Shown here one piece after another: positions 1-64,000 of a stretch of 64,000 bases of DNA. This DNA is from a virus. Lineage: Duplodnaviria; Heunggongvirae; Uroviricota; Caudoviricetes; Schitoviridae. Within the stretch, counting starts at the first letter, position 1, and each line of letters opens with the position of its first letter. A model generated the notes under the pieces. It searched no databases. It saw only the letters and a list, made by a program, of their open reading frames with translations, and was not told where the DNA came from. The DNA lies in the IMG/VR virus record IMGVR_UViG_3300024257_000004; one strand, written 5' to 3'. Both the position numbers and the translations under genes were made by a program.

Positions 1-373
1 CGAATGCTTGGTCAACACCTGATGAGTAAGACATAGCGTGAGTATGCTCCATAGTAGCAATTCTGCTGTATAGGTACTCAAGCCAAGGGTCATTAGATAT
101 TTCTGATAAATAGCTGAACACGTCAGGTACTAGTGAATCCAATACAGTCTGGTAGCCTACAGTTTTTCTGAACTTAGATAAAGCGTTATCTGGCATCTCG
201 TCCCATCTATCTTGCGAACAAGAGATTAGGTTAAGAAACCATACGTTAGATTCATCAACTTCTGCTAATTTCTTAAAAGCACTATCGTACGGTAAATCTA
301 TACGTGATACCCCATCTGACTCCCCGAAGAATAACTCCGGAGAACGTTTAGGTTCATTTTGTATATTGATCAT
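1..373 (-). CDS. nrdB: Ribonucleotide reductase class Ia small subunit, N-terminal part (gene continues beyond window start)
   Basis: Minus-strand translation from the ATG at 373 gives MINIQNEPKRSPELFFGES...YQTVLDSLV...EHTHAMSY. This aligns with the E. coli NrdB N-terminus (MFFGQPVNVARYD, YQTLLDSIQ, ETIHSRSY). It lies immediately upstream of nrdA on the same strand. Confidence 0.8.
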   Translation of the reverse strand, partial: MINIQNEPKRSPELFFGESDGVSRIDLPYDSAFKKLAEVDESNVWFLNLISCSQDRWDEMPDNALSKFRKTVGYQTVLDSLVPDVFSYLSEISNDPWLEYLYSRIATMEHTHAMSYSSGVDQAF

Positions 374-385
374 AGTTTATCCTTA

Positions 386-2656
386 TTATGCCCCACATCC
401 ATCACATTCCTCATCTTCAAGGTCTGATTCGTCAATAGGTGTATGTGTGTAATATAATGATTTAAGGCCAAGTTTCTCAGCATAGATTATGTCATTAATT
501 ATTTCGTAGGCTGAATCAGGTTTAGCGTATGCTAATGACACTGATTGGCCCATATCAATAAACTTCTGCCTGATTGCAGCAAGTTCAATAGTATCCGAAT
601 TAGGGATATTAAATGTAGTTTGGTAGTACTCTCTATTTTGATTCAAGTTAGGTACTACAAACGGTAATGAGTATGTACCTTCTTGGATAGTTTTAAGCTT
701 TCTAGGCGCATCAACACCTTCAGTAGCGTTAATAGCTTTAGAAGAGGTTGCGGTAGGCGCAATAGCTAGTAAGTATTCGTTTCTGATACCATACTTGAGT
801 AATTGAGTTCGTAAGTATTCCCAATCCATTAATAATGGGTAGTTAAGTTCTGAGTCCTGATTATGCAGGATAGATAACTCGTGAGGGAATATACCTTCAG
901 CCCACTTAGTGTCATTAAACACTGGACATCTACCACGTTCAGAAGCTAGTTTTATAGATGCTTCAATGGCGAAGTAAGATATCTCTTCTGATATCTCGTG
1001 AGTTAATTTACGAGCACCTTTTGATCCCCATAGGAATCTGTTAGATGCTAATAAGTTTGCGTAATTAGAAGCACCAATACCGATATTCCTATGCTGTTCA
1101 GAGTGATACTTACCTAACGGGTTAGAGTAGAATGCGTTATCAATAGCGTTATCCATAGATGATACTAATGTATACATAAACTTAGATTTCTCAGTAATAT
1201 TTAGTGTTACCCAGTGCATTAAATTAGCAGATGACAAATTACATAAAGCAATGTCGCCTTTGTACTTTCTGCCCATAAACGTACCATAATTGGTACTGGT
1301 AACTAAATCGTCCTCAAGATGCTCAATTGCTTTAAAGTTAGGTAAGTACTCACAACATAAGTTAGATTGAGTAACAGTACCTGCTCCGATATTCTGAATA
1401 TTAGCATTATCAGTAAAGAATGTATAGATATTTCCAGTTTCAGCTTTCTGAGTAGCTACAGTGTAAGCTAAATCTCTAGCTGAATACTTCCTCTTGTGGA
1501 TGTGATTATTTCTGGAGTACTTAGCGTATAAGTCCTTCCATTCATCACCCCAAGCGTAGGTCATATCTTGAGTCTTGTGCGGATCTATTAGGTATATTGG
1601 TTCATCATTACAGATTGCATCTGATAACGTTGAATTCCACTTAATTGAATACTTAAGTTTACGCGCTCTGTCTTCATCCTTACCGGATTCAGATTTAAGC
1701 ATAGTAATCTCAGGCGATTGATAGTGAAACCAATTGTAGTATACAGCACAAGCCGAAGACCTAGTAGATCCCTGGTTATATGCTCCTACCGCTGCTTGAG
1801 TTTTCTGTATAAACGGTATAACTCCGCCAGAATAGCCTTTATTACCATCAACTACTGCGCCTTTAGCCCTAATAGCTGATACATCAAGAGATAAACCTCC
1901 ACCAAACTTAGATTCTCTACCTAATAGATCATCAACTACGTTTAGTGATTCAAGTGAATCTTCCGGTCTTGCTAAACAGCACGAAAACATTTGTGCGTTC
2001 TTTCTACCAGAGTTCACTGTTTTAGGTGTTGCTTCTGTTACGGCGTGAGTTGCTAATTGATTATACTTATCGATGATAGCGTCTACACCCTGTTTGTGCA
2101 TAAGGTTAATAGCAATCCTCATATAGACATGCTGAGGGAGTTCAACAATCTGTTTCTTATGGTGGTTGCAGTACTTTTGTACAAATACATTTAGACCACC
2201 GAACGTGAACAATAGGTCATTTTCCGGTCTAATTGCGTCAGATAGCCTACGGTATACAGCTGTATCATAAATAAAGTTGAATAAATCAGCGTCATAAATA
2301 CCTTTGTCGATATTAGCTAAAGTTAATGACTTGTAGTCTGGATAAAAGTCTCTAAGAACTCCCATATCCTTATGAATTTTCAATAGGTATAGGTTCTTAG
2401 CCACAGTCTCCCATTTAGGAGCTATATCTGATATTAGATTAGCCGCTGTCTCGATTAATTCATTGAATAGCTTAACTATACTGATTTTATCGTATATTCT
2501 AATGCTAACTGCATTGATTAGTTGATCAGCGAATGCCGGTGAACCATCACATGCCCACTTAATAACCTTATACAGTTTATCAGGGTTGTAAGGTTCCGTT
2601 GTACCGTTTCGTTTAATTACGAGGTGGGACTTACCTTTAATTACTGTTATACTCAT
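386..2656 (-). CDS. nrdA: Ribonucleotide reductase class Ia large subunit with N-terminal ATP cone
   Basis: 756 aa. The N-terminal ATP-cone segment reads VIKRNGTTEPYNPDKL. An SNLCCEY active-site motif matches the NrdA SNLCLEI motif. The C-terminal CDGCG redox cysteine pair is present. Confidence 0.92.
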   Translation of the reverse strand: MSITVIKGKSHLVIKRNGTTEPYNPDKLYKVIKWACDGSPAFADQLINAVSIRIYDKISIVKLFNELIETAANLISDIAPKWETVAKNLYLLKIHKDMGVLRDFYPDYKSLTLANIDKGIYDADLFNFIYDTAVYRRLSDAIRPENDLLFTFGGLNVFVQKYCNHHKKQIVELPQHVYMRIAINLMHKQGVDAIIDKYNQLATHAVTEATPKTVNSGRKNAQMFSCCLARPEDSLESLNVVDDLLGRESKFGGGLSLDVSAIRAKGAVVDGNKGYSGGVIPFIQKTQAAVGAYNQGSTRSSACAVYYNWFHYQSPEITMLKSESGKDEDRARKLKYSIKWNSTLSDAICNDEPIYLIDPHKTQDMTYAWGDEWKDLYAKYSRNNHIHKRKYSARDLAYTVATQKAETGNIYTFFTDNANIQNIGAGTVTQSNLCCEYLPNFKAIEHLEDDLVTSTNYGTFMGRKYKGDIALCNLSSANLMHWVTLNITEKSKFMYTLVSSMDNAIDNAFYSNPLGKYHSEQHRNIGIGASNYANLLASNRFLWGSKGARKLTHEISEEISYFAIEASIKLASERGRCPVFNDTKWAEGIFPHELSILHNQDSELNYPLLMDWEYLRTQLLKYGIRNEYLLAIAPTATSSKAINATEGVDAPRKLKTIQEGTYSLPFVVPNLNQNREYYQTTFNIPNSDTIELAAIRQKFIDMGQSVSLAYAKPDSAYEIINDIIYAEKLGLKSLYYTHTPIDESDLEDEECDGCGA

Positions 2657-3137
2657 TGTATTCCTTGTAATATTGTTTGATTGTGTCTAGTTTAACAAAC
2701 TCAAAGTTATTGTTATCTAGATTAACGTTAAAGTATCGTGAGTCTGGTATAACATCGCCATGTAGATGACCATGAATATTCCCAAGCCTGCCCCGTACTT
2801 CTTTTGGGTGAATAGGGCAATGCGATATCCACATCGATTTGTAGCAAAACAGAGGTAACTGCATCTCTACAAAAGACTCATCATAGAGTTTACGTGAATC
2901 ATGGTTACCCATAACTAATTTGATGCGGCATTTGGCTTGCGATAGCCGTTGTACATATTCTTCATAATGAGGACCGTCAAATAGAAAGTCTCCGAGGAGT
3001 AATAAAACGTCACGTTTACCTAGTGAAAGAATCATATTGATGATATAGTCATCGTGTTCTTCCACGGTACCAAATTGTGGTCTATACTTAATAATTGCCT
3101 TATGTCCTAAGTGTGTGTCTGAAGTGAAATAAACCAT
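2637..3137 (-). CDS. Ser/Thr protein phosphatase (calcineurin-like metallophosphoesterase)
   Basis: 166 aa with metallophosphoesterase motifs DTHLGH, GDFLFDG, GNHD and GHLHG. Confidence 0.8.
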   Translation of the reverse strand: MVYFTSDTHLGHKAIIKYRPQFGTVEEHDDYIINMILSLGKRDVLLLLGDFLFDGPHYEEYVQRLSQAKCRIKLVMGNHDSRKLYDESFVEMQLPLFCYKSMWISHCPIHPKEVRGRLGNIHGHLHGDVIPDSRYFNVNLDNNNFEFVKLDTIKQYYKEYNEYNSN

Positions 3138-3146
3138 AACTAACCC

Positions 3147-4622
3147 TTATAGTAGGTAAGCTGCGTTATCTACATTATACCTAGCTCTAGTTACAGCAAC
3201 ATAGTACAGGTATAATTCAGTTAGTTCATCGCTGGCTAGTAGTGGAGTAGTTCCATTACCCCTGCACTCTAAAATGTGTGACATTATACTGTCGATTGAT
3301 TGATTTACGTCATCCGCTAGTTCAACAGAATCGAAAGTTGTACCTTTACTTGTGTGTACCGTTAACAGGGAGAGGCTAGCGGTAGTACACTTCTGGTGGG
3401 ACTTAGCTGAATTATGTGCATCAATTACTCCGGCAGGTGAATGCGCGGAAATCATACGTAATGCAGGTTTAACGTCTGGGTTATCTGGGTTCTCTGAAGC
3501 TAAGTATGCCATACGTGACGGGTAGAGTTGTTGTAAATGTGTAGATTTACCCCATAGATCTGCCTGTCGCTGCATTTGTTTGTACTTAGGATTCTTCTCT
3601 TTATTACCTGGTTTGCATCTTAATAGCGCTAAAGGTAATTCGAACATCTGATTAATCTTAGCTGTAGTAGCTAGTTTATACGGCGTACCTGACTCATTAA
3701 GTTCAATCATTTTACCTATTAGTTCTGCGTTAGTACGAGTTAAATAGGCTGATGATGCGTATTCTGTCGGAACTACCGGGTATTCAAACCCAGTAAAAAC
3801 CATATCATGGTTAAATGTCGCCCTGCTAAATGCTTCTACACGTTTAGCTAATTCAGATTCGCATCTAAATGACTTAGTTAAGGATAATTCTTTAGCATCT
3901 TTGAAGTAGTCAAAAGCGTTTATACATCCCATGAATGAGAAAATAGACTGATAGGTATCACCTACTAGTACTTTCAGTTTAGCTGGGTATGCTCGTATAA
4001 TATCCAACGTAATTGGAGTTAAATCCTGACACTCATCCACAGCTAGTATGTCTGTAGTAGCAAGTTTAGTTTCACCGCTCATAACTTCCATATGAAATAC
4101 TTTAAGATAGAAAGGGTGAGTACATCCCATTTTACCTTCTACCATAGCAGTCATAATATCATTAGCTAATTTAACAGCTCCTGGTGTGTACTTATTTATA
4201 ATCTCTAGGTCATTTACGTCCATTTCAGTAGACGCACAAAATGTTTCAATAAGCTCAATAGCAGAGGGAGTCTGCCCAAATGGCTGATGAATATACTTAG
4301 GTATGTCCTTCCAAGAAATGAAAGATGTTTGACTTAGATACATAGTACTGCACTTGATAGTATTGTGAAATGCCAGTGAATGTAAAGTAGATACAATACA
4401 ATTAGAGTTCATAGATTGACGTGCTTCTTCAGCTTGCAATGTTCCAAAAACTAAATACCGGAATGACCTATTTGTATTATGTTCAAAGAACGCATCCGAA
4501 GCTTTCGACAGAGTGTACGATTTCGATGCCCCAGCTACAGCTTCTACTAATAAAGTATCTGCCGTTGGGTTTATGATCTCATCAACGATGTCTTGTTGCT
4601 GTTTTGTTAATTGATATGACAA
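3147..4622 (-). CDS. Superfamily 1 DNA helicase (UvrD/PcrA-like)
   Basis: 491 aa. Walker A-like AGASKSYT and DExx box AVDECQDL. The C-terminal motif VAVTRARYNV resembles helicase motif VI. Confidence 0.65.
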   Translation of the reverse strand: MSYQLTKQQQDIVDEIINPTADTLLVEAVAGASKSYTLSKASDAFFEHNTNRSFRYLVFGTLQAEEARQSMNSNCIVSTLHSLAFHNTIKCSTMYLSQTSFISWKDIPKYIHQPFGQTPSAIELIETFCASTEMDVNDLEIINKYTPGAVKLANDIMTAMVEGKMGCTHPFYLKVFHMEVMSGETKLATTDILAVDECQDLTPITLDIIRAYPAKLKVLVGDTYQSIFSFMGCINAFDYFKDAKELSLTKSFRCESELAKRVEAFSRATFNHDMVFTGFEYPVVPTEYASSAYLTRTNAELIGKMIELNESGTPYKLATTAKINQMFELPLALLRCKPGNKEKNPKYKQMQRQADLWGKSTHLQQLYPSRMAYLASENPDNPDVKPALRMISAHSPAGVIDAHNSAKSHQKCTTASLSLLTVHTSKGTTFDSVELADDVNQSIDSIMSHILECRGNGTTPLLASDELTELYLYYVAVTRARYNVDNAAYLL

Positions 4623-4645
4623 TTCTGGGTCCTTTTTGGTATTTA

Positions 4646-5734
4646 TTATTCTAACGGAGAACCGTCGTCATTACAGGCTCTGAAGTGATTACCTACAGGC
4701 TTAAGTGGTTTAAGGTCTTTTGATAAAGTTTCATACTCTATGTTCAACCAGCGTCCGACATTAGATTTAGCAATAGCTGCATCAATTAATCGTTCTTCTG
4801 CTGTACCTTTACGTTTAACGGAAAATTCAAGACCTTCCGGAGTTACACAAGTGTACACTGGATGGTTGTTCTTGTCTAGTTTAAAGTCAGTTACTCTGTA
4901 TTCGTCGTCTAGTGTTTTCTTGTACTTCCACTGGTCAGATGACCTAACGTTGTGCTTATAAAGTCCGCAGGGGTCCTTAATAACAGTACCTTCTAACCCT
5001 AGTTTCATGCAAGCATTGTAATGATCTTCAATATCTTGTAAAGTTTGACAGACTGTTCCGGTAAGTGGGTATACAAACTCAATCTTGTCTTGGTACATCA
5101 GCTCTGCCTCAACAATTAACTGTCTACGGTTAGTGTATGTATCATTAGAATCTGCAATATCAAAGATTGCAAACTCAAGCGATTTAGAAAGTTCTTTCGG
5201 CTTCTTAACCGCTGAAGTGATATCTTGAAGGTGGGTATTCTGAATATAAAGCTCACCGTTTAGTTCAGAGGATTCTAGTATAGCCATAATGTACTTGACA
5301 TCTGCCGCCAAATGTGGAATAGCCGGGTAGACTTCACCGCCACGACTAGTTAATACTAGCTCGTTATTCACTAATCTGTATGTAGCATTAACACCGTTAA
5401 GTTTTGGAGTGGAAATAAACCCAGGTTTAAACCGTTTAGATTCCCATACCTTAACTTTCATAGGTAATTGTACAGTTACTGGCGCAGACTGATCAATACT
5501 ATAACCAGACTTGATCTTCTTTTCCCATTTTGACTTAGCTTCTAGGTCAGCTTGTTGATTGTCAGTAGTTTCATTAGACTTACCGACATTCTTACCTTTA
5601 CACGAGGTAGTTTTAATCTGCATCTTGCCGTCTAGTTGGCCGAATTCGACTGTTATAACATTACCTAGTGTAGATATACTACAAACCTGGGTTGCTCCAG
5701 TTTTTGTAGCTTTATAAAGTGTCGGTAAAGTCAT
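4646..5734 (-). CDS. ATP-dependent DNA ligase
   Basis: 362 aa carrying the nucleotidyltransferase motifs of DNA ligases: motif I KLNGV(NATYR), motif III ELNGELYI, motif IV EGTVIKD, and a lysine-rich motif V. Confidence 0.7.
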   Translation of the reverse strand: MTLPTLYKATKTGATQVCSISTLGNVITVEFGQLDGKMQIKTTSCKGKNVGKSNETTDNQQADLEAKSKWEKKIKSGYSIDQSAPVTVQLPMKVKVWESKRFKPGFISTPKLNGVNATYRLVNNELVLTSRGGEVYPAIPHLAADVKYIMAILESSELNGELYIQNTHLQDITSAVKKPKELSKSLEFAIFDIADSNDTYTNRRQLIVEAELMYQDKIEFVYPLTGTVCQTLQDIEDHYNACMKLGLEGTVIKDPCGLYKHNVRSSDQWKYKKTLDDEYRVTDFKLDKNNHPVYTCVTPEGLEFSVKRKGTAEERLIDAAIAKSNVGRWLNIEYETLSKDLKPLKPVGNHFRACNDDGSPLE

Positions 5735-5736
5735 AG

Positions 5737-6423
5737 TTACTTACCGAATTTAACTTTTTTAGTTGGCTGTTTAACTGTGTCAGATCCTCCAGCAGCTGCT
5801 CCGCCACCTTGACCTCTGTTGTTTTTGATCCAGTCTTTGATGTCTTCTTCAGTTAAGTTATCTCTGTATGATATATCTGAAGCATAAGCTTGATCTTTCT
5901 CTAGTTGAGATCCGTGACCTTCCCCTTTAGTAAGTTCTTGTGCTGACGCACCTTTCTCATCGTAGAAGCCTCTAATAATTTTGTTTTCGCTGATATTATC
6001 GTTGTATTTAGAATATTCAACTTGAATTCTTACTTGGATATTACTACCGTCGAAACCTTCTAAAGCTTTAACATCTTTAGCTGCACCTTTTTTACCGATT
6101 GGTAATTCTGCGTCAACTGAATCTTCTACGTCGTTAGGGTCAATGTTACAAACTTTACACATTTTAAGGAATAATCCCATACCGATTTTGTTCTCAGAAC
6201 CATCGTTATTGTAAATTCTCATTCCACCATAGATAACTTGCTCTTGTCCTGCATGGTCTACAAATAAATCAATTGCTATTGATCCATTTTTACCTGTACT
6301 AACTACTGGAGCTAATAACGTTACCGGGTAAATACCTGATTTAGTGATGTGTTTAGAGTTTCCTCCTTCTTTAGTTGCTTGGTTTAATTCTTCTTCTGTT
6401 ACTACTTTTTTTAAAAATGCCAT
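5737..6423 (-). CDS. Hypothetical protein, possibly DNA-binding (start moved to an internal Met with a strong RBS)
   Basis: AAGGAG lies 5 nt upstream of the ATG at 6423 (MAFLKKVV...). The protein is Gly/Lys-rich at the C-terminus. The 5' extension in the ORF track overlaps the upstream gene. Confidence 0.5.
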   Translation of the reverse strand: MAFLKKVVTEEELNQATKEGGNSKHITKSGIYPVTLLAPVVSTGKNGSIAIDLFVDHAGQEQVIYGGMRIYNNDGSENKIGMGLFLKMCKVCNIDPNDVEDSVDAELPIGKKGAAKDVKALEGFDGSNIQVRIQVEYSKYNDNISENKIIRGFYDEKGASAQELTKGEGHGSQLEKDQAYASDISYRDNLTEEDIKDWIKNNRGQGGGAAAGGSDTVKQPTKKVKFGK

Positions 6424-6472
6424 AATTTCTCCTTTTGGCGGGTTGGTTAATTTGGTTAATTGAATGAGAGAG

Positions 6473-7246
6473 TTATATTCTCCACTCTTCAACGTCGTTC
6501 TGGTTAGCTAATAATTTTGCTATATGGTCCTTAAGGTTGAAGTATTCTTCGCCCTCTTTAAGTTTTTTACTCTTATCAGGATCATCTATATTTGCTACGT
6601 ACATCTTACTAGGTAAGTCAGTTAGAAAAGTTCTAGCTTGCTTCTTATCCCCTCTAGTATGCACGATCCTATGAGTGCCATCTGGTACAATAGTTACTGA
6701 TTCATTTACAGTACTATAGAATCCACCTTTTTCAAGGAATTTACCTTGACCGAATGGTAAGAAGTTTCCTGTGTAATTACCTTCTAACTTCTCATTTATA
6801 ACGTGATTAAGTAGTATTACATTAATACCGTTTAATTCTAACTCTTCATGGATAAACTTAGTTAAAGTTGCCATTTCCTTAGTAATAAATGCTCCTCTAC
6901 TACCCCACGAATCTGGTACTGCTGCTCCTGAATCAATAACGTCCATAAAGATTTGTGATACTGAATCAATTACTACATTTTCAGGCGGATGGCCTATCTT
7001 TTCGTAGTACGTGTTTAGTTTATCTACAACACCTTCAATAACTGTATCTTCATTTTCGCTATTTTTAACTGTACCGCCGTACAATAGTATATCCATACCG
7101 TAATAGGTATCAACTAACATATGAGGCAGCGGGAGATTGAATTCCTTCGCATCTCTAGATACAACAAATGTTTCCTTGCCTAATGATTTTAGCAGTTGTG
7201 TTTTACCGGCCCCTGCAATACCGTTTATTAATAATTTTACAGACAT
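6473..7246 (-). CDS. RecA-like/Sak4-like P-loop ATPase (replication/recombination)
   Basis: Walker A GIAGAGKTQLL lies directly after an RBS-supported start (AAGGAG-N6-ATG at 7246). The N-terminal extension in the ORF track is probably not translated. Confidence 0.65.
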   Translation of the reverse strand: MSVKLLINGIAGAGKTQLLKSLGKETFVVSRDAKEFNLPLPHMLVDTYYGMDILLYGGTVKNSENEDTVIEGVVDKLNTYYEKIGHPPENVVIDSVSQIFMDVIDSGAAVPDSWGSRGAFITKEMATLTKFIHEELELNGINVILLNHVINEKLEGNYTGNFLPFGQGKFLEKGGFYSTVNESVTIVPDGTHRIVHTRGDKKQARTFLTDLPSKMYVANIDDPDKSKKLKEGEEYFNLKDHIAKLLANQNDVEEWRI

Positions 7247-7292
7247 AGTTGTCTCCTTTAATATGTTAGTTTTATGACTTCTCGGTCTGTTC

Positions 7293-7520
7293 TCATGTTT
7301 GTAACTGCCTGTATTCAATTTTGATACTATATACCATGTTATTTCTTTCACCGTAAGGGTTCTCGAAACTATGAGTAAATACATCAGGTTGAGGCAGTAT
7401 TAACTGGTTTGCTAGTTTCTCCGCTAAGCTATTAGCTAAGTTTGATATAAGCCCCCGCTTGAAGTTAGGGTCAAATATGTCCCGCTGACTAGCTCTAAAC
7501 TGTGTTTCTATAATTTCCAT
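7293..7520 (-). CDS. Hypothetical small protein
   Basis: 75-aa ORF with an AGGAGA RBS upstream of the ATG at 7520. Confidence 0.5.
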   Translation of the reverse strand: MEIIETQFRASQRDIFDPNFKRGLISNLANSLAEKLANQLILPQPDVFTHSFENPYGERNNMVYSIKIEYRQLQT

Positions 7521-7529
7521 AATTGTCTC

Positions 7530-9833
7530 CTAAAATTCCCATCTCGCCACCTGTTCAATGATAGATATTCTGAATCGTTCATCGTCCATAGGATCATACC
7601 AGTAATCGTTGATTTCGTGCATAAGGGCGACCACTGATTCCTTAGTTGCCCCAAGGTCTTTAGCGTGCTTAGCGGCTCTGATTAACGCTCTAGAACAATT
7701 TGCTTCACACTCAAATGCATATGAGAATGTAGTAAGCTTGTTCTGTAACTGCGCGTCCATTTGAGACTTATTAAGTTTCTTAGGTTGTGAATTAGTTCCA
7801 GATAAAGCGTCAGATGAAGCTAATATAAACTCTTTGGCAGCTAATGGTTCTGCATCTAGTACTGATAGTACATTACGGTCTGCATAACTAAAATATATCT
7901 GCCCTTTAGGTAAGTTATCCACTTCAAGTTGCAGTTTATTTGCTATTGCTTGAATAAAGTATTTCCATTGTATGTCAGATACACTAACTACAGTATCTAG
8001 TTGCAGTAGTACTCTAAATTTAAATGGGTTATCTGGGTCCGACGTACGTGCTATATGGTGGTTAATGTCTTCAAGTAAGTAGTGAGCTTCCTCATCAGTA
8101 ATATCTGACGTATCGACATCAAGTACTACCCAAGAACACCCTCCTACGATATTATTACGACCTCTAACTCTGCCGCTAGGATTAGGATGCTTTTTACGAT
8201 CAATATCTGCACCGTTAAGTACATCCTTCAGCTCGAATGGTGTATAAGCAAAGTCATTAGTTAATAAATCAGCTAATTCTTCGAAAGAGGTTGGACCATA
8301 GTCATACCCGTGTACAGCAGTAGCAGCTACAAAAGCTTTAGCTTTCTTGATACGTTCATAGTCAGCATTTTCAGAAACTAGTTTCGCTACATTAGAATTA
8401 TCTACTTCTATATAGGATACGCCCATTTCCGTAGCAACTACCTGCTTTTCATAGCAGATGGCTGAGTTTTCTTTACAGATAGTGTATACGCCTTCTGGGT
8501 CATACGATGAAGCTAAATGTACTAATTCACACATATTAGTTGTTGAATCACCTTTAGGTGGTATGTATCCTAGCTTACGTAAGTCATGAAGAGTTATCAT
8601 AAACTTGTTATCAATAGCATGTAATTGCATATATTGAACAAATAGTTCATATGCTTCTTTCGATAATTGTTCTTCGAATGATAATAAATCCGGAGATAAA
8701 GTCTCTATAGTATTGATTGCATCGACATAATGAGATTCATTAATAGTTTCTGATTGATCAAGAATTGCGTAAGTACCTGATAATTTGAGGGCTAACCACT
8801 GCTTGTGTTTACGTGCTAGCTTACTTATAGGATAATGTGCATCTAAGTCTTCAGATTCTCTGGAGTTGTATTCAAGGTATATATCAAATAGGTCTTGAGC
8901 GCATGATTCCAGTGGTAATGTTTCCGGGATAGTATCAATATTAGTAACTAATTGATGAACATAGTCACCCACCAGTTCTTGAGCATGCGATACTCTTTCA
9001 CGTTCAGCTTGTTTATGTTTACGTACTTCTGTGATTGATTTGAAATTCTTCATCGGCACTTTATCTGGAGAGAAACTAAATAATGACCTACGTGCTAACT
9101 GTGTACTAAATACTGTACGAAATTTAGCCTTTATATTATTATCATAAAGAATAGCATCCTCTGAGCCAAATAGTAGAGCGTTAATAGGTAAAGCATTTAC
9201 TTCCCCGGTTTGATTCTCTGATGACTTAACAATCTTTGAAGGTATTTTACCTAAGTCATAACCAACTGCTATAGTTTTAATAATATCTATAAGTAGTGGG
9301 TTTGATTGTAGGTCAGTACCAATTTCAGACGTATTAACTGAAGCAGCTCCAATTGCCCCTTCTTCTAGGTGAACAAAATGTTGAACTAGTCCTTCTACTG
9401 TACCAAGACCAGCTTGTAGCGCTCTAGGTTTAGTATAGTAACTAATCCATTGATCAGTATTAGCTCCGTCAGCTTTAGCAGCTTCTTCGGCTTTTTGTAC
9501 AGCAAATTGTTCTCTGTAGTCTTCTATTATGTTATAAGATTGTTTAAATGCTTTTCTAATCATATTCATAGAACTATCTTTTGCTTGACCTGATCTTGCT
9601 AGTGCAAATGTAATAGCGTTACATGGTACTACAGTTCCGTCATGCAGTGTAATAGATCTACGTAGATGTGAAATCAGAGTAATTAACTCTGATAATGCTA
9701 TAGATAATCGTAAGTTATACGGAGCGTCTTCTGGGAGAATATCCACTGTTGCAGATACTACTTCGTGTGTAAGTGGTTTGAATGCCCCTTTACTCTCTAA
9801 GTGAGCACGTAGCATGTCTTTAGTTGTGCACAT
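7530..9833 (-). CDS. Putative replication protein with primase-polymerase (AEP)-like motif
   Basis: 767 aa with no Walker A. The C-terminal region has WVVLDVDTSD (hhhDhD), typical of AEP primase motif I. It sits between the ATPase and DNA polymerase genes. Confidence 0.4.
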   Translation of the reverse strand: MCTTKDMLRAHLESKGAFKPLTHEVVSATVDILPEDAPYNLRLSIALSELITLISHLRRSITLHDGTVVPCNAITFALARSGQAKDSSMNMIRKAFKQSYNIIEDYREQFAVQKAEEAAKADGANTDQWISYYTKPRALQAGLGTVEGLVQHFVHLEEGAIGAASVNTSEIGTDLQSNPLLIDIIKTIAVGYDLGKIPSKIVKSSENQTGEVNALPINALLFGSEDAILYDNNIKAKFRTVFSTQLARRSLFSFSPDKVPMKNFKSITEVRKHKQAERERVSHAQELVGDYVHQLVTNIDTIPETLPLESCAQDLFDIYLEYNSRESEDLDAHYPISKLARKHKQWLALKLSGTYAILDQSETINESHYVDAINTIETLSPDLLSFEEQLSKEAYELFVQYMQLHAIDNKFMITLHDLRKLGYIPPKGDSTTNMCELVHLASSYDPEGVYTICKENSAICYEKQVVATEMGVSYIEVDNSNVAKLVSENADYERIKKAKAFVAATAVHGYDYGPTSFEELADLLTNDFAYTPFELKDVLNGADIDRKKHPNPSGRVRGRNNIVGGCSWVVLDVDTSDITDEEAHYLLEDINHHIARTSDPDNPFKFRVLLQLDTVVSVSDIQWKYFIQAIANKLQLEVDNLPKGQIYFSYADRNVLSVLDAEPLAAKEFILASSDALSGTNSQPKKLNKSQMDAQLQNKLTTFSYAFECEANCSRALIRAAKHAKDLGATKESVVALMHEINDYWYDPMDDERFRISIIEQVARWEF

Positions 9834-10599
9834 TATAATTCCTTCATTATTTGTTTAATTTCCTCCGTAGAGCAGTTATTTGGTAGTTCAGTTTGACTAG
9901 CCCAGTCAGGGCCTATTTCTAGGTTAGCTTCGTTATGTACTATTTGATTATCCATAAAATCCTTCACCATAATTTCAACTAAGTTGTTATTTAGCCATTT
10001 AATTAAGGCTGGATCAGCTTTGATTATTCCATAAATTGAATCATAAATAGTCGACGTGACGTATAAGTCCGATTCAGGTATTTTAGCTTCTGCTTGTCTA
10101 TGGTGTAACTCATTAATTGAAATAGCAGTTAGTATTGACCAAAATTGTGAATTAGCGTTAAATAGCGTTCTTGAGTCTTTGTCTGGTGTATCAGAATAAA
10201 GCCTAAGACCTAATCCTATGTGAGTGTACCCAGTTTGTTTAACTTTATCGATTACCTTATTACGGAATGCTGATATATTTGGATACATCTTGTTATGGTA
10301 GTTATCAAAGATTTCCTGAGTAATAGTACCACCTTTATCAACATCAGGGAAGCCCCCATAAGCCAATTTGAAGGTTACAGGTTTAGACTCTTGTCTAAGT
10401 GCTCCGGCTTCTTCCGATGTCTTAGTAAGCTTTTTGAATAGTCTAGAAGCTTCCTTGTTATCAGTAAATTCTCCAACCATGTCTGCTATCCTATCCGGGT
10501 AGTAGTATGTAGCGGCTAATGAGTGGCCATCTAAGCCTTCAGAGAATACTGCGATTTTATTGTTATCCCCAGAAAGATTAGCTATAACTCTATCTTCTA
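9833..10599 (-). CDS. DNA polymerase I family (PolA), exon 2 (motif A second half, motif B, motif C)
   Basis: Carries motif B (KPVTFKLAYGG) and continues motif A (EDRVIANLSGD). It is in frame with exon 1 after removal of the intron, giving the spliced junction ...DYAAL|EDRVIANLSGD, which matches the PolA motif A DYSQIELRILAHLSGD. Confidence 0.75.
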
Positions 10600-11540
10600 C
10601 GTTTATATTCAACACAGCTCGTTAGGCTGTGCCGGTTCTTGCTTCGCTTACAGCGTTACAGGAAATCAAACTAACCCGGAGGATGCTGACTCGTTTGGAA
10701 CTCTATAAGCGAAGTGAACTCCTGCATGTTTCCATGCAGACTAGACTATATCATCATCCATGTAGGATGCTCACCACTTCCACCCACTTGGGTGTACTCC
10801 CTGCAAAGGGATAGTCGTTGCACGTTCCTCCGAAGAGGCTTCGCTCAGGATTGCCGGTAAATTAATACTACGGGTTTCCCTGAATTCGATGAGTTTGCTG
10901 TACACATTACTGCGTACAGGCGCTAGTTAATTAAGGTTCGAGACCAAAAATAGCCACCTGCGGATTTACGTAACCCACGAGTGACTTTGGATATATTTTG
11001 AAAAGGCACATTAGTTTGGCGAGTAGCTTCCCTATCGCTACAATAGGTAGCAATAAACTCACCAGATTTAGTGTACTGGTGTATCTCTTTAGAGCAGTGA
11101 TCATGAGTAGTTAACCCAGTATCAACTGCATGTTGAGAATTCTCCTGCTCAGTAGCCCATTCTAGGTTAGTTAAGCAGTTATTTAGCTTGTTACCATCGA
11201 TGTGGTTTACATGTGCCTTATTTTCCAAATTAGGTAAAAAAGTTTCACACATAAGTCTATGTACAGGTCTATTTCTACGAGAACCGCTATTGTCTACTAA
11301 TGTAACTATATAATAGTTGTTACTAGTATTTTTACTATTGTTTACTTGTTTAAGTATTTTAGAAGTTCCGTCTATTGTGTTTTTTCGTTTTTTGAGTGAT
11401 AGTACCTCTGTAGTCTCCCTACAGAGGTAATAGTCACTATACCCATTTATTTTTGTAAATTGTTTTTGTTCAAATACCATAGTAATCCTTTTTGTGTAGT
11501 CGAATTATAGGGGTATTTACCTTAAGTGTAACTTATGTTA
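10600..11540 (-). mobile_element. Group I intron (about 941 nt) interrupting DNA polymerase motif A, carrying an HNH homing endonuclease ORF
   Basis: Exon 1 ends with U and the intron ends with G (omega G at 10600). The 3' 320 nt (10600-10922) is GC-richer than flanking DNA and contains GNRA/UUCG-capped helices (CUGCAUG-GAAA-CAUGCAG, CCUC-UUCG-GAGG, GGG-AAA-CCC). An in-frame stop follows exon 1. Removal restores a perfect PolA motif A. Confidence 0.65.
10923..11480 (-). CDS. HNH homing endonuclease (intron-encoded)
   Basis: 185 aa with HVNHIDGNKLNNCLTNLEWATEQEN, an HNH motif followed by an AP2/NUMOD-like region. It lies inside the intron within the polymerase gene. Confidence 0.75.
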   Translation of the reverse strand: MVFEQKQFTKINGYSDYYLCRETTEVLSLKKRKNTIDGTSKILKQVNNSKNTSNNYYIVTLVDNSGSRRNRPVHRLMCETFLPNLENKAHVNHIDGNKLNNCLTNLEWATEQENSQHAVDTGLTTHDHCSKEIHQYTKSGEFIATYCSDREATRQTNVPFQNISKVTRGLRKSAGGYFWSRTLIN

Positions 11541-12603
11541 ACGCTGCATAATCTATCGAGAATACTAGGTACCCTGGAGGAGCTGTAAAGCACTTTTTAA
11601 TAGGCTTAGCGTATATTGACCCAGTTGAAGGCATATTAAGCATATTCGGCCTCTGTGACGTATAACGAGCTGATTTAGCTCCTAGTAGTTTGTAATCTCC
11701 GTAGAGTTTACCGTCTACTGAATATTTATAAAATGCTTCGATGAAGTTATTCTTTACAATTGCTCCGAATGAGAAATCGATAAAGGCTTGAGTTATTTCC
11801 TCAAGAACTGGATCCTTAGTTTCATGGTTAATTCGCTCTATTTGATCACGAGGCCATGATGGGTCACCTGTAGTTTTAGATGTTGTTTCAGATTCAAGAC
11901 CTAACCAAGCAAATAGTTCTGCTTTTTGTTGTGGTGATGATGGTAAAAATTCAGGTAGAAGTTTATCCATAGACACTGTTTTGATCTGCTCACGGTATCG
12001 TTGGTTAATTGAGTCTGCTTTAACTTTGGCTCTAGCTAATTGATTCATAGCTTCGATAGCTATTGGATCCGCTTCTGGCACAGTTTTATCCATTACTGAT
12101 TGCAGTTCAGGGCATATCTGTAAGTAGGCTTTAACTAATTTAGCTGTCCATTTAGGAATACCTAAATCTAGCATGTCCGTTGGCGGAGTTAGTTTAAATT
12201 TTGGGTAGCGTTTACGAAATTCTTCCATGTAGAAAGACCTATGAATAGTGTTACCGTTCTTGAATGTCTTCATAAAGTACTGTACATTACGTAGTTTAGA
12301 GTTGATTTCTTTTAAGTACTCATCTCGTACTTTAGGATATTTCTGCGCATGAAAGTCGATTATGATTTGGTTATTAGCTATAATTTCCTTTACACCAGAT
12401 AGTACCTCATCAAGAGTAGATTCCAATTCAGCTACACGTTCCATGTCTATAGGTAAGCCATTTGACATGATTTTGTTCGTATCTTCAATAAGTGGTTTTG
12501 CTATGTTTTCATAGAAGTAGTCTAGTTGTAATTCAGATGGGTCATATACTGAAGGGGCCGGTTGTGGTAGACACATCCAAGGCCGGTTCTGTTGGTTGCT
12601 CAT
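11541..12603 (-). CDS. DNA polymerase I family (PolA), exon 1: polymerase domain N-terminal part up to motif A
   Basis: 356-aa ORF ending ...FSIDYAAL(T). Motif A begins with DYAAL. It has its own RBS (AGGAG-N7-ATG at 12603). Confidence 0.75.
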
Positions 12604-13270
12604 TGTTAAGCTCCTTTATTTGTTTCTTCATATCATTGTATAAATACATTGTTGCACATGCATCCACAGCTGCGTATTCAAGCATCTTAGGGTCCATTTT
12701 GTTAGCTTCAGTAAATTCTAGCTCATCGGCAATAGACCATTCACCGTATACGGATCCTGCTAAATGCTTCAGTCCTGTAAGTGCTTTACTAATATCACAG
12801 TGGTTGATTAATGTTTTAGCTAAGATCTGCGTATCTTCATAATTCTTAGGGAATCGACCAGTGAAATATCTAATTAATTTACCATCGTAACCTAAGTTAT
12901 GCCATATTTGCTTAATTTCCGTTGTAACTATCCAGTTAAGTACATACTCGTGAATTTCCGGGTTAAATACTATAACAAATGAATCATATTCAGATGTAGC
13001 AATTGACATGTGAGTTATCTGTATTAATGATGGGTGTGATAACCCGTCTGATGTAGTAACTTGGTTAAGATATACTAATTCCGGATCACGAAAGGGCACA
13101 TCAAGTTCCTCACGGTAATCTTTAGCTGCTACTACTTCCTCCTTAGAGTAAATAGAGGCAGCTTCAAAATCGGCAGCGATTGGTTTATTTGCTGGTAGAT
13201 TAGCCAGGGCTTGTTTGACTTGAGGTAACGTTGTATAGTGTACCCAGTCTACTTTACGAAATGGGTTCAT
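12542..13270 (-). CDS. DNA polymerase 3'-5' exonuclease domain (separate ORF or frameshifted N-terminal part of PolA)
   Basis: 242 aa. The Exo I motif is IAADFEAAS, typical of DnaQ-like proofreading domains. It ends 62 nt inside the next ORF, in a different frame. Confidence 0.65.
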   Translation of the reverse strand: MNPFRKVDWVHYTTLPQVKQALANLPANKPIAADFEAASIYSKEEVVAAKDYREELDVPFRDPELVYLNQVTTSDGLSHPSLIQITHMSIATSEYDSFVIVFNPEIHEYVLNWIVTTEIKQIWHNLGYDGKLIRYFTGRFPKNYEDTQILAKTLINHCDISKALTGLKHLAGSVYGEWSIADELEFTEANKMDPKMLEYAAVDACATMYLYNDMKKQIKELNNEQPTEPALDVSTTTGPFSI

Positions 13271-13568
13271 TAGTTATCCTTTGGTTATTAATTTCGTTTT
13301 CTATACGTTCTAATAAAAATTCTTGTTCCGGGTTTGGTTCACCTGTTGATATGTCATCAAATAGTGATTTCAAAAAGAACAATTTATCCATGTCAGTTGA
13401 CCTAGTTAATAGTATCATTCTAAGGTTTAGTTCAAGAGTATTAGCTACAGATTCAGTCACATAACGAGAGATTACATCGTAAGTTAAACTAGCTGCGTTA
13501 GAAGTTACTAACGTAGCTTTAGCGTAGTCTGCAGTTGCTGCAACCGTACTAGCTACTTGATCGTTCAT
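13254..13568 (-). CDS. Hypothetical protein
   Basis: 104-aa ORF in the operon. Confidence 0.45.
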   Translation of the reverse strand: MNDQVASTVAATADYAKATLVTSNAASLTYDVISRYVTESVANTLELNLRMILLTRSTDMDKLFFLKSLFDDISTGEPNPEQEFLLERIENEINNQRITNEPIS

Positions 13569-14448
13569 CTCGTAGTCTCCAGTCTTGAGCCAACAGGTGC
13601 CTGAATTCTGGCGATTTGTTCCAATGGTCCACTGAATGCGCTATTAGTTTAATAACACCCTCAACCATGTCAAAATCCTCATCAGTAATTTGCTCAGTAA
13701 GAGTAACTACTTGTGATGGGTATTGAGTTAAAGGTTTACCAGTTTTCTCAGATACTCTACCTGTGTCATTCTTAGTGATGTAAATAATTCTAACTCTATC
13801 AATAGTAATACCCATTTGCTTAAGTACCCAAGCGTACGTCAATAACTGCATTTTATGTGAGTATTGAATGTTCTTAGGTAATGAAGTAGGTCTAGTACCA
13901 GTAGTTTTGTAGTCACAGATGATTCCACCGTCACATGAAACTAAGTTATCAAATGAATGGTCATCAGATGAGTACTTAGGATTCTCCAGCGTAAGGTTAT
14001 CTATCGATCCGCCAACATGAATTCCCGGTAATACTTCATTTGCAATGAATGGTTCTACATGTGTAGGCATATTCTCTTGTAAATATGAATTAACACCTGT
14101 TTCAGCCATAACTTTGTATTGGTCTCTAATGTAAGATTCATCAATTTCAGCTTCAAAATCTGCTGATGATGGATCACAATGTTTAGTTATGTATAGCTCC
14201 ATTTGTTCTTTATCTTCGTCAGATAGGTGTTGTTTAGCTGCGTATTGCTCAAGAATGTAATGTACAATAGTACCAGTTACAGATGCTGAGTTTCCAGTGA
14301 AACCGCTTTCTCCAAGTAGGTTCTCTCTGTACCAAGCGTTAGTTGCTGTGAAGAATTTACTGATACCAGATGCTGATATTCTGAATTCACCCTCAGGTAC
14401 TACATTAGTACCGTTGTTGTAGTCTAGTTTTGTTATTATTTGTTGCAT
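13549..14448 (-). CDS. PD-(D/E)xK family nuclease (RecB/Cas4-like domain)
   Basis: 299 aa with IICDYKTTG (the hhDYKTG hallmark) followed by a QxxxY motif (QLLTY). Confidence 0.65.
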   Translation of the reverse strand: MQQIITKLDYNNGTNVVPEGEFRISASGISKFFTATNAWYRENLLGESGFTGNSASVTGTIVHYILEQYAAKQHLSDEDKEQMELYITKHCDPSSADFEAEIDESYIRDQYKVMAETGVNSYLQENMPTHVEPFIANEVLPGIHVGGSIDNLTLENPKYSSDDHSFDNLVSCDGGIICDYKTTGTRPTSLPKNIQYSHKMQLLTYAWVLKQMGITIDRVRIIYITKNDTGRVSEKTGKPLTQYPSQVVTLTEQITDEDFDMVEGVIKLIAHSVDHWNKSPEFRHLLAQDWRLRDERSSS

Positions 14449-14464
14449 TATTTATTTTCCTTTA

Positions 14465-14677
14465 TTAGTTTAGTTTGTACCACTCTATATCAGTAAGTGG
14501 CGCATTTGGGTTATGTTTAAAATAGTTTAGCGCTTCCATGTACATAGATAACCCGAAGCACCCATATTGTGATGCCTGTTCTTTAAGTTTATGTTTTAAT
14601 TCTTCAGTGAATCTTGATTTGTACTTAAAGTAATTTAATCGTGAAAGTTCGTATCCTGGCTCTTGTGCGTATTTCAC
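14465..14677 (-). CDS. Hypothetical small protein
   Basis: 70-aa ORF. Confidence 0.4.
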   Translation of the reverse strand: MKYAQEPGYELSRLNYFKYKSRFTEELKHKLKEQASQYGCFGLSMYMEALNYFKHNPNAPLTDIEWYKLN

Positions 14678-14691
14678 TAGTTATCCTTTAA

Positions 14692-15003
14692 TTACTCGTA
14701 GTAACTTGATATTTCTTCATTTGACGTATTTTGTAAGAATAGTAATACTTCTTCTCCGAAGTCAGTAAGCCATCCACCTCTAGGTGATGAGCCGTATTCA
14801 ATACAGTCACAAAGCAGTCCTAGGAATAGCCAATACTCACGCACCGTATATAAGTTGTCCGGTATATCAGTAGAGATAAATTTGTCATCCGCCTTCCACT
14901 GCAAGATAGTTCTGAATGCATCAAAGACTTCCTCGTCTGACAGTTCACCGTACGCCAATATTGGTAATTCGTCATACCATTCCTTGAATTGTTCATGCGT
15001 CAT
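14692..15003 (-). CDS. Hypothetical protein
   Basis: 103-aa acidic ORF. Confidence 0.45.
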   Translation of the reverse strand: MTHEQFKEWYDELPILAYGELSDEEVFDAFRTILQWKADDKFISTDIPDNLYTVREYWLFLGLLCDCIEYGSSPRGGWLTDFGEEVLLFLQNTSNEEISSYYE

Positions 15004-15004
15004 T

Positions 15005-15364
15005 TTAGTCCTTTAGTAGATCTGTGTTTTCATATATGTTTCCGATTACTTCTCTTTCTTTAAAGTATAAAACACTACTTAGAGTATTTCTTTTATTGCT
15101 TAGAGTAAAACTATTATTTACATAATTTACTATATAACTATTAATAGAGTTTTTGTCAGCAGTCATTATGTCACCCTCGTAAATTTCTACACCATTCTTG
15201 TCTTTAAGGCCGGTGTACTGCACTTTATATTTACAATTACCCCAACCCACTACACCATTAAAAGCTTTTCTATCTTCTATCTGATCCAGGGTAGCATCTC
15301 TGTGAAATGTTTTACGGTTTGGTAAATCTACGTTAAAGTAATATCTAAACTTAATCTCTCTCAT
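15005..15364 (-). CDS. Hypothetical protein
   Basis: 119-aa ORF beginning MREIKFRYYF. Confidence 0.45.
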   Translation of the reverse strand: MREIKFRYYFNVDLPNRKTFHRDATLDQIEDRKAFNGVVGWGNCKYKVQYTGLKDKNGVEIYEGDIMTADKNSINSYIVNYVNNSFTLSNKRNTLSSVLYFKEREVIGNIYENTDLLKD

Positions 15365-15375
15365 CGTTTATTTCC

Positions 15376-16668
15376 TCATATGATAAATTTTGGTTGTGGT
15401 ATATTATCCTCTTGCGATAATTCCTGATTCTTAATTGGTTTCTTTCGCTTAAGATTACGTTCTGCCTGTTCAGCTGATTCTTGTAAAATATTATACCACC
15501 TGCCCCTGTCGTCATCACCAGTGTATATGTAACATTTAATCTTCATTCGACTGATACCGACGTATAACAATCTCAACATTAGATCAAGATTAATAGGGTT
15601 GTTATACTTAGATTTAGGTGTTTCATAAGCATTTACAATATCTAGTGCATCTAAGAATACGTAGTCAATTGATTCGCCTTGTGATTTATGTACAGTTGAA
15701 GCGTACACATGTTTAAGTCTAAATGACTTATCAAATAAGTCCCAGTAACCGTTTTCGTTACCTTCTAGTTGCAATTCACCTAACAGTTTAGTCAACTTAG
15801 AAGAAGCCTTATAGTGCCTAATCCAAGACATGCTGCCATTATCGGTTACTACTCGTATAGAATAGTAGTCGTCCAGTTCCTCTAAGTCGTTTATTATTAC
15901 TACATCCTGGTTGTGTGCAATTTGACCGATTGGTTTATCCAGTATTACAGCGTCTCCAATATTGAATGTATCACCGTCATTGATATTAGCGTTATACTTC
16001 TCCACCACGTTGTTTCTATAAGCAATAATCTTCTTATTACCCTCACAGGTTACGTACTTACGGCAAAATACCTTGTGGTCATCGATTAACTCAATAGCTG
16101 GAGCTTCTGTACCTAATTCAGGTAAATTACCTTCCTTTATTGCTGTACGGTATGTATCCATATATGAAGCTAGCTTATCGCACGGTTGTTGTCTCATCTG
16201 TTCAGTCAAATTGATCTGATGTTTGGCGAGTTTAGCTAATTTAGGTTTATTAGATACTGCTGGTAGCTGGATAGGATCTCCTACAAATAGTAGTTGATCA
16301 TATGAGTCACCTAAAGCTTCTAGAGCTGCAGTGAGTATTCTGTCAGGTAGCATAGATACTTCATCAATAACTAAAAGTCTTGTTTCCTTTAGATCGTGAT
16401 TACCATTCTGAACAAGTACCTGTTTATAGTTAATGTTAGTTAAACGAAATCCAAAGTACTTATGTACAGTCTGAGAAGGTCTACCCGTCATTTGTGATAA
16501 AACTGATTTAGCTTTATGTGTAGATGCTGTTAGTATTGAAGGTATATCATGAATAATTTGTGATACTGTGAATGACTTACCGGTACCGGCTTCACCTGTC
16601 AAGTAAGTTATAGGAGCCCGTTCTTTAATGACCCTGTCGTATACTTGTTGTTGTTTTTCGTTTAGCAT
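15376..16668 (-). CDS. Dda/RecD-like SF1B DNA helicase
   Basis: 430 aa with Walker A GEAGTGKSFT and Walker B LLVIDEVSM, plus the C-terminal motifs of an AAA_30/UvrD_C_2 architecture. Confidence 0.8.
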   Translation of the reverse strand: MLNEKQQQVYDRVIKERAPITYLTGEAGTGKSFTVSQIIHDIPSILTASTHKAKSVLSQMTGRPSQTVHKYFGFRLTNINYKQVLVQNGNHDLKETRLLVIDEVSMLPDRILTAALEALGDSYDQLLFVGDPIQLPAVSNKPKLAKLAKHQINLTEQMRQQPCDKLASYMDTYRTAIKEGNLPELGTEAPAIELIDDHKVFCRKYVTCEGNKKIIAYRNNVVEKYNANINDGDTFNIGDAVILDKPIGQIAHNQDVVIINDLEELDDYYSIRVVTDNGSMSWIRHYKASSKLTKLLGELQLEGNENGYWDLFDKSFRLKHVYASTVHKSQGESIDYVFLDALDIVNAYETPKSKYNNPINLDLMLRLLYVGISRMKIKCYIYTGDDDRGRWYNILQESAEQAERNLKRKKPIKNQELSQEDNIPQPKFII

Positions 16669-16677
16669 TTAAGTTCC

Positions 16678-17841
16678 TTAGTTCGATATTTCGAAATTAC
16701 CTACTGAATCAGTACCGTCAACATGATCCCATGTGTAATCAGTGTAAGCTGAATCAGCTAAAGCTAATGCTTCTGCTTCAGACGCAGCCTCTACTGTAGT
16801 AGATTCAGTTATTGACTTAGTAGCTAGTACTGTGTAAGTTTGCAATGATCTGTACATAGTTAAGTCATAGTCATTGTGGAATTTACATTCACCAGTTAAC
16901 AGCCACTGAGTTGATATAACATCGTTATTAGCGTTTCTAACATACCCTACAATAATATCATCAGTTATCTCTAGTAGTCTGCATTTGAAGTCTGGGTTAT
17001 TGAATGTATAGTTACCTATACTAATAGTTGGACTACAATCGACAACCTGTTTAGTACTGTCAAAGTCTGGTACGTCGTCTACTGCTGGTTCAACTACAGG
17101 CAGTTGTGCAGGTTCTGTATCTGATTGATGTCGTTTCTTCCTAAGGAAGTTATTATATAAGATAGAAACACCTAAAGATTTCTTCATAGCTTCAATTATT
17201 TCAGATTCGTCGGCAACTGTAGTTGAGTCTGTACTGATAACCTTTACTGATTTTTTACGTTTAGTTTGTTTAATAGTTACTACAGCGGTAAAAGGTTCGT
17301 AAGGAGCAGTTACAGTTACTGTACTCTGGTCATATGAGATTAATTGAGCAGTTCCAGACTCATCCATAAGGATTAAGTAGCTTTCCCTGCCTTTTTCTGG
17401 TAATACGTATAGTCCGTAGAACCTTTTATTCGCACAGGCATCAAAACTAATATCCTTAGTTCCAGTTTTGACTTCGTGTAAATTAGTAATTCTAGGTTTG
17501 TCATCATCATCATCAGTGATTGTGACTACTACGTCAGGTTTAACTTCGGCTTTTACATGAGATATATACTCTAACCTGAAAGGTGCGCTAGAGCTACTGA
17601 ATCTACCGTTGTCCGCTAATCTTACTTTAATAGAGGTAGAAACTTCTATCTTTCCAGCAGCTTCATAAAATTTAGTATTTTGTGGAGCTGCCATGTAGTG
17701 TATATTACCAAGTATACTAACTTCCCATACGTCTTGGGTCCAAGTTGGGTTAGGTGGTGGTAAGATATCTACTATGTTAAGTATAAATTCTTTTGTATTG
17801 TATTTGGCATATAGCCACGGTAAATTAGTTACCTTCATCAA
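16678..17841 (-). CDS. Hypothetical protein
   Basis: 387-aa ORF with no recognised motifs. Confidence 0.5.
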   Translation of the reverse strand: MMKVTNLPWLYAKYNTKEFILNIVDILPPPNPTWTQDVWEVSILGNIHYMAAPQNTKFYEAAGKIEVSTSIKVRLADNGRFSSSSAPFRLEYISHVKAEVKPDVVVTITDDDDDKPRITNLHEVKTGTKDISFDACANKRFYGLYVLPEKGRESYLILMDESGTAQLISYDQSTVTVTAPYEPFTAVVTIKQTKRKKSVKVISTDSTTVADESEIIEAMKKSLGVSILYNNFLRKKRHQSDTEPAQLPVVEPAVDDVPDFDSTKQVVDCSPTISIGNYTFNNPDFKCRLLEITDDIIVGYVRNANNDVISTQWLLTGECKFHNDYDLTMYRSLQTYTVLATKSITESTTVEAASEAEALALADSAYTDYTWDHVDGTDSVGNFEISN

Positions 17842-18288
17842 TTACTCCTTATCGTCTAGTAAATTGCTGAAATATCTCCCAGCTATGTTTTTATTGTAGT
17901 AGTTATCGTTGATACACGCTTCTACTTTAAATAGTTCTCTATCCTCAAGGTAAGATAAATACTGCTTTTTGTGTGAATAGAATAAAATAGTTTTAGTTAT
18001 TACTTTATCTTCAGGGTCAATATCTTTACTGCTACTTTCGTAGTTGCGCCATTTAGATTCTGTGGCAACTAATTCCATAGCTACACGTTTGCTCTTCTTG
18101 ATGCGGTTAAGGAACTTGATATGCCCTTTACGTGGTTTGCCAGATTTTAGTGCAGTTTTCTCGTTGTATGAGTGAACTTGCTTCTTACCAATGTACTTCA
18201 GCCCTGATTTGTACGTCAGCTCGTAAACAAACCCAAATACGTCATCAGGTATAGTGTCTACAGGCAGGTTTTTATGAGTCCATTCCAT
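17842..18288 (-). CDS. GIY-YIG nuclease domain protein (free-standing homing-endonuclease-like)
   Basis: GFVYELTYKSGLKYIGKK, a GIY-(9 aa)-YIG arrangement. The C-terminal ELF...NYYNKNIAGRYF resembles the end of the I-TevI catalytic domain. Confidence 0.55.
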   Translation of the reverse strand: MEWTHKNLPVDTIPDDVFGFVYELTYKSGLKYIGKKQVHSYNEKTALKSGKPRKGHIKFLNRIKKSKRVAMELVATESKWRNYESSSKDIDPEDKVITKTILFYSHKKQYLSYLEDRELFKVEACINDNYYNKNIAGRYFSNLLDDKE

Positions 18289-18290
18289 AG

Positions 18291-18983
18291 TTAGATCCTA
18301 GCTTTAATTTGGTTTGATACTGTTAATAGACAATTGCTGTAGTAGTCAAGTTCAACTAGTTTATCATCGACTTCTGGTAACTTAGTGTATAACTCATCCA
18401 TGTATTCATTAATATGTTTGTACTTAATACTCTTGTTTGGCAAATGGTTAACTATGTTTTGTAGTTGTATAATTTTAGTTAGATACTCATTACCGTTACC
18501 CCTGTTAGCATAATGTCTACCCGAGGTAGGTAAAGGTCCAGTTAAATAGCTATATAATGAGTCTGTATACATTCTCCAATTAACAGTAAAATTAGTAGGG
18601 TTATCCTCTGTTACGGTAGAAAAATTAGTTATAATATCACCAGAATTGCCTGGCATTTCAACATGCGTAGTGTGTTGGAATACTTCCATCATCCGTTCGT
18701 AAGTTGGTAAATCTGGTGATTGATGTTTGAAGTACCGTAGCATAAGTTCTGTAGCCTGGTTACGTAATGAGTACTCTATAAAGTCTGGTAATTCTTTTGA
18801 AGACTTCTCTCTAAGACGTTCATAAGCATATGTAGCTAACATGAAAGTATGTTCAAGTTCTCTTGTTGGTGAGCTACTATCAATCCCGTGTAAGGTGTTT
18901 TGCCTAACGGCTGATTCGTAGTCTTTAACGTATTGCGCTTCTTTTATTTTGTTGTACTTAAGTATAAAATCAAAGTCATTCAT
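18291..18983 (-). CDS. Hypothetical protein
   Basis: 230-aa ORF. Confidence 0.5.
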   Translation of the reverse strand: MNDFDFILKYNKIKEAQYVKDYESAVRQNTLHGIDSSSPTRELEHTFMLATYAYERLREKSSKELPDFIEYSLRNQATELMLRYFKHQSPDLPTYERMMEVFQHTTHVEMPGNSGDIITNFSTVTEDNPTNFTVNWRMYTDSLYSYLTGPLPTSGRHYANRGNGNEYLTKIIQLQNIVNHLPNKSIKYKHINEYMDELYTKLPEVDDKLVELDYYSNCLLTVSNQIKARI

Positions 18984-19285
18984 TATTTGCCCTTTTCTAT
19001 GTATAGGTATGTACCTAGTTTTAATTTCTTCTCTGTGTCCGCTTTCACTTCATCTAAGAATATATTTCTGTATTTTCCAGTCGTTCTTGAGTAGTCGTAT
19101 GCTGGGTAGATAATTACTTTATTGTTTATTTTAGCAGCTATCTTAGTGTTGTATGAAAAGAATACTTGTAGATTATTTGCAGTATCTCTAAGAATAATTT
19201 GATTCCCTGCGGTATCTAATCGTTCTACGGAAATACTAGTTAGTTGATTGAGTTTAGTTAACTCTGAGTTAGTTAGTGTAGTCAT
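18983..19285 (-). CDS. Hypothetical protein
   Basis: 100-aa ORF. Confidence 0.45.
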   Translation of the reverse strand: MTTLTNSELTKLNQLTSISVERLDTAGNQIILRDTANNLQVFFSYNTKIAAKINNKVIIYPAYDYSRTTGKYRNIFLDEVKADTEKKLKLGTYLYIEKGK

Positions 19286-19326
19286 TTAATGCTCCTGTTT
19301 AATTGCCCAGGAGAAGGCAGTTATCG

Positions 19327-20763
19327 CTAAGGGATAACTACATTAGTTCCTGGTACTTTAGTTGTGTCTACCGGTCTACCATCGGATGGTGATACCCAGT
19401 AGCAAGTTAATTTACCCATGATTGGGTACTTATAGAATGTATCTTCAATATCTGAATAGTTATCAGAAAACGACATATATAGGTATTCTGTAGGATTAGT
19501 TACTTTTAGGTTAGCTATGTGCTTGAATACATCCAAATGAGATGTACCGCCATTTCCGTGTCTGGTACCGATTGCTTTTCTGAACATCGGGTCATCTGCA
19601 ATACTATCATCTGCTTGAAGTGTGAATTCTTTCAGTACAGCTGAAGTATGTGGTAATACAATGATTTCGCTAATTCTTTTAGACTGTTTTTCAAATAGAC
19701 CTAATAACTTCTGTAAATCACTATATGACATTGAGCCAGAGTTATCAATAGATAAGATTAGCTTAATAGTCTTTTTTATGTGCTTGTGCTTAGGTGCTGA
19801 ATAGATATGCCTATAGGTATTGTTTAAACCTGCCCAAGTAGCCTCATGCTCATTAGTTCTATGATAAACCACTCTGTGAAAAGACTTAGCTAGTTTCTTA
19901 AACCATGATGTGTCTACTTTAACAGAGTCAAATGTAGCAGCAAATAGGTCACCTACACCAGTACCCTTACAGTTAGATGAGATATCGTTATGTAATTGAT
20001 CAGCTAATGATGTAATAGAAGCGTCAACTTTGCCTAGGCCTGTTTGATACCCATATTCACCGAGGTCAGGGTTACAGCCGTGAGATACTTTTTCAGGTAT
20101 AACATAATGTTTACCGTTAATATTTACTTTCTTTAAGTACTTCTTGATACTAGTCACTTTCAGCGTTGGAGCAGAAAAAGCTATTTCTTTGATAATATCT
20201 TCTGCACTTAGGTCTGATGACGGCGCTGGGTAAAGGCTATTAAGTTCATTAATAGCCTTAGTAGCTGGTGCTAAGACATTTAGTATAGCACGCATTTTTT
20301 GTCTTATTACCTGGTCGTTAGCAATTTCTACTAGCATATGGATATCTTGCTTATCGCCAATAACCCTAGCTAATGACTGAGTATGAGCTAGTGTACCATG
20401 CTTAAGTATAATGCTATGCATGTTTCTTAGGTAGTGGTATGAGAACAGTAAAGGTTTCTTCTCTATGATTCTAAGTAGGTGCTTAAGGTGTTTTTCGTCT
20501 TTATACACAAACTTAAACTCAACTGTTGAAGGGTTATCTGGATTTATGTATGAAATGAATTGATTATCTAAGTCTTCTATTGATAGTGTTTTAGTGACAG
20601 TAGTATTATCATCCTGTACTGCTGAAATATTTACACCTAACTTAAGTATCATACCCGTCGATAGGAATGATGTTTTCTCTTGTTGCATAAGAATATTAAT
20701 GTTCTTCATAATGTCTTTAAAGATTGTCTCTTCGGCTTGTTTAATAAATTTTTCGTATTTCAT
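19327..20763 (-). CDS. von Willebrand factor A domain protein (CobT-like partner of the AAA+ ATPase)
   Basis: 478 aa with the MIDAS motif LSIDNSGSMS in the C-terminal half. It lies directly downstream of a MoxR/CobS-like ATPase. Confidence 0.65.
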   Translation of the reverse strand: MKYEKFIKQAEETIFKDIMKNINILMQQEKTSFLSTGMILKLGVNISAVQDDNTTVTKTLSIEDLDNQFISYINPDNPSTVEFKFVYKDEKHLKHLLRIIEKKPLLFSYHYLRNMHSIILKHGTLAHTQSLARVIGDKQDIHMLVEIANDQVIRQKMRAILNVLAPATKAINELNSLYPAPSSDLSAEDIIKEIAFSAPTLKVTSIKKYLKKVNINGKHYVIPEKVSHGCNPDLGEYGYQTGLGKVDASITSLADQLHNDISSNCKGTGVGDLFAATFDSVKVDTSWFKKLAKSFHRVVYHRTNEHEATWAGLNNTYRHIYSAPKHKHIKKTIKLILSIDNSGSMSYSDLQKLLGLFEKQSKRISEIIVLPHTSAVLKEFTLQADDSIADDPMFRKAIGTRHGNGGTSHLDVFKHIANLKVTNPTEYLYMSFSDNYSDIEDTFYKYPIMGKLTCYWVSPSDGRPVDTTKVPGTNVVIP

Positions 20764-20798
20764 TGTGTATCCTTTATTTATACGGTATTATACCATAA

Positions 20799-21995
20799 TT
20801 AATGTATATAGTCACTTACTGTGTCCAGTAATTTAGACTGATTAGCTAATACTTTAGTTTCTAGTAACTCTTTCTCTTTCTTAGTTAATTTGTGATTAGC
20901 TTCATTGTAATTACCTAAGAATTTCTCTATTAGGATTTGTTGTCCTGCTGTAATAGCTATACCCTCTTGAGATGACATAACAAATTTAATGTAAATCTGC
21001 CCTGATAAGTATCCGATAAAGTTCTGAGCTGTTACATCGTTACTATTGTGGTTAATTAAATCAATTAAATATGCCGCATCAGTTGGTGTATGGATATAGT
21101 TAACTATATAAGCCCATAGTACTTTATCAGTTTCCTTAAGCTGTGAGATTGATTGCATAGCTTGTGATTTAACTACGTTATCGAAGTCAATCTTATTGAT
21201 ATAAGTAACATGTTCATACAGCTTTTTAGATACGTCGTTAGATATTTTCATCCTAGCTAACATTTCTATGTTATCGTTTACAAACTCTGTAGAGTGTAAT
21301 CCGATTTCGTTAGCTAAGTACGTCCAAGACCTAGGAGATTCAAATTGTTCTAAGTCAGTAGATTCTGTACCAACTATGTCACCTTGATTAGCTTTTAAGT
21401 ACGATGCTACATAGTGATGTAATCTGTTACCAAAATTATCAAACCAGTAATTGAAATCGAAATCAATCTTCATAAGAGAGAACCTGTTCTTGATAGGAGC
21501 TTCTAGTCCTTCAAATCCTGCTTCTTCTGAATCATTCATTGCGCCCATGATGGCCACTTTAGACGATAATTTGTAATTACCTAGCTTACGCTCACCTAAT
21601 AGTGAATATAGGTAAGGCTCAACTGGTTTAGGAATTTTATGTAAATCGTCAAGGAATAAAATTGCCCCATTACCAGTTTCTGCTGCGTTATTACAGTTAG
21701 CTATAAGTTCAGGTACAGACCATTGAGTTGATTGAGAATCAGTTACACCTGCAGTAGAATACTTATCCATATTAGGCGCTGGTTTGAACGTAGGAATCCC
21801 TGATGCGGATTCAATAGTTGCCTCTGGTAATGAGATATGAATAACTGACATATTAAGTTCTTTACCTAATGCGTACATAGATTGTGTTTTACCGATTCCT
21901 GGAGGTCCTACTAGGCATACTCCGCCACCGATATCAGCTCCTGCAAGCTGACCTGAGATATTTGTTTTTAGTACTGTTGTAATTAATGGGTTCAT
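20799..21995 (-). CDS. AAA+ ATPase, MoxR/CobS-like (AAA_5)
   Basis: 398 aa with Walker A LVGPPGIGKTQ and Walker B ILFLDDLH, plus a sensor region. Confidence 0.7.
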   Translation of the reverse strand: MNPLITTVLKTNISGQLAGADIGGGVCLVGPPGIGKTQSMYALGKELNMSVIHISLPEATIESASGIPTFKPAPNMDKYSTAGVTDSQSTQWSVPELIANCNNAAETGNGAILFLDDLHKIPKPVEPYLYSLLGERKLGNYKLSSKVAIMGAMNDSEEAGFEGLEAPIKNRFSLMKIDFDFNYWFDNFGNRLHHYVASYLKANQGDIVGTESTDLEQFESPRSWTYLANEIGLHSTEFVNDNIEMLARMKISNDVSKKLYEHVTYINKIDFDNVVKSQAMQSISQLKETDKVLWAYIVNYIHTPTDAAYLIDLINHNSNDVTAQNFIGYLSGQIYIKFVMSSQEGIAITAGQQILIEKFLGNYNEANHKLTKKEKELLETKVLANQSKLLDTVSDYIH

Positions 21996-23104
21996 TATTG
22001 TTCCTTGTTTAGTTGTTTCATTGTTGTTTCATAAGCAGAAAACGCGTTGTCTGTAGATATTTTGTCACGTAACTCATCTGATACTAGACCACTGTTAAAG
22101 ACTTCTAGTAGTTGATCTCTAGCGGTAGTTAAGTAATATTTACCATTTGTGTTAGTACTTAAAAGGTAATTAAGTACTACTAGCTTATCCCTTAGCAGGT
22201 TAACCTCTCTATCGTCCAGTTTACTAGGTTTAGTTACACCACTAACGTACATGTAGTCAGTTGAATACACAGCTAGTATAGACGTAGATACCGGTAATTT
22301 GTGGTTACGTGCTACGGAGTTATAAAAGTCATTTGAAAATGCTATGTTATCGCATACATTATTATCATCAACATCCGCTAATGCAGTTTCATACCATATA
22401 TATTTAAAAGGTAAGTCTGATTGATTAGTGCAGTCTATTGATCTACAATCCCTAATAGTGCTAATAAGGTGATTAGTTTTTGTCCTAGCCTTATTCCAAA
22501 TTAGGTTCATGTATTTAACTTTAATGTCAAGTTCTGCTTGAGTGTAGTTATTATTTATATACGTTGATGGTAATATTTCTGACATGTAGTTAACCGCATC
22601 TACGCCTGTAATATACTTCTTCGACTTAAGAAAGTTTTCGAAAACTGTATAACTAAACATGTCAAGTTTGAGATTAGGTTTAGTAGCATTAAATTCTAGC
22701 TCTCTACGCCTAGATCGTTCTTTTTTAAGTACAGAGGTTGTTGCGTAGTCTTTAAGTTTGTCGTCAGGAATAGCTTTTATTATACCCTCAAGTTTACCGG
22801 AAAATCCCCATCCCCCTGGAGGATGTGTGATAAATTCCTTACAATAGTCTTCTGCTAAGTCGTAAACTGGCGTCTTGGCTGACTGTGTGATATTTAGCCA
22901 TACTCGGGAGCTACTTGCGTACACACCCATAACAAATAATTTAGTAGCCAAATCCGGTAATTTATCAAATTCTGCAGAGACTACGTGTTCTTTATGGTAG
23001 GATTGGTTATTATCATTAAATTCGTAAAATTCTTGTATTTGACTTGAGTTAGTGTTATTTACTACCCAGTTAGCTAGTTCTTGTACTGTTTCAAATTGTG
23101 CCAT
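21995..23104 (-). CDS. Hypothetical protein
   Basis: 369-aa ORF whose start overlaps the stop of the AAA+ gene (ATGA). Confidence 0.5.
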   Translation of the reverse strand: MAQFETVQELANWVVNNTNSSQIQEFYEFNDNNQSYHKEHVVSAEFDKLPDLATKLFVMGVYASSSRVWLNITQSAKTPVYDLAEDYCKEFITHPPGGWGFSGKLEGIIKAIPDDKLKDYATTSVLKKERSRRRELEFNATKPNLKLDMFSYTVFENFLKSKKYITGVDAVNYMSEILPSTYINNNYTQAELDIKVKYMNLIWNKARTKTNHLISTIRDCRSIDCTNQSDLPFKYIWYETALADVDDNNVCDNIAFSNDFYNSVARNHKLPVSTSILAVYSTDYMYVSGVTKPSKLDDREVNLLRDKLVVLNYLLSTNTNGKYYLTTARDQLLEVFNSGLVSDELRDKISTDNAFSAYETTMKQLNKEQ

Positions 23105-23243
23105 TATTCTGCTCCTGTAAAAAATAGTTTGATTGCTTGTTTCCAGTCAGTTACTGCTACTGGTGTATCGAAGTAGTTATCTGGATAATACATCCAATAA
23201 CTTACGTGCCATATGAACTTGCCGTGAATTCCATATATTGTAT

Positions 23244-23546
23244 TCATGAGTTATCCTCTGCAAAACCTGCTAAAACGAATGCAGCGTCCATTAGTTTTTG
23301 ACCGTAATTAGCTAATTGCCAAAAAACTAGCTGTTCTGCGCTATCCAAGTCAAAAGGCCTGTTACCACAAAAAGATAAGTAGTAGTCTTCGCTACCTATG
23401 TCCCATTTTGCTAGTGTATAACAGTACTCGCCCTCAGTAGACTGATTAGGCTCCCACTTAACTAATTCACAATACTCTACCTGGTTTGGTCCAATTGCGC
23501 GTGTTGTACGAAAACTAATGTTCCCAATTCTAGTTCCTTCATTCAT
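23244..23546 (-). CDS. Hypothetical protein
   Basis: 100-aa ORF. Confidence 0.45.
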   Translation of the reverse strand: MNEGTRIGNISFRTTRAIGPNQVEYCELVKWEPNQSTEGEYCYTLAKWDIGSEDYYLSFCGNRPFDLDSAEQLVFWQLANYGQKLMDAAFVLAGFAEDNS

Positions 23547-23916
23547 TGTTGTATCCTCCGTGCCATGGGCATGATTCTGTTATTATTCTGGTTTCAGTAA
23601 ATCCTACACGTTCTGCGTTATCCATTTTTGGACAAAGGCAACCGTTTAGCTCCATAGTGTACGTATGAAATGCTATATTTCTTGGAAAATTCCAATTATC
23701 TTGCAGTTTAAACTCAAGCTCTGTGATATTTTCCACTACAGTACGGTGAGATTTTGTAGTAGTAGGATTTGACTCTAGTAATATACCTAGTTCTTCATAC
23801 AGCTTATCTAATTCATATATTTGCTTGTAAGTTACTTTCTGTGCAGCCAACAGAGTTTCATTTAAGTTATACCTTTTTATTACTATTTGGGTAATTTTTT
23901 GCTCATGGTGTGTCAT
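23539..23916 (-). CDS. Hypothetical Cys-rich protein
   Basis: 125 aa with a C-terminal CLCP...CPWH, a possible zinc-binding motif. Confidence 0.45.
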   Translation of the reverse strand: MTHHEQKITQIVIKRYNLNETLLAAQKVTYKQIYELDKLYEELGILLESNPTTTKSHRTVVENITELEFKLQDNWNFPRNIAFHTYTMELNGCLCPKMDNAERVGFTETRIITESCPWHGGYNNE

Positions 23917-24077
23917 TGTTGTATCCTTGGTTGGTTGTAATAATTAAGCCTACATGGCTCTATAAATTCCGTGTTAAAAAAAAATAAATCAAACATACTA
24001 TTTTAAACTGCGTACTATGCAGATGGTTCTAGATTTTTGATAGGCTTAATTATTACAACAGAAGCTAATTAAAGCCT

Positions 24078-24680
24078 CTATTCTTTGATTTTGTTAAGTA
24101 GCCACCACTGCAGCAGCATACGAGTTGTACTGTCAGTATTAGTTACTTCATTCAGGAATGGAAATACGTCAATGTAGTCAAGTGAATACGCTTCGATATC
24201 TTCATCAGGTGATAGTTTCTGACCTATATAATCAGTATCAGCTACTTCACAGTAGAAATGGTGTGATTTGCTACCTTTGGTACCCACAGCATTAAGTGTA
24301 GTAGTGATAGGCACTAATCGTTTAATTGGTACTAGGTAACCTAGTTCCTCATGCATTTCTTCGATAGCCGTTTTCGGTATTCTGTAGTCATCTGTACAAG
24401 AACTGTACTTGTCTACAAGGCCTGCACAACATTCAATTACTTCTCCTGAGTGGTCTGATTGATTGATCAGAACAGGAATACGAATTTGCTTAACTAGTAA
24501 TAATTCATTATGATCGATATTATTAACTAAGATGTGAACAGTGTCATGTCCTGTCCCGACTTCCCATTGGTGCTGCTTGCCTAGTTTGTCACCTCTAGTG
24601 TAAGTAACTAGCTGAGCGTCTTTAGTCAAGAACTTAGGTTCAACTAACGGTTTTTGCTTGTGTATGAAAACTGGTTTCAT
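24078..24680 (-). CDS. Nudix hydrolase (ADP-ribose pyrophosphatase-like)
   Basis: 200 aa with the degenerate Nudix box G-x(n)-IPKTAIEEMHEELGY. It is adjacent to the Nampt and Nmnat genes. Confidence 0.5.
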   Translation of the reverse strand: MKPVFIHKQKPLVEPKFLTKDAQLVTYTRGDKLGKQHQWEVGTGHDTVHILVNNIDHNELLLVKQIRIPVLINQSDHSGEVIECCAGLVDKYSSCTDDYRIPKTAIEEMHEELGYLVPIKRLVPITTTLNAVGTKGSKSHHFYCEVADTDYIGQKLSPDEDIEAYSLDYIDVFPFLNEVTNTDSTTRMLLQWWLLNKIKE

Positions 24681-25022
24681 TTAATTCTCCTTATTCTCTA
24701 ATATCCATTGACATGCTTCGAATACTGCTTCTGATTCTGTATCTGCTAAAACTATTTCTTGTGGGTTTATTTTACCAGGTGAAGCTGTGCGATGATTTAC
24801 TTCACATGACGCGGATATTGCACCATGCCCTGAAAACAAAAAGTAATTCTTAGTATAAGCCCATTCTTTACATTTGTTAGCTAGTTCGTAGATGTTGATA
24901 TACCTATAATATAGCCTACTTCCTACTTTTTCAATATATTCAATCTCATTAGGCTGAAGCTGTTCGTCAATATCAAGTTTACAGCCTAATACTTCACTTA
25001 ATAATTCTTTAGATATTGGCAT
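24681..25022 (-). CDS. Hypothetical protein
   Basis: 113-aa ORF between the Nudix and Nampt genes. Confidence 0.45.
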   Translation of the reverse strand: MPISKELLSEVLGCKLDIDEQLQPNEIEYIEKVGSRLYYRYINIYELANKCKEWAYTKNYFLFSGHGAISASCEVNHRTASPGKINPQEIVLADTESEAVFEACQWILENKEN

Positions 25023-26467
25023 TAGTTACCCCAGTTTCTGATTTCAGCTAATGTTGTTTCTTTAAGCAGTTTACCATTCTCAAACACTACACTCAGTGCC
25101 TCTACGCAATGCATATTTGGTTGCTTACCAACAATTCCAGCGATGTATTCCTTAGTTTCAGTATCGAACCAAGTAGTTACTTTACCTTTCTTGGATGCTT
25201 TACCATGGTCCGTGATTGGGTCTTTGTAGACGTCTATGTCTTCATAAATGTATCCTGATTGACCATCTTTACAGATTGGGTCATCATACCGTCTAGTAAT
25301 AGAACTACATTTAATAGCAAACTTTTGAGTATCTCTATTAACATTCTGCATTAAATCACCACCTGAGCCAAATACAAAGTTTTCAGCAGCAAAAGGTTGT
25401 GTTGATGTTTGATCTGGTGCTGGAATTGTTTCATAAGTAGTAAATGTTTTAAGAATAGTTTCTATAGTGTGCGGTGTAATACCATCACCCCATAAAATAC
25501 CAAAGTTTGTTGAAAGTGCTTTGCCTTCTATATCTGTATCAAAACAATCATTGTTGACCATTATAGCTAACATTTGCTTGATGACATTAATAGGATGACC
25601 ACTATCAGGTCTTAAGACGAATTTCTGATTTGGTCTAGATTCGATTAGTTTTCTAATCCTAGAGTCTGGATGGGTACAGAATTCAGTGAATGCATATACG
25701 TCATAGCTATCTGCCACGAATGACATAATAGGCGCATCTGGGTTAGTTAATAATTGATCATATACAAATTGTTCTTCATTATCTCTACCATATGAAGTAG
25801 TTGAGCTGTGCTCAGTAGCAAATACTGAATATGACTCAGCGATGCCTGCTCCGTAAAATTCTTCACAGAAGTCTAATGAGTTGAAGTTATCAGTTCCCAT
25901 AAATTGTGTAGAGTGTGCAAATCCGCCGATAGCTGCAGCTTCAACAGAACTAGAACCTCTGTCTCCAAAATTGTGATATGCAAATTGTGCCCATTCAGGT
26001 GAACCGTATTTTTCTAACATTTGTTTAGCATAGTAAGATTTAGTGGCTATCGTAGTTGGATACCATAATTTCATAAGTATCGTTTCAGTAAAGCCTGCTA
26101 TCCATGGTACTTTAGGGTCTGTAGATTCAATAGTCATAAGTACATGTTTAGTTAGGACTAGCGATCCCTCATCAACTGCTTTGATCTTAATAGGTAAGTA
26201 ACCTAATTGCACGATATAAGACCAACCGTCATAATCAAATGGCACACCGTGCGCTTGACACCTGTCCCTAGTTTTATCTACTTCTTCTTGCGTAGGTATA
26301 CTCATTAAATACTGTTTAATATAGTATTGAAGTCCTACAAATACTGTTGCTGGGTATACACCACCTCTAGATTCCATGTAGTCATACATAGATACTGTAT
26401 TAGCTGGGTATTGGTTAGCATGGGAGTATTTGTAGCTATCGGCTAGGTTTAAGATGTTGTTTTTCAT
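25022..26467 (-). CDS. nadV: Nicotinamide phosphoribosyltransferase
   Basis: 481 aa. The N-terminus NILNLADSYKYSHANQYP...VFVGLQYYIKQYL closely matches NAMPT/NadV (NILLATDSYKVTHYKQYP...VFYGLQYILNKYL). Confidence 0.88.
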   Translation of the reverse strand: MKNNILNLADSYKYSHANQYPANTVSMYDYMESRGGVYPATVFVGLQYYIKQYLMSIPTQEEVDKTRDRCQAHGVPFDYDGWSYIVQLGYLPIKIKAVDEGSLVLTKHVLMTIESTDPKVPWIAGFTETILMKLWYPTTIATKSYYAKQMLEKYGSPEWAQFAYHNFGDRGSSSVEAAAIGGFAHSTQFMGTDNFNSLDFCEEFYGAGIAESYSVFATEHSSTTSYGRDNEEQFVYDQLLTNPDAPIMSFVADSYDVYAFTEFCTHPDSRIRKLIESRPNQKFVLRPDSGHPINVIKQMLAIMVNNDCFDTDIEGKALSTNFGILWGDGITPHTIETILKTFTTYETIPAPDQTSTQPFAAENFVFGSGGDLMQNVNRDTQKFAIKCSSITRRYDDPICKDGQSGYIYEDIDVYKDPITDHGKASKKGKVTTWFDTETKEYIAGIVGKQPNMHCVEALSVVFENGKLLKETTLAEIRNWGN

Positions 26468-26988
26468 TTGTTATCCTTTATATAATTATACACACTTGGG
26501 TGTAAATAGTGTTTGTTAGCTTCTAGGTCTTCTCTAATTAACTTCGCTCTAATCGGTATATCAGATATAGGTAAACTAGTTGTGTGTAAGCCGTCGATTT
26601 CGTACATCTTACAATATGACTCATCAAGATAATCTACACCCCTAAAAGTGAAGTTTTGTAGGTCTTCCAACTTTTCGTGCAGATAGATTGTTATTTCGTC
26701 CAAGTCTTCACTTATTTGTTCTTGTAGTGTTGACTTCAGTAATGAATACCATTCATCCCAGCAGTTTCTGTCTTCTATAGAAATTACTTTGATGTTTGGA
26801 TATACAAGGTTAATCATAGATGTACGATCCTCTACCGAGTAAGGGTTCTTTACATTGCATGATTCTTGCGCTGATCCAGCTAATATTACAGGCTCTAACC
26901 CGTCTGCGATAATGTGATCAATGATAGATTGATGACCGGTGTGAAAGGGCTGAAAACGCCCAAGAAAGACTCCATGTTTGCGTGGCAT
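26464..26988 (-). CDS. Nicotinamide-nucleotide adenylyltransferase (NMNAT, NadM-like)
   Basis: 174 aa with GVFLGRFQPFHTGH, the (H/T)xGH nucleotidyltransferase motif of NMNATs. Confidence 0.8.
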   Translation of the reverse strand: MPRKHGVFLGRFQPFHTGHQSIIDHIIADGLEPVILAGSAQESCNVKNPYSVEDRTSMINLVYPNIKVISIEDRNCWDEWYSLLKSTLQEQISEDLDEITIYLHEKLEDLQNFTFRGVDYLDESYCKMYEIDGLHTTSLPISDIPIRAKLIREDLEANKHYLHPSVYNYIKDNK

Positions 26989-26991
26989 TAG

Positions 26992-27441
26992 TTATCCTTT
27001 TACCGTAGTAGGTCTAGTTATTGGACCATAAATATCATATTTTTCTAGTACTTGACTATTCTCTTCAAAAGCCCATATACCCCCAATAATCTTCCTATCA
27101 CTTGTTTCACGAACAATTTCAATACGCTGACTATCAAATAGTTTAGACACACACCAATAGTACTCACCTATAATTAATTCATCATTTGATGTTACTTTGT
27201 TGTAGTGTGAATTATTCTTTTCTAATATCCACAACATATCATTTTCTTTGTTTTCTATATCATCCCATTTATCATCAATATTATCCCAATAAACATCACC
27301 TTGTGGAGTGTTTTTCCAGCTGAAAGCAGATGTGATAGAACAGCTAATATTTTCTAACCAATAATCATTATCATCTTCATCAAAGTTTTCTACAAACTCA
27401 TCATAACAATTATTATCTTTTAAAAATGTGCTTAGTTTCAT
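26992..27441 (-). CDS. Hypothetical protein
   Basis: 149-aa ORF. Confidence 0.45.
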   Translation of the reverse strand: MKLSTFLKDNNCYDEFVENFDEDDNDYWLENISCSITSAFSWKNTPQGDVYWDNIDDKWDDIENKENDMLWILEKNNSHYNKVTSNDELIIGEYYWCVSKLFDSQRIEIVRETSDRKIIGGIWAFEENSQVLEKYDIYGPITRPTTVKG

Positions 27442-27650
27442 TAGTTATCCTTTGGGTAATTGATACAGCGGTATACTGGTCGAAGTTGAGAACCTGATTT
27501 AGTGTAGTCATCCGTATATAAGTTTGGTACTTCAGTGCAATGCTGTTCAATAGCTGATGTATGGGCATTAGCCCTCTCGACAGCAAAGTATATTACTAAA
27601 CCTAATCCTACAAATATACTAAACAATGTTGCAGTAATTATGTTATCCAT
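27441..27650 (-). CDS. Small membrane protein (possible lysis accessory: holin, antiholin or spanin)
   Basis: 69 aa with one N-terminal transmembrane helix. It lies upstream of the endolysin cluster. Confidence 0.4.
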   Translation of the reverse strand: MDNIITATLFSIFVGLGLVIYFAVERANAHTSAIEQHCTEVPNLYTDDYTKSGSQLRPVYRCINYPKDN

Positions 27651-27868
27651 TAGTTATCCTTGTTGTACCATTCTTTGACTCTACTATATACCAGTTCCAG
27701 GGAGTCATTTGGTAACTTAGCTAATTCATTTCTGTGCCAAGTCCATTCGCTTTTAAAGCCTCCTGAATAAGATCCGCATTTCGATATTTCGTCTGTTGAC
27801 ATTGCATCATAGCTAGGACTATTACCGACTATTGCATCAATTAGCATTCTTCTATACGTATTGTCCAT
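27650..27868 (-). CDS. Hypothetical protein
   Basis: 72-aa ORF. Confidence 0.4.
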   Translation of the reverse strand: MDNTYRRMLIDAIVGNSPSYDAMSTDEISKCGSYSGGFKSEWTWHRNELAKLPNDSLELVYSRVKEWYNKDN

Positions 27869-28338
27869 TAGTTATCCTTGTGATTGCGCATCATATTATA
27901 CAAATAGACGCCTCTAGTTTTAGTTTGCTTGAACCAACGTGATGCTTTCATTTCCAATGCAGCCTTGACCCAATTTTGTCTAGATAGTTGTGTGTGCATC
28001 TTCTTGAAAGTGCTGAATCTACTAATACCCATATTATATACCATATCCTGTAGGATAGATTTAGGTACATAAGGTAAATTAGAGTACCAGGGAAATCGTC
28101 GATCTAGGTCCTGGTCAACTACGAATAGTCGTGACACTAGTAAGTACTCAGCTTCGGCTTTAGTTATGTAAGATAAATTAGTACCGTAGCCAATTGCATA
28201 TCCATTAGCATCTCTGTATACTGAAGATACGAATCCCTCATGGTCCTTGATAAGTTCAAGAGATAACTCAGTTGGGTTAGCTCGTAATTGAGTATATGTG
28301 ATAGCCAGGATAATACCTAGTATATAAAGTAGTTTCAT
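27868..28338 (-). CDS. SAR endolysin, T4-lysozyme-like glycoside hydrolase family 24
   Basis: 156 aa. An N-terminal hydrophobic SAR/signal segment (MKLLYILGIILAITYTQ) is followed by LIKDHEGFVSSVYRDANGYAIGYGT, matching the GH24 catalytic E...D...T region. Confidence 0.82.
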   Translation of the reverse strand: MKLLYILGIILAITYTQLRANPTELSLELIKDHEGFVSSVYRDANGYAIGYGTNLSYITKAEAEYLLVSRLFVVDQDLDRRFPWYSNLPYVPKSILQDMVYNMGISRFSTFKKMHTQLSRQNWVKAALEMKASRWFKQTKTRGVYLYNMMRNHKDN

Positions 28339-28359
28339 GTGATCTCCTTTGGTTGTACG

Positions 28360-28752
28360 TTATTCTGTACATTCCTCGAATAGTACACAGTCTTTCTTGT
28401 ATTTGCTCTCATACTTAGTGTTACACCAGTGGTTTAGTTTATTGTTAGCTTCGTAAAGTGCTACACCTACTATAGTTAACATAATAAAAATAACTGCAAT
28501 GAAGGCTGCAGCAATTAATCCTGTAAGTAAAATGTGAAATACCGGTAGTACGCTAAGTAGGGATAGGGAAGTTAATCCACTAAGAAACCATACTTGTACT
28601 TGTTGAGTAATTAGTCCAAACAAAAACACAGCTACACTTGTAGCTATAATTATTACAGTCCACGTAAAAAGTGGAACTATGTGTTTCTGGAATTTGTCTT
28701 TAGCACATTGTGATACGCAATATTGCTTTTTGTTGATCGGGTTTGTAAACAT
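28360..28752 (-). CDS. Membrane protein, candidate holin/pinholin
   Basis: 130 aa with about three transmembrane helices and a charged C-terminus. It is immediately upstream of the endolysin. Confidence 0.45.
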   Translation of the reverse strand: MFTNPINKKQYCVSQCAKDKFQKHIVPLFTWTVIIIATSVAVFLFGLITQQVQVWFLSGLTSLSLLSVLPVFHILLTGLIAAAFIAVIFIMLTIVGVALYEANNKLNHWCNTKYESKYKKDCVLFEECTE

Positions 28753-28783
28753 TAGTTGTCCTTGGTTATTGTATTGTTTTAGT

Positions 28784-28981
28784 TTAAGCGGTTATCTGTT
28801 CATCTCTATAAGCTTCGTAAGCCTTATCGTTGCATTCACTGATGAATTCCGTGTATCTGGTTTCTAACCATGCCCATTCCTCTTCAGGTTCGTCATTAGG
28901 ATGTAAGTTCTGAAAGTCGTTAAGGTATTCCTCGTACTCATCTGATCCGGTATTGTGATACCAAGTGTCATAGTCAAGCAT
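28784..28981 (-). CDS. Hypothetical acidic protein
   Basis: 65-aa ORF. Confidence 0.4.
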   Translation of the reverse strand: MLDYDTWYHNTGSDEYEEYLNDFQNLHPNDEPEEEWAWLETRYTEFISECNDKAYEAYRDEQITA

Positions 28982-28984
28982 TAG

Positions 28985-29182
28985 CTATACCAGTGCATAG
29001 AATACAGACACATGATAGATGTTAGCTGCCGATAGGTTAATATTAATATCCACTATGTCGATGTCCATAGTACTGCTTACCTGGAGATTTAGTTCTGATA
29101 GTATTTTTGACTCTAGGTCGATATTCTTATCAGTGTTGAAAGAAATAACTCCCCAGTTGTCGTTTTTACGGTATTTAATCAT
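28985..29182 (-). CDS. Hypothetical protein
   Basis: 65-aa ORF. Confidence 0.35.
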   Translation of the reverse strand: MIKYRKNDNWGVISFNTDKNIDLESKILSELNLQVSSTMDIDIVDININLSAANIYHVSVFYALV

Positions 29183-29185
29183 TAT

Positions 29186-29434
29186 TTATCCTTTGGTTCT
29201 ATATAATTTATTTTTATAAATAAATAGTTTTGTGTCTGGTTCAATATAACCACCAAGAGAGTCCACATAAAATAGGGTATCTTCTTGTCCTCTATACCCT
29301 TCAATATATTGCAGTGTTTCATTGGTTTTATTATCCACTAAAATTTTATGGAAGTTACCATCTTTGTTTGTCCCATTCCATGTTATATGCACTATATCTT
29401 TGCATAATAAGTTTTGTAAAAAATTTAACATCAA
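29186..29434 (-). CDS. Hypothetical protein
   Basis: 82-aa ORF. Confidence 0.4.
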   Translation of the reverse strand: MMLNFLQNLLCKDIVHITWNGTNKDGNFHKILVDNKTNETLQYIEGYRGQEDTLFYVDSLGGYIEPDTKLFIYKNKLYRTKG

Positions 29435-29780
29435 ATCTCCTTTAGTTATAAATTGTTTTTGAGACCGACATCAGTGTCGGCATCAAATCTACACACTAGA
29501 TCAGACTCCTACCAGAATTGCTCCGATATTGTCTGATCCATCTATAGACTGTTTTTAGTGTTTATGTGCCAGTCACACAATAAACTATGCTGATTTTCAA
29601 CTGAGCCATAATTGTTGTTACGGCAATCACTAACACTTCTAGGCCTTGCATCATAGCCTACCTTCGATACGACAAGTACAACAATACCCACCGAATTATG
29701 ATAGTTGTCTAAACACACAGTGAAACATTGCTTTAAGCCAGCAAACTCCACGATTTTATACTTATAGTGTGGCTCTTAAG

Positions 29781-29888
29781 TGGTGAACCTTTCAGGATTC
29801 GAACCTGAAACCGTGCAGGGTGGACCATCCATAATACGGGTAACGATCCCGGCCCCTCGCCTGCTCTACCAATTGAGCCTAAAGGTTC
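29781..29888 (-). ncRNA. tRNA-like element, 108 nt, with a GC-rich insertion in the anticodon region (noncanonical)
   Basis: The minus-strand RNA reads GAACCUU-UA-GGCUCAAUUGGUAGAGC...UCAGGUUCGAAUCCUGA-AAGGUUC-A-CCA. A perfect 7-bp acceptor stem, a D-arm, a T-arm (GGUUCGAAUCC) and an encoded CCA are all present. The region between the D- and T-arms is 54 nt instead of about 22, with internal hairpins (CGGG-AUCGUUA-CCCG) enclosed by a GCAGG/CCUGC helix. Confidence 0.5.
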
Positions 29889-30476
29889 TCGTATGTGTGC
29901 ACTATAACTGGTGCACACACCAGGATTCTTTTATATCCCGAATTCCCTTACCATCGGCAATAGCTTACGGCTATCAATCTGATAAACACAATAGGAAGAG
30001 GTTAGAAGTAAACTCCTGCCTCGTACTATTGATTATGTAGTGCGTCTGCCGTCTGATCACTACCCGTTTGTTCGTAGGCTACGTATTCGAGATAAGTGAA
30101 TATCCAATAACTCTACACCTGTGCTTTCACTAGCGTTTCATGCAGATCAGTTAGATCACCTAACAACTATACACCGTGAGCATCTCTTCCAGAGGTCGAC
30201 GTTTGGGAGACTCTATAACTGCTGTATAACGTGTACTTGACGGATCAATGTCTTTTGGGCTCTACTGTGACTTAGCCTAGGATGTCTGCTTGTTTCGGCA
30301 CGTTCCTAGGTACAGTTGATGTATAGCTGTTAGCTAATCTAAATACTCAAGCAGACCAAGTCTTGAGCAATCTTTAGGGTCAGCCCTCGACCAAAGGGTA
30401 TAAATTATATAGAAGTCTTTTAGGCTCATACTCAGGAGCTAGGTCTAGTTATTAGGGTCAAGGTGACCACACCTGG

Positions 30477-30719
30477 TTAAATAGTGTCTTTGATTCTAAT
30501 TATAAGATCTTTCAAGTCAAGGTATTCATCATACTCTGATTTGCTGAGTATATAACCATCAAGTGAGAATGTAGTTAAAGAATCAGGACTAGAATCATCC
30601 CAATTTAACAGTCCAGAAAATGTAGCTAGATTGACTTCTGTGCCTAATTTCTCACTAGCATATACTAAGAACGGTTTAGCGGTCTCACTTTGTAATTCTA
30701 TACGTAGTTTTCGTTCCAT
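30477..30719 (-). CDS. Hypothetical protein
   Basis: 80-aa ORF. Confidence 0.4.
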   Translation of the reverse strand: MERKLRIELQSETAKPFLVYASEKLGTEVNLATFSGLLNWDDSSPDSLTTFSLDGYILSKSEYDEYLDLKDLIIRIKDTI

Positions 30720-30931
30720 TACTTATTCCTTATAGCTTCTACATATGTTTTGCAATCCTTAACCCAAATTACACCTGCGTGACTTTGAAAGTCTGGTACA
30801 GATTTGCACTGTTCAAGTCCTGCCTTAGCTAATGCTATGTCAGACTCCATTTGCTGCTTATTGTAAGTTGTTATACCCAGTGTAAGTACTATAAAACCTA
30901 CAAGTACTGCTATTATTAATGTTGTATTCAC
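30719..30931 (-). CDS. Small membrane protein
   Basis: 70 aa with an N-terminal transmembrane helix (TLIIAVLVGFIVLTLGI). Confidence 0.45.
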   Translation of the reverse strand: MNTTLIIAVLVGFIVLTLGITTYNKQQMESDIALAKAGLEQCKSVPDFQSHAGVIWVKDCKTYVEAIRNK

Positions 30932-31344
30932 TATATTTCCTTTGTATTTTAATCTTCATTTATTACTATTAACTAAAAGCACCTAAAGGATCCGACTATA
31001 CTACATGCATTCGTATAGTCGATTATGTCGTAGTTTTCCAACAATGAAGGTCAAAGACCATTTACATACGTCCTACGCGTTAGTATGTCATATCACCAGC
31101 AAGGTTTCCCTATATGGATATTGTTGATGCTCTTAATTAATAATAAATAGTAGTGTAGATTTGCGTGTTCGCATTATACTGATAAAATTTCCCTTACTGT
31201 TAACATATAAAAATAATTTGTGTATAAATTTAAAGACTTCACGACTAAGTCATCTGGCTCTACTATGTGAACTGTTCAGGATTTAGTCGATTTGACAGTC
31301 TGTTTCTGCTATTGTATAGGCTCTATACTTCGTCTACCTATACA

Positions 31345-31557
31345 TTATTCTCCACTTACAAAAGAATCTTCTTTGTAAGTAATAGGGTTTTTAAAGAAAC
31401 TGTCTTTAGCTTTTATACACTTAAAATTCGATACGTCTAATTGCTTAAAGCCTACAATATACTCACTGTTAAATTGGGGTTTACGTTCTACAGTAATTCC
31501 AATAAAGTAAAGAGTAGCTAGTGCTCCAGCTGCAGCTGAGATTATATGAGAAAGCAT
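31345..31557 (-). CDS. Small membrane protein
   Basis: 70 aa with an N-terminal transmembrane helix. Confidence 0.4.
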   Translation of the reverse strand: MLSHIISAAAGALATLYFIGITVERKPQFNSEYIVGFKQLDVSNFKCIKAKDSFFKNPITYKEDSFVSGE

Positions 31558-31565
31558 AATAGTTC

Positions 31566-32432
31566 CTACTTAGTATTAACTATAACCGGGACGTTTCCAC
31601 CCATAAGTGTTGTTGGTAACTTACCATCCCACTTAGTTAATTCTTGTTCTCTAAGTTCAAGTCTTCTAAGCTCTAATAAGTCTTTAGTAATACCTGAAGC
31701 GATCTTCTTATTGTAGTCAGCAATTCTCTTAGCTTCAATCATTTTAATGTTGTACTCACCTTTAGCGATAGCTTCTCTACCCTTTAGTTTAGTTAACTCA
31801 ATTTGAACTTGTGCTTCTTCCTTTTCAATAGCCATTCTTCTTTCTTTAGCTTTTTCAATAGCTTCAGTTACGATTGCTGGATATTCAATACTTCCGATAG
31901 TTACATCAGAGATTTCGATAGGTAAGTGGTCTAGCTTAGGTTTAATTGCATTATATAGTTCTACAGTAATTCTAGCATAATTCGTATTTACTTCATCAAC
32001 ATTGTACTGTGATATAACTTCTCTCGCTGTATTAAGTACTACCATTTTACCGTAAGTATTATATACCTCGTCTGTAGTAACTATCTTATCGTCCATTTGC
32101 ATATCATTAAAGATTGTACTGATAGTTTTGTTATCACCACTAATTCTTCCTCTGAATACTATATGAGCTTTCAATGTAAGTTTATCTTTAAGCAATACTT
32201 TAATTGGTTGAGAATATTTCTTAGTTGTTGTTTGTACTAAAAACATTTTTTCAGGAGTTAAATTCCAAATATTGTTATTTAACCAAACTTTAGATGGAGG
32301 GTATACTTCTGGCTGGAAACCAGTTTTACCCATAATTTTACCTTTGTGTCCTGCTGGGACTTGCGTGTTACAGCCTGTAAATCCAAACATCACCAAACCG
32401 GCTAATACTAATACTATTAATTGTTTTTTCAT
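31566..32432 (-). CDS. Lipoprotein with SPFH/band-7 (prohibitin-like) domain
   Basis: The signal peptide has a lipobox (LVMFGFTGC). The C-terminal region has SPFH-like and coiled-coil features (IEKEEAQVQIELTKLKGREAIAKGEYNIKMIEAKR...). Confidence 0.55.
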   Translation of the reverse strand: MKKQLIVLVLAGLVMFGFTGCNTQVPAGHKGKIMGKTGFQPEVYPPSKVWLNNNIWNLTPEKMFLVQTTTKKYSQPIKVLLKDKLTLKAHIVFRGRISGDNKTISTIFNDMQMDDKIVTTDEVYNTYGKMVVLNTAREVISQYNVDEVNTNYARITVELYNAIKPKLDHLPIEISDVTIGSIEYPAIVTEAIEKAKERRMAIEKEEAQVQIELTKLKGREAIAKGEYNIKMIEAKRIADYNKKIASGITKDLLELRRLELREQELTKWDGKLPTTLMGGNVPVIVNTK

Positions 32433-32455
32433 TTATTTTCCTTTGCGCTAGACGA

Positions 32456-32680
32456 CTAAGCGCCTAGTAGTTTATCAAGTTGTTCGATTGTGTTTGTAGC
32501 CTGTACAATACTGGCATCGTTATCAGCATTCTCTGCATCTAACAACTCCATTGTTTTTAAGTTAGTATTAATACTTTCTTGACATAAATTAATACCCTCT
32601 TGAAGCTTAGTTTTTACACTTTCAAACTGACTTAGTGTTGACTTAATTAAGTCACTTCCGTTTTGTTTCATACTAAACAT
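32456..32680 (-). CDS. Hypothetical protein
   Basis: 74-aa ORF. Confidence 0.4.
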   Translation of the reverse strand: MFSMKQNGSDLIKSTLSQFESVKTKLQEGINLCQESINTNLKTMELLDAENADNDASIVQATNTIEQLDKLLGA

Positions 32681-32688
32681 GTTTTCTC

Positions 32689-33018
32689 CTATTTTAAATC
32701 TTCAGCTGATATACCGAAGTCTTTGTTAACCGATTTATCAAATGAGTTATCTATTGTTTTAGCTGGTAGTACTTTTGATTGCTCAATTTGAGTATTCGCA
32801 TAGTCAGTTTTAGCTTTAGTATTTACATCCATTTTTACTGGTGATATAATCTGCAGTACTAGTATAACTAATGATACGGTAGTCCACTTATTCCATAATT
32901 TGTTATCACCAGCTTCAAAAGATGCTTGAGACGTTCTCCATGCTTTATACAAAGCAAGTAAGAATGCTGCACTAAAAGCTAGTTTAGCTAACCAGAACCA
33001 TTGTAATGTTAATTCCAT
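32689..33018 (-). CDS. Membrane protein
   Basis: 109 aa with two N-terminal transmembrane helices. Confidence 0.45.
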   Translation of the reverse strand: MELTLQWFWLAKLAFSAAFLLALYKAWRTSQASFEAGDNKLWNKWTTVSLVILVLQIISPVKMDVNTKAKTDYANTQIEQSKVLPAKTIDNSFDKSVNKDFGISAEDLK

Positions 33019-33046
33019 ATTTTCTCCTTTCGTAAAATTGTAATTA

Positions 33047-33454
33047 CTACTTTTTCATCGCTTGTAAGTCTTTAATAGACATTTCAGCTAATTGTGCATT
33101 TTTCTTCTTTTCAATAAGATCATCTATCATATCGTTATGTGAAGTATTTGCTTTAGCTGACTGAATTGCTAATTTATCGTCTTGTTTAGTTTTAATAATA
33201 TCTACAACTAAATTAAGTTGTAGTTCAGCTAATGTATCTGGTTCAGTTGTGTCTAGAAAGGATTTCTTTTTTGACTGCTTAAACTGCGAATGAAGCTCCA
33301 TAGCAATATCATTTAGTTGTGCTGGAGTTAATTGCCATAGCTGTTGTACGTTAAGTACACCTTTAGTTGATTGGAATGTCCAATTGTGTTTTGTTGCTTC
33401 TTTGAATAAATTCATATTATTTCCTTTGTTATTTGTGGTTGCCAATTTGGCCAT
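33047..33454 (-). CDS. Hypothetical protein
   Basis: 135-aa ORF. Confidence 0.45.
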   Translation of the reverse strand: MAKLATTNNKGNNMNLFKEATKHNWTFQSTKGVLNVQQLWQLTPAQLNDIAMELHSQFKQSKKKSFLDTTEPDTLAELQLNLVVDIIKTKQDDKLAIQSAKANTSHNDMIDDLIEKKKNAQLAEMSIKDLQAMKK

Positions 33455-33458
33455 AAGG

Positions 33459-33540
33459 TTACCATATCAGGAATCGAACCTGAGACATCTTGCTTGTTTG
33501 CATTTTAAGGCAAGCGCTCTACCGACTGAGCTATACGGTA
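33459..33540 (-). tRNA. tRNA, type II (long variable arm), Leu-like with UAA in the anticodon loop; anticodon stem-loop irregular (4-bp stem, 8-nt loop)
   Basis: The minus-strand RNA reads UACCGUA-UA-GCUC-AGUCGGUA-GAGC-G-CUUGC-CUUAAAAU-GCAA-(14-nt variable)-UCAGG-UUCGAUU-CCUGA-UAUGGUA-A. The acceptor, D-arm and T-arm are canonical. Confidence 0.6.
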
Positions 33541-33546
33541 ATAGGT

Positions 33547-33692
33547 TACTCGAGTAGGGATTGAACCTACGGCCTTCATCGTGTAATGGTAAATCTGCTA
33601 GGATTTGAACCTAGAACCCCTAGACTAAGCTAGTGCTCTAACCAGTTGAGCTACAGATTTTGGATGACGCTCTACCACTGAGCTACCGAGTA
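33547..33692 (-). tRNA. tRNA-like gene interrupted in its anticodon loop by a complete second tRNA gene (outer gene; probable pseudo-tRNA or processed composite)
   Basis: The 5' half reads UACUCGG-UA-GCUC-AGUGGUA-GAGC-G-UCAUC-CA. The 3' half reads UUACAC-GAUGA-AGGCC-GUAGG-UUCAAUC-CCUAC-UCGAGUA-A. The acceptor halves (UACUCGG/UCGAGUA) and anticodon-stem halves (UCAUC/GAUGA) are complementary across a 73-nt insert. Confidence 0.5.
33588..33660 (-). tRNA. tRNA nested inside the anticodon loop of the outer tRNA-like gene (encoded CCA; anticodon arm noncanonical)
   Basis: The RNA reads AAAUCUG-UA-GCUC-AACUGGUUA-GAGC-...-CUAGG-UUCAAAU-CCUAG-CAGAUUU-A-CCA. The acceptor stem, D-arm and T-arm are perfect. 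The anticodon region (ACUAG-CUUAGU-CUAGG) has only a 6-nt loop. Confidence 0.5.
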
Positions 33693-33708
33693 ATGGGTAT
33701 ATAACGTA

Positions 33709-35703
33709 CTAAAATTGTACGTTATATAGTTTTGTTGAATTAGGGTTAGTCACTTTAAGTACTACCTCGTTATTCACTGTAGAGCTGAAGCCTAGTCCAG
33801 CTAATTGTTCATTCGCTGCTTCTACTTTCATTTTAGATGCTAATACTTCGAATACTTTACGGTGTTCATTAAGATTAGCGGCTAAGAATTCGTTATAGAA
33901 TCCTCTAACTTGATCAGTAGTCTTACAACCATCTAGTATAAACATATAATGCTTATTACCGGTAGAGTTATCTTGCCAATGGTTAGGGGATAACATAATA
34001 TTATTTACTTTAACAAACTGCTGAGTTTTAACACCATAAATAGTTTTAGATGACTGAGAATGGGTTAAGTGGTGTGTAATAGTTATATTTCCAGAAGAAT
34101 CCACAACTAATGTCGCTATCCTAACGTTTTCCTTGTCACTAAGTGGTTTATGGTAACTGTATTCAAATACTTCTCCGTTAAACTCAATTTCTGCTTTGAA
34201 ACCTGATGTGGCTCCTCTAGCTGAAAAGTTATTTACAGCGTATTCATATATACCTTGTTTTACTTTACCGTGAGCATGAACAATGTTCTCTACTGCCACT
34301 TTACTACCCGGGCTAGTAATATCAACATCAAGGTTAAATGCTGCATTACCTTTATTTGAGTATTTGATATGACCGTATGGTGATTTACAGTATAAGTCAA
34401 GATCATCTGGATTATCGTTATCTTCATTCCACATAATAGAACACCTAGTTGCTCCGTCTACTTTACCCCCAAATGACTGCACTAGTTGCTTCATAGAGTC
34501 AGTAACGTTACCATTATAAGACCATGTAAAATTGTTATCCCATTTAAGTAAGTGCTTAGACTCATTAATAGGTGCTATAATATTCATAAAGTTGGATTGG
34601 TGTTTGTTATCAACTAAAGCTTCTATAGATTGTGCATTAGGTAATTGATGTGCTAAGAAATCTTCAATTGAGATATCCTGAGCATTATCAGTAGTTGGTT
34701 TCTTAACTTTTACTTCTTGTTTAAGCAGATCTGCTACACCACCTTTCATTAGAGATTGAACTGCAGTATCAGAGAATAATACGTCATTTACATTAACATC
34801 ATGAATAGTTGCATGTCTTCTAGCTAAAGAAGGCTCAAGGTCAAGTTCAGTGATAGTTTCCATTGCTTTATTAATCATACCCTGTGTAATAAGAGATTTA
34901 CTACGTTTATAGTTCTGAGGAGCTACTTTAGCTTCAAAAGACTTAACTGCAGATACTAAGTCGACTCCATTAGATAGGTCCTCAACTAATGTACCAATAA
35001 CTGTGTTCTTGAACCTAGCTGCTGGGTTATTATAATTTTCAAATCCGAAGAGTCTCTTTGTACCAGAGTACGACAGTGATTTGTTAAATAAATCTTTGAA
35101 CTGTTTAACAGCCTTAAGATGCTCGTCCCCTCTGTACAGAGAATTAGATTCAATAAGTTCAATAACATCATTAAGTGCGGATAGTTTAAACGATTCAATA
35201 GCTGTAGTTAACATAGTTGCTGAAGTAGTTGCTTGTCCAGTAATTTCTCCGACACTAGGGCCTTTAAACAGGCTAGAAGGCATCTCACAGTGGAAATGAT
35301 TCCAGTTAATAACTGAACCGTCAGGTAAGGTTTGTTTAGATTCATATGCTCCGTATTTCTTCTCAGAAGCATAAAATACTGAGTGAATAGGTTTAGTTTT
35401 TACGTAAGCTGACATACTATCTGCTACAGCTTGGTACTCATCATCAACAATTATATCCCATACTGAAATAAAGTTACCATCTTTTACTGCTACTAAATTA
35501 CCTACGTTTCTGATAAAGTTCTTACAACATGAACAATCATGCTTAGTGTTAGTGATGTAGGTAGGATTAGTTCCTTCCGGGAACGCATTAAGGTAATGTT
35601 CTTTAATTTCGTCTCTATCGATATTCATTCTGAATAGTGGGTAGTTATTCGCCATATGGTTGAATTGGTTGTGCACTAATTGTGCGAATTGTTTAAAATT
35701 CAT
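33709..35703 (-). CDS. Hypothetical large protein (664 aa)
   Basis: Long ORF with good codon periodicity and no recognised catalytic motif. It is adjacent to the tRNA-like cluster. Confidence 0.55.
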   Translation of the reverse strand: MNFKQFAQLVHNQFNHMANNYPLFRMNIDRDEIKEHYLNAFPEGTNPTYITNTKHDCSCCKNFIRNVGNLVAVKDGNFISVWDIIVDDEYQAVADSMSAYVKTKPIHSVFYASEKKYGAYESKQTLPDGSVINWNHFHCEMPSSLFKGPSVGEITGQATTSATMLTTAIESFKLSALNDVIELIESNSLYRGDEHLKAVKQFKDLFNKSLSYSGTKRLFGFENYNNPAARFKNTVIGTLVEDLSNGVDLVSAVKSFEAKVAPQNYKRSKSLITQGMINKAMETITELDLEPSLARRHATIHDVNVNDVLFSDTAVQSLMKGGVADLLKQEVKVKKPTTDNAQDISIEDFLAHQLPNAQSIEALVDNKHQSNFMNIIAPINESKHLLKWDNNFTWSYNGNVTDSMKQLVQSFGGKVDGATRCSIMWNEDNDNPDDLDLYCKSPYGHIKYSNKGNAAFNLDVDITSPGSKVAVENIVHAHGKVKQGIYEYAVNNFSARGATSGFKAEIEFNGEVFEYSYHKPLSDKENVRIATLVVDSSGNITITHHLTHSQSSKTIYGVKTQQFVKVNNIMLSPNHWQDNSTGNKHYMFILDGCKTTDQVRGFYNEFLAANLNEHRKVFEVLASKMKVEAANEQLAGLGFSSTVNNEVVLKVTNPNSTKLYNVQF

Positions 35704-36197
35704 AATATTTCCTTTGTAGGTTGGTTTGTGCTAAAATATGGATTAGTTTTAGCCATTTCGATAAGTATTGATCCGTGAATGTTAATAAGTTTATATCCCT
35801 CTTTCAGTGCTGCGTTAACTACTGTCGTGCCGGTATGAGCGTCACTTGCCTTATAGATGAAATAATCCTGGCAAGTAGAAAAGTCCACAGTCGCATCGAT
35901 AGCTGGTACGTAAACTACGTATTCTGAAGGTATAACAAAATTACCTAAGTTATCACTGTAAAGTTCTATCCCAAGTTCGTGGCTGTTTCCTTTTCTAAAT
36001 GGAAACGTTTTGTAAAATTCCTTATTACGTAAAATACGTTTAGTAACTTCTTTTCTGAAGGTATAATCATCAGTATTATCATGTCTATTAATTATACTGA
36101 ATAAAAAATGATCATTTGAAGCTTTCTGTAAGGCATCAAAGAAATCTGGTGTAAACTGCCAGTACTCGTCCTGTTGTTTGTGGATAACTGGTAGCAT
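35700..36197 (-). CDS. Hypothetical protein
   Basis: 165-aa ORF whose start overlaps the upstream stop. Confidence 0.5.
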   Translation of the reverse strand: MLPVIHKQQDEYWQFTPDFFDALQKASNDHFLFSIINRHDNTDDYTFRKEVTKRILRNKEFYKTFPFRKGNSHELGIELYSDNLGNFVIPSEYVVYVPAIDATVDFSTCQDYFIYKASDAHTGTTVVNAALKEGYKLINIHGSILIEMAKTNPYFSTNQPTKEIL

Positions 36198-36922
36198 TAG
36201 ATTCCTCCTTCAGCTGATTCAGATTGATTAATAAGTATTATATTAGTATTAGTAGACTTAGCCAGTTCAATAAGAGCTTGCTTAAGTACTGAATAGTACG
36301 TAGTATTTGTGTAAGCAGTATAAATCTGCACTTTAGTTATGTCTGAAAAACCCAAAGAAAACTTACTGAGCTTAAATAGCTCACGATGGTTGTCTTCTGA
36401 AAGTTTAATTAGTAATTTATTAGGTATATAATTAGATAAATAAGTAATAGAGTGGTTGATCTGTGTACGTTTACGGTCATTAACTAGTGCTTGTACTAGC
36501 CAAGGTTTTGCGTTATGGGTAGTAGGGTTTATACAAACCTCGTGTAGTAATAAGTCACACTCAGTAATGTATGAGTCATACTGTGAAATTAAATGATCAG
36601 ATGCTGTAATACTCGATAAAAATTCATCGTTTGTGTATACGTATGGGTTTACTTCAAACAGTGTACCTTCAGAGTTAATTGGTTTACGGAATTTACTAAA
36701 ACACGTACTAGTGGTAATGTACGTAAAGTTACTGATTTGGTACTTAAGTTCATCGAAGTACAAAGCTAACTTCTGCTGTTCAATGGCTAACTTCTCACGC
36801 TTAAGTTGAGAAATATCGTCAGTAACGGGCAGTTTATTGTAATCCTGTTGAAGGTCAATGTCTGCAATTAAGAGTTTATCTAGTTGTTTTTGCAGTTTAC
36901 GCTGGTTATACCAATCAAACAT
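36197..36922 (-). CDS. Hypothetical protein
   Basis: 241-aa ORF. Confidence 0.5.
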   Translation of the reverse strand: MFDWYNQRKLQKQLDKLLIADIDLQQDYNKLPVTDDISQLKREKLAIEQQKLALYFDELKYQISNFTYITTSTCFSKFRKPINSEGTLFEVNPYVYTNDEFLSSITASDHLISQYDSYITECDLLLHEVCINPTTHNAKPWLVQALVNDRKRTQINHSITYLSNYIPNKLLIKLSEDNHRELFKLSKFSLGFSDITKVQIYTAYTNTTYYSVLKQALIELAKSTNTNIILINQSESAEGGI

Positions 36923-36937
36923 AATAAACTCCTTTAG

Positions 36938-37729
36938 TTAGTTGTTATACTGTTTCGCCAGGTCTAAAATTTTATCATATAACCCTAATTTGAACTCAAA
37001 ATCAGCGTCAATACTTTTAATAGGGAATGACTCTGTGTACTGTTCAATACTAGATACTGGAGCATTCGTCATAGCGTATAAAGCTTTTAGTTCTTCTAAA
37101 GATTCAATAGTAAAAGTCACTTGTACTGGTCTAAACTTATTAGACGGAAGGTTCAATGTATAGTTAACTGGTTCTAGCATAGCTGATGCATATGAGTAAG
37201 CAACTTCGGTAAGCTCTACAGTTAAATCGTCAACTATGTCAACGATTTTATTACTGTGAAAAAGCATACCCCGCAGAAGAGTAGCTTCGCCATACTTAGT
37301 ATCGAGGGTAAGGTTAGGTTTGAGTTGGACTTCATCACCTACGTCATAGTATACCTCGTCAGTAATAACTACAAAGCTGCTATCCGCTATAGTACTAACT
37401 CTTAGTACTACCCCGACATTGTTAGTTACAATGCCATTAGTTACTACATAGGTTTTACCTGGAGTAAAAGTATCCCCCTCCCAGTTTGTACACATAATTA
37501 GATATTGATCAGCTAAGGTAGTAGTCTGGCTAAGAGAGGCAGTCCGTACTTTACGGAAGTGTTTGGAAGTATGCCAACAATTTGTACCGTCATGACTATT
37601 TAACGCTATAGTAATTACAGCCTTATCTATCAGTTTACCTACTAAATAAAAGTTTCCAGCTATAAGGTTACCCTTTGGTGACGATTCTACACGTACTACT
37701 ATGTCTCCTGGTAAAATAGTTTGTCTCAT
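36938..37729 (-). CDS. Hypothetical protein
   Basis: 263-aa ORF. Confidence 0.5.
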   Translation of the reverse strand: MRQTILPGDIVVRVESSPKGNLIAGNFYLVGKLIDKAVITIALNSHDGTNCWHTSKHFRKVRTASLSQTTTLADQYLIMCTNWEGDTFTPGKTYVVTNGIVTNNVGVVLRVSTIADSSFVVITDEVYYDVGDEVQLKPNLTLDTKYGEATLLRGMLFHSNKIVDIVDDLTVELTEVAYSYASAMLEPVNYTLNLPSNKFRPVQVTFTIESLEELKALYAMTNAPVSSIEQYTESFPIKSIDADFEFKLGLYDKILDLAKQYNN

Positions 37730-37731
37730 AA

Positions 37732-38529
37732 TTAGCCCTCAGTTACAGTTGGTTGGATTTTCTCCCAGATTGTATCAATAGTTTTATCAAGATTGAAATC
37801 TGCAATTGATACTGTATTAGTTGGTTCACCAATAGTTGAATTACTGTTGTTTGGATTAAGTAACTCATATGAAGCCCATCCAAATGTACGTTTAGAGTCT
37901 GCAGTAAAGAATAAAAATTCTTCAGGTTTAATAGGCTGTCTGAACTTTTTCAAGCAGTAAGAGTAGCAAGTTGGAGTATCTGTACCAACATGGTTAATTA
38001 CAAATACTCTGATTGATACTAGTCTAGCTAATTCTTTACAAAGTGCGTATAATGCGTAAGCATTGTTCTCAATTACCTTGTCATCTATACTCCATGAGTA
38101 TGATAAGTTAATATAAATATCGTGGAATAGTTTACTGTCATCCATAGCTGTGTTCTGGAAGTAGCAATCACGTTTACCAAGCATAACTCTCTGCTTAGAT
38201 AATACACCTGTGTTCTGAGAAGTAAATGATACATCCCCGTAGAGCATTTTAGTAGTAAATCCTCTAGAGTGCAGTTTATCTTTTACTTCCCTAGCAACGT
38301 CTGCGTATAACGTAGAGTAAGATCCATTCTTTGTTTGGATATCTTTATATTTCTCTTTACCTTCAGTAATAAGATCTATTGCCTCACTGTCAGTAGTCGG
38401 TGTGTTAATAATATCATTCATGAAATCAATAGGATTTTCATAGTGATTATAGATTGTATTATCAACCCATCGTTTATCTAAATGCGCTTCAATAGCTTTA
38501 GCAGGTTTGTTAGTTTGTGTGTTTTTCAT
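37732..38529 (-). CDS. Hypothetical protein
   Basis: 265-aa ORF. Confidence 0.5.
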   Translation of the reverse strand: MKNTQTNKPAKAIEAHLDKRWVDNTIYNHYENPIDFMNDIINTPTTDSEAIDLITEGKEKYKDIQTKNGSYSTLYADVAREVKDKLHSRGFTTKMLYGDVSFTSQNTGVLSKQRVMLGKRDCYFQNTAMDDSKLFHDIYINLSYSWSIDDKVIENNAYALYALCKELARLVSIRVFVINHVGTDTPTCYSYCLKKFRQPIKPEEFLFFTADSKRTFGWASYELLNPNNSNSTIGEPTNTVSIADFNLDKTIDTIWEKIQPTVTEG

Positions 38530-38531
38530 GG

Positions 38532-38882
38532 TTAGTCCTTATTGTTACCAAATTCGGTATAATTATCGTATAGCCAAGCGGCTAATGGTTGTATTGTATG
38601 GATGTTAGTGGAAAATAGTTTATCAAAAGGTCTATCGTTATAAGCATAAATAAAATCACTTTCTACTAAGTCTGTAATACTAAGTACAATAGGAAAAGTA
38701 TAGGGAGTTGCTGTTGCTAAGCTATCACGTAAATTATCAATCAATTTCATCTTTAAGGTATTTACCCATACGTTAATTACATAGTTTTTTATCTTATCGT
38801 AATCGTATTTGTCGTTTATTTGTATACAAAACTTTGGAATACATAGTGTAGCATTAAGGTTATTCATTATGTACACTCCCAC
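38532..38882 (-). CDS. Hypothetical protein, member 3 of a tandem three-gene paralog family
   Basis: 116 aa sharing the pattern W(Y)..(V/H)...LIDxLRD...YP(I/L)...I..........PLA(D)WL..NY with the two adjacent ORFs. Confidence 0.5.
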   Translation of the reverse strand: MGVYIMNNLNATLCIPKFCIQINDKYDYDKIKNYVINVWVNTLKMKLIDNLRDSLATATPYTFPIVLSITDLVESDFIYAYNDRPFDKLFSTNIHTIQPLAAWLYDNYTEFGNNKD

Positions 38883-39205
38883 AGTTTAGCTGTAACACCA
38901 GATTTTCCGTGCAGGTTATAGTTAGTTTGTAACCAGTCAGCTAACGGCATTACACAAGCTATACTTGTATGCAATGAATCAGAAAAGTCTTTATCTTTAG
39001 TGTTATAAGTAAAATCATACTCTTTCATAGCTTCTATTGTAACTAATAAAGGGTAAGTAGAAGTTTTACGCGGATAACCTTTTATTTTATCCCTCAAGTC
39101 AATAAGTCCCCAAGCACAATGAATACTATACCAAATCCGTGAGAGGTAGCTGTTAATTACTTTGTGCTCGTCAGCGTCTGCTATGGTAATAGTAAAATTA
39201 ATCAT
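38867..39205 (-). CDS. Hypothetical protein, member 2 of the tandem paralog family
   Basis: 112 aa with the motifs IWYSIHCAWGLIDLRDKI...YPLLVTIEA...MPLADWLQTNY. Confidence 0.5.
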   Translation of the reverse strand: MINFTITIADADEHKVINSYLSRIWYSIHCAWGLIDLRDKIKGYPRKTSTYPLLVTIEAMKEYDFTYNTKDKDFSDSLHTSIACVMPLADWLQTNYNLHGKSGVTAKLWECT

Positions 39206-39525
39206 TACACACGCTCCGGGTTGTTTTTAGTTAAATTAGCTATTAACCAGTCATTAAACGGAATAAATTCTGGTATAGTTGTAGTAGGTAACGTTGAGAT
39301 ACTGGATACACGACGTAATAAACTTATTTTAAAGTCTACTGGATCTGCTTCTATGTGTAAAGTTATTGGATACTGTAAAGTTCCCTCCGAATCGTAGTAA
39401 AATGCACGTAGTTCATCTATCAGTGAAACGCGTACGTTATACCATAAAAAGCAGAAATACCTATCGTAAAAATCATCAAAGTGTTCTGTATTATTAATAA
39501 TTAAGCTGAACTTAGCAGATTCCAT
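39205..39525 (-). CDS. Hypothetical protein, member 1 of the tandem paralog family
   Basis: 106 aa with the motifs FLWYNVRVSLIDELRAFY...YPITLHIEA...IPFNDWLIANL. Confidence 0.5.
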   Translation of the reverse strand: MESAKFSLIINNTEHFDDFYDRYFCFLWYNVRVSLIDELRAFYYDSEGTLQYPITLHIEADPVDFKISLLRRVSSISTLPTTTIPEFIPFNDWLIANLTKNNPERV

Positions 39526-39528
39526 GGA

Positions 39529-42012
39529 TTATCCTTGTTTGATTTTAGTTTGCCTTACATGTCGTTCTACATCTCTCGGATCCATGTTAGTTAAATCAAT
39601 ACCCTTAACATACTCAAGGCCATACCTAATTGCTAATTGAGCATGAGTTAGGTCATAGTTGATTGTGTGAAATCGTTTAAGTGTTGCTGCATCCATAGGT
39701 TGTCTAGCGTTAAATTTCTCTGAGTACTCATTACCAGTAGTATTAGCTGTACCAATTAATCTGAAATTAGGGTGTACATCAACTAGTGCGTCAGGGAATT
39801 GAAATTGGTCCTTCTTTAATGCATTAAGCACTAGTATAGTGTTAGGATTACAAGCATCAATCTCATCTAAGATAAATACTTTACCGTGCTCTACTGCGTC
39901 TCTAAGTAATGATGAGATATACTCACCAGTAGTGATAGACTTGTAACCTAGTAGGTCATCAACAGTTAACTGAATAGTGCCTTGCTGGATTACTAATTCT
40001 TTATTATGGTGCTTAGCATAATCAATAGCTATAGTAGTTTTACCTGAACCAGATGGCCCTGTAAGTAACGCCCATTCTCTAGCTTCAATGTTCAATTCAT
40101 GGTCAAGAGTAACTAATAACTCGTCGAATACTTCCTTATCTTTAGGTGATAGTTTTTCAACTGGAGTAGAAAATTCATCAGAAATTAATTGGTAGTTATA
40201 AGAATAATCAACTGGTGATATATTAGTCTTATGTAAATGACTAATATCGTCTAAGATATCTCCAGAGCTAGAACACTTGTATTTACCGCAAGAGTATTGT
40301 GTAAGATTGTGAACTACGTCTTTGCTACTGGCTTCAGTAAGTACTCTGTATACTGTATAGTTATCCGCATCAGCTTTATACTCAGCTAAATCTTTTCTAT
40401 TATTTATAACAGACCAAGTGTGTGATGCGTTACACAAAATAATATCTTTTACTTTAACTCTCGCAGACTTGTCAAGTTTAAATATTGGGTATTGTTCACC
40501 TGTGTTATGTTCAGTTTGGGATTGAGGTATTGTTTCACCATCAACAACCACATAAGTATAACTAGATACATCGTAAGGATTAGGTACATTAGGTTCAGGA
40601 TTCTTCCATTTAGCTTTCTCTGGAACCGGTGATAGTTCAACCGGGGCAGGTTTAGCTGGTTGTTGGTTAGATGACGTACCTAGTTCTTCAATTGTGATTT
40701 TCATTTTTGCTCCTGTGTTTATTGTTTTTTCTACCATATCGTAACTTATGTAATATGAATGCTTACTATTATTAGTTTTCCATACGTAAGATTTTATAGT
40801 AATAGTTCTGTTTACTGGTAAAACGTTCTCCATGCTAGCAGTAAAACACGGATCAGTATCTATACACCCATTACGGTCTAATCCGTATACTGCTTCCATA
40901 CTCTCCCATGAAGAAATAACTACTTGTGAGAAATCTTCTGCATCCAGTTCGTGTAGCTCACTAAGTGATTCTATTACAGTACTGTCCTTGGTATGCGCTG
41001 GTATATGTCTGCAGGCTCCAGGTATAATACCATTTTCGTATGATGTGCTAAGACTTATAAGCATAGGAGTTGAGTTAATACGATTGAAATAGCTCGATAG
41101 GTTACCGTAATTGTCTTCTAAATTGTAATTACTACCAGTTTGGTAATAACTTAGTTGAGTTACTACTTCACGTATCTCTTCTTCTGTAGTTACTTTTACC
41201 GCGATACCCAAGTCACATAAGTAGTTGATATTATTAGGCGCAGGTTTAAGTAACGATATTATTTCTGGAACTGTGCATTGACTTACTTCCCAGTTAACAC
41301 TATTGGATAAACTTAAGAAGTTATTTTCTACATTTATATACCGATGTCCAACATAAGATATGCTTCTACTTCCGGATGCTCCCCATTTATAACCATTGTT
41401 AAGTAAAGCTGTTTGTGTTTGATCAAAATTAGTTTCGTCGTTTATAATGATCTGAAATTCTTGGTTTAGGTTTATTGGTTTACTAATTATTGTTTTACTA
41501 GTTAGTGTTTGAATCAATTTCAGGTCCTCTAGTGTTAAATGGATTGTATCTGGGTTTAAACCGTTAAATCTACGATTAGTACGTACTGCACAAGAGGTGT
41601 AGTCGGCAATAGCGTTATTAAGCGCAATACCCTTAATAGTGTTAGCTCCACCCGCATGTCTGTAGCCATGACCTACAAATAGTTGATTATCTAGCTTTGG
41701 TAGCTCTCTAATTAGATCTTTCATTTCAGTAAATTCTGCTTCAGATTCTACTGCTATGTAGCAAGGGTAATTACGATCAAGTAGTTGCTGGATAGTAATT
41801 TCACGATAGCTATCATCCTCGTACGTTGGTACGTTTGTTGAGTATGTTAACTTACTGCTGTTGTCTAAGAATAATCCTACCGGTTTTGTTGAACTATTAA
41901 GTCTTTCTAAAGAAATGTTTGAAAAAGGTTTAACTTTATAAGACATATACTTGTAGATTAAGTTAAATTCCTCTGCAGAGTTACAAAGTATTTTAGTGTT
42001 AGTTAAAGACAT
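39529..42012 (-). CDS. Large protein with C-terminal AAA_5 (MoxR/McrB-like) ATPase domain
   Basis: 827 aa. The C-terminal 200 aa carry Walker A LLTGPSGSGKTT, Walker B VFILDEIDAC and a sensor FRLIGTANT. The N-terminal 600 aa have no recognised domain. Confidence 0.65.
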   Translation of the reverse strand: MSLTNTKILCNSAEEFNLIYKYMSYKVKPFSNISLERLNSSTKPVGLFLDNSSKLTYSTNVPTYEDDSYREITIQQLLDRNYPCYIAVESEAEFTEMKDLIRELPKLDNQLFVGHGYRHAGGANTIKGIALNNAIADYTSCAVRTNRRFNGLNPDTIHLTLEDLKLIQTLTSKTIISKPINLNQEFQIIINDETNFDQTQTALLNNGYKWGASGSRSISYVGHRYINVENNFLSLSNSVNWEVSQCTVPEIISLLKPAPNNINYLCDLGIAVKVTTEEEIREVVTQLSYYQTGSNYNLEDNYGNLSSYFNRINSTPMLISLSTSYENGIIPGACRHIPAHTKDSTVIESLSELHELDAEDFSQVVISSWESMEAVYGLDRNGCIDTDPCFTASMENVLPVNRTITIKSYVWKTNNSKHSYYISYDMVEKTINTGAKMKITIEELGTSSNQQPAKPAPVELSPVPEKAKWKNPEPNVPNPYDVSSYTYVVVDGETIPQSQTEHNTGEQYPIFKLDKSARVKVKDIILCNASHTWSVINNRKDLAEYKADADNYTVYRVLTEASSKDVVHNLTQYSCGKYKCSSSGDILDDISHLHKTNISPVDYSYNYQLISDEFSTPVEKLSPKDKEVFDELLVTLDHELNIEAREWALLTGPSGSGKTTIAIDYAKHHNKELVIQQGTIQLTVDDLLGYKSITTGEYISSLLRDAVEHGKVFILDEIDACNPNTILVLNALKKDQFQFPDALVDVHPNFRLIGTANTTGNEYSEKFNARQPMDAATLKRFHTINYDLTHAQLAIRYGLEYVKGIDLTNMDPRDVERHVRQTKIKQG

Positions 42013-42103
42013 AAAAGTTCCTTACGTTAATATATAAATAATTGAGTAATAACTTATATATTACCGTAGAGTAAAAAAGGGAACTGAATCCCTTTTAGTT
42101 AGA

Positions 42104-42433
42104 CTATAATAGTCCTTCGCCGTTACTAGCTGATGATTCAGATACGATACATCTAAGTACTGCGTTATTCGCAATTAACTTAGCAATCTCTACCTTTCTA
42201 TCTGCTTTCTTAGGTATAGCTGTTACTGCGTCCGTAATTGCTACGTATTCAGCGGTAACTGTTGCCCATTTAGAGTCCTCATCGATTAACATCGATACAG
42301 GCATTTGACCGTAAGCAGTTTCTACTTTTGGTTCAGTTGTAGGCATACCTGCTCCGTATACTGCTACCGCAGCTTCTACGGCTTCTGTTAATTTCTTGAA
42401 ATCTTGTTTCTTAATCGCTTTGCTTAATGACAT
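42104..42433 (-). CDS. Hypothetical protein (start moved to an internal Met with RBS)
   Basis: AAGGAG-N5-ATG at 42433 (MSLSKAIKK...). The longer ORF in the track overlaps the upstream gene by 77 nt. Confidence 0.45.
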   Translation of the reverse strand: MSLSKAIKKQDFKKLTEAVEAAVAVYGAGMPTTEPKVETAYGQMPVSMLIDEDSKWATVTAEYVAITDAVTAIPKKADRKVEIAKLIANNAVLRCIVSESSASNGEGLL

Positions 42434-42506
42434 AATGTCTCCTTTAGTTTTGGTTATTGTGTCTGTACACACAATAAAGCAGAGTAATATCTGCTCTATG
42501 TACGTA

Positions 42507-43055
42507 CTAGTTAAATAGTGATTTAAGTTTTTGTACTGTTTTATCGAACTCTTGTTTAACAGGTTCAAGTTGGTTAGTATCAATATCCTTGATAGCTGAA
42601 GATAGCTTTCCGTTTAACTTCTGTGCTTTATCAGAAAATTCAGACAGTTTAGCGTTAGTATTAGCAAATTCACCTAAGTCGTTGTTAAAAGCGGTGATAA
42701 GTTCTTTCATATCCTTAGCTAATTCAGATGTAGTTTCAGAGAATGCCTGTTCCGTATCATTCATCTTGTTCTGTACATACGACGATAAGATTTCATTCAC
42801 TCTAGAAGCAATAATAGTTTCAAGGTTATTTGACCCAGCTTGTAGTACGTATAGTTCGTAGTTAGCTTTACCAGCTAGTAATTCCTCTAAAGACTCTGCT
42901 GTTTTGATATTGATTAACTCCCCGTTATACATCATTTGAGTACCTGAGAAGTACTTAATGTTTGAATAGTAGAATATGTAACTTGATTCCCCGGAACCAG
43001 TAAATGATACTAGGTTAGTGATTTCGTCCTTGTCCATTTCTAAGATTGATTTCAT
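42507..43055 (-). CDS. Hypothetical coiled-coil protein
   Basis: 182-aa ORF. Confidence 0.5.
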   Translation of the reverse strand: MKSILEMDKDEITNLVSFTGSGESSYIFYYSNIKYFSGTQMMYNGELINIKTAESLEELLAGKANYELYVLQAGSNNLETIIASRVNEILSSYVQNKMNDTEQAFSETTSELAKDMKELITAFNNDLGEFANTNAKLSEFSDKAQKLNGKLSSAIKDIDTNQLEPVKQEFDKTVQKLKSLFN

Positions 43056-43261
43056 GTTATTTCCTTTGGTTGTTGTGGTTGTATTTTTTCAAATACTAAT
43101 TGAGAGGTGTAGTAGTTATAGCGGCTATCTGCAGCTATAGCATTAGACTGCATTACAAGTCTGTAGCCTTTTTTATTGTAAGAGGATAGCGCTTTTGATA
43201 GTTTTTCAGATTGAGTATCAGAAGTGGTACTTCTGATAAATTCAATTTTTTGGTCAAGCAT
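43052..43261 (-). CDS. Hypothetical protein
   Basis: 69-aa ORF. Confidence 0.4.
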   Translation of the reverse strand: MLDQKIEFIRSTTSDTQSEKLSKALSSYNKKGYRLVMQSNAIAADSRYNYYTSQLVFEKIQPQQPKEIT

Positions 43262-43269
43262 AAATACTC

Positions 43270-44313
43270 CTACTTAGCGTAGTTTTCAATTAAAAGGTTA
43301 GTTCTGTCTTCTCTACTTTGGTCTAATTGGATCTTTAGTTGTTGTACATCTACAAACTTCTTGTCCATTTTGTCCTTAGTTTTCTGCATAACAGTGTCTA
43401 AACGTTGACGATGTCTAGCTTCATCCGAATGAATACGCTTAAGCCTGTCAGTGTCTAGTCCAGTTTCACCTATCATTTCTAGTGACTCATATATAGTTTC
43501 ATTGATATCTACACGTATAATGTCTCCAGCCTCTGAAGCTAATGCTGTAGTTGCTTGGACCATCCCATTTAGATCTGCTAGTTGTTGTTGGAATGCTTTG
43601 AATCCTGTTTTGTACTTAAGCTCATTCTCAATAGTAGGTAAGATAGCTCCAATTTGTTTAACAGATATACTTGCTCCTGTAATAAGGGGATTTACTTGAG
43701 ATTCTATATCGGATTTGATACCTTCAATAGTTACAGTTAGTTGAGAAATAAGTAACTGAGCATCAAAGTGTTCTCGAGATAAGTCTTTAGCGTTAGCTAA
43801 TACTGCTTCTGCTTTAACTAGTAAACTCTCATAGCTTGATACAGATTCTACCATGTCTTGTTTAACTGATGCCGCTATTTCAATAAAACCTAATACTTCC
43901 TCACGTTTAGTCTCAATATGGCCAATTAATTCATCAACAATTTTAGATATAGATTTCTCTTTTAGTTTCTCTTCATCTAAGTTTTCTTTAGCGTTGTTAA
44001 GCCACTTACCTGCCCATTTATTGTTTGGGTCAATAAGTGAAATAGCTCGAGATGATACTTTAGATACTGTCGAAGGTACTTTTCCATTATTAACAAAAGC
44101 GTTAACTGTTTGCATAGTTTCTGATATTTTATCATTAATAGAGTCCATACCACTTAAAGTAAAGTTTCCAGCTAACGACTCAACCTTAGTAGACGCCTGT
44201 TTCTTTGTAGAATTATATGAAGACATTAGTTCTTCAAGCGATTCAACAGGTTGTGAAGAGTCATCTGTGTCAATTATTTCAATTTCTACAGGATCTCCGT
44301 CGTATAGTGACAT
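43270..44313 (-). CDS. Hypothetical coiled-coil protein
   Basis: 347-aa ORF, heptad-rich. Confidence 0.5.
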   Translation of the reverse strand: MSLYDGDPVEIEIIDTDDSSQPVESLEELMSSYNSTKKQASTKVESLAGNFTLSGMDSINDKISETMQTVNAFVNNGKVPSTVSKVSSRAISLIDPNNKWAGKWLNNAKENLDEEKLKEKSISKIVDELIGHIETKREEVLGFIEIAASVKQDMVESVSSYESLLVKAEAVLANAKDLSREHFDAQLLISQLTVTIEGIKSDIESQVNPLITGASISVKQIGAILPTIENELKYKTGFKAFQQQLADLNGMVQATTALASEAGDIIRVDINETIYESLEMIGETGLDTDRLKRIHSDEARHRQRLDTVMQKTKDKMDKKFVDVQQLKIQLDQSREDRTNLLIENYAK

Positions 44314-44323
44314 TGTATCTCCT

Positions 44324-44974
44324 TTATATCTTGTATTTAGATTTCACTTTATTGTACATTTCAATGTCTTTTAGTTCATCATTAATTGCAGAACTAGTTT
44401 TGTTTAACTCATCTAGTACTGTAGTTGATAACTGAATACCCTTAGTAGATACTAAGTCATTAATAGCTTTAGCTTGTTTATTAAGTACCTTTTGCACATC
44501 ATGGATGTTCTTAGTACCGATTACCTGTTTCGAAGCAATATATGGAATACCTGTAGGCGCATCAACGTATTGTTTATAAGTATGCCTATATTTAGTAACC
44601 CATCCACTTAGGGTTTTAGCATTAACGTTTAGATCTTTAGCTATACCTGATTGAAGTTCTCCGTGCTCTACATGTCTTCTAACAGCATTACACTTAGTAG
44701 CCAAGCACATTCTAACTTGTCTACCATGGATAAACCCAGCTGCCTCTATGCCGCCAGATTCTTTTAGTTTACGAGCCCAAGTATCAATTGTACCGATAGC
44801 TAAATTAAACTTCTTACTAAAAGTTTTGTATGGTATTTTAGATACTTTGCATAATTTAACTGTTTTTATTTTAAAAGAATCTGGCGCTATTCTTTTACCT
44901 TTCTTATTAAGTGGAAAAGTCGAGTATTCGTCTACTAGTTGTGCTATTTGTTCAGTTATTGTATATTGTTTCAT
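44324..44974 (-). CDS. DNA-binding protein with two helix-turn-helix-like motifs
   Basis: 216 aa with two similar segments, KKFNLAIGTIDTWARK and AKDLNVNAKTLSGWVTK. This resembles transposase-N or terminase-small HTH repeats. Confidence 0.45.
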   Translation of the reverse strand: MKQYTITEQIAQLVDEYSTFPLNKKGKRIAPDSFKIKTVKLCKVSKIPYKTFSKKFNLAIGTIDTWARKLKESGGIEAAGFIHGRQVRMCLATKCNAVRRHVEHGELQSGIAKDLNVNAKTLSGWVTKYRHTYKQYVDAPTGIPYIASKQVIGTKNIHDVQKVLNKQAKAINDLVSTKGIQLSTTVLDELNKTSSAINDELKDIEMYNKVKSKYKI

Positions 44975-45107
44975 TATATTTCCTTTGGTGTAGTTGTGAG
45001 TTTATTAAGAACTTTCGTAAATGCGCATTTCTCCGGGTAAGTTGAAGCTTGTGCGATTTGCTGATTAAGCCATATTGATAGCTCTTCGACTGATATGTGG
45101 TCCATAG

Positions 45108-45335
45108 TTATTCCTCTTCATTAAGTGATACTGTTGATACTCGTGATGTTACAGTTCTAGCTGTACCACGACGTTTACGTTCTTGGTTAATAGCCGATAC
45201 TAATGGATCAACTAACTTCTTGTCAGCTGTTTTCTCTAGCGAAGAACAGCACTTGAAAATGTGTACAAGCGTGTCATCACTTTTAGCTTCAAGTCCTGCA
45301 ATTGTATTGTCTACAGTTTCCTGCGTAATAGTCAT
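45108..45335 (-). CDS. Hypothetical protein
   Basis: 75-aa ORF. Confidence 0.4.
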   Translation of the reverse strand: MTITQETVDNTIAGLEAKSDDTLVHIFKCCSSLEKTADKKLVDPLVSAINQERKRRGTARTVTSRVSTVSLNEEE

Positions 45336-45344
45336 TCTTTGTCC

Positions 45345-45995
45345 TTACAGTTCATATTCTTTGTTATTTAGTATTTCACATACTCTTTCAGATACTTTTT
45401 TAGGCACATAGATTACTCCTGTAGTTTTTAAAGTCCACCAGCAATCCGAGTAATACCTATTACCTTTGCAATCACAATCAATATAGTACTTAGATTGATT
45501 ATCATCATTCCAATCAGCTACCCAATCTTCCATGTTCATCTCAATAGTTACTGCTTCTATTAGAGCACCTAATCTCATCATCTCATTTTGAGTCTTGGAA
45601 TGTTCATTAGTAAACTTTTCAGTACTCCTGTATCTACCAGTATTAAGGAGGTCCTCGTCTGTTCCTGAATTTACCTGCCTAGTCCTATAACTACCTATAA
45701 GGTTCGTACTTCCAGCCTCATATTCTATCTCATACTTACTAGGTTCTTCGAGCTGTGTGTCATCGCATACAATAGCTTCTACCATCCATGGGTCTATTTT
45801 GAAATTGTCATAAGTACTATCAGCGTCTAGTTTAACAACAGAGTTACATAGTTGTTTCATTTCACGGCTAAACGTTGGAGTATTGTCTGAGTACGTTCTC
45901 CCTCCATAGGTGGTTTTGGTTGTAATCTTCTTAATGGATTTCCAAGATTCAATAAGTACTTTTCTGTCTCTGATTTGGTCTTCTGTGCAATTCAT
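45345..45995 (-). CDS. Hypothetical protein
   Basis: 216-aa ORF. Confidence 0.5.
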   Translation of the reverse strand: MNCTEDQIRDRKVLIESWKSIKKITTKTTYGGRTYSDNTPTFSREMKQLCNSVVKLDADSTYDNFKIDPWMVEAIVCDDTQLEEPSKYEIEYEAGSTNLIGSYRTRQVNSGTDEDLLNTGRYRSTEKFTNEHSKTQNEMMRLGALIEAVTIEMNMEDWVADWNDDNQSKYYIDCDCKGNRYYSDCWWTLKTTGVIYVPKKVSERVCEILNNKEYEL

Positions 45996-46012
45996 GTGTT
46001 ATCCTTTAATTA

Positions 46013-46141
46013 TTTTATGTCAATCCAGCCTGAATCGCTTTCTTTATCAATTCTAGCCTGTTCTTTACCCATTAGTTTAATAGCTATGAGTAATAATATT
46101 CCGCATGCTAGTAGTCCGATAAAATCTATGTAATGTTCCAT
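46013..46141 (-). CDS. Small membrane peptide (42 aa), not in the ORF track
   Basis: AAAGGA-N7-ATG at 46141. The product MEHYIDFIGLLACGILLLIAIKLMGKEQ... has a single transmembrane helix. Confidence 0.3.
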
Positions 46142-46219
46142 TTTGATTCCTTTGTGTAAGTATAATAGTGCCCACAATAATCTAAGTTTCAGAGGGATTA
46201 TGTGAGCACGATATAGTTA

Positions 46220-48709
46220 CTAAAATTTAGTAATGTGGTTAAATGATAATCTACTAGAATCCATTCCAGAAATATTCATTTGATCTTGAGTGTAGTCTGC
46301 TGTAAATTCTAGAGAAGAGTTATCAGTTAACCTGTGGTTATAATTTGCATAAACACTAACTTCCTGACCTGCAGGAGCTAGTGAAGTTGATTGAGTTGAA
46401 TTAGATATTGATCCATCCATAGCTCTTGAAGTTGGTACAACTGAAGTAACTGATCCTGAATCAACTCTCATAGGTAGTTTAATACCACCGTTAAAGTTAG
46501 TTGAAACATAAGTTAGTTTAGCTGCCATACCTGTAACTGCAGTAATATCTGTAAACATTCCACCTACTTGTCCATCTGCTGTACCATAAGTTACTGATGC
46601 AGTAAGTCCGTTGTAAGTTGGAGTATCTATAGTTAAATACTGAGTTTTACCTGAGATGCTCATAGCACCCTCACCTGTAGTACCGAATAAGTCATTAGAT
46701 TGAGCATACATGAATTTGAATCCCTTGATACTAGTACCAATAGATGCTGATTGTGATGCTTCGTCTAATCCAATAATAATACTGTTAGAGAATTCCATTT
46801 GCTGGTAAGAATCTGCATCAAATGCATATCCTGTGTTAGCTACTTGTGATGTCATGTCAAGAGTATAACCTCTGTTGAAATCATCAAGAATTAATGTGCT
46901 AGACAGTGCTGATATACTAAGTGCTGATCCAAATGCAGAACTAGATGTAATCTGAGTCTTGCTTGAATCGAATTTAGGTGCTGTAGAAGTAATGTATCCA
47001 CCTGTAGGAATGTTTATAGTACCTACTGGTTGCATAGCTTTTTCAATATTTAATAGACCATGTCCATAAATATCATCAACACCTTCCTCACCTAAGTCAG
47101 TAGTTGTAGCAAACATAATGTCTCTGATTTCTCTACCTACTAGGTAAGGGAATTTCTCAGCTAATAAAGCAAAAGCACCTGTAACAACTGGAGCTGCCAT
47201 AGATGTACCCTGCATATAATTGTAGTCACCCTCATCGTATATTCTATCCGCACTGTCAGATGATTTAGTTGACATAATCATACCGTCAGATCCAGATGCT
47301 GTGAATAAATCTCCACCTGGAGCTACTATGTACCAGTCTTTAGTTATACCTGCAGCGTTAGAATAATACGCAAGAGTGTCATCTGTTGATTTGTTAACTC
47401 CGTTCCCAGAAGTGTAATTAAAGTTATATGAATCACTAATTGATCCAACTGCAATAAATGCTCCGTCATATGTCCCATCAACCATATCAGCATAATCCTC
47501 GAAAGCCGGAAGAGCTGCTGGGTAATTACATTTACCTGTTGAAGTATATCCCATATCCTTACATTGACCAGAATTATTACCTGCTGCAAATATTAATGAT
47601 GTGTCAGCTTTTAAAGCTGTTCTAATATCCTCTACACTACTAGCGTAGTATGATGGACTCCAATAAGTTGTACCTAGTGATAAGTTAGCAACTTTAGCGT
47701 CTTGTTCAGCTGCAAGTTTAATACCTGCAGTGATAGTACTTAATGAACCACTTCCTGAATTGCTTAGTACTTTGATACTAATAATATCAGCATTGTAAGC
47801 AACACCGTGCATACCTTCGTCATCCTTAGTTGCTGCGATAATACCTGCTACGTGCGTACCATGTCCATGAAGATCTTCACCTGAATCGCTATACATAGTA
47901 AATGTACCTTTGATGTTATCAGCAAGATCACTGTGATCAGCATCAATACCTGTATCTAATACAGCTACTTTAACACCTGCCCCTGTCCAACCTTGCTCAT
48001 AAGCAGCTGCAGCGTTAACTTTTTCTAAGAAGTTTCCAGCTTTATATTCTGCTGTGATTGGATTAAGGTCTTTAGTTCCAGGAGTTCCTAGAGTGTAATC
48101 AGGTGTTCCTACTATTCTAACTGGAGCAACTACTGGAATTTCTTTGATAGTGAATTCTTCTTTACCGTATGCAGATCTATCACCTTTATCATCCATTACA
48201 TAGAAAAGGATTTTGTAGTCTGCTACAGGAAGGTCATCAATAGTTTCTTTAGATGAATTAAGTACTTTAAAGTATCTACCATTCTTATACAAGAAACCTC
48301 TGTGTTGTACAATAGTACCGTCACTGTCTGTAGATTGTGATGAGTCTACTGTTACAGATTGACCACTAGTTGTTGCTGTTAGAACTAGTGTAGGTTTAGC
48401 GTTTACAACTTCTTCAGCTCCTGAAGCTGATACTGTTTTCTTTACTAGTTTATATTTTTTACCGTCGCTATCTTTAGCTACCATAAGAAACTTATAAGTT
48501 GCATCAACTAGCGGTAAATAGTCTGTACCAGTTAATTTAGTAAAGTATCTACCATTCTTCCATACGTATATAGTAGTAGAGCCTACTGAACCAGATGTGT
48601 CAATTTTGATACTTGATTCTGTAGTTGATATACTCATATTTGCTACTGCTGCGTAAGATGATGTAGCTAATAAAGCACTAAGTGCTAATAGTTTCAATAA
48701 ATGTTTCAT
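46220..48709 (-). CDS. Secreted subtilisin-like serine protease (peptidase S8) with N-terminal repeats and a beta-rich C-terminal domain ending in Phe (autotransporter-like)
   Basis: A signal peptide (MKHLLKLLALSALLATSSYAAVA) precedes the catalytic triad motifs VAVLDTGID (Asp), HGTHVAGIIA (His) and GTSMAAPVVTGA (Ser). An internal repeat (KNGRYF...) occurs twice. The C-terminus is ...SFNHITKF. Confidence 0.8.
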   Translation of the reverse strand: MKHLLKLLALSALLATSSYAAVANMSISTTESSIKIDTSGSVGSTTIYVWKNGRYFTKLTGTDYLPLVDATYKFLMVAKDSDGKKYKLVKKTVSASGAEEVVNAKPTLVLTATTSGQSVTVDSSQSTDSDGTIVQHRGFLYKNGRYFKVLNSSKETIDDLPVADYKILFYVMDDKGDRSAYGKEEFTIKEIPVVAPVRIVGTPDYTLGTPGTKDLNPITAEYKAGNFLEKVNAAAAYEQGWTGAGVKVAVLDTGIDADHSDLADNIKGTFTMYSDSGEDLHGHGTHVAGIIAATKDDEGMHGVAYNADIISIKVLSNSGSGSLSTITAGIKLAAEQDAKVANLSLGTTYWSPSYYASSVEDIRTALKADTSLIFAAGNNSGQCKDMGYTSTGKCNYPAALPAFEDYADMVDGTYDGAFIAVGSISDSYNFNYTSGNGVNKSTDDTLAYYSNAAGITKDWYIVAPGGDLFTASGSDGMIMSTKSSDSADRIYDEGDYNYMQGTSMAAPVVTGAFALLAEKFPYLVGREIRDIMFATTTDLGEEGVDDIYGHGLLNIEKAMQPVGTINIPTGGYITSTAPKFDSSKTQITSSSAFGSALSISALSSTLILDDFNRGYTLDMTSQVANTGYAFDADSYQQMEFSNSIIIGLDEASQSASIGTSIKGFKFMYAQSNDLFGTTGEGAMSISGKTQYLTIDTPTYNGLTASVTYGTADGQVGGMFTDITAVTGMAAKLTYVSTNFNGGIKLPMRVDSGSVTSVVPTSRAMDGSISNSTQSTSLAPAGQEVSVYANYNHRLTDNSSLEFTADYTQDQMNISGMDSSRLSFNHITKF

Positions 48710-48975
48710 TACATATCCTTTATTTGTTGGTATTTTAGTATTTCCTGTTTAACAGGAGTTCCTACATTATATAGCAGTGTCGCTATAAAGTCCATTAGTT
48801 CTTTATTCTTTTTGTTATGATCTTTACAACTCTCGTAGTACATTGTTTCTGAAGATTTAGACTGAGCAAGTTGACGTTTTAGTTGTTGATTTTCCCTCTC
48901 TAAACCTTCGTTTTTAGTCTCTAGACAACTAATGTCATGTACGAGTTGCTCCGTATATTTAGCTATTATTGACAT
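48709..48975 (-). CDS. Hypothetical coiled-coil protein
   Basis: 88-aa ORF. Confidence 0.45.
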   Translation of the reverse strand: MSIIAKYTEQLVHDISCLETKNEGLERENQQLKRQLAQSKSSETMYYESCKDHNKKNKELMDFIATLLYNVGTPVKQEILKYQQIKDM

Positions 48976-48986
48976 TAGTTATCCTT

Positions 48987-49355
48987 TTATTCTCTGAGAT
49001 ATATTCTCAATGGTTTGATTATCTCTGGGTGTTTAAGTTTTCTTACTACTTGGTTTATTTCTGTACTCATAGCCGTAGCTGATTTACTGAATACAGTTGC
49101 CATAACTTCTGCACTGCCCTCATCACGATTAGGTTCGATAGTTGCGTCAACACGTCTGCGTTTTAATACTGCTAGGTTTTCTTTTAGTCTTTTAGTTAGT
49201 TGGTCAAGTTCATCTACATAAGCTTGGCCTTCAGCGGCTATTTGGTAGTTTGAATTATGTGACATATCCGCAAATGGCCGTCTGGCATTAGCTATGTACT
49301 TAATTTCTGTCTCATAGTCATTTATGATATTATTTATTATTTTTAAATTAGGCAT
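48987..49355 (-). CDS. Hypothetical protein
   Basis: 122-aa ORF. Confidence 0.45.
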   Translation of the reverse strand: MPNLKIINNIINDYETEIKYIANARRPFADMSHNSNYQIAAEGQAYVDELDQLTKRLKENLAVLKRRRVDATIEPNRDEGSAEVMATVFSKSATAMSTEINQVVRKLKHPEIIKPLRIYLRE

Positions 49356-49785
49356 AATCGTTAACTCCTTCTACGTCAATATGCTCCGGTAGGATTAGTA
49401 CTTTCAATTCATCTAGGGCTTTCTTAACCTTTTTGTCGTTCAACGATATATTTTGTAGTTTACGCTTAGCTTGATCATCTATTTGTTGAATTCGTTGTTT
49501 AGTTACTCCGCCTAGTACAAAAGCTATGTCCTCAAAAGGCAAGTCTTTAAGAAATTCTGAATACTTAGTTTTAATAAGTCGGTTAAGTACGTAAGCTGGA
49601 AATTCTTGTTTTTCCCATACTTTGAATGAGAGTTTAGGCGTTTTACTGTGCAACTTCTCCATACATTCCGCATGAATACGCTCTTTAGCGGCTTTTGGTG
49701 TGTACTTTACAAAGTCTTTTACTATACTTCTTATTGCTAAAAGCCCGTTATATGTTACAAGGTCAGTGTGTTTAGTTTTAGCCAT
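49348..49785 (-). CDS. Sigma-factor-like protein (sigma-70 region 4-like HTH)
   Basis: 145 aa. The segment DIAFVLGGVTKQRIQQIDDQAKRKLQ matches the region 4.2 HTH consensus (IAxxLGxSxERVRQIExxALRKLR). Confidence 0.5.
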   Translation of the reverse strand: MAKTKHTDLVTYNGLLAIRSIVKDFVKYTPKAAKERIHAECMEKLHSKTPKLSFKVWEKQEFPAYVLNRLIKTKYSEFLKDLPFEDIAFVLGGVTKQRIQQIDDQAKRKLQNISLNDKKVKKALDELKVLILPEHIDVEGVNDYA

Positions 49786-50036
49786 AATAGCTCCTTTATT
49801 GTTTATAGGTGGTTTAGAGTTTTTTCTTAATTGGCACTTTTTAAAAAAATAAACGCTTTATAGTTCCATAGGGTCGTAATTAATTAACAATTTGTAAAAA
49901 AACTGAGTATTTTGACTCTAGGTCTGCCATTAATTCTTCCATCTGTCCGATAGTTACTTCTCCTATGTATTCCACATGGTCGGTATAGTGAATTGTACAT
50001 ATTCCGTTGATGACTTTTACTGTAATTGGTTCCATT

Positions 50037-50624
50037 TTATAATCCTTTTAAAAGTATTGGTAGTGCTTCAAGATGTTTATCTTTCTGCTTCTGTGAGTCT
50101 GTGTAAGCCATATCATGGAACATACTTACTATTTTCACTTTAGTTGCTAGTTTATTACGTGCTATACCTTTAATATATTCAAGATATGTTTGGTTTGACT
50201 GCTTAGTTAGTAAACTTAGTGCATGATACGCATTTTCAAATATAATATAGGCTTCACCTTTATATATTTTGATAAAACTATACCCTGATTCAGTGGAATG
50301 CAATAATTTCGCTTCCGTATATTTAAATAGGCCATGTAATACAGCTACTATCTTCTCTTCTTCTGTATCCATCATGTTCATAACTGCTAATGGATGAGTA
50401 ATGTAAGGTTCTACTGTATACCATTGTTTGTAATTAGTGCAATATGTAAGCATACTCTTGTTTGGCAGCGCTAGATATTCTCCTACTAGGGAACCATACA
50501 TCATATCTGACATTTGTTCATCTGTAATTAATTCACCTGGGCCTTGTCTTAGGTATTTAGGTCGTTTCCATTGCCCCTCATGTGCTTTCGTTGCTAATTC
50601 AATAGCTTGTGGTAATGTAACCAT
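50037..50624 (-). CDS. RelA/SpoT-family HD-domain protein (small alarmone hydrolase-like; catalytic HD appears as HG)
   Basis: 195 aa with ATKAHEGQWKRPKY and EPYITHPLAVMNMM, matching the SpoT hydrolase motifs AxxAHxGQxRK and EPYITHPxAV. The expected LHD motif reads LHG. Confidence 0.6.
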   Translation of the reverse strand: MVTLPQAIELATKAHEGQWKRPKYLRQGPGELITDEQMSDMMYGSLVGEYLALPNKSMLTYCTNYKQWYTVEPYITHPLAVMNMMDTEEEKIVAVLHGLFKYTEAKLLHSTESGYSFIKIYKGEAYIIFENAYHALSLLTKQSNQTYLEYIKGIARNKLATKVKIVSMFHDMAYTDSQKQKDKHLEALPILLKGL

Positions 50625-50637
50625 TCTATATTTCCTT

Positions 50638-51093
50638 TTATTTTATTGGGTATTGTGTTGTTCTATCGTAACCTAGCCTACCATGGATGTGCTGATGGCA
50701 GTCACGGCATACTAGGTTTAGATCTGATAAATCTTCTGAGCCTAGACGTTCATAAGTATTATGGTGTACCTCTAAAGATTCTGGGTTGCCGCAGCACTCA
50801 CACTTGCTGTCGTGTAGTATATACATAAGATCTTGTAGTGTCTTCCACTTTGAGGATTTAAGATACTCTCGCTTCTCTTTAGCTGACATGTACTGATTAC
50901 CTGCGGTGTACGTGTCTGGTATGGTACCATTATACTCATCCTGGCTACTGTCTATAGTTGAGTAATATACATTGTAACATATTAATAAAAAAATAAATAA
51001 AACAGGCAGCATAGTTATAGTCTGTAAAGTTATAATAAATATAATAAACACAGAAACTACAAGTAAGTAGTATTGAAATTGATTCTTAATCAT
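50638..51093 (-). CDS. HNH endonuclease with N-terminal transmembrane segments
   Basis: 151 aa. The C-terminus CECCGNPESLEVHHNTYERLGSEDLSDLNLVCRDCHQHIH is an HNH motif. The N-terminal 40 aa are hydrophobic. Confidence 0.65.
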   Translation of the reverse strand: MIKNQFQYYLLVVSVFIIFIITLQTITMLPVLFIFLLICYNVYYSTIDSSQDEYNGTIPDTYTAGNQYMSAKEKREYLKSSKWKTLQDLMYILHDSKCECCGNPESLEVHHNTYERLGSEDLSDLNLVCRDCHQHIHGRLGYDRTTQYPIK

Positions 51094-51134
51094 AATTAAC
51101 CCTTTTACTCTCTTATAGACTTAAAAAAAAAATA

Positions 51135-51167
51135 ACCACAATACTCAATTAAGAGTATTGTGGTTAA
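51135..51167 (-). terminator. Rho-independent terminator (13-bp stem) followed by a U-run on the minus strand
   Basis: AACCACAATACTC-AATTAA-GAGTATTGTGGTT is flanked by A10 on the plus strand (U-run on the minus transcript). It lies downstream of the RNA polymerase gene. Confidence 0.6.
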
Positions 51168-51198
51168 TAAGTCATCTGTTGTATAAAACAAAAAAAAA

Positions 51199-51222
51199 TA
51201 AGCATACACTGTTACGTGTATG
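51199..51222 (-). terminator. Second tandem terminator hairpin with U-run
   Basis: GCATACAC-TGTTAC-GTGTATGC is preceded on the plus strand by CAAAAAAAAATAA. Confidence 0.5.
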
Positions 51223-51234
51223 CTGTTTATAAGG

Positions 51235-53163
51235 TTATTTAAGTGCCATAGGGTCACACTTAAAGTCAGTTGTTAGAGGGTTAATTTGTTTACTAAGTTT
51301 TTGCCATTCCTTCATAGCATTACTGTTAAGTCTGATAGATTTGAAGTAATTATTCAGAATAGCTTCTCTATCTGCGTATACATCTTCTATTTTAGTTGCG
51401 TATAGTTCTCTAGTTTGTTGCGCATGTACAGGAGATACTATAAATGCGTCGTGTATAGTTAAAGCCCAAGGTAAAGCTTCACCGATTGAGTCAGCAATTT
51501 GACTATCAAGGTTATGTATTAGTAGTGTTTGGAAGTATCTTTTGAACTGTTTTAAGTCTGGTACTTTATGCGTATGTGTATGCGCTATGGCAAGTACAGA
51601 TCTATCAGCAGTAGAGTAGATAGGGTATCTTCTAGTGTAGTCTCCTACATTCTTGAATTTATTACAAGATATAGTAAATTCTTCATTCCAAATCTTTACA
51701 TCCATACTTTGAGATGGTTGTGCGTTATCAATTACCATGTTCTTGAAGTCATTAGCTACTGCGTAGAAGCCGTTCTTTACTTCGAAAGACATTAATGCTA
51801 ACTGCTTAGTAGTGTAGTCTAATCCTTTCTTATCCCAAAGAGTTTTAACTGTCTGAGATGAACCGTATAATGTAGGTGTAGCGTACGACTTAACTTGTAA
51901 CCTACTGATATTGTCTAAATGCCAAGGATCAGTGATACCAGTGTTAGTTAATACGTTAGTTGCTTCCATATAAGGTGTGTGGTTAAGTAATACACCAGTA
52001 AGTTGAAGCATAGATGCTGATGCGTCTAACTCAATAGGTACGTAAGAGTAGAAAGGTTCATCAGTATTTCTACTAAAGAATGCATCTAGCTCGTCATACA
52101 ATCTTTCTAGCCAAATTAGCTCGTGTAATTCACTTCTGTCATGGTCAGCTCGTGCTATTTCAGCCGTAACTTCATCGTCAGTCATGAACGAAGTTAATAC
52201 TTCTTGACAGTCTAGCTTAGGTAATTCTCTGTTTTTATACATTTCTTTACCGATTCTAGCCTTATCCTGTTCACTATCGCAGAATTTAGTACCATTTAGT
52301 TCAGCAATAAATAAGTAGATTGCATGTGTATACGCTCTTGCTTCTTTGAATGAGTTTGTTGGTACTAACGTAGCTGGATTAATAAGTAATGCTCTCGCAT
52401 CTTTGAATCCAATAGGGTTAAATACTTTCTTAAGTGCGTTAGATATAGCTCTACCTCTAGAGTCGTTGTAGTTAGCTCCAAGTGTAAACTCTTCTTCTGA
52501 GTACATATGGTAGTCAACGATATCTTTAGATATAGAATTATAATCTGCTCCATCTTCTACTAGTTCGTGTATTTCAGCAACTTTTCTCATAGATTTAGTT
52601 ACATTCATAACTATTGCATCATAGTACTTATATAAGTAATCTGTGTCATACTTAAAAGAGTTAGTTCCTGTAGTAGCGAACCCGTTTCTTGTAAGTCCAG
52701 TGTCTAACACTCTACCGTTTTGCTTAGTTAGGTTAGCGGCTGCGATATTTGGTTTATACTCTAGTTTATACTTGTTAAACTTAATAGCTTTTCTGATATT
52801 AGTAATAACTTCTTGAGGTACTACTTCTAGTAGTTTAGCTTCTACTAACTCTATTTCAGCCCAGTGTCTAGCTGGTACTACAATAGAGTTAATCCAACCT
52901 GCATCACTTAAATTCTTAAGGAATTGGTTGAATACTTTAGGATCTTCAAATTTATCATACCAGTAAGTAGTAGATATTGTAGATTTATTCTTAAGGTAGT
53001 TAGTCCATAGGTTCTTCCACATACTCTCCATTAGTTGTGTTGGTTCTTTGATTAAGTCTAATACTTCTACCGGAAAGCTTAGTTTACCTTGCTCTAGTTC
53101 TAATCTGAACTGCACTCTCTGCGCTAATCTTTGTTTTACTGTTGATATTACATTTACTGACAT
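51235..53163 (-). CDS. Single-subunit DNA-dependent RNA polymerase (T7-like / N4 RNAPII-like), 642 aa
   Basis: Motif A is LDASASMLQ (T7 DGSCSGIQH). Motif B is VKSYATPTLYGSS (T7 KRSVMTLAYGS). Motif C is LTIHDAFIV (T7 LIHDSFGT). The size is close to the fused N4 RNAPII p4 plus p7 (673 aa). Confidence 0.75.
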   Translation of the reverse strand: MSVNVISTVKQRLAQRVQFRLELEQGKLSFPVEVLDLIKEPTQLMESMWKNLWTNYLKNKSTISTTYWYDKFEDPKVFNQFLKNLSDAGWINSIVVPARHWAEIELVEAKLLEVVPQEVITNIRKAIKFNKYKLEYKPNIAAANLTKQNGRVLDTGLTRNGFATTGTNSFKYDTDYLYKYYDAIVMNVTKSMRKVAEIHELVEDGADYNSISKDIVDYHMYSEEEFTLGANYNDSRGRAISNALKKVFNPIGFKDARALLINPATLVPTNSFKEARAYTHAIYLFIAELNGTKFCDSEQDKARIGKEMYKNRELPKLDCQEVLTSFMTDDEVTAEIARADHDRSELHELIWLERLYDELDAFFSRNTDEPFYSYVPIELDASASMLQLTGVLLNHTPYMEATNVLTNTGITDPWHLDNISRLQVKSYATPTLYGSSQTVKTLWDKKGLDYTTKQLALMSFEVKNGFYAVANDFKNMVIDNAQPSQSMDVKIWNEEFTISCNKFKNVGDYTRRYPIYSTADRSVLAIAHTHTHKVPDLKQFKRYFQTLLIHNLDSQIADSIGEALPWALTIHDAFIVSPVHAQQTRELYATKIEDVYADREAILNNYFKSIRLNSNAMKEWQKLSKQINPLTTDFKCDPMALK

Positions 53164-53225
53164 TCTGTATTCCTTATAAGTTGTTAAATAGTTCTAGCAC
53201 GACTGGCTAGAATGCCAGTGCGGTG

Positions 53226-53882
53226 TTATGCTGTTTTATACACGATATCTGCTACTTCATCATTGTTAGATGGGTCCAGTAGTTTGTTGTCCTCATATTG
53301 AGTATTAGCTTTTATTACAGCTTTGTCTTCAAGCACTTGTAGTTTGTCCTGATTGATTTGACTAAAGTTCACTGCTGCTAATCCGATTTCTCTTGCTACT
53401 GTTTCTAAGATTGCTCTCATTTCGTGGGCATTGCCTATAGCGCCTGGTACTACTGATCCAGTTAATTTGTCGAAGTAAGTATTTCTACCTGCTACGTCTG
53501 GGAATGCATTAGCTCTCAGTTCTAGTGTACTAGCGAAGTACGATAATTCTGGGTTAAGAGCTATAGCTTCATTTAGAGCTTCTCTACCAGCTTTCTTCTG
53601 GAATTGGATTGTTCTAATAGCTCCGATTAGTGCATTTGCTTGAGTACCGAAGTTAAATTCTTGGTATCTTGCGAAATGCCTATCACTAATGCTGTCCAGC
53701 GGTTTAGTTATTGCTAATAGCACGGCGTCATCCGCCAGTGTTACTTGATCATTAACGTACTTGTCCGAGTTGATGTAGTTAAGCTCATTTTCTAGTTTGA
53801 TTACCTCTATTCTCTCTGTTGCTTCTACTTTTCTAGCCTTACTTGCTTCATTGATCTTGTTGATTAATTCTTGTTTTGTCAT
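53226..53882 (-). CDS. Hypothetical protein
   Basis: 218-aa ORF. Confidence 0.5.
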   Translation of the reverse strand: MTKQELINKINEASKARKVEATERIEVIKLENELNYINSDKYVNDQVTLADDAVLLAITKPLDSISDRHFARYQEFNFGTQANALIGAIRTIQFQKKAGREALNEAIALNPELSYFASTLELRANAFPDVAGRNTYFDKLTGSVVPGAIGNAHEMRAILETVAREIGLAAVNFSQINQDKLQVLEDKAVIKANTQYEDNKLLDPSNNDEVADIVYKTA

Positions 53883-53974
53883 GTGTTTAATTCCTGTGTT
53901 TATTTTATTTGTTAGTATTCTATCACTTTGTTATGATATACCAGGTGTACGGCTAGTTTTTTGACAGTTACGGT

Positions 53975-53993
53975 CATATCATAAATTAACGGT
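53975..53993 (-). promoter_or_regulatory. Conserved intergenic motif copy a (TCATATCATAAATTAACGG), candidate phage promoter
   Basis: Shares the 14-nt core ATCATAAATTAACG with three other intergenic sites. It lies about 95 nt upstream of the leftward gene starting at 53882. Confidence 0.4.
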
Positions 53994-54007
53994 AAAGTAC
54001 GATGTAC

Positions 54008-54241
54008 TTAGTTGTTAATTATCTTAGCTTCTGGGTTATGTTGTGCCCAGTTACCACTATCCAGTTCTTGCATTAGTTCTGGGTAGTTACTATATAGCTT
54101 GTCTATCATCTTCTCTTTGATATAAGTTTCTATATTTCTATCGAAGTTGATGCTACCGTTTATATACATCGATAACGTACACTTTCTGTGTTCATCGTAA
54201 AATGTCATACCAGTTAGCGGGTGCATTGTTTGTAATTTCAT
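54008..54241 (-). CDS. Hypothetical protein (start at internal Met with AGGAGA RBS)
   Basis: 77 aa. The ATG at 54241 (MKLQTMHPLTG...) overlaps the upstream stop (ATGA). Confidence 0.45.
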   Translation of the reverse strand: MKLQTMHPLTGMTFYDEHRKCTLSMYINGSINFDRNIETYIKEKMIDKLYSNYPELMQELDSGNWAQHNPEAKIINN

Positions 54242-54489
54242 TATATATCTCCTATAATGTCTGATAAGTCTTCTAGTTCTATCGGCAGTTCCCATAGAAT
54301 ATCCTTGAATGCTGCACTCGTTTTGAATTCACTGTCTGCTGTCCATACTTGTGCACAAGCGAACTCAAACGATTCTGGATTATCGGATATATCCCATTCT
54401 AGGTATTCAGCGTACAGTTCTTGTAGTTTCTCATTATTCTCTCCGACAAACGTTTCTAGGTCGTCTATTCGGTAATATTTAGTTTTCAT
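54241..54489 (-). CDS. Hypothetical acidic protein
   Basis: 82-aa ORF. Confidence 0.45.
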   Translation of the reverse strand: MKTKYYRIDDLETFVGENNEKLQELYAEYLEWDISDNPESFEFACAQVWTADSEFKTSAAFKDILWELPIELEDLSDIIGDI

Positions 54490-54552
54490 TAGTTAATCCT
54501 CTCTATAAAGTATATTGTTAGTGTTACTATAAACATTGTTAGCAGTATGTTG

Positions 54553-54783
54553 TTAGTCATTAGATATTTCCTTAGTATTTAGTTTATGTTGAAAGTATAG
54601 TGGTGCTTCAAAAGCTTTTACAGCTAGCATCCTATCTTCCTCAGTAATTTCTATACCCAGTTGGATAGACATAACTTCTACAGGTACACTGTGTAAGTCC
54701 ATCTCATAGATGTCCAGTATTACCTGTTCAGCTTCTTCTAATGTTACACTAGGTTCAGCTGGTTTAATATCGAATATATTCAT
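54553..54783 (-). CDS. Hypothetical protein
   Basis: 76-aa ORF. Confidence 0.4.
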   Translation of the reverse strand: MNIFDIKPAEPSVTLEEAEQVILDIYEMDLHSVPVEVMSIQLGIEITEEDRMLAVKAFEAPLYFQHKLNTKEISND

Positions 54784-54786
54784 AGA

Positions 54787-55128
54787 TTAAGCTCCTACTA
54801 TTTGCTCTATTGTTGGAACTTTGTGTAGTTCCCACCACTCCGACCCATCATACTCATCTCGAGTAAGCCACGTACCGTTGTTTAGCAGTACCGTCCCAGT
54901 TAGGTGTTGCACACCATACCCAGAGTCGTACTCTAGATCTGCTGGGATAGTGCAGTTGTCTATCTCTATCCCTTTAATCTCTAAGGCACGAATTAGTAAT
55001 GACTCCCCATTATCCGTACCTGATTTGTAGTTAGGATTGGAAATGCTTAGGCGCATGCTATATGCTACTATGTCACTTAGCTGTGCTGGACTGATAGCGT
55101 CTTTTAATTCTTGTAGTACGTTTGTCAT
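54787..55128 (-). CDS. Hypothetical protein
   Basis: 113-aa ORF. Confidence 0.45.
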   Translation of the reverse strand: MTNVLQELKDAISPAQLSDIVAYSMRLSISNPNYKSGTDNGESLLIRALEIKGIEIDNCTIPADLEYDSGYGVQHLTGTVLLNNGTWLTRDEYDGSEWWELHKVPTIEQIVGA

Positions 55129-55567
55129 GTTATGCTCCTTAAGCTCACCTATGGTATAATAGGTATGGTCCTAGTTACTTACTAGGTGGTATGGTTTATA
55201 GTTGGACTATAGTAGTATTATTGGTGTGGTACATGGTGGTAGTTGAGGTTATTCTGAAGAGTAGGTTGTAAAATCCGCTGTAGCCAGTCCTCTCTCATCG
55301 CTATAAGGACGTAATTCGAAGTATTCGTAACGAACATTGCTCGAAGTCGTATCGCTTTGCTAGGTATAACTACGGAGCTGTAATAGAGTCTCTCTTTTTG
55401 GATTTACTCTCTTACCTGTGAAGAGAAGGTGAGGACTTACGTCCTACTGTTGATTGCTCTAGCTTCTTCTAGGCTACTACATACTGTTCCGTTGTTCGCT
55501 ATCCATATCATGTTTTCTCCTTTAGATTAGTTGTTAGTACAATACTCCGAAGAGTACTGCGTAATTA

Positions 55568-55840
55568 CTACGAATTAGTAGCTGGTTTGTTCATGTTTCT
55601 AAGGAGGTCTTCGATTTCCTTGTTAGTTACTACGTTATCTATATTGTTTATAGAGTCGAATTGCTCACTACGCTTTTCAGCGTTCATTATCAGCACGTCG
55701 TTTCTGTACGTCTTTAAACTATCATCAGCTGTCACATTTACTGTATCTACTACAGTTTCAGCAGTTGATGCTAATCCTTTGATCGAGTCTTTGAACCAAA
55801 ATAGTAAGAATAGTCCCGCAATTAATATTAGTGTTTCCAT
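55568..55840 (-). CDS. Small membrane protein
   Basis: 90 aa with an N-terminal transmembrane helix (METLILIAGLFLLFWF). Confidence 0.45.
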   Translation of the reverse strand: METLILIAGLFLLFWFKDSIKGLASTAETVVDTVNVTADDSLKTYRNDVLIMNAEKRSEQFDSINNIDNVVTNKEIEDLLRNMNKPATNS

Positions 55841-55930
55841 GTTGTTGTCCTTTGTTGATATTAGTTAGTACTTAGCTATTGTACTAAGCTGTGGTTGTCC
55901 CTGATGGACGTAGTTAGCTACTAATTTAGC

Positions 55931-55950
55931 CTTATCATAAATTAACGCAG
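55931..55950 (-). promoter_or_regulatory. Conserved intergenic motif copy b (CTTATCATAAATTAACGCAG)
   Basis: Same 20-nt motif. It sits in a roughly 60-nt tandem duplicated unit upstream of the gene starting at 55840. Confidence 0.4.
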
Positions 55951-55990
55951 CTGTACGTTGTACTAAGTGCTGTTGTTAGTAGTAATTAGT

Positions 55991-56010
55991 CTTATCATAA
56001 ATTGACGAAG
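55991..56010 (-). promoter_or_regulatory. Conserved intergenic motif copy c (CTTATCATAAATTGACGAAG)
   Basis: The second copy in the tandem duplication. The flanking GTACTAAGTGCYTGTTG is also repeated (55963 and 56057). Confidence 0.4.
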
Positions 56011-56107
56011 GTGTACCGTACGTTGAGTGACGAGCTAGTACTATTACGTCGTACTAAGTGCCTGTTGTACTCTCTTGTACCCCTTACTAAAAACAAAGAG
56101 ATAGACC

Positions 56108-56389
56108 CTAAAGGTCTATTTCGATGTTTGTCGGTGCTGGATTATTAAGACGGTGTCTTACTAGTCCGCATATGTGAGGACCGTCGTCTTCACCGTATAG
56201 CTCCTCGAGCGTTTGTCCATTCAGTTTTTGACTGAATAGGATGCCGTATTGTACGGCCTTGTCTTTACTTGTAAAGTCAGCGTAAGCTGGTTGGTTGATT
56301 AGAGAGTTAGCGATCTTATCAGCAATTGTGTATTTAGTTTTTAATTCCATTCGAAATCCTTTTAGTATGTAGTTTTGGGTTAGAAACAA
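56108..56389 (-). CDS. Hypothetical protein
   Basis: 93 aa. It is the last gene of the leftward block. Confidence 0.45.
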   Translation of the reverse strand: MFLTQNYILKGFRMELKTKYTIADKIANSLINQPAYADFTSKDKAVQYGILFSQKLNGQTLEELYGEDDGPHICGLVRHRLNNPAPTNIEIDL

Positions 56390-56447
56390 TGCAGGTGGTC
56401 CTCGCCTTGCTCACGCAGGAGAATCTTTAGATTATTCCTTATCATAA

Positions 56448-56467
56448 ATTAACGAAGCGTAGCGTAG
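56448..56467 (-). promoter_or_regulatory. Conserved intergenic motif copy d (CTTATCATAAATTAACGAAG)
   Basis: Lies 60 nt upstream of the leftward gene starting at 56389. It is an exact match to the consensus. Confidence 0.4.
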
Positions 56468-56801
56468 GAAAAAGGGTCCCTTTTCTGGAAGAAACTTGAC
56501 CGGGGGGTACTTGTTCTGGGAGCAGGCTCCAAGCAGGTATACTGCCCACATTCAGAGAATTATAAAAATCAGTAAAAACAAAACTTAAACCAACCTTAAA
56601 CACCCCCTCCTGTACATAAGCCTTGAGGTTTTCCTGTAGTACCACGACTGAGCGAGTCCTGCTCGAATCGTAGGAGCACACGAAGAAGCGCAGCGACTGA
56701 GTAGTGCAACGGAGATTGAGTAAAGGATGAGTCGAAAGAGTGTGTACGGAATGGAAAATCGAATAGGCGTCCCTTCGGCAAAGATTAAGATTTCACCTAA
56801 T

Positions 56802-56937
56802 CGGGGTCAACTACTATAATATAACAGTACCTACCAGAAAAATAGAACATAACAGGGGTCGTGTACCCGATGAACACCGAAAAGTACCCTAAATAGTTAG
56901 AGTTATAAGGTACAAACAAGGGTCGTTATGTTATAAT
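56802..56937 (+). promoter_or_regulatory. Tandem promoter-like modules GGGTC-N6/7-TATAAT (56802-56820 and 56920-56937) upstream of the rightward operon
   Basis: A(A/C)AGGGGTCG(T) is repeated at 56802, 56851 and 56916. Copies 1 and 3 are followed at fixed spacing by TATAAT (56815-56820, 56932-56937). The second box lies about 28 nt before the RBS and ATG at 56966. Confidence 0.4.
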
Positions 56938-56965
56938 GGTACATATATTAGATAAAGGGGTTGAT

Positions 56966-57691
56966 ATGACAGATGTAAAAACTAGAGCTGGTACTGATGG
57001 AGCATTTCCTATTAATGAAGAATTAGCTGGGTTAGTTCCTATGGCTATTGCTAGTGAACAAGCTGTACTTACAATGGATATAAACGAACATGGTCAACGT
57101 GAGCCTATAGTGTTATGGAAAGGTGAGGTAGTAGATGGCCGGTGTAGACAAAAGGCGCTTATAACATTAGGTAAAGACTTGTATTATAAGGAATTAGATA
57201 GTGCTCTTACTGAGGATGAAGTGAAGATATTCGTTAAGAGTGTGAATACTAGACGAAACCTAACACAGACGCAGAAGATAATGAGCGCTTGTAGAGATTC
57301 CCTTAAGTCTAATAGTAAGTCAATAGTTGATACAGCTAAAGCCTGGGGTATTGGTGATAAGACTTTGAAGAATGCTAGATACGTAGCTAAGCAACGTCCT
57401 GAGTTCATAGATCCACTGTTCAATGGTAAGACTGTTACTATAGTTAATGTGAAAGGTGAGGAGATCGAAAGTAATAAGATCACAGCGATTTATGCTTTTA
57501 TTAAGAGGTTAGAGGAAGCAGTTATTGAGGATGTGGAGCATGCTTGGGATGAAAGGGCTGCTATCAAGACGCAAGCTGGAAAAGAGTGGTATTATAAACA
57601 AATGTCTGATATACAGGACTACGGTGACGTTAAAGCTAAGATGCTTATCGCAGAATTAGCGAATTATAAGTTTAAACAGAATAAAGATTAA
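56966..57691 (+). CDS. ParB-like nuclease domain protein
   Basis: GQREPIVLWKGEVVDGRCRQKA matches the ParB/Srx motif (PIvV....liDGhhRl.A). The start is AAAGGGG-N5-ATG at 56966; the ATG at 56936 in the track lacks an RBS. Confidence 0.6.
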   Translation: MTDVKTRAGTDGAFPINEELAGLVPMAIASEQAVLTMDINEHGQREPIVLWKGEVVDGRCRQKALITLGKDLYYKELDSALTEDEVKIFVKSVNTRRNLTQTQKIMSACRDSLKSNSKSIVDTAKAWGIGDKTLKNARYVAKQRPEFIDPLFNGKTVTIVNVKGEEIESNKITAIYAFIKRLEEAVIEDVEHAWDERAAIKTQAGKEWYYKQMSDIQDYGDVKAKMLIAELANYKFKQNKD

Positions 57692-57734
57692 GGTGTATAA
57701 CGATATACTGTTATCATAATTACATAGGAGAACC

Positions 57735-58967
57735 ATGAGTAAGCTAAAAAAATACAAATACGAAGATCTAACAGATCAGGATAAGATTGATATCTATACA
57801 CAGTTGAAGCGCAGAAACCTTGCCGTTGTTGAGGAATTCTACGTAAGATTTGGTAAAAAAGAAAGAACTCTATATAGCTGGAAAAAGAATATTAGAGAAG
57901 AGATTGAGGCTGGTAAACTAATACTTACTGGTTGGGATAATAGTAAAAACGCGGCGTGTAACGATTATGAGGTTAACGGAGTAAGTGCTGAGGTTAGAGA
58001 GTTAATGAAACCTAAAGCTACCAGTACACTGTATGGGCCAGACGGCGAAGTTAAGTTAGAATGGGTAAAGAGTGACATTCAAAAAGATAATGCCTTAGAG
58101 ACTTACGAAAAGGCTTTAAATGTGCTAAGCGAAAGTTTAATAGAAAGTAGAAAACCTATTAAAGTACCTAAGGTTAGTAATTCTGATTCTATGACTGTGT
58201 ACACTATTGGTGATGCGCACGTTGGTATGTTAGCCCATAAAGCTGAAACCGGTAATGATAACGACTTAAAGACCGTAGAAGACGACCTTGTTATAGCTAT
58301 GACTATGCTTACTGAGCAGTCTGTTGCTACAGAAGAAGCGTTTATTATTGATGTTGGAGATTACTTCCACAGTGATAATCAAAGTAACACGACTGCCGCT
58401 AGCGGTAACAGGCTTGATGTTGATGGTAGATACCATAAGGTACTAGAGGTTGGGTTAAGAATGACTACAGAGTTGGTTGATATGGCACTTACTAAACATA
58501 AAGTAGTTAGATGGAGATCAGCTATCGGTAACCATAATGAACATACCGCGTTAATGATCAATGCATTCTTAAAAGCTTACTACAGAAATGAGTCTAGGGT
58601 TATTGTACATGACACACCTAACATGTTAATGTATCACCAATTTGGTAAGAATTTGATTGGAATTACACATGGGCATACGGTTAAAGCTGATAAGCTTGGT
58701 GAAATAATGTCGGTTGATTGTGAAGAGTTATGGTCAAGTACTAAGAATAGGTATTGGTATACTGGTCATGTTCACCACTTAAGTACTAAAGAGTACCCAA
58801 GTTGTGTAGTTGAAACATTTAGAACATTATCAGGTAAAGACGCGTGGCACTCTGCAAGTGGCTATAGAAGTGGTCAAGATATGAAAGCAATTACATTGCA
58901 TAAAGACTTCGGTGAGGTTGGTAGAAACACCGTTAACATTGCTGCTATACAGAATCGCCAGAACTAA
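57735..58967 (+). CDS. Calcineurin-like metallophosphoesterase (Mre11/SbcD-like fold) with N-terminal extension
   Basis: 410 aa with the motifs VYTIGDAHVG, DVGDYFH, GNHNE and GHVHH. Confidence 0.6.
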   Translation: MSKLKKYKYEDLTDQDKIDIYTQLKRRNLAVVEEFYVRFGKKERTLYSWKKNIREEIEAGKLILTGWDNSKNAACNDYEVNGVSAEVRELMKPKATSTLYGPDGEVKLEWVKSDIQKDNALETYEKALNVLSESLIESRKPIKVPKVSNSDSMTVYTIGDAHVGMLAHKAETGNDNDLKTVEDDLVIAMTMLTEQSVATEEAFIIDVGDYFHSDNQSNTTAASGNRLDVDGRYHKVLEVGLRMTTELVDMALTKHKVVRWRSAIGNHNEHTALMINAFLKAYYRNESRVIVHDTPNMLMYHQFGKNLIGITHGHTVKADKLGEIMSVDCEELWSSTKNRYWYTGHVHHLSTKEYPSCVVETFRTLSGKDAWHSASGYRSGQDMKAITLHKDFGEVGRNTVNIAAIQNRQN

Positions 58968-59001
58968 GCTAGGATAAAGGGATTGGACGGTAAAATGTGG
59001 T

Positions 59002-59451
59002 ATGATTAATTTAGTAATAGCAAGTAAAAGATATAGTAAAACCGATAGCAGGTTTAACACGTTTATGGCTGACGTAACTAAGTGTATCACAGAGTCGCCG
59101 TACTACCACACTGAGGTAATATTTGACGGGTTGTGGTATAGTATGAACACAGACGGGATGTCTGCTGGTGCGTTAAGACCTTTAGAGGATAATTGGGATT
59201 ACCAGTTGGTAGAAGTTGACGATAAGTTTGAAGATATAATTAGACAGTGGTTTGAATGGACTACCGATAAAGAGTACGATTGGATGGGTGCAGTAAGAGC
59301 ACAGTACAGCTGGTTTCCTGAAAGTAAAGATAAATATTTTTGTACGGAATTTGTCGGTGACTTACTACAAGCGTGCGACGTTCGTAGTATATGTACGATA
59401 GACACTAGTAAGTTAACTCCTGGTGAATTGTACGAATTGCTTGACAAGTAA
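59002..59451 (+). CDS. Hypothetical protein
   Basis: 149-aa ORF. Confidence 0.45.
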   Translation: MINLVIASKRYSKTDSRFNTFMADVTKCITESPYYHTEVIFDGLWYSMNTDGMSAGALRPLEDNWDYQLVEVDDKFEDIIRQWFEWTTDKEYDWMGAVRAQYSWFPESKDKYFCTEFVGDLLQACDVRSICTIDTSKLTPGELYELLDK

Positions 59452-59733
59452 TGTTTAAAATAGATCACTTACCCAAATGAGCTTACACTGCTGAAGAGTG
59501 GGGTGAGCTCAAGAAGGGCGCGTACGCGGCGGTAGGAGATACGTTGTATTCTAGGTTTAAGGAGAATATAAGTAAACCTGCTGTAAAATGTCAATCTATA
59601 AAAGGTTTACTTCGCAGTAGAAGTACTACCATAGACGAATAGAAAGGTTAAACATGAACGTATGTATAAGTTGTGGTGATACTGTACCAGACACTTACGT
59701 AGTTTCCCCTAACTGTTCAAATAAATAATTTAT

Positions 59734-59809
59734 GCTGTTGTAGCTCAGTTGGTAGAGCACCTCACTTGTAATGAGGCGGTCGGTGGTTCAAATCCTCTCA
59801 ACAGCTCCA
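59734..59809 (+). tRNA. tRNA-Thr (anticodon UGU)
   Basis: GCUGUUG-UA-GCUC-AGUUGGU-AGAGC-A-CCUCA-CUUGUAA-UGAGG...CAACAGC-U-CCA. The cloverleaf has a 7-bp acceptor stem and an encoded CCA. Confidence 0.8.
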
Positions 59810-59810
59810 C

Positions 59811-59886
59811 GGGGAATTAGCTCAGCTGGGAGAGCGTCTGCCTTGCACGTAGAAGGTCATCGGTTCGAACCCGATATTCTCCACCA
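59811..59886 (+). tRNA. tRNA-Ala (anticodon UGC)
   Basis: GGGGAAU-UA-GCUC-AGCUGGGA-GAGC-G-UCUGC-CUUGCAC-GUAGA-AGGUC-AUCGG-UUCGAAC-CCGAU-AUUCUCC-A-CCA. A G3:U70 pair is present, as expected for tRNA-Ala. Confidence 0.85.
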
Positions 59887-60022
59887 TATGAATTTATTAG
59901 ACACTGATTATGGAACCGGTAAATTAACTGGGGACTATTGAGTTAGAACACAATCTCTGTTCCGTGAATTCACAACACATATCTGCTCCGCCTCTCTATG
60001 AAGCGCAACCGAGCAGGTCTTT

Positions 60023-60097
60023 GGTCCCTTCATCTAATGGTTAGGATTTTGGATTTTCATTCCAACCATAGGAGTTCGAATCTCCTAGGGATCACCA
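60023..60097 (+). tRNA. tRNA-Glu (anticodon UUC)
   Basis: GGUCCCU-UC-AUCU-AAUGGUUA-GGAU-U-UUGGA-UUUUCAU-UCCAA-CCAU-AGGAG-UUCGAAU-CUCCU-AGGGAUC-A-CCA. Confidence 0.8.
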
Positions 60098-60100
60098 TAT

Positions 60101-60174
60101 TGACGTATCGCCAAGCGGTAAGGCCGTAGCTTTTGGTGCTACTATCCTAGGTTCGATCCCTAGTGCGTCATCCA
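60101..60174 (+). tRNA. tRNA-Gln (anticodon UUG)
   Basis: UGACGUA...GUAGC-UUUUGGU-GCUAC-UAUC-CUAGG-UUCGAUC-CCUAG-UGCGUCA-U-CCA. Confidence 0.8.
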
Positions 60175-60189
60175 TAAATAATAATAAGT

Positions 60190-60266
60190 GCGGTTGTAGT
60201 TTAGTTGGTTAGAATGCCTGCCTGTCACGCAGGAGGTCGCGAGTTCGAGTCTCGTCAACCGCGCCA
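60190..60266 (+). tRNA. tRNA-Asp (anticodon GUC)
   Basis: GCGGUUG-UA-GUUU-AGUUGGUUA-GAAU-G-CCUGC-CUGUCAC-GCAGG-AGGUC-GCGAG-UUCGAGU-CUCGU-CAACCGC-G-CCA. Confidence 0.85.
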
Positions 60267-60271
60267 CTTTT

Positions 60272-60347
60272 TCCGAATTAGCTCAGTTGGTAGAGCGCAC
60301 GACTGTTAATCGTGTTGTCGATGGTTCGAGCCCATCATTCGGAGCCA
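60272..60347 (+). tRNA. tRNA-Asn (anticodon GUU)
   Basis: UCCGAAU-UA-GCUC-AGUUGGU-AGAGC-G-CACGA-CUGUUAA-UCGUG-UUGUC-GAUGG-UUCGAGC-CCAUC-AUUCGGA-G-CCA. Confidence 0.85.
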
Positions 60348-60362
60348 CAAATTTAAAATGTA

Positions 60363-60450
60363 GAGAGTTGACAGAGTTGGTCGAATGTACCGGTTTTGAA
60401 AACCGGCGAGGTTTACGCCTCCAGCGGTTCGAATCCGCTACTCTCTGCCA
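60363..60450 (+). tRNA. tRNA-Ser (anticodon UGA), type II with long variable arm
   Basis: AGAGAGU...CCGGU-UUUGAAA-ACCGG-(variable arm CGAGGUUUACGCCUCC)-AGCGG-UUCGAAU-CCGCU-ACUCUCU-G-CCA. Confidence 0.8.
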
Positions 60451-60524
60451 TTACTTATCCCCAAATTAAGCTTACTAAAAGATTCATATGCTACAATAAG
60501 TCAATAAATATACAAAGGGTACAC

Positions 60525-60752
60525 ATGACATGTGATAGATGTAATAAAACTAATAGTGAATTCAGCACGTTTGATGTGCGAGTATCATTAGATGAGGTAG
60601 CTCAACGTAGTAGATTCAATGGATCTAGTTGGACTAGACGACTGTTTAAAAAGTACTTAGGTGTTTTACTTAAAGATCCTGTAACTAAAACTGTTAACGT
60701 GTGTCAGACTTGTACTAGCAGAATGCTCAGGAAACTAGATAAGGATAAATAA
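60525..60752 (+). CDS. Small zinc-ribbon protein (start moved to internal Met outside the tRNA)
   Basis: AAAGGG-N6-ATG at 60525. The product MTCDRCNKTN...VCQTCTS has two CxxC pairs. The 5' extension in the ORF track overlaps tRNA-Ser. Confidence 0.5.
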   Translation: MTCDRCNKTNSEFSTFDVRVSLDEVAQRSRFNGSSWTRRLFKKYLGVLLKDPVTKTVNVCQTCTSRMLRKLDKDK

Positions 60753-60973
60753 TGGGTTTACTAGCAAATAAAATAACAGCTATGCCCCAGGCTAATAATG
60801 GACCGCAAAAACCATCTCCGGCAGCTATAAAGTACTTTGAGATTTTACGTAAAAGTATAGGTAACGTACCTAAGGCTACACCAAAGGTAGAAGCTGGGAA
60901 ACCTAAGCTAGACTTAGATAAACACTTCAGTTTTAATCCTGGTAAAGACTTCGAAAATATAGATTGGAAATAG
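60752..60973 (+). CDS. Hypothetical protein
   Basis: 73-aa ORF in an ATGA overlap with the upstream gene. Confidence 0.45.
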   Translation: MGLLANKITAMPQANNGPQKPSPAAIKYFEILRKSIGNVPKATPKVEAGKPKLDLDKHFSFNPGKDFENIDWK

Positions 60974-60974
60974 T

Positions 60975-61313
60975 GTGAATTGGAGGCGCTCTAGAGAGTA
61001 TAGGGTTTGGAGAGCCTCAGTTGTTCGAAAAGGTAAAGTGTGTCATATATGCAAGTCAAGTCGTAGAAGACAGGCTCACCATATAAAGAACGGATCGCAT
61101 CACCCTGAAAGTAGGTACGACGTAGATAACGGTGTAGTACTTTGCAGAGACTGTCATTCACAACTGCATAACAATTACAAGCATAGTTATAGGATGAAAA
61201 CTACTGATAAAGACTGGGATAATTTCAAAGCTTTAGCTAACTATTATATTCAATTAGGTAAACTACAATATATAAAACAGTATAATAGGGAATTACATGG
61301 TAGTAGGTTATAA
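60975..61313 (+). CDS. HNH endonuclease
   Basis: 112 aa with the motif CHICKSSRRRQAHHIKNGSHHPESRYDVDNGVVLCRDCHSQLH (C..C...HH...N...C..C..H). Confidence 0.75.
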   Translation: MNWRRSREYRVWRASVVRKGKVCHICKSSRRRQAHHIKNGSHHPESRYDVDNGVVLCRDCHSQLHNNYKHSYRMKTTDKDWDNFKALANYYIQLGKLQYIKQYNRELHGSRL

Positions 61314-61497
61314 GTTTGATGATGTATATCCAAGTAAGTTGGACGAAGTAATAGACTACGTAGAGGATGAGTTAGTTCGTAGTACAGAACTCACAGGTAT
61401 AGGCTATACTGCGGTGTACTACCTGAACGATAACGGTACTATATACGCTGATGTGTTTGAAGAGCTGATTGAGTCAGATGAGTTTCCTACGAACTAA
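61297..61497 (+). CDS. Hypothetical acidic protein
   Basis: 66-aa ORF. Confidence 0.4.
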   Translation: MVVGYKFDDVYPSKLDEVIDYVEDELVRSTELTGIGYTAVYYLNDNGTIYADVFEELIESDEFPTN

Positions 61498-62011
61498 TGA
61501 CGACGGAACCGTTACAGGTAGACGTAATAGTAAAAAGAAGAAGACATACCCAAGGAAAGCTGAGGGCATAGTCTACATTATAAAGAGTAAACTTAGATGT
61601 GGTACTGTGTTATATAAGATAGGGTACACTACTAGACGTGGGATCAATGAACGGTTAGCTGAGAACTTACTAGGATTCTTTACACAATACAGGTATATCC
61701 CAGAAACAGACGTACGTAAATATAGTAAAACTCCATATTACTCGGAAGTAGAGGCGCTACTACATAGAGGTTACAACGACGTTAGGTATGTATTTGATAA
61801 GAAGTTCGGAGGCAGTACTGAATGGTTCCATATAGAAGACGAAGAATCGCTGATAAAAGCTTATGAAGAAATTATGGCTGATCCGCTAGACTACGTAACA
61901 CCCACCAAATCAGCTTCAGCTAAGCAAGAAGAGCTAGCTGAAGAAGACGCTACCCAAGCAAGTATGATGGATATTGAACCTGTCAATATGATGGATATCG
62001 ACTACACTTAA
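61469..62011 (+). CDS. GIY-YIG-like (T5orf172-type) domain protein
   Basis: GIVYIIKSKLRCGTVLYKIGYTTRRGINERL has a GIY...YKIGYT...R...E arrangement, typical of T5orf172 and Meiotically up-regulated 113-like GIY-YIG domains. Confidence 0.55.
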   Translation: MSQMSFLRTNDDGTVTGRRNSKKKKTYPRKAEGIVYIIKSKLRCGTVLYKIGYTTRRGINERLAENLLGFFTQYRYIPETDVRKYSKTPYYSEVEALLHRGYNDVRYVFDKKFGGSTEWFHIEDEESLIKAYEEIMADPLDYVTPTKSASAKQEELAEEDATQASMMDIEPVNMMDIDYT

Positions 62012-62080
62012 GAAAACTTTCAGAAACATTCGGATACACTAAAAAATATAATAATTCTATAAACCGAAAGAGGCAAATTA

Positions 62081-62857
62081 ATGGCTGACGCAATTGATCC
62101 TACGGTACCGCAATCAGGTACACACAATATAACAAAAGATAAACTAAAAACATTCTTACCCAAAGGTAGTAGCCATCAAGTAACAGATGAAATACTGAGT
62201 ATGATCACAGGTATGGAAGACGATACCGGACTACTTCAAGATTATATGGAAGAAAGTGTGCTGTCACACATGCACGTATTCAAGACTATGAAGAAGGTTG
62301 ACTTAAAAGACTACGTTAACGCTATTAAGTATTGTAACCTAAAACAGAACATGAGTAACAAGAAAGCTTGGGAAATCACATTCCCAACTGTGTATACTAG
62401 ATTATCAGAAAAGATAGCTAATGGCGAAAAAGCTGGATCAATCGATGCTAACGTATACATGTATGATAAGAGTGACATAGTTACTAAGATTAGTGCAGAG
62501 ATGATGATTAGCGCTCATATACAGTACGCCCCTATGTTCCACGCATCAGTTAGGAAGCAGTTTGAGTTAATGAACGGTAAAGCCGCTGGCGGAATGAATG
62601 TAAGTGCCCACGTACAGCACTTAGCTGCTAAAGAATTAAGAGAGATAACTCAGATGCCTGAAGATAACAGTATTGAGTTGAAGATAGGGCCGACTGATGA
62701 AGCTAAGAAAAGCCAAGATAAATTATTCGATCAAATGAATACACTGGCGTTACAGCAGCAACAGTTGCTTGCTGAGGGTCATGATATAACTAAAGTACAA
62801 AAACTTAATATTAAGATGACAGTAGAAGAAGATATAGAGGATGCTGAATATGAGTAG
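62081..62857 (+). CDS. Hypothetical protein
   Basis: 258-aa ORF immediately upstream of the terminase gene. Confidence 0.5.
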   Translation: MADAIDPTVPQSGTHNITKDKLKTFLPKGSSHQVTDEILSMITGMEDDTGLLQDYMEESVLSHMHVFKTMKKVDLKDYVNAIKYCNLKQNMSNKKAWEITFPTVYTRLSEKIANGEKAGSIDANVYMYDKSDIVTKISAEMMISAHIQYAPMFHASVRKQFELMNGKAAGGMNVSAHVQHLAAKELREITQMPEDNSIELKIGPTDEAKKSQDKLFDQMNTLALQQQQLLAEGHDITKVQKLNIKMTVEEDIEDAEYE

Positions 62858-64000
62858 GCTTCCTACTGCAGTATACGATTGGCCAACAACAGCAGAGGGG
62901 GTAATAGAGTGCTTCGCTGATGGTAATTTATCTGTGGATAAGATGTTGGACTACCCGGACGTATCGCTAGATTGGTATGTACCAAGCTTAGATGCAATAG
63001 ACTTCATAAACACTATAAGGTTAATACTTGGAGATGAGCCGGAGAATACAAACCCCAAAGCGCATTACTTCCTTATAGACTGTATATTCCAGCATGATAA
63101 TGTAAAACCGTACTTCGCAGCTAGAGGGATAGACTTCGATGAGATGAAGGGGCGAACAGTTGTAATGGCAACCAGAGAGTTCGGTAAGTCAGTATTCGTA
63201 GTGTTCCTGATTCTGTACTTAGCTGTTAAAGGTGAGATGCCAGGGTTCGGTAAAGTTAGGTATGGTATATATGTATCAGACTCTATGCGTAATGGTGTAG
63301 AGACTACGATGACTACTATAGCTAAAGTATACTACGAGAGTGAATATCTGCAGAGTATGTTTGAAGAAACTAGGTTAATACAGACTGAGATAAACTTTAT
63401 ACGAAAGCCCAGAACTAAAAAAGAGATTGCAGTATACAAGCACCACGTAGAGGATATGGGTAAAGAAGCTAAGACTGTTCCAGGTAGGATGAAACGAACG
63501 TTGTCAATTAAAGGGTTAGGAGCTGCTACAGGTGGAAGGGGTTCCAGAGATGGGCTTGCTAGACCTGAGTTTGCTATATTCGATGATATGATACCTAATG
63601 AAAAAGATGCTGAATCAGATACTATACTAAGTAACATCGAATCGACTATTGAAGCCGATGTACTAAAAGCGCTTAGCGGTAATGGTAACTTTGCTATAGC
63701 TATTGGTACTCCGTATAATAAGAAGGATCCGATATATAGAAGAATTGAAGATGGTTCGTGGTTACCTGTAGTATTCCCTAGAGCAGAGAAACCTCCGGTT
63801 GACGGTATGAAAGAAGAAGAGTTCAACAGCGTATGGCCAGATAGGCATGATTATAGGCAATGCAGAAAAGACTATGTAATAGCTAAGAAAGCTCAAGATA
63901 GCGGTAATGAGTTCCCTATGAGATCACTAATGCAAGAGAACTACCTGAGAATTAGTAATGATGCTGATAGATTAGTTCCTGCTCCGTTGATTCAATGGTA
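62850..64000 (+). CDS. terL: Terminase large subunit, N-terminal ATPase domain (runs off the window end)
   Basis: The ATG at 62850 overlaps the upstream stop. Walker A is VVMATREFGKS and Walker B is EFAIFDDM. The open frame runs to the window end and is absent from the ORF track because it has no stop. The antisense ORF 63332-63826 is considered spurious. Confidence 0.8.
   Translation, partial: MSRLPTAVYDWPTTAEGVIECFADGNLSVDKMLDYPDVSLDWYVPSLDAIDFINTIRLILGDEPENTNPKAHYFLIDCIFQHDNVKPYFAARGIDFDEMKGRTVVMATREFGKSVFVVFLILYLAVKGEMPGFGKVRYGIYVSDSMRNGVETTMTTIAKVYYESEYLQSMFEETRLIQTEINFIRKPRTKKEIAVYKHHVEDMGKEAKTVPGRMKRTLSIKGLGAATGGRGSRDGLARPEFAIFDDMIPNEKDAESDTILSNIESTIEADVLKALSGNGNFAIAIGTPYNKKDPIYRRIEDGSWLPVVFPRAEKPPVDGMKEEEFNSVWPDRHDYRQCRKDYVIAKKAQDSGNEFPMRSLMQENYLRISNDADRLVPAPLIQW

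Follow-up and report, generated by a model that had tools for sequence, protein, structure and literature searches.

A conserved three-gene phage module with a modular MoxR-class AAA+ ATPase, a probable divergent DUF7192 protein, and an inserted paralog triplet

What is encoded by a phage gene block that ends in three small related genes and a large ATPase gene, and is it a counter-defence locus? We looked into this question in a 64,000-nucleotide stretch of DNA from a virus of the Schitoviridae (IMG/VR record IMGVR_UViG_3300024257_000004), which we refer to in its entirety as the window. The eight minus-strand ORFs of the block (165, 241, 263, 265, 116 or 111, 112, 106, and 827 aa) were found where a preliminary description had placed them, and genes called independently on metagenome contigs from this phage concurred (Table 1). 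For paralog C, we favored the ATG start, which overlaps the paralog B stop codon by 1 nt and is the one picked by the contig gene calls, over the less likely GTG at 38882 (116 aa). The ORFs form one tightly packed series, in which neighbors overlap by up to 4 nt or are separated by at most 15 nt, and no convincing terminator was found on the coding strand. Because the genes abut or overlap, they are probably co-transcribed as a predicted operon. Homology to virion or replication proteins was undetected for every block gene, in keeping with the earlier view that none has an obvious role of either kind. One further module gene, p109, lies beyond the range covered by that description.

Table 1. 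Coordinates of the module genes, the ATPase domains, and the lineage-specific genes in the window
Feature	Coordinates	Strand	Basis or remark
p109, small conserved protein, module gene 1	42104..42433	-	Homologs directly upstream of ATPase
827-aa MoxR-class (CobS/NorQ/CbbQ-like) AAA+ ATPase, modular	39529..42012	-	AAA_5, phrog_249
AAA_5 P-loop core of ATPase, aa 649-781	39670..40068	-	Pfam match; Walker A at 40036-40059
Pre-AAA region of ATPase, family-conserved, aa ~465-640	40093..40620	-	Begins with WKNPxP motif
Small ~70-aa "KIKTWE..ME..YGLD" domain of ATPase, aa 364-434	40711..40923	-	Matches stand-alone proteins
N-terminal "module X" of ATPase, aa 186-232	41317..41457	-	Iterative profile
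Paralog A, 106 aa, most divergent of the three	39205..39525	-	BLASTP, profile-profile
Paralog B, 112 aa	38867..39205	-	BLASTP, profile-profile, AF2 model
Paralog C, 111 aa from ATG at 38867	38532..38867	-	Contig gene calls, BLASTP, profile-profile
p265, divergent DUF7192/phrog_1909 protein by profile comparison, conserved partner of ATPase	37732..38529	-	16 loci, hhalign
p263, lineage-specific ORFan	36938..37729	-	Homolog-free in related loci
p241, lineage-specific ORFan	36197..36922	-	Homolog-free in related loci
p165, lineage-specific ORFan, most variable gene among near-identical strains	35700..36197	-	Strain contigs

We compared the block with 16 related loci from uncultured phages. Wherever it could be assessed, the gene order in these loci was p109, ATPase, p265, with p265 directly adjoining the ATPase gene; in 9 related loci (e.g., L018, E = 6e-19), a p109 homolog immediately preceded the ATPase gene, and p109 gave no match to Pfam, PHROG, or PADLOC. 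The triplet, p263, p241, and p165 were absent from all 16 loci. A closer relative, 78 to 87% identical to the window lineage, had the same gene order, triplet included. A search of 185,579 bacterial and archaeal species genomes returned a single match, on a 5-kb MAG contig. These comparisons of sequence and gene order reveal a conserved backbone within the block, a module of three genes (p109, a MoxR-class AAA+ ATPase, and p265) that is specific to phages. Since the 16 related loci have the ATPase directly beside the 265-aa protein, the triplet is best described as a lineage-specific insertion within the module, between the ATPase and p265 genes. The partnership of ATPase and p265, and the insertion between the two partners, had been missed earlier. 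Of the four ORFs previously grouped as unknown, p263, p241, and p165 are indeed lineage restricted, but the fourth, p265, is the most conserved component of the module (55 to 61% identical across the 16 loci).

The identity of p265 emerged from profile comparisons. Its direct score against Pfam DUF7192 (PF23822) was 14.6 bits, below the gathering cutoff of 27, and phrog_1909 matched 6 of 14 family members weakly (best E = 5e-4). The family profile aligned with the DUF7192 protein of an Alteromonas phage over 172 collinear columns (hhalign, 94.9%, E = 4.8e-8), which supports assigning p265 as a divergent DUF7192/phrog_1909 member. A comparison of the p265 family with a MIDAS vWA profile detected no vWA domain (hhalign, 0.1%), no relative was found among solved structures, and a single-sequence AF2 model was unusable (pLDDT 43). 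DUF7192 was mentioned by no paper in the literature searched.

The C-terminal AAA_5 module proposed for the 827-aa protein held up well. The domain scored far above its gathering cutoff (E = 5.8e-17, 62.4 bits, cutoff 22), and the Walker A (GPSGSGKT, residues 652 to 659), Walker B (ILDE, 714 to 717), and sensor-1 (GTANT) motifs were intact, with G652-K658, D716, E717, and N757 invariant in alignment A2. The protein matched phrog_249 (E = 4e-29) and, secondarily, PHROG clamp loaders (E = 6e-9). The solved structures nearest to the AAA core were NorQ (6e-5), CbbQ (8e-5), and CobS (9e-5), and we classify the protein on its sequence as a MoxR/CobS-type AAA+ ATPase. The remainder had been read as one 600-aa domain and proved instead to be a mosaic, with variable modules up to about aa 460 followed by a family-conserved region (aa ~465-640) common to P0010, P0011, and all related ATPases. 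The related ATPases are 529 to 860 aa long (545 to 860 aa among the 16 loci), share only aa ~465-827, and are 39 to 55% identical in the core. With an iterative profile, module X was detected in P0010, which has two copies, and in the L018 ATPase, which has one (domain E values between 1e-17 and 1e-24), and the domain at aa 364-434 matches many stand-alone proteins of 80 to 110 aa (P0012-P0023), for none of which a Pfam family was found. These matches indicate that the N terminus is composed of small, exchangeable modules.

We then turned to the three small ORFs, of which the window contains exactly three copies. They are true paralogs, as had been proposed: BLASTP was significant for each pair (C-B, E = 2e-13; B-A, 2e-4; C-A, 2e-4), as were profile-profile comparisons of their orthogroups (B-C, E = 6.4e-13; A-C, 7.9e-6; A-B, 2.3e-5), while 20 column-shuffled control runs gave E values of at least 0.09. 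The claim that the triplication is recent did not survive. Pairwise identity was 22 to 34%, synonymous differences were saturated (pS, 0.66 to 0.85), and each of the A, B, and C orthogroups was found in at least three lineages, which together argue that the triplication is ancient. The dN/dS estimate that the preliminary description had called for was 0.32 to 0.57 among orthologs, which argues against gene-wide positive selection and suggests that the triplet has been retained under moderate purifying selection. In addition, A, B, and C were 100% identical among near-identical strains. An AF2 model of paralog B (pLDDT 65) gave a small alpha/beta fold, for which no matching fold was found.

The window lineage also differs from its relatives in what follows p265. 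In 10 related loci, a retron-type reverse transcriptase (RT) gene lies directly downstream of p265, with scores of 1e-39 against PADLOC retron RT models; in L018 and L028, this RT and the ATPase have an N-terminal module in common. In L032, L034, and L035, p265 is followed by a canonical vWA protein (Pfam VWA, 24.3 to 27.5 bits, cutoff 23.8), whose MIDAS motif is complete. At the same site, the window lineage has p263, p241, and p165. Searching the whole window with the relatives' RT (tblastn and hmmsearch) gave only E values above 0.5, and retron identity of the block was rejected on this basis. No vWA protein was detectable in the window block (p265, p263, p241, and p165 were negative), and a MoxR-vWA chaperone couple beside the ATPase was likewise rejected. 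p263 had no homolog in any related locus and only a weak match to phrog_18492 (E = 5e-4); homologs of p241 and p165 were not found in the related loci. p165 was 94.6 to 97% identical in three strain contigs, in which the neighboring genes were about 100% identical.

The closest arrangements in cultured phages consist of the same two families, also uncharacterized, with a phrog_249 ATPase gene followed by a DUF7192/phrog_1909 gene. They occur in Alteromonas, Gordonia, and Lactobacillus phages (Alteromonas phage vB_AmeP_PT11-V19 genes 46/45, Gordonia phage Sephiroth gp135/134, and Lactobacillus phage 3-521 genes 0035/0033) and in Staphylococcus herelleviruses, with the pair in 236 of 236 Staphylococcus phage records, each gene matching 236. 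Unlike the window protein, these ATPases are 253 to 383 aa long and have no long modular N terminus; p109 is missing upstream. The p265 of the window, for its part, is divergent enough to score below the Pfam threshold. Only in the marine lineage of the window are the ATPase and DUF7192 genes split by the three paralogs. Another comparison is with the gp24 (AAA ATPase) and gp25 (vWA-metallopeptidase) pair of N4-like phages, which in Alteromonas phage AD45-P1 (gp052/gp051) lies immediately upstream of the DUF8224 gene, the position of the window module. Both gp24 and the window ATPase are of the AAA_5 type, but they are not orthologous, and their alignment was limited to Walker A residues; the window encodes another AAA_5 ATPase, a distant gp052-like one, at 20799-21995. 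Retrons combine an RT with an msr/msd noncoding RNA and an effector. The module's relatives carry a retron-type RT, whereas the window has none, and a search for a retron msr/msd RNA found none; moreover, the module elements sit in lytic-type phage contigs, unlike retrons, whose setting is bacterial defence islands.

NorQ, CbbQ, and CobS belong to the MoxR class of motors, and each works together with an adaptor subunit, the vWA partner NorD, CbbO, or CobT, respectively. For CobS-CobT, motor-adaptor action has been shown (bioRxiv 10.64898/2026.07.21.739949). The CobS-CobT(-CobN), NorQ-NorD, and CbbQ-CbbO systems have the AAA+ cores closest by sequence to the window ATPase, and like the window module they have a dedicated partner gene beside the motor gene; a further resemblance is the canonical MIDAS vWA protein of 3 related loci. 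They differ from it in that the partner in the window is not a vWA domain, in that the window lacks a client that would correspond to CobN, NorB, or Rubisco, and in that their motors do not have the long variable N terminus. Our best guess, by analogy with these systems, is that the module works as an ATP-driven remodeling motor with the DUF7192 protein as its adaptor, and we judge this account of a conserved module with an inserted triplet to be probable, if only by a little. The ATPase would assemble as a hexameric ring, as its solved relatives do, and would hydrolyze ATP to remodel its target, a protein or nucleoprotein, or to activate it. p265 would be the dedicated adaptor, in the role of CobT, NorD, and CbbO; as p265 is not detectably a vWA protein, this analogy draws on gene position only. 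The variable N-terminal modules may choose the target or binding partner, and the triplet and the three ORFans, judging from their position, may be accessory, lineage-specific clients or regulators of the motor.

Other readings of the block fared less well. A counter-defence or host-takeover locus, in which the triplet and ORFans are diversified inhibitors of host immunity and the ATPase belongs to a machine for anti-defence or inter-phage conflict, would fit the presence of so many lineage-specific orphans in a non-structural, non-replication region, the status of p165 as a local variation hotspot, and the linkage of the relatives' module to RT and vWA proteins, since MoxR-vWA and RT combinations have been described for conflict systems (PMC7159879). 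However, PADLOC had no match for p265, p109, paralog B, p263, p241, or p165 and only generic P-loop matches for the ATPase (E > 1e-3), and entire phage groups, the Staphylococcus herelleviruses among them, have the core pair as a fixed feature, as if it were housekeeping rather than accessory. Furthermore, with an ancient triplication, purifying selection, and paralogs that do not vary among strains, the original argument that a recent expansion marks a counter-defence locus is unsupported. We therefore consider this reading unlikely. An accessory role in replication or nucleic acid metabolism, with the motor and DUF7192 protein remodeling or loading a complex of polymerase, primase, helicase, or RT on phage DNA or RNA, appears still less probable. 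It draws on neighborhood only, the pair lying between helicase and primase genes in Alteromonas phage PT11-V19 and after the helicase and before nucleotide-salvage genes in Lactobacillus phage 3-521, and an RT following in 10 related loci and sharing the ATPase's N-terminal module in two of them; the block itself, though, is apart from the replication genes at 3 to 14 kb and has no RT. The similarity to clamp loaders, also in favor of this role, is of a kind common to AAA+ proteins in general.

Virion-assembly chaperoning has been proposed for the MoxR-vWA pairs of Acidianus two-tailed virus and group 2.2 jumbo phages (PMC7824862), and the related loci with a vWA protein are consistent with it. 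We regard such a role as very unlikely here, given that structural genes are absent nearby, that vWA proteins were not detected in the window, and that cultured phages have the pair amid early and replication genes. It is even harder to credit that the ATPase is an auxiliary metabolic gene product, a viral CobS that hijacks host CobN and boosts cobalamin synthesis. The "porphyrin biosynthesis" label of phrog_249, the presence of CobS among the nearest solved structures, and the viral cobST hypothesis (PMC8651126) point toward it, but CobS similarity was no better than that of NorQ or CbbQ, the ATPase carries a 640-aa non-CobS N terminus, and Staphylococcus phages, too, have the pair as a fixed feature. 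The window has no CobN gene. Cobaltochelatase CobS identity was not supported, as the CobT-like vWA/MIDAS adaptor is missing and the conserved partner is a DUF7192 protein. We found no evidence for counter-defence or cobalt chelation by the block.

A bolder reading, improbable to us as a whole, is that p109, the modular ATPase, DUF7192, optionally a vWA protein, and then a retron-type RT make up an undescribed reverse-transcription-dependent system of lytic marine phages. Within it, the swappable N-terminal modules, RT-fused in L018 and L028, would link the sensing of a target to the activity of the RT; the window lineage would be a natural variant in which the RT has been lost and the triplet and three ORFans have come in to serve as alternative outputs or adaptors. 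Separately, the ATPase and DUF7192 proteins, whose gene pair is fixed in Staphylococcus herelleviruses and elsewhere, would represent a novel kind of AAA+ motor-adaptor machine.

Apart from that reading, the pair deserves attention as one already catalogued (PHROG 249, PHROG 1909, and Pfam DUF7192) under the mislabel "porphyrin biosynthesis," and the "CobS/porphyrin biosynthesis" label should not be propagated to these ATPase genes. The pair is fixed in medically relevant phages (Staphylococcus kayviruses) and recurs in marine, actinobacterial, and lactic-acid-bacterial phages. The window and its relatives indicate that it can gain a third conserved gene, that its motor can acquire a hypervariable modular N terminus, and that most relatives have the module linked to a retron-type RT or a vWA protein. 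The domain swaps, the natural variants without RT, and the inserted paralogs thus offer handles on the role of a widespread phage module.

We listed the ORFs of the block at 35700-42012 and found eight, all co-directional on the minus strand; they are the eight that the preliminary description had claimed, and the same genes were called independently on about 20 metagenome contigs of this phage (nucleotide identity of at least 99.5%). Adjacent genes overlap by up to 4 nt or are separated by up to 15 nt, and a scan of the coding strand gave no convincing terminator; because of these two features, the block probably forms a single operon. Rfam scans of the block and the related loci placed neither a retron RNA nor any other family inside the block. 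The product of its last gene, p165 (proteins are named by length in amino acids), is the most variable among otherwise near-identical strains, with 94.6 to 97% amino acid identity in three strain contigs (L015 to L017) compared with about 100% for its neighbors.

Coordinates of the genes of the block and of the reverse transcriptase (RT) and vWA genes of related loci
Feature	Sequence	Position	Strand	Source
p165	window	35700-36197	minus	ORF listing
p241	window	36197-36922	minus	ORF listing
p263	window	36938-37729	minus	ORF listing
p265	window	37732-38529	minus	ORF listing
Paralog C	window	38532-38867 (ATG start); 116 aa with upstream GTG	minus	ORF listing
Paralog B	window	38867-39205	minus	ORF listing
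Paralog A	window	39205-39525	minus	ORF listing
827-aa ATPase	window	39529-42012	minus	ORF listing
RT	L018	12888-13970
RT	L022	2734-3588
RT	L025	2990-3754
RT	L028	1632-2960
RT	L030	847-1704
RT	L035	1385-2173
RT	L024, L026, L027, L029
vWA	L034	8779-9372
vWA	L032	4781-5389
vWA	L035	792-1361

Searches that started from the conserved ATPase core and continued with p265 recovered 16 related loci, which come from IMG/VR, from metagenomes, and from a single MAG. In every locus long enough to show it, a p109 homolog comes first, then the ATPase, with a p265 homolog directly next to it. This conserved order shows that the backbone of the block is a three-gene module, whose first gene (p109, 42104-42433) lies beyond the coordinates of the preliminary description. 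Its most conserved component is p265 (55 to 61% identity, with many invariant polar residues). The three small paralogs (the triplet), p263, p241, p165, and an adjacent DUF8224 gene are each missing from all 16 loci, and the order is interrupted in the same way in a relative that is 78 to 87% identical to the window lineage; the triplet was shown to be a lineage-specific insertion separating the motor from p265.

The ATPase module that had been placed at the C terminus of the 827-aa protein is present (Pfam AAA_5, aa 649 to 781, E value = 5.8 × 10−17), with intact Walker A, Walker B, and sensor-1 motifs that do not vary among relatives. A further match of the protein is to phrog_249, labeled 'porphyrin biosynthesis' (CobS-like). 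The solved structures closest to the protein in sequence belong to NorQ, CbbQ, and CobS, which are indistinguishable as matches (E values of 6 × 10−5 to 9 × 10−5). NorQ, CbbQ, and CobS are MoxR-class motors that work via an adaptor subunit. Motifs and profiles thereby show a predicted motor of the MoxR class. An orthologous relationship to N4 gp24 and AD45-P1 gp052, the AAA ATPases of N4-like phages, was rejected, the alignment being limited to Walker A residues.

The N-terminal 600 or so residues had been taken for one domain, a description that did not hold: aa 1 to 640 comprise several modules, and the N termini differ among relatives. An exhaustive HMMER search with aa 1 to 620 gave only 14 hits, all weak, and neither a word-indexed search nor an IMG/VR scan, run with the full protein or its N terminus, returned anything but the self-match. 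Two of the 14, the 741-aa P0010 and the 529-aa P0011, are genuine relatives via aa ~465 to 827 and have different N termini. The module at aa 186 to 232 (module X) is present in two copies in P0010 and in one copy in another relative, and the lengths of related ATPases lie between 545 and 860 aa. These comparisons show the predicted N terminus to be a mosaic. A domain of about 70 residues at aa 364 to 434 (window 40711-40923; 'VKIKTWE.ME.EYGLD..G.I...FT..ME..LP..R.I'), for which Pfam holds no family, is widespread in metagenomes as stand-alone (80 to 110 aa) or tandem small proteins (P0012 to P0023), one of which (P0021) has it fused to DUF3310.

At standard thresholds p265 matched nothing in Pfam or PHROG, and tblastn against cultured phages gave zero matches. 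Scanning all 14 members of its family yielded weak, recurring, collinear matches to DUF7192 (PF23822) and phrog_1909. In three unrelated cultured phages, a bona fide DUF7192/phrog_1909 protein (254 to 281 aa) comes next after the phrog_249 ATPase, and the p265 family profile aligned with the Alteromonas-phage DUF7192 over 172 collinear columns with common motifs (hhalign, 94.9%, E value = 4.8 × 10−8); a comparison with a three-sequence DUF7192 alignment (~18% identity) was uninformative. Judged by this match and by the gene order in cultured phages, p265 is probably a divergent DUF7192 protein. We also considered p265 as a decayed vWA protein, with 'NLSYS' as a degenerate MIDAS, and rejected this (hhalign, 0.1% against a canonical MIDAS vWA profile); p265 has no Pfam VWA signal. 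Its AlphaFold model from single-sequence input was unusable (pLDDT 43), and sequence searches of the PDB, run with either the p265 profile or a bona fide DUF7192 protein, gave zero matches. Among Staphylococcus phages, the ATPase and DUF7192 genes match equal numbers of records (236 each). The ATPase and DUF7192 are a widespread, fixed phage gene pair that is catalogued yet uncharacterized; the literature searched gave no function for DUF7192, which it does not name, or for the herellevirus ATPase. Compared with the catalogued pair, what is new here is the modular ATPase N terminus, the extra p109 gene, and the inserted paralogs.

Paralogs A, B, and C can be aligned end to end, as the preliminary description had held (BLASTP, 29% identity and E value = 2 × 10−13 for C-B, E value = 2 × 10−4 for B-A and C-A). 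A database profile search found eight proteins only, all metagenomic, which fall into three orthogroups (A, B, and C), each in at least three lineages; profile-profile comparisons between these gave E values of 6.4 × 10−13 (B-C), 7.9 × 10−6 (A-C), and 2.3 × 10−5 (A-B), against a best value of 0.09 in twenty column-shuffled control runs. Because the BLASTP and orthogroup profile matches are significant and the shuffled controls are not, the predicted paralogy is real. It had been attributed to a recent tandem triplication, which the data refute: inter-paralog identity is 22 to 34% and synonymous differences are saturated (pS of 0.66 to 0.85), so the triplication is old. The dN/dS values against orthologs from the diverged lineage L006 (78 to 87% identity) are 0.47, 0.32, and 0.57, and the three proteins are 100% conserved across near-identical strains. 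These values show an old orphan family kept under moderate purifying selection. We found no fourth copy across the window and no family member in IMG/VR. Kinship of the paralogs with the ATPase N-terminal module X (hhalign, 0.6%) or with p109, p263, p241, p165, or other neighbors (hhalign, at most 0.9%) was rejected. For paralog B, AlphaFold gave a marginal model (pLDDT 65) with a small alpha/beta fold, and fold searches of BFVD and PDB with it gave nothing with an E value of <1.

A nucleotide search of the window, which is part of a 115-kb genome (ena:ERZ27250225:k141_402171), against 50,697 phage records gave zero matches; among cultured phages, it is most closely related to the N4-like Alteromonas phages AD45-P1 to P4. 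The replication genes and the DUF8224/small-protein pair are syntenic with AD45-P1, and there is no synteny between ~36 and 51 kb. In AD45-P1, the site upstream of DUF8224 is occupied by gp051, a vWA-metallopeptidase, and gp052, a MoxR ATPase, with the DUF8224 pair directly following. The window has a second AAA_5 ATPase (20799-21995, 398 aa) distantly like the gp052/N4 gp24 type (E value = 4 × 10−5) and flanked by proteins of 478 and 369 aa without Pfam matches (19327-20763 and 21995-23104); these genes may make up the N4-type ATPase module of the phage. The conserved pair in the window consists of a 664-aa DUF8224/COG4676 protein (33709-35703, phrog_1735), found in 549 phage records from many host genera, and a protein of about 135 aa (33047-33454); Salmonella phage Arash has the pair annotated as 'structural protein.' Between the two genes lie two strong minus-strand tRNA matches (33459-33540 and 33590-33660; Rfam, 61.9 and 56.2 bits) to which ARAGORN assigns no anticodon, with predicted anticodon loops of 8 nt (CUUAAAAU, long variable arm, Leu-like) and 6 nt. 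Upstream of the block, the window encodes an 829-aa subtilase (46220-48709; Peptidase_S8, E value = 1 × 10−54) and, as a single ORF, a 642-aa protein (51235-53163), which in the AD45 phages matches in three separate pieces over several annotated ORFs, including a GIY-YIG nuclease gene.

The ORF next after the p265 homolog in 10 related loci encodes a compact retron-type RT (250 to 285 aa; Pfam RVT_1, E value ~ 1 × 10−22; PADLOC retron RT models, down to 2 × 10−39). Rfam found no msr/msd RNA in the related loci. A conserved non-coding stretch precedes p109 in RT-linked relatives, for example at 7326-8354 in L018. In L018 and L028, the RT N terminus bears a module also found in the N-terminal region of the adjacent ATPase. 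One sub-lineage has a stand-alone canonical vWA with a complete MIDAS (DASSS / GxTA / QTDG) directly after the p265 homolog, giving the arrangement MoxR-class ATPase, DUF7192, and vWA (plus RT); in L035 the vWA precedes the RT. Neither RT nor vWA was detected in the window and its lineage, and searches ruled out p263, p241, and p165 as cryptic forms of either. An interruption of ~1.1 kb splits the ATPase gene in L033 (1197-3976); in L029 (2509-4300), the RT is in two parts separated by ~1 kb, in L024 (4787-5167) it is truncated, and L018 has an I-HmuI/NUMOD-type homing endonuclease between p265 and RT (12122-12919). Because some relatives have such interruptions in the genes of the module, we suggest that mobile endonucleases target the module.

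The preliminary description was thus confirmed in part as to its observations and supported in part as to its interpretation. Its reading of the block as a counter-defence locus is, in our judgment, unlikely. PADLOC models had zero matches among the block proteins, and the module family has almost no members among 185,579 bacterial and archaeal species genomes; the module belongs to phages and is no cellular defence system. The cobalt-chelatase label of the ATPase is contradicted by the identity of its partner and the distribution of the family.

The module would work through an ATPase ring that remodels a target, with the DUF7192 protein p265 as adaptor; in CobS-CobT, a shaft of the adaptor goes into the ATPase ring (bioRxiv 10.64898/2026.07.21.739949). 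The N-terminal modules of the ATPase would choose the target, and the triplet and the ORFans may be accessory clients or regulators. Helicase and primase neighbors in cultured phages and the RT in relatives point weakly to a target in nucleic acid metabolism. The RT-linked relatives are a more interesting lead than the window itself.

Follow-up and report, generated by a model that had tools for sequence, protein, structure and literature searches.

The window, meaning the whole 64,000-nt stretch of IMG/VR virus record IMGVR_UViG_3300024257_000004 analysed here, carries phage genes for an RNR, a primase, a Dda helicase, a NAMPT, an exonuclease and an HNH protein, together with a tRNA block. 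This replication and metabolism gene set confirms that the genome is that of a phage, and hence that the subtilase gene described below is phage-encoded, as an initial annotation had proposed. Similarity to Alteromonas and Vibrio phages, at about 45% of amino acids, is the sole basis on which a marine gammaproteobacterial host is suggested. The subtilase gene is co-directional within the block of replication and nucleotide-metabolism genes; no structural genes adjoin it, and nothing recognisable as a spanin or lysis gene was seen nearby. Its previously annotated 829-aa frame runs exactly from ATG to stop on the minus strand, with the following elements of expression.

46220..48709, minus strand: S8+barrel gene, complete CDS from the ORF list (829 aa plus stop codon, 46220-46222)
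48716..48720, minus strand: Shine-Dalgarno AAGGA, 6 nt 5' of the ATG, read directly from the sequence
48707-48709, minus strand: start ATG, sharing 1 nt with the TAA stop of an upstream 88-aa ORF (TAATG)

An identical protein (P0001) is encoded on 8 metagenomic contigs with lengths of up to 115 kb. Synteny with the locus of a 61%-identical homologue was considered and rejected, the 195-aa neighbours being unrelated. PADLOC returned generic S8 similarity only.

The N-terminal portion of the protein consists of a predicted export signal and two immunoglobulin-like repeats.

48650..48709, minus strand: Sec-type signal peptide found by sequence inspection, residues 1-20, MKHLLKLLALSALLATSSYA with cleavage before A, no lipobox
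48395..48649, minus strand: PKD-like Ig repeat 1, residues 21-105
48140..48394, minus strand: PKD-like Ig repeat 2, residues 106-190; a linker modelled at low confidence comes next (residues 191-205)

On inspection, the signal peptide displays a basic n-region, a hydrophobic core and small residues at -3 and -1 (S-Y-A, with A following the cleavage site). It contains no Cys, and the 829-aa protein is therefore not a lipoprotein. Similar hydrophobic N-termini occur in nearly all of 26 aligned relatives, and the region is modelled as a lone helix of low pLDDT. The protein thus has, by prediction, the N-terminal Sec signal peptide that characterises type Va autotransporters. The two repeats (approximately residues 22-105 and 106-205) align with a Smith-Waterman score of 85, compared to 27 +/- 5 for shuffled sequences (n=1000; z = 11.7), and 0/1000 shuffles reach the observed score. 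Repeat 2 is modelled with pLDDT >90 at residues 110-180, and the linker falls below 50 at residues 192-204. The Sec signal and the duplicated N-terminal repeat of the initial annotation are both borne out by these results.

The central portion of the protein is a subtilase domain containing all of the expected catalytic residues and a single pair of cysteines.

47030..48094, minus strand: subtilase (peptidase S8) catalytic domain, residues 206-560
47954..47956, minus strand: catalytic Asp252 (LDTGID), aligned with Savinase VAVLDTGIS
47861..47863, minus strand: catalytic His283 (GHGTHVAG), from the Savinase alignment and relatives
47576..47578, minus strand: oxyanion-hole Asn378 (AAGNN), from the Savinase alignment and relatives
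47201..47203, minus strand: catalytic Ser503 (GTSMAAP), from the Savinase alignment and relatives
47528..47563, minus strand: C383 and C394, the only cysteines of the protein, closely spaced within the S8 domain

Pfam Peptidase_S8 (PF00082) matches residues 243-551 with E = 1.3e-54 and 186 bits (cut-off 21.8), and the match spans the whole profile (positions 1-288 of 288). D252, H283, N378 and S503 correspond residue for residue to those of subtilisin Savinase, with the Asp-His-Ser order kept, and all four are invariant in 49 close and 53 distant relatives. The triad read initially as DTG/HGTH/GTSMAAP is accordingly aligned in both the Pfam profile and the Savinase comparison. The domain has the subtilisin alpha/beta fold, and its closest structural matches are secreted proteases, including the passenger of the Ssp autotransporter. 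From its residues, the phage subtilase is predicted to be catalytically complete and competent. The Cys pair is invariant in the 26-sequence alignment and is spaced by 8-18 residues in the 49 relatives, with the single exception of the C-terminally truncated P0012; many of these relatives have no other Cys. This pattern fits a probable disulfide formed outside the cytoplasm.

Subtilase genes also occur in large Bacillus phages (a PHROG 3677 'protease' match), and they provide the argument for a virion-associated or morphogenetic protease acting in the prohead or tail, or as a depolymerase-like tail enzyme. These genes align with residues 230-576 only, that is, with the S8 domain. A Sec signal peptide and a terminal-Phe membrane barrel (see below) are misfits for cytoplasmic virion assembly, and the neighbourhood of the gene is free of structural genes. 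A virion role is most improbable, and the earlier suggestion of virion maturation is unlikely to apply to a Sec-exported membrane-barrel protein.

The remainder of the protein comprises a conserved intervening module and a C-terminal β-barrel.

46805..47029, minus strand: conserved post-S8 module, residues 561-635, containing the family motif LDDFNRGYTLDM
46223..46804, minus strand: C-terminal β-barrel, residues 636-829, about 12-14 antiparallel strands with short turns
46223..46252, minus strand: β-signal-like last strand RLSFNHITKF, with terminal Phe

The post-S8 module is modelled as short strands and helices of 3-5 residues, none of them long, with pLDDT of about 80-90. The motif LDDFNRGYTLDM is kept across relatives as D-x-[FY]-x-R-x-Y, and many cellular relatives have a variable insert between this module and the barrel. 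The last ~270 aa are β-rich and end in ...ITKF. Modelling of the C-terminal domain gives a closed antiparallel β-barrel (pLDDT 91.8, pTM 0.83), for which DSSP allows about 12 long strands; nearly all of its structural neighbours are barrels of the outer membrane. F or W is the last residue in 46/48 full-length relatives; the last profile column, reached by 127 sequences, contains F in 115, W in 12 and nothing else. The model and the terminal residue together indicate that the C-terminal domain is an outer-membrane-type β-barrel with a terminal aromatic signal. The β-rich, barrel-type C-terminus with a terminal aromatic had been recognised in the initial annotation, which named a missing barrel signal and misaligned catalytic residues as the findings that would speak against it; the barrel signal is present and the triad aligned. 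A mean-field DCA test of strand pairing and closure (262 barrel sequences, Meff 224) was dominated by gap and near-diagonal artefacts and gave no usable signal.

The initial annotation additionally called the C-terminus autotransporter-like. The order of signal peptide, passenger and barrel upholds this description; the lack of both a PF03797 match and a pore helix does not. PF03797 finds no match in the phage protein at E <= 1 (Pfam), none in 25 isolated barrel domains at E <= 10, and none in 53 full-length relatives (0/53), even at E <= 0.01. Comparison by hhalign with two PF03797 domains of S8 autotransporters yields a probability of 0.1%, and the barrel profile gives an EprS-like classical autotransporter E = 0.4. 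No match to that profile was obtained among all PDB sequences at E <= 10, and an NCBIfam search for the identity of the barrel returned nothing. In classical autotransporters, an alpha-helical linker fills the barrel pore (PMC5472700). The confident model of residues 561-643, between S8 and barrel, has helices of 3-5 residues only, and no pore-spanning helix is seen between protease and barrel, an observation that counts against surface display.

A divergent but true type Va autotransporter, with a 12-stranded PF03797-type translocator lying past sequence detection, would account for the shared order of signal peptide, passenger, C-terminal barrel and terminal aromatic, for a strand count of about 12, and for few, closely spaced cysteines; subtilase autotransporters are, moreover, known (NalP, PMC5472700; Ssp). 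Against it stand the profile results for the query and 53/53 relatives, the hhalign and EprS-like comparisons, the missing helical plug, and the exclusive pairing of this barrel with S8, PF03797 being found with passengers of many kinds. This explanation is improbable. Profile comparisons instead indicate that the barrel is not a classical autotransporter β-domain and belongs to a large, unannotated, S8-dedicated family. No sequence method ties the barrel to any characterised translocator, a point against the role favoured below. A weak sequence link, which speaks for an outer-membrane barrel, is to the OprB porin family (PF04966), matched in 3/53 relatives only and limited to the last strands: P0148 gives a weak, in-register match (E 3.9e-5) above the Pfam cut-off, and that of P0155, also in register, falls below it (17.9 vs 22.9 bits). 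The 829-aa protein itself has no match to OprB or another porin family in Pfam.

The barrel family comprises 2889 clusters at 50% identity. The domain is always C-terminal, ending <=3 aa from the protein end in 160/204 cases, and all 53 of the 53 members sampled are fused to S8, in proteases of 700-1200 aa. Identity to P0002 is 71% for the barrel and 65% for the whole protein, so conservation of the barrel equals or exceeds that of the protein that contains it. The N-terminal modules vary across the family and include PKD, LapA/BapA, FG-GAP and, in 9/53, ankyrin; lipoboxes occur in some relatives. P0006-P0010 end some 40 residues short at the C-terminus, and inserts are present in cellular members. 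Relatives of cellular origin come from Ca. Thioglobus and from a chromosome of proteobacterial type, and P0028 is a chromosomal relative among housekeeping genes.

The gene is not a one-off, since the fusion recurs in most of the closest IMG/VR S8 loci: 54 of the best 80, on contigs of 5 to 302 kb, as counted with HMMER filters off (43 with the default filters, which drop biased barrel sequences). Secreted proteases had been described as uncommon in phage genomes, a rarity overstated for metagenomic phages in light of this count. The fusion is also found in unrelated phage or plasmid-like backbones, and the IMG/VR S8 loci identified as Bacillus phages have no barrel. Among species-representative genomes, 4/80 S8 loci bear the barrel, a small sample rather than a taxonomic census because the scan was swamped by generic S8 matches; the barrel alignment by itself was too divergent to seed such a scan. 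The four loci belong to Aquabacterium, Thermodesulfobacteriota, a Gammaproteobacteria MAG and Bacteroidaceae, all of which are diderm lineages, and none of the Bacillota, Actinomycetota, Chloroflexota or archaeal loci among the 80 carries the barrel. Searched by tblastn, the barrel has no match in 50,697 phage or 72,556 plasmid records, and the barrel profile found none in five deposited S8-bearing 'phage' records of Gram-negative or gut origin (Atu_ph07, Phosso, Acinetobacter MD-2021a and two faecal contigs). The S8 protein of 'Pseudomonas phage Y5', considered as a carrier, was rejected as an EprS-like classical autotransporter in host-like DNA. No cultured phage carrying the fusion was found in searches of deposited records, and no description of a phage S8+barrel protein was found in the literature.

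The role that we favour, and regard as probable rather than assured, is that of a phage-made, BAM-inserted, envelope-anchored active protease, autotransporter-like, that cleaves envelope, surface or extracellular proteins during infection. The phage would make a catalytically competent subtilase in the infected Gram-negative cell, and the protein would be exported by Sec via its cleavable signal peptide. The C-terminal ~190-270 residues would then enter the host outer membrane as a barrel, presumably by the action of BAM, which would recognise the terminal-Phe β-signal; an outer-membrane location is favoured because the barrel-bearing genome loci are all diderm (4/80, a small sample). The two PKD-like domains and the S8 domain, with its one probable disulfide, would remain tethered to the barrel. 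Autotransporter-like surface exposure or release seems more likely than periplasmic retention, because the family's N-terminal modules (PKD, LapA/BapA, FG-GAP, ankyrin) are typically extracellular and because some relatives have lipoboxes, like lipidated NalP, a subtilase autotransporter that releases other surface proteins (PMC5472700). Cleavage might strip protein receptors or surface structures and thereby keep progeny and superinfecting phages from being lost on infected cells and debris, or might degrade matrix or particulate protein. We infer that Sec and BAM are used, as well as which way the protease faces, when the gene is expressed and what is cleaved.

Orientation is also the point on which the principal competing explanation turns. 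A domain fused N-terminally to a barrel with an even number of strands lies by default in the periplasm; porins that have N-terminal periplasmic domains are examples. The barrel could accordingly serve as an outer-membrane anchor only, with PKD and S8 domains facing the periplasm and cleaving envelope proteins there: tethers between outer membrane and peptidoglycan, periplasmic defence or stress factors, or receptors attacked from inside. Such cleavage could contribute to host takeover or to the final outer-membrane step of lysis, a use with which the absence of recognisable spanin or lysis genes near the gene is consistent. The barrel ends in a periplasm-side β-signal, and an even strand number would place the fused protease in the periplasm; nothing in the model, helical or otherwise, obviously spans the pore; the weak similarity in sequence is to OprB porins, not translocators; and barrel size seems variable (P0006-P0010, the cellular inserts), unlike the fixed 12-strand autotransporter barrel. 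A broad-specificity subtilase lacking a prodomain or inhibitor would, however, be hazardous in the periplasm of cellular carriers, such as that of chromosomal P0028, and the structural matches of the S8 domain to secreted proteases, including the Ssp passenger, together with N-terminal modules typical of extracellular proteins, point outwards. Periplasmic action is, on this evidence, rather unlikely.

A different target, with export as in the favoured surface-directed role, is envisaged if the gene is a nutrient-scavenging auxiliary gene, whose released protease would digest environmental protein, rather than the cell's own envelope, to supply amino acids to the infected marine host. PKD domains do occur in substrate-binding secreted proteases, PrtV and ColH among them, and NAMPT and RNR are further metabolic genes of the window. 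No release site is in evidence, though, a gain within a single lytic cycle is questionable, and a literature search found no paper tying S8 peptidases to viral auxiliary metabolism, making this function quite improbable.

The means by which phages are known to alter the surface of infected cells are chiefly small lipoproteins, porin-type morons and glycan-modifying enzymes. An active protease of full size, placed in the outer membrane by a phage of lytic type, would remodel the envelope in a different, testable way. A more far-reaching proposal, which we consider distinctly unlikely, is that the barrel is a hitherto unrecognised S8-dedicated outer-membrane export and anchor module, a new type-V-like branch without the autotransporter helix, that phages of Gram-negative hosts have repeatedly recruited as a receptor-destroying enzyme. 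If so, the protease displayed by an infected cell would shave that cell's own surface proteins, leading to superinfection exclusion and preventing the waste of progeny on infected cells and debris. The barrel family, which lacks Pfam, NCBIfam and PDB coverage, merits a profile and a structure for secretion biology.

Several characterised systems share parts of this architecture. The subtilase-type classical autotransporters NalP (Neisseria meningitidis), SphB1, Ssp, EprS and AasP share the order of signal peptide, passenger and C-terminal barrel. The phage protein differs in having a barrel that is not PF03797 and that belongs to a family found only with S8, in lacking a pore-plugging alpha-helix (in the model) and a β-helical stalk, and in being phage-carried. 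Omp33, KdgM/NanC, OmpG and OprB-type porins are stand-alone channels, whereas the phage barrel forms the C-terminal end of a protease. The S8 proteins of large Bacillus phages (PHROG 3677; SPO1-like, Tsamsa-like) are 30-33% identical over about 300 aa; they belong to phages of Gram-positive hosts and lack the signal-peptide/PKD/barrel architecture. Vibrio PrtV and Pseudoalteromonas deseasin MCP-01, both from marine bacteria, likewise combine PKD-like Ig domains with a secreted protease, but these enzymes use other release routes and have no membrane barrel, and the PKD-like domains of the phage protein are N-terminal. The fold of the phage S8 domain is close to those of deseasin and Pro21717.

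The protease gene occupies 46220..48709 on the minus strand in the ORF list, running from ATG to stop and encoding 829 aa, in exact agreement with the coordinates of the initial annotation. Its start codon shares one base with the stop codon (TAA) of an 88-aa ORF ahead of it, and the gene is therefore probably co-translated inside an operon. Two kinds of expression signal accompany it:

6 nt upstream of the protease ATG, minus strand: ribosome-binding site AAGGA (sequence read)
51133-51224: two strong terminator-like hairpins, before the co-directional gene array that includes the protease gene

Eight metagenomic contigs, up to 115 kb in length, encode a protein identical to this one. The neighbouring genes encode small proteins without a known function, one HD-type phosphohydrolase-like protein and one HTH protein. 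None near the protease gene was recognised as structural or lytic, and a role of the enzyme in the virion is very unlikely. Directly downstream lies a 43-aa ORF (46010-46141, minus strand; MEHYIDFIGLLACGILLLIAIKLMGKEQ...) with one hydrophobic helix, which is also called on an identical metagenomic contig, has no PHROG match and has no counterpart beside the 61%-identical homologue of the protease.

The signal peptide, N-terminal repeat and complete subtilisin triad first read from the protein all withstand closer analysis. The N-terminus is signal-peptide-like (MKHLLKLLALSALLATSSYA/A) and devoid of Cys, and the internal repeat is real, with a Smith-Waterman score of 85 against 27 +/- 5 in 1000 shuffles. 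Pfam Peptidase_S8 matches at E 1.3e-54, and exact residue-for-residue alignment to subtilisin Savinase places the active-site residues at D252, H283, N378 and S503, which are invariant in 49 close and 53 distant relatives. As judged from these alignments, the subtilase active site is intact. The I9 propeptide is absent from the protein. Its sole cysteines, C383 and C394, form a closely spaced pair kept throughout the family, in keeping with a disulfide that forms once the protein has been exported. The segment that follows the catalytic domain, residues 561-635, bears the family motif D-x-[FY]-x-R-x-Y; because many cellular relatives carry a variable insert between this segment and the barrel, it is more plausibly a protease appendage than a plug.

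As noted initially, the C-terminal region is rich in beta-structure and finishes in ITKF; it spans ~270 aa and matches outer-membrane barrels. Modelled alone with 25 relatives, this domain yields a confident prediction (pLDDT 91.8, pTM 0.83), in which DSSP assigns about twelve long antiparallel strands and two 4-residue strands to residues 644-827, with short turns on both sides and an alternating hydrophobic face in 10 of the 12 long strands. Family members end in classic beta-signals (...VSVNYSF, ...LGVTYEF, ...DVAYRW); of 48 full-length relatives, 46 terminate in F or W, and so does every one of the 127 sequences whose alignment reaches the final profile column. In-register Pfam matches to the OprB porin family, covering its final strands, come from two relatives: P0148 just above the curated cut-off and P0155 below it. 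With the confident model, the terminal F/W and the link to OprB, the proposed beta-barrel is borne out as far as prediction goes, and the domain is predicted to be an outer-membrane barrel with a terminal-Phe signal.

Several comparisons show that this is not a classical autotransporter beta-domain. PF03797 was not found in the protein or in 53 full-length relatives, nor, with the threshold relaxed to E <= 10, in 25 barrel domains searched in isolation; hhalign returned 0.1% probability for the barrel when compared with PF03797 domains from two S8 autotransporters; and, whereas NalP-type translocators are defined by a pore-filling alpha-helix (PMC5472700), the confident model contains none in the ~80 residues between protease and barrel. 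The barrel profile also has no match among all PDB sequences and scores an EprS-like classical autotransporter at E = 0.4. Of the autotransporter-like C-terminus originally suggested, the layout and architecture therefore stand and the family assignment does not: the protein is a subtilase of autotransporter-like layout whose barrel belongs to a separate, unannotated family dedicated to S8 proteases.

A search of 1.84 billion proteins with the barrel profile recovered 2889 cluster representatives (E <= 1e-3), with the barrel almost always at the extreme C-terminus of proteins of 700-1200 aa. Peptidase_S8 is present in 53/53 sampled members, preceded variously by PKD, LapA/BapA, FG-GAP or ankyrin repeats. 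Among cellular carriers are a lipoprotein of Ca. Thioglobus and a gene located among housekeeping genes on a 2.1-Mb chromosome, and close full-length relatives of the phage protein occur in other mobile backbones:

contig with GH19, PhoH and TROVE genes
contig with RNR and capsule-synthesis genes
SU10-portal phage
TrfA/ParA plasmid-like element
backbone in which the relative adjoins PglZ and BrxL genes

Immediately upstream of the closest divergent homologue, P0002 (61% identity), stand genes for PglZ, BrxL and DUF2130, components of BREX-type defence (locus L003, 3110-9869). The contig of P0002 may derive from a phage or belong to a defence island, and the locus has no synteny with the window. 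In IMG/VR, 54 of the best 80 S8 loci carry the barrel, at the ORF end in 48 of the 54, on contigs of 5 to 302 kb; among species-representative genomes the count is 4 of the best 80, all from diderm lineages. The fusion of S8 protease and barrel is thus recurrent in uncultured phages. Deposited phage and plasmid records gave no tblastn match to the barrel, five candidate deposited phage records scanned with the barrel profile were negative, and no characterised member of the fusion was found. Two deposited 'phage' records have S8 matches in host-like DNA and probably contain bacterial sequence: OQ572407.1 ('Pseudomonas phage Y5', UNVERIFIED), where the match is an EprS-like classical autotransporter adjoining an oxidoreductase-like ORF, and an Acinetobacter phage MD-2021a contig, where it lies among pheP and ychM.

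The protein is an ordinary enzyme in an unusual place, combining an export-type N-terminus and a Cys pair of extracytoplasmic type with a phage location. Sec would export the protease and BAM would insert the barrel, which would hold the enzyme at the infected cell's outer membrane. N-terminal fusions to a barrel are periplasmic by default, and the model has no visible pore-spanning segment, so a periplasmic protease, acting in envelope takeover or aiding outer-membrane disruption at lysis, stays alive as the less probable reading; a prodomain-less subtilase in that compartment would, however, harm the many cellular carriers, and the N-terminal modules of the family are of extracellular types. 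For both reasons exposure at the cell surface is favoured, and also because the closest analogues, subtilase autotransporters such as NalP, which releases other surface proteins (PMC5472700), act there. At the surface, the enzyme would have extracellular protein, or the infected cell's surface or envelope proteins, as its substrates, and a putative role in receptor destruction or superinfection exclusion is attractive.

The window itself is phage. Between 0.4 and 54 kb almost all ORFs >= 120 aa lie on the minus strand, among them genes for ribonucleotide reductase, primase, a Dda-like helicase, nicotinamide phosphoribosyltransferase and an HNH endonuclease, together with many ORFs without matches; a plus-strand block from 57 kb holds an exonuclease and seven tRNAs. 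At about 54000-57000 gene orientation changes from minus to plus and both skews, GC and AT, flip sign; this switch may mark a region of divergent transcription or a boundary related to replication. At the nucleotide level, a search of 50,697 deposited phage genomes found nothing matching the window. Among proteins the closest similarities reach ~45% identity: the primase resembles that of Alteromonas podophages, and a conserved protein of unknown function resembles one from a Vibrio phage. On these grounds the host is probably a marine gammaproteobacterium. Further features are:

10722-10943, minus strand: group I catalytic intron (Rfam RF00028, 99.8 bits, full model)
33457-33540 and 33587-33660, minus strand: two tRNA-like genes (Rfam 61.9 and 56.2 bits)
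33709-35703, minus strand: 664-aa protein of unknown function (PHROG 1735, E 1e-230)
59734-60450, plus strand: seven canonical tRNAs, Thr, Ala, Glu, Gln, Asp, Asn, Ser (ARAGORN, Rfam)

The intron sits between ORFs 9833..10615 and 10923..11480 and probably splits a gene just downstream of primase. ARAGORN gave no anticodon for either tRNA-like gene; the program's output was a 4-nt 'taaa' and a 2-nt anticodon loop. Unusual tRNAs, suppressor-type tRNAs or decayed genes are the possible readings. Relatives of the 664-aa protein, 40-45% identical, occur in 549 records of phages infecting many different hosts, under annotations that vary between YfaP, structural protein and serine protease.

What the first reader, a model, noticed from the sequence alone, without database searches (positions are those of the whole stretch)
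49348..53163. Phage-encoded single-subunit RNA polymerase (642 aa, N4 RNAPII-sized) next to a sigma region-4-like protein
The 642-aa ORF has T7-type motifs A, B and C (DASASMLQ, K...YGSS, HDAF) but is about 240 aa shorter than T7 RNAP. It is close in size to the two-subunit N4 RNAPII fused into one chain, so it lacks the N-terminal promoter-binding domain. Three genes away is a 145-aa protein whose C-terminus matches a sigma-70 region 4.2 HTH. A minimal RNAP of this kind that needs a separate specificity factor would be an unusual transcription system. Two tandem intrinsic terminators (51135-51222) follow the RNAP gene.
Basis: partly seen in the sequence, partly recalled or inferred. Interest (0 to 1): 0.7.

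Follow-up and report, generated by a model that had tools for sequence, protein, structure and literature searches.

The report
Hidden N4-type phage RNA polymerase module
The 642-aa gene is a very divergent, so far unannotated T7/N4-RNAPII-type phage RNA polymerase.

Summary
ORF 51235-53163(-) is 642 aa and carries motifs A, B and C. Two hairpin/T-run terminators follow it, and a 145-aa ORF (49348-49785) lies four genes downstream.

The phage is a distant relative of the Alteromonas AD45 podophages, which were reported to lack RNAPII. Its contig also carries the split virion-RNAP gene pair, so an N4-like cascade is likely. In the AD45-like clade the gene is two ORFs split where N4 gp15|gp16 split, and it is often interrupted by introns.

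A 218-aa acidic helical protein with no known fold lies directly upstream of the polymerase in 46 of 46 related loci. It is the best cofactor candidate.

The 145-aa protein does resemble the sigma-70 region 4.2 HTH, weakly. It occurs near the polymerase in only 3 lineages, so it is unlikely to be the general specificity factor.

Verdict: a new variant of a known kind, of moderate interest.

The parts
51235..53163 (-). Single-chain, N4-RNAPII-like single-subunit RNA polymerase (642 aa, 74 kDa). Key residues: DxRGR 234-238; motif A D380; motif B K425/Y433/G434; H550 (equivalent to T7 H784, placed from memory of the T7 sequence); motif C H571-D572. A beta-hairpin at about 503-535 looks like a specificity loop. 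A probable winged-helix module lies at about residues 43-106.
53226..53882 (-). 218-aa acidic (pI 5.0) helical protein with an N-terminal coiled coil. It is the obligate upstream neighbour of the polymerase and the candidate polymerase cofactor.
51190..51224 (-). Terminator 1: 9-bp stem, 6-nt loop, T-run. It starts 11 nt after the RNAP stop codon.
   Evidence: Terminator-like hairpins sit in the same position after the RNAP gene in L005, L006 and L018.
51123..51166 (-). Terminator 2: 14-bp stem, 6-nt loop, T10.
53975..53991 (-). Copy D of the 17-nt early-region motif CGTTAATTTATGATAAG, 93 nt upstream of the 218-aa gene. Candidate early promoter.
   Evidence: 5 matches at up to 3 mismatches against 0.36 expected; the 4 good ones are all on the minus strand upstream of the RNAP
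55931..56454 (-). Three more copies of the same motif (55931-55947, 55991-56007, 56438-56454) at the head of the minus-strand early gene block.
   Evidence: They are not sigma-70-like by the consensus scan. Upstream hairpins are inconsistent.
50638..51093 (-). 151-aa HNH-motif protein with a hydrophobic N-terminal segment. It is the first gene after the terminators and is conserved downstream of the RNAP in about 23 loci.
   Evidence: (PF01844 E 1.7e-5)
49348..49785 (-). 145-aa basic (pI 9.4) protein with a sigma-70 region-4.2-like HTH at residues about 81-115. The N-terminal 65 residues have no detectable similarity to anything.
   Evidence: Sigma70_r4 E 0.11; relative P0125, itself Sigma70_r4 at E 1.8e-13; hhalign prob 56%, E 1e-4; 11/21 identical to E. 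coli sigma70 4.2; sporadic distribution

Best explanation
The window comes from a roughly 115-kb marine podophage of the AD45-like, distantly N4-related group. The 642-aa protein is its second, non-virion RNA polymerase: a very divergent T7-family enzyme equivalent to N4 RNAPII, here as one chain.

Shown:
- Its fold, catalytic motifs and closest relatives.
- Its position as the last gene of a block of small minus-strand genes headed by four copies of a phage-specific 17-nt motif.
- The two terminators that close this block.
- The presence in the same genome of the split giant virion-RNAP gene pair.
- An invariant upstream partner gene of 218 aa.

Inferred, by analogy with N4:
- The injected virion RNAP, or possibly the host RNAP, transcribes the early block from the 17-nt motifs up to the double terminator. 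This produces the 218-aa protein and the polymerase.
- The polymerase, helped by the 218-aa protein as a recruitment or initiation cofactor, then transcribes the downstream replication and nucleotide-metabolism genes on the minus strand. In this role the 218-aa protein would be a functional analogue of N4 gp2 or LUZ7 Drc, not a homolog.
- The 145-aa sigma-region-4-like HTH protein is a lineage-specific middle-gene product. It is most likely a DNA-binding regulator, or a factor acting on the host RNAP or its -35 sites, and not a subunit of the phage polymerase.
For: RNAP identity:
- The profile reaches N4 RNAPII gp16 only, with motifs A, B and C aligned.
- The AF2 model has pLDDT 93.4.
- DxRGR, D380, Y433, H550 and D572 are invariant and K425 nearly invariant.
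- A separate family-A DNA polymerase is encoded elsewhere in the window.

N4-like context:
- The relatives are the AD45 phages, which carry a split virion RNAP seen in virion gels (PMC3821669).
- The window's own contig has 1355-aa and 2579-aa genes homologous to that pair.
- In the AD45-like clade the gene is two ORFs split 23 residues after DxRGR, against 28 residues in N4 gp15.

Early-operon layout:
- The motif occurs four times and only upstream of the RNAP.
- A terminator follows the RNAP in four lineages.
- Replication genes lie downstream.

Partner:
- The 218-aa family is adjacent and co-oriented in 46/46 loci, while RNAP identity falls to about 31%.
- It is acidic, like N4 gp2 (the gp2 pI of 5.2 is from PMC7145618).

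145-aa protein:
- Its family is sporadic.
Against: - There is no biochemical or expression data. Promoters for the 642-aa polymerase were not found: no over-represented motif appeared downstream of the terminators.
- The role of the 218-aa protein rests only on gene linkage. It has no DNA-binding or other recognisable fold and no similarity to gp2 or gp14.
- The polymerase keeps a long, partly basic hairpin that looks like a specificity loop and a possible winged-helix module. It might therefore recognise promoters unaided.
- Which polymerase reads the early motifs is unknown. N4-type hairpins are present at only 2 of the 4 copies.
Confidence: 0.62

Rival explanations
1. The minimal polymerase cannot find promoters itself. 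The 145-aa sigma-region-4-like protein acts as its separate promoter-specificity subunit.
For: The 145-aa protein has a genuine, if weak, region-4.2-like HTH. It is basic (pI 9.4) and lies 1.4 kb downstream of the polymerase in the same orientation. Related sigma4-like ORFs in L005/L007 and L021 also sit 3-5 kb downstream of the polymerase.
Against: The family is detectable near the RNAP in only 3 lineages out of about 40. It is absent from the closest relative L004 and from the AD45 phages. It lies behind two terminators, in a different transcription unit from the polymerase. No T7-family RNAP is known to use a sigma-derived factor; the cofactors listed in PMC4496689 Table 1 are SSB-like or methyltransferase-like. 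The -35-contacting residues of sigma70 are not conserved (R584K, E585Q, R588Q by the alignment; sigma numbering from memory).
Confidence: 0.06
2. The polymerase is self-sufficient, like T7 RNAP. It recognises duplex promoters through its own N-terminal region, winged-helix module and specificity-loop-like hairpin. The 218-aa protein is an unrelated early protein (host takeover or regulation) that is merely inherited together with it.
Against: Adjacency in 46 of 46 loci, across RNAP divergence to about 31% identity and through both the fused and split forms, is unusual for functionally unrelated early genes, which turn over fast in these loci. The nearest characterised enzyme, N4 RNAPII, is inactive on duplex DNA without cofactors (PMC4496689).
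Confidence: 0.22
3. The 642-aa protein is not a transcriptase. It is a family-A DNA polymerase or primase-like replication enzyme.
Confidence: 0.02

Closest known systems
Coliphage N4 RNAPII (gp15 + gp16; PDB 6DT7)
   Same: It is the only solved protein reachable by sequence profile (E 1.2e-4; hhalign prob 90.6), with motifs A, B and C aligned. The combined size is similar (673 vs 642 aa). Clade relatives are split into two ORFs at the same place, just after DxRGR. It is encoded among small early genes in a genome that also encodes a giant virion RNAP.
   Different: Here it is a single chain. Identity to gp16 is only about 16% over 290 structurally aligned residues, and gp15 is not detectable beyond the DxRGR motif. 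No gp1, gp2 or Drc homolog is found. Instead there is an invariant 218-aa upstream partner of unknown fold. The specificity-loop-like hairpin is not acidic. A winged-helix-like module is probably present.
T7 RNA polymerase and mitochondrial RNAPs (Rpo41, POLRMT)
   Different: It is about 240 aa shorter than T7 RNAP: about 157 aa less before motif A and about 83 aa less between motifs A and C, by motif positions (T7 numbering from memory). There is no Pfam PF00940 hit. T7 RNAP needs no cofactor, and the mitochondrial enzymes use methyltransferase-like factors (PMC4496689).
Alteromonas phages vB_AmaP_AD45-P1..P4 (gp041, gp044, gp046, gp048)
   Same: They are the only isolated phages with this polymerase (42% identity) and with the 218-aa partner (gp041). 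They have the same split virion RNAP.
   Different: In AD45 the polymerase is annotated as three hypothetical proteins. There is a subunit split at residues 261|277, and a group I intron (Rfam RF00028, 55.7 bits) carrying a GIY-YIG endonuclease sits at the conserved His. The original paper states that no RNAPII gene was found (PMC3821669).
Sigma-70 region 4.2 (for the 145-aa protein)
   Same: The HTH recognition helix VTKQRIQQIDDQAKRKL matches VTRERIRQIEAKALRKL of E. coli sigma70 (11/21 identical). All top PDB sequence hits are sigma region 4. The distant relatives P0124 and P0125 hit RpoD/RpoH C-termini.
   Different: There is no region 2 or 3. The score is below the Pfam threshold (12.5 vs 24.1 bits). 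The protein is 145 aa with an unrelated N-terminal half and a sporadic distribution.

Membership tests
T7-like single-subunit RNA polymerases | Right-hand Pol-I-type fold that is closer to ssRNAPs than to DNA polymerases | tested here: met
T7-like single-subunit RNA polymerases | Catalytic motifs A (Asp), B (Lys...Tyr-Gly), C (His-Asp) and the T/DxxGR motif | tested here: met
   D380, Y433, D572 and D234-x-R-G-R238 are invariant, and K425 and G434 nearly invariant (at least 90%), in 32 homologs. They align with N4 gp16 motifs and with the gp15 DKRGR.
T7-like single-subunit RNA polymerases | Match to the curated family model (Pfam RNA_pol PF00940, or NCBIfam) | tested here: not met
   No Pfam or NCBIfam hit at E up to 0.1-1. 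Only a weak PHROG 2051 'RNA polymerase' hit at E 7.7e-4. The family is too divergent for current models.
T7-like single-subunit RNA polymerases | DNA-dependent RNA synthesis | not testable with these tools
   Needs biochemistry.
N4 RNAPII-type (middle) polymerase system | Heterodimer of a small N-terminal subunit and a large catalytic subunit | tested here: not met
   The window gene is one 642-aa ORF. Relatives L018 and L027 have 249+377 and 248+375 aa ORFs split at the N4-equivalent point.
N4 RNAPII-type (middle) polymerase system | Co-occurrence with a giant virion-encapsidated RNAP in the same genome | tested here: met
   The 115,080-bp source contig carries 1355-aa and 2579-aa genes homologous to the AD45 split vRNAP. 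The AD45 proteins were seen in virion gels (PMC3821669).
N4 RNAPII-type (middle) polymerase system | gp2 / gp1 or Drc-type ssDNA-binding cofactor | tested here: not met
   The 218-aa family profile shows no similarity to N4 gp2 or gp14. There is no PDB sequence or fold match, which would include Drc if it is present in those libraries.
N4 RNAPII-type (middle) polymerase system | Transcribes middle genes from AT-rich promoters on single-stranded or melted DNA | not testable with these tools
   No promoter motif was found downstream of the terminators.
Sigma-70 family (145-aa protein) | Region 2 (core binding, -10 recognition) | tested here: not met
   No hit to any sigma region 2 model. Residues 1-65 match nothing.
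Sigma-70 family (145-aa protein) | Region 4.2 helix-turn-helix | tested here: inconclusive
   Pfam Sigma70_r4 gives E 0.11 and 12.5 bits, against a cutoff of 24.1. Against that, all top PDB hits are sigma r4, the unbiased 3-sequence profile gives hhalign prob 56% and E 1e-4, and the relative P0125 passes the threshold.
Intrinsic (hairpin + U-run) terminators | G+C-containing stem directly followed by a T-run on the gene strand, downstream of a stop codon | tested here: met
   Two sites at 51224-51190 and 51166-51123. Positional equivalents occur in L005, L006 and L018.

The most novel reading that the evidence does not exclude
In this lineage a free-standing sigma-70 region-4 derivative (the 145-aa protein) has been recruited as a DNA-sequence-reading adaptor for a T7-family polymerase. 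It could act alone or together with the 218-aa partner. If so, a module from multisubunit-RNAP initiation would serve a single-subunit RNAP. My evidence makes this unlikely but does not exclude it for the three lineages that carry the protein.
Probability: 0.05. Interest if true: 0.85.

Novelty: new variant of a known kind. Interest (0 to 1): 0.5.

Why it matters
- The AD45-type marine podophages were described as lacking an RNAPII gene, and every database calls these proteins hypothetical. Recognising the gene restores a complete N4-like two-polymerase scheme to a widespread marine phage group. About 300 metagenomic homologs were found with E <= 0.001.
- The family contains both fused and split forms, with the split at the N4 subunit junction. 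That makes it a natural system for asking why N4-type polymerases are heterodimers.
- The strictly linked 218-aa protein of unknown fold would be a third, unrelated answer, after N4 gp2 and LUZ7 Drc, to how minimal T7-family polymerases are brought to promoters. AD45-P1 and its Alteromonas host are cultivable, so this can be tested directly.
The idea of a sigma-like specificity factor is not supported, and cofactor-dependent minimal ssRNAPs are already known.

Tried and rejected
- Near-identity DNA search of 49000-54000 against isolated phages: no match.
- Single-sequence PDB search with the polymerase: only noise.
- Pfam and NCBIfam on the polymerase, on its N-terminal 130 and 280 residues, and on the 218-aa protein: nothing.
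- Word-indexed and full HMMER searches for the 145-aa protein: only four weak relatives. AD45 gp112, an HTH regulator of 149 aa, is not related. There are no tblastn hits in isolated phages for the 145-aa or 218-aa proteins.
- Search for a polymerase-specific promoter. 11-mer counting allowing one mismatch and visual inspection of about 20 intergenic regions gave only the RBS-plus-start-codon consensus (AAAGGATAACTAATG) and coding-bias words.
- Reading the 17-nt early motif as a sigma-70 promoter: rejected, because no acceptable -35 or extended -10 is present and the scan did not flag it.
- Reading the motif as an N4-type hairpin promoter: inconclusive. Small 3-nt-loop hairpins are predicted at 2 of the 4 window copies (z -0.26 and -1.65) and at 2 of 4 copies of a different motif in L005 (z -2.9 and -1.8). 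The motif itself is not shared with related phages, which have their own repeats.
- Pattern scans for vRNAP homologs in viral contigs reached only the AD45-like clade. The window's own vRNAP pair was found by walking off the window's left end instead.
- The N4 RNAPII structure paper (PMC6120196) is not held, so statements about its N-terminal domain and specificity loop are second-hand, from PMC7145618.
Full report
**1. Observation**

The minus strand carries a 642-aa ORF at 51235-53163 and a 145-aa ORF at 49348-49785. Three ORFs lie between them: 151, 195 and 51 aa. The quoted motifs are present: DASASMLQ at 380-387, K425...Y433-G-S-S, and H571-D-A-F. Two hairpin-plus-T-run sites follow the stop codon, with stems at 51224-51201 and 51166-51133.

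**2. What the 642-aa protein is**

No Pfam or NCBIfam model recognises it. PHROGs covers it with three families of unknown function and gives one weak 'RNA polymerase' hit.

It has about 300 metagenomic homologs, none carrying an informative functional name. A 32-sequence alignment has D234, R236-G-R238, D380, Y433, S435, H550 and D572 invariant, and K425 and G434 nearly invariant.

The profile of that alignment finds one meaningful PDB sequence. This is N4 RNAPII gp16 (6dt7_B, E 1.2e-4), with motifs A, B and C in register. hhalign against N4 gp16 gives probability 90.6. Against gp15 only the DxRGR motif lines up, and not significantly.

The Tyr and His that in T7 RNAP (Y639, H784, from my memory of the T7 sequence) select ribonucleotides have invariant counterparts, Y433 and H550. 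The phage encodes a separate, intron-split family-A DNA polymerase. I regard the protein as a T7-family RNA polymerase, closest to N4 RNAPII, as established as computation allows.

**3. Features of the polymerase**

By motif positions it is about 157 aa shorter than T7 RNAP before motif A, and about 83 aa shorter between motifs A and C.

A long beta-hairpin at about 500-537 has a conserved frame and a variable tip, with net charge +3. It resembles a specificity loop.

**4. Genomic context**

The only isolated relatives are Alteromonas phages AD45-P1 to P4, at 42% identity. There the gene appears as three 'hypothetical' CDSs, gp044, gp046 and gp048.

The gap between gp046 and gp048 holds a group I intron (Rfam, 55.7 bits) and a GIY-YIG endonuclease. 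It sits exactly at the invariant His.

The break between gp044 and gp046 (residues 261|277) recurs in about a dozen loci. In several of them it is two abutting ORFs in different frames, for example L018 with 249+377 aa and L027 with 248+375 aa. The break lies 23 residues after DxRGR, where N4 gp15 ends 28 residues after its DKRGR. This family therefore has both fused and N4-like two-subunit forms.

Other relatives carry insertions in motif A and motif C.

The 2013 AD45 paper states that no RNAPII-like gene was found. It also reports that the giant virion RNAP is split into two proteins seen in virion gels (PMC3821669).

Walking off the left end of the window on its own 115,080-bp contig reveals adjacent 1355-aa and 2579-aa genes. 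These are homologous to that AD45 pair (26% identity over 1247 aa, E 6e-96). The phage thus has both polymerases of the N4 scheme.

**5. Layout**

The minus-strand arm runs as follows:
- It starts at about 56.4 kb with small ORFs, headed by copies of CGTTAATTTATGATAAG.
- A fourth copy lies 93 nt upstream of a 218-aa gene.
- The 218-aa gene and then the polymerase gene come next.
- The two terminators come after the polymerase gene.
- Beyond them are an HNH-like gene, an HD gene, the 145-aa gene, a subtilase, ATPases, helicases, DNA polymerase, ligase and RNR.

The motif has 4 good copies against 0.36 expected, all upstream of the polymerase. It does not fit sigma-70 spacing. Related phages have their own different repeats in the same region. 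Hairpins of the N4 early-promoter type are present at only some copies.

A terminator directly after the polymerase gene is also found in L005, L006 and L018, although the sequences are unrelated.

I infer that the polymerase is the last gene of an early unit. Which enzyme reads the early motifs, virion RNAP or host RNAP, is open.

**6. The real partner**

The 218-aa gene has a homolog immediately upstream of the polymerase, in the same orientation, in 46 of 46 loci that include upstream sequence. These comprise 39 distinct sequences. Gaps are mostly 4-75 nt. Polymerase identity meanwhile falls to about 31%, and the surrounding small genes are not conserved.

The protein is acidic, with pI 5.0 and a family median of 5.2. 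It is helical with an N-terminal coiled coil (pLDDT 80.5).

N4 RNAPII requires gp2 and gp1, and LUZ7 RNAPII binds Drc (PMC4496689, PMC7145618). I therefore propose, by inference from linkage only, that the 218-aa protein is the cofactor of this polymerase.

**7. The 145-aa protein**

The direct evidence for a sigma relationship is weak:
- Pfam Sigma70_r4 gives E 0.11.
- The PDB phmmer hits are all sigma region 4, but at E 0.12-6.

Other evidence points the same way:
- A full HMMER scan of 1.8 billion representatives gives only four hits. One of them, P0125 (E 5.5e-4), is a bona fide Sigma70_r4 protein (E 1.8e-13).
- A three-sequence profile built without the sigma-like relatives aligns to E. 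coli sigma70 4.2 with probability 56% and E 1e-4.
- The recognition helix is 11/21 identical to that of sigma70.

So the resemblance is real, but it is limited to the HTH. Residues 1-65 match nothing.

The family is found within 10 kb of the polymerase only in the window's own lineage, in L005/L007 and in L021. It is absent from AD45. It also lies beyond the two terminators.

It is therefore unlikely to be the polymerase's general specificity factor. More probable roles are a lineage-specific HTH regulator or a factor that targets the host RNAP or its -35 sites. No role could be tested.

**8. Comparison and verdict**

The system works like the N4 middle-transcription module. It passes the fold and motif tests for T7-family RNAPs and co-occurs with a virion RNAP. 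It fails the curated-model test, is single-chain here, and lacks gp1, gp2 or Drc homologs.

I classify it as a new variant of a known kind. Interest is moderate, at 0.5. The value lies in three things: an unrecognised RNAPII in a phage group said to lack it, a fused/split series at the N4 junction, and a strictly linked partner of unknown fold.

Noticed in passing
window 10722-10943 (-), with ORFs 11533-12603, 10923-11480 and 9833-10615: A group I intron (Rfam RF00028, 99.8 bits) with an adjacent HNH_3 endonuclease ORF splits the family-A DNA polymerase gene into a 356-aa part and a 260-aa part. The 3'-5' exonuclease is a separate 242-aa ORF at 12542-13270.
   Followed up: partly
L060 16922-22271 (source contig about 4.7 kb beyond the window's left end): Adjacent 1355-aa and 2579-aa genes are homologous to the split N4-like virion RNA polymerase of the AD45 phages. 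The phage therefore encodes two T7-family polymerases.
   Followed up: yes
L001 8735-11077; L038, L039, L040, L041, L043, L044: Homologs of the polymerase gene are interrupted by 0.3-1.2-kb insertions exactly at motif A (residues 378-384), at the invariant His550 (549|550) and near motif C (about 575-579). In AD45-P1, the only one of these inserts scanned with Rfam apart from L040, one insert is a group I intron carrying a GIY-YIG endonuclease.
   Followed up: partly
window 46220-48709 (-): An 829-aa subtilase (Peptidase_S8, E 1e-54) with what looks like an N-terminal signal peptide (not tested with a predictor) is encoded among the phage's middle genes. A secreted protease is unusual cargo for a phage.
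   Followed up: no
window 50638-51093 (-): A 151-aa HNH-motif protein with a hydrophobic, probably membrane-spanning N-terminus is conserved just downstream of the polymerase in about 23 related loci. It behaves like a resident gene, not a mobile homing endonuclease.
   Followed up: partly
window 53975-53991, 55931-55947, 55991-56007, 56438-56454 (-): The 17-nt motif CGTTAATTTATGATAAG occurs four times and only in the early region. It is not sigma-70-like and is not shared with related phages, which have their own repeats in the same place (L005...TTTTTCTATCTATTGGATA x4; L006: TCTCTACTAATGTATTTCCATC x3).
   Followed up: partly
window 59734-60450 (+) and 33457-33660 (-): There is a cluster of seven tRNA genes (Thr, Ala, Glu, Gln, Asp, Asn, Ser). 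Separately there are two tRNA-like genes that Rfam scores as tRNA but for which ARAGORN reports abnormal anticodon loops ('taaa', 'ta'). A further tRNA-3'-end-like repeat lies at 29782-29811.
   Followed up: no
window 29919-30476 and 30932-31344 (-): Two stretches of about 0.4-0.56 kb have no ORF on the gene strand and no Rfam hit, in an otherwise tightly packed genome.
   Followed up: no
window 25022-26467, 31566-32432, 50037-50624 (-): Auxiliary genes: a nicotinamide phosphoribosyltransferase (NAMPT), an SPFH/Band-7 protein (AD45-P1 also has one, gp087) and an HD-type phosphohydrolase (phrog_990).
   Followed up: no
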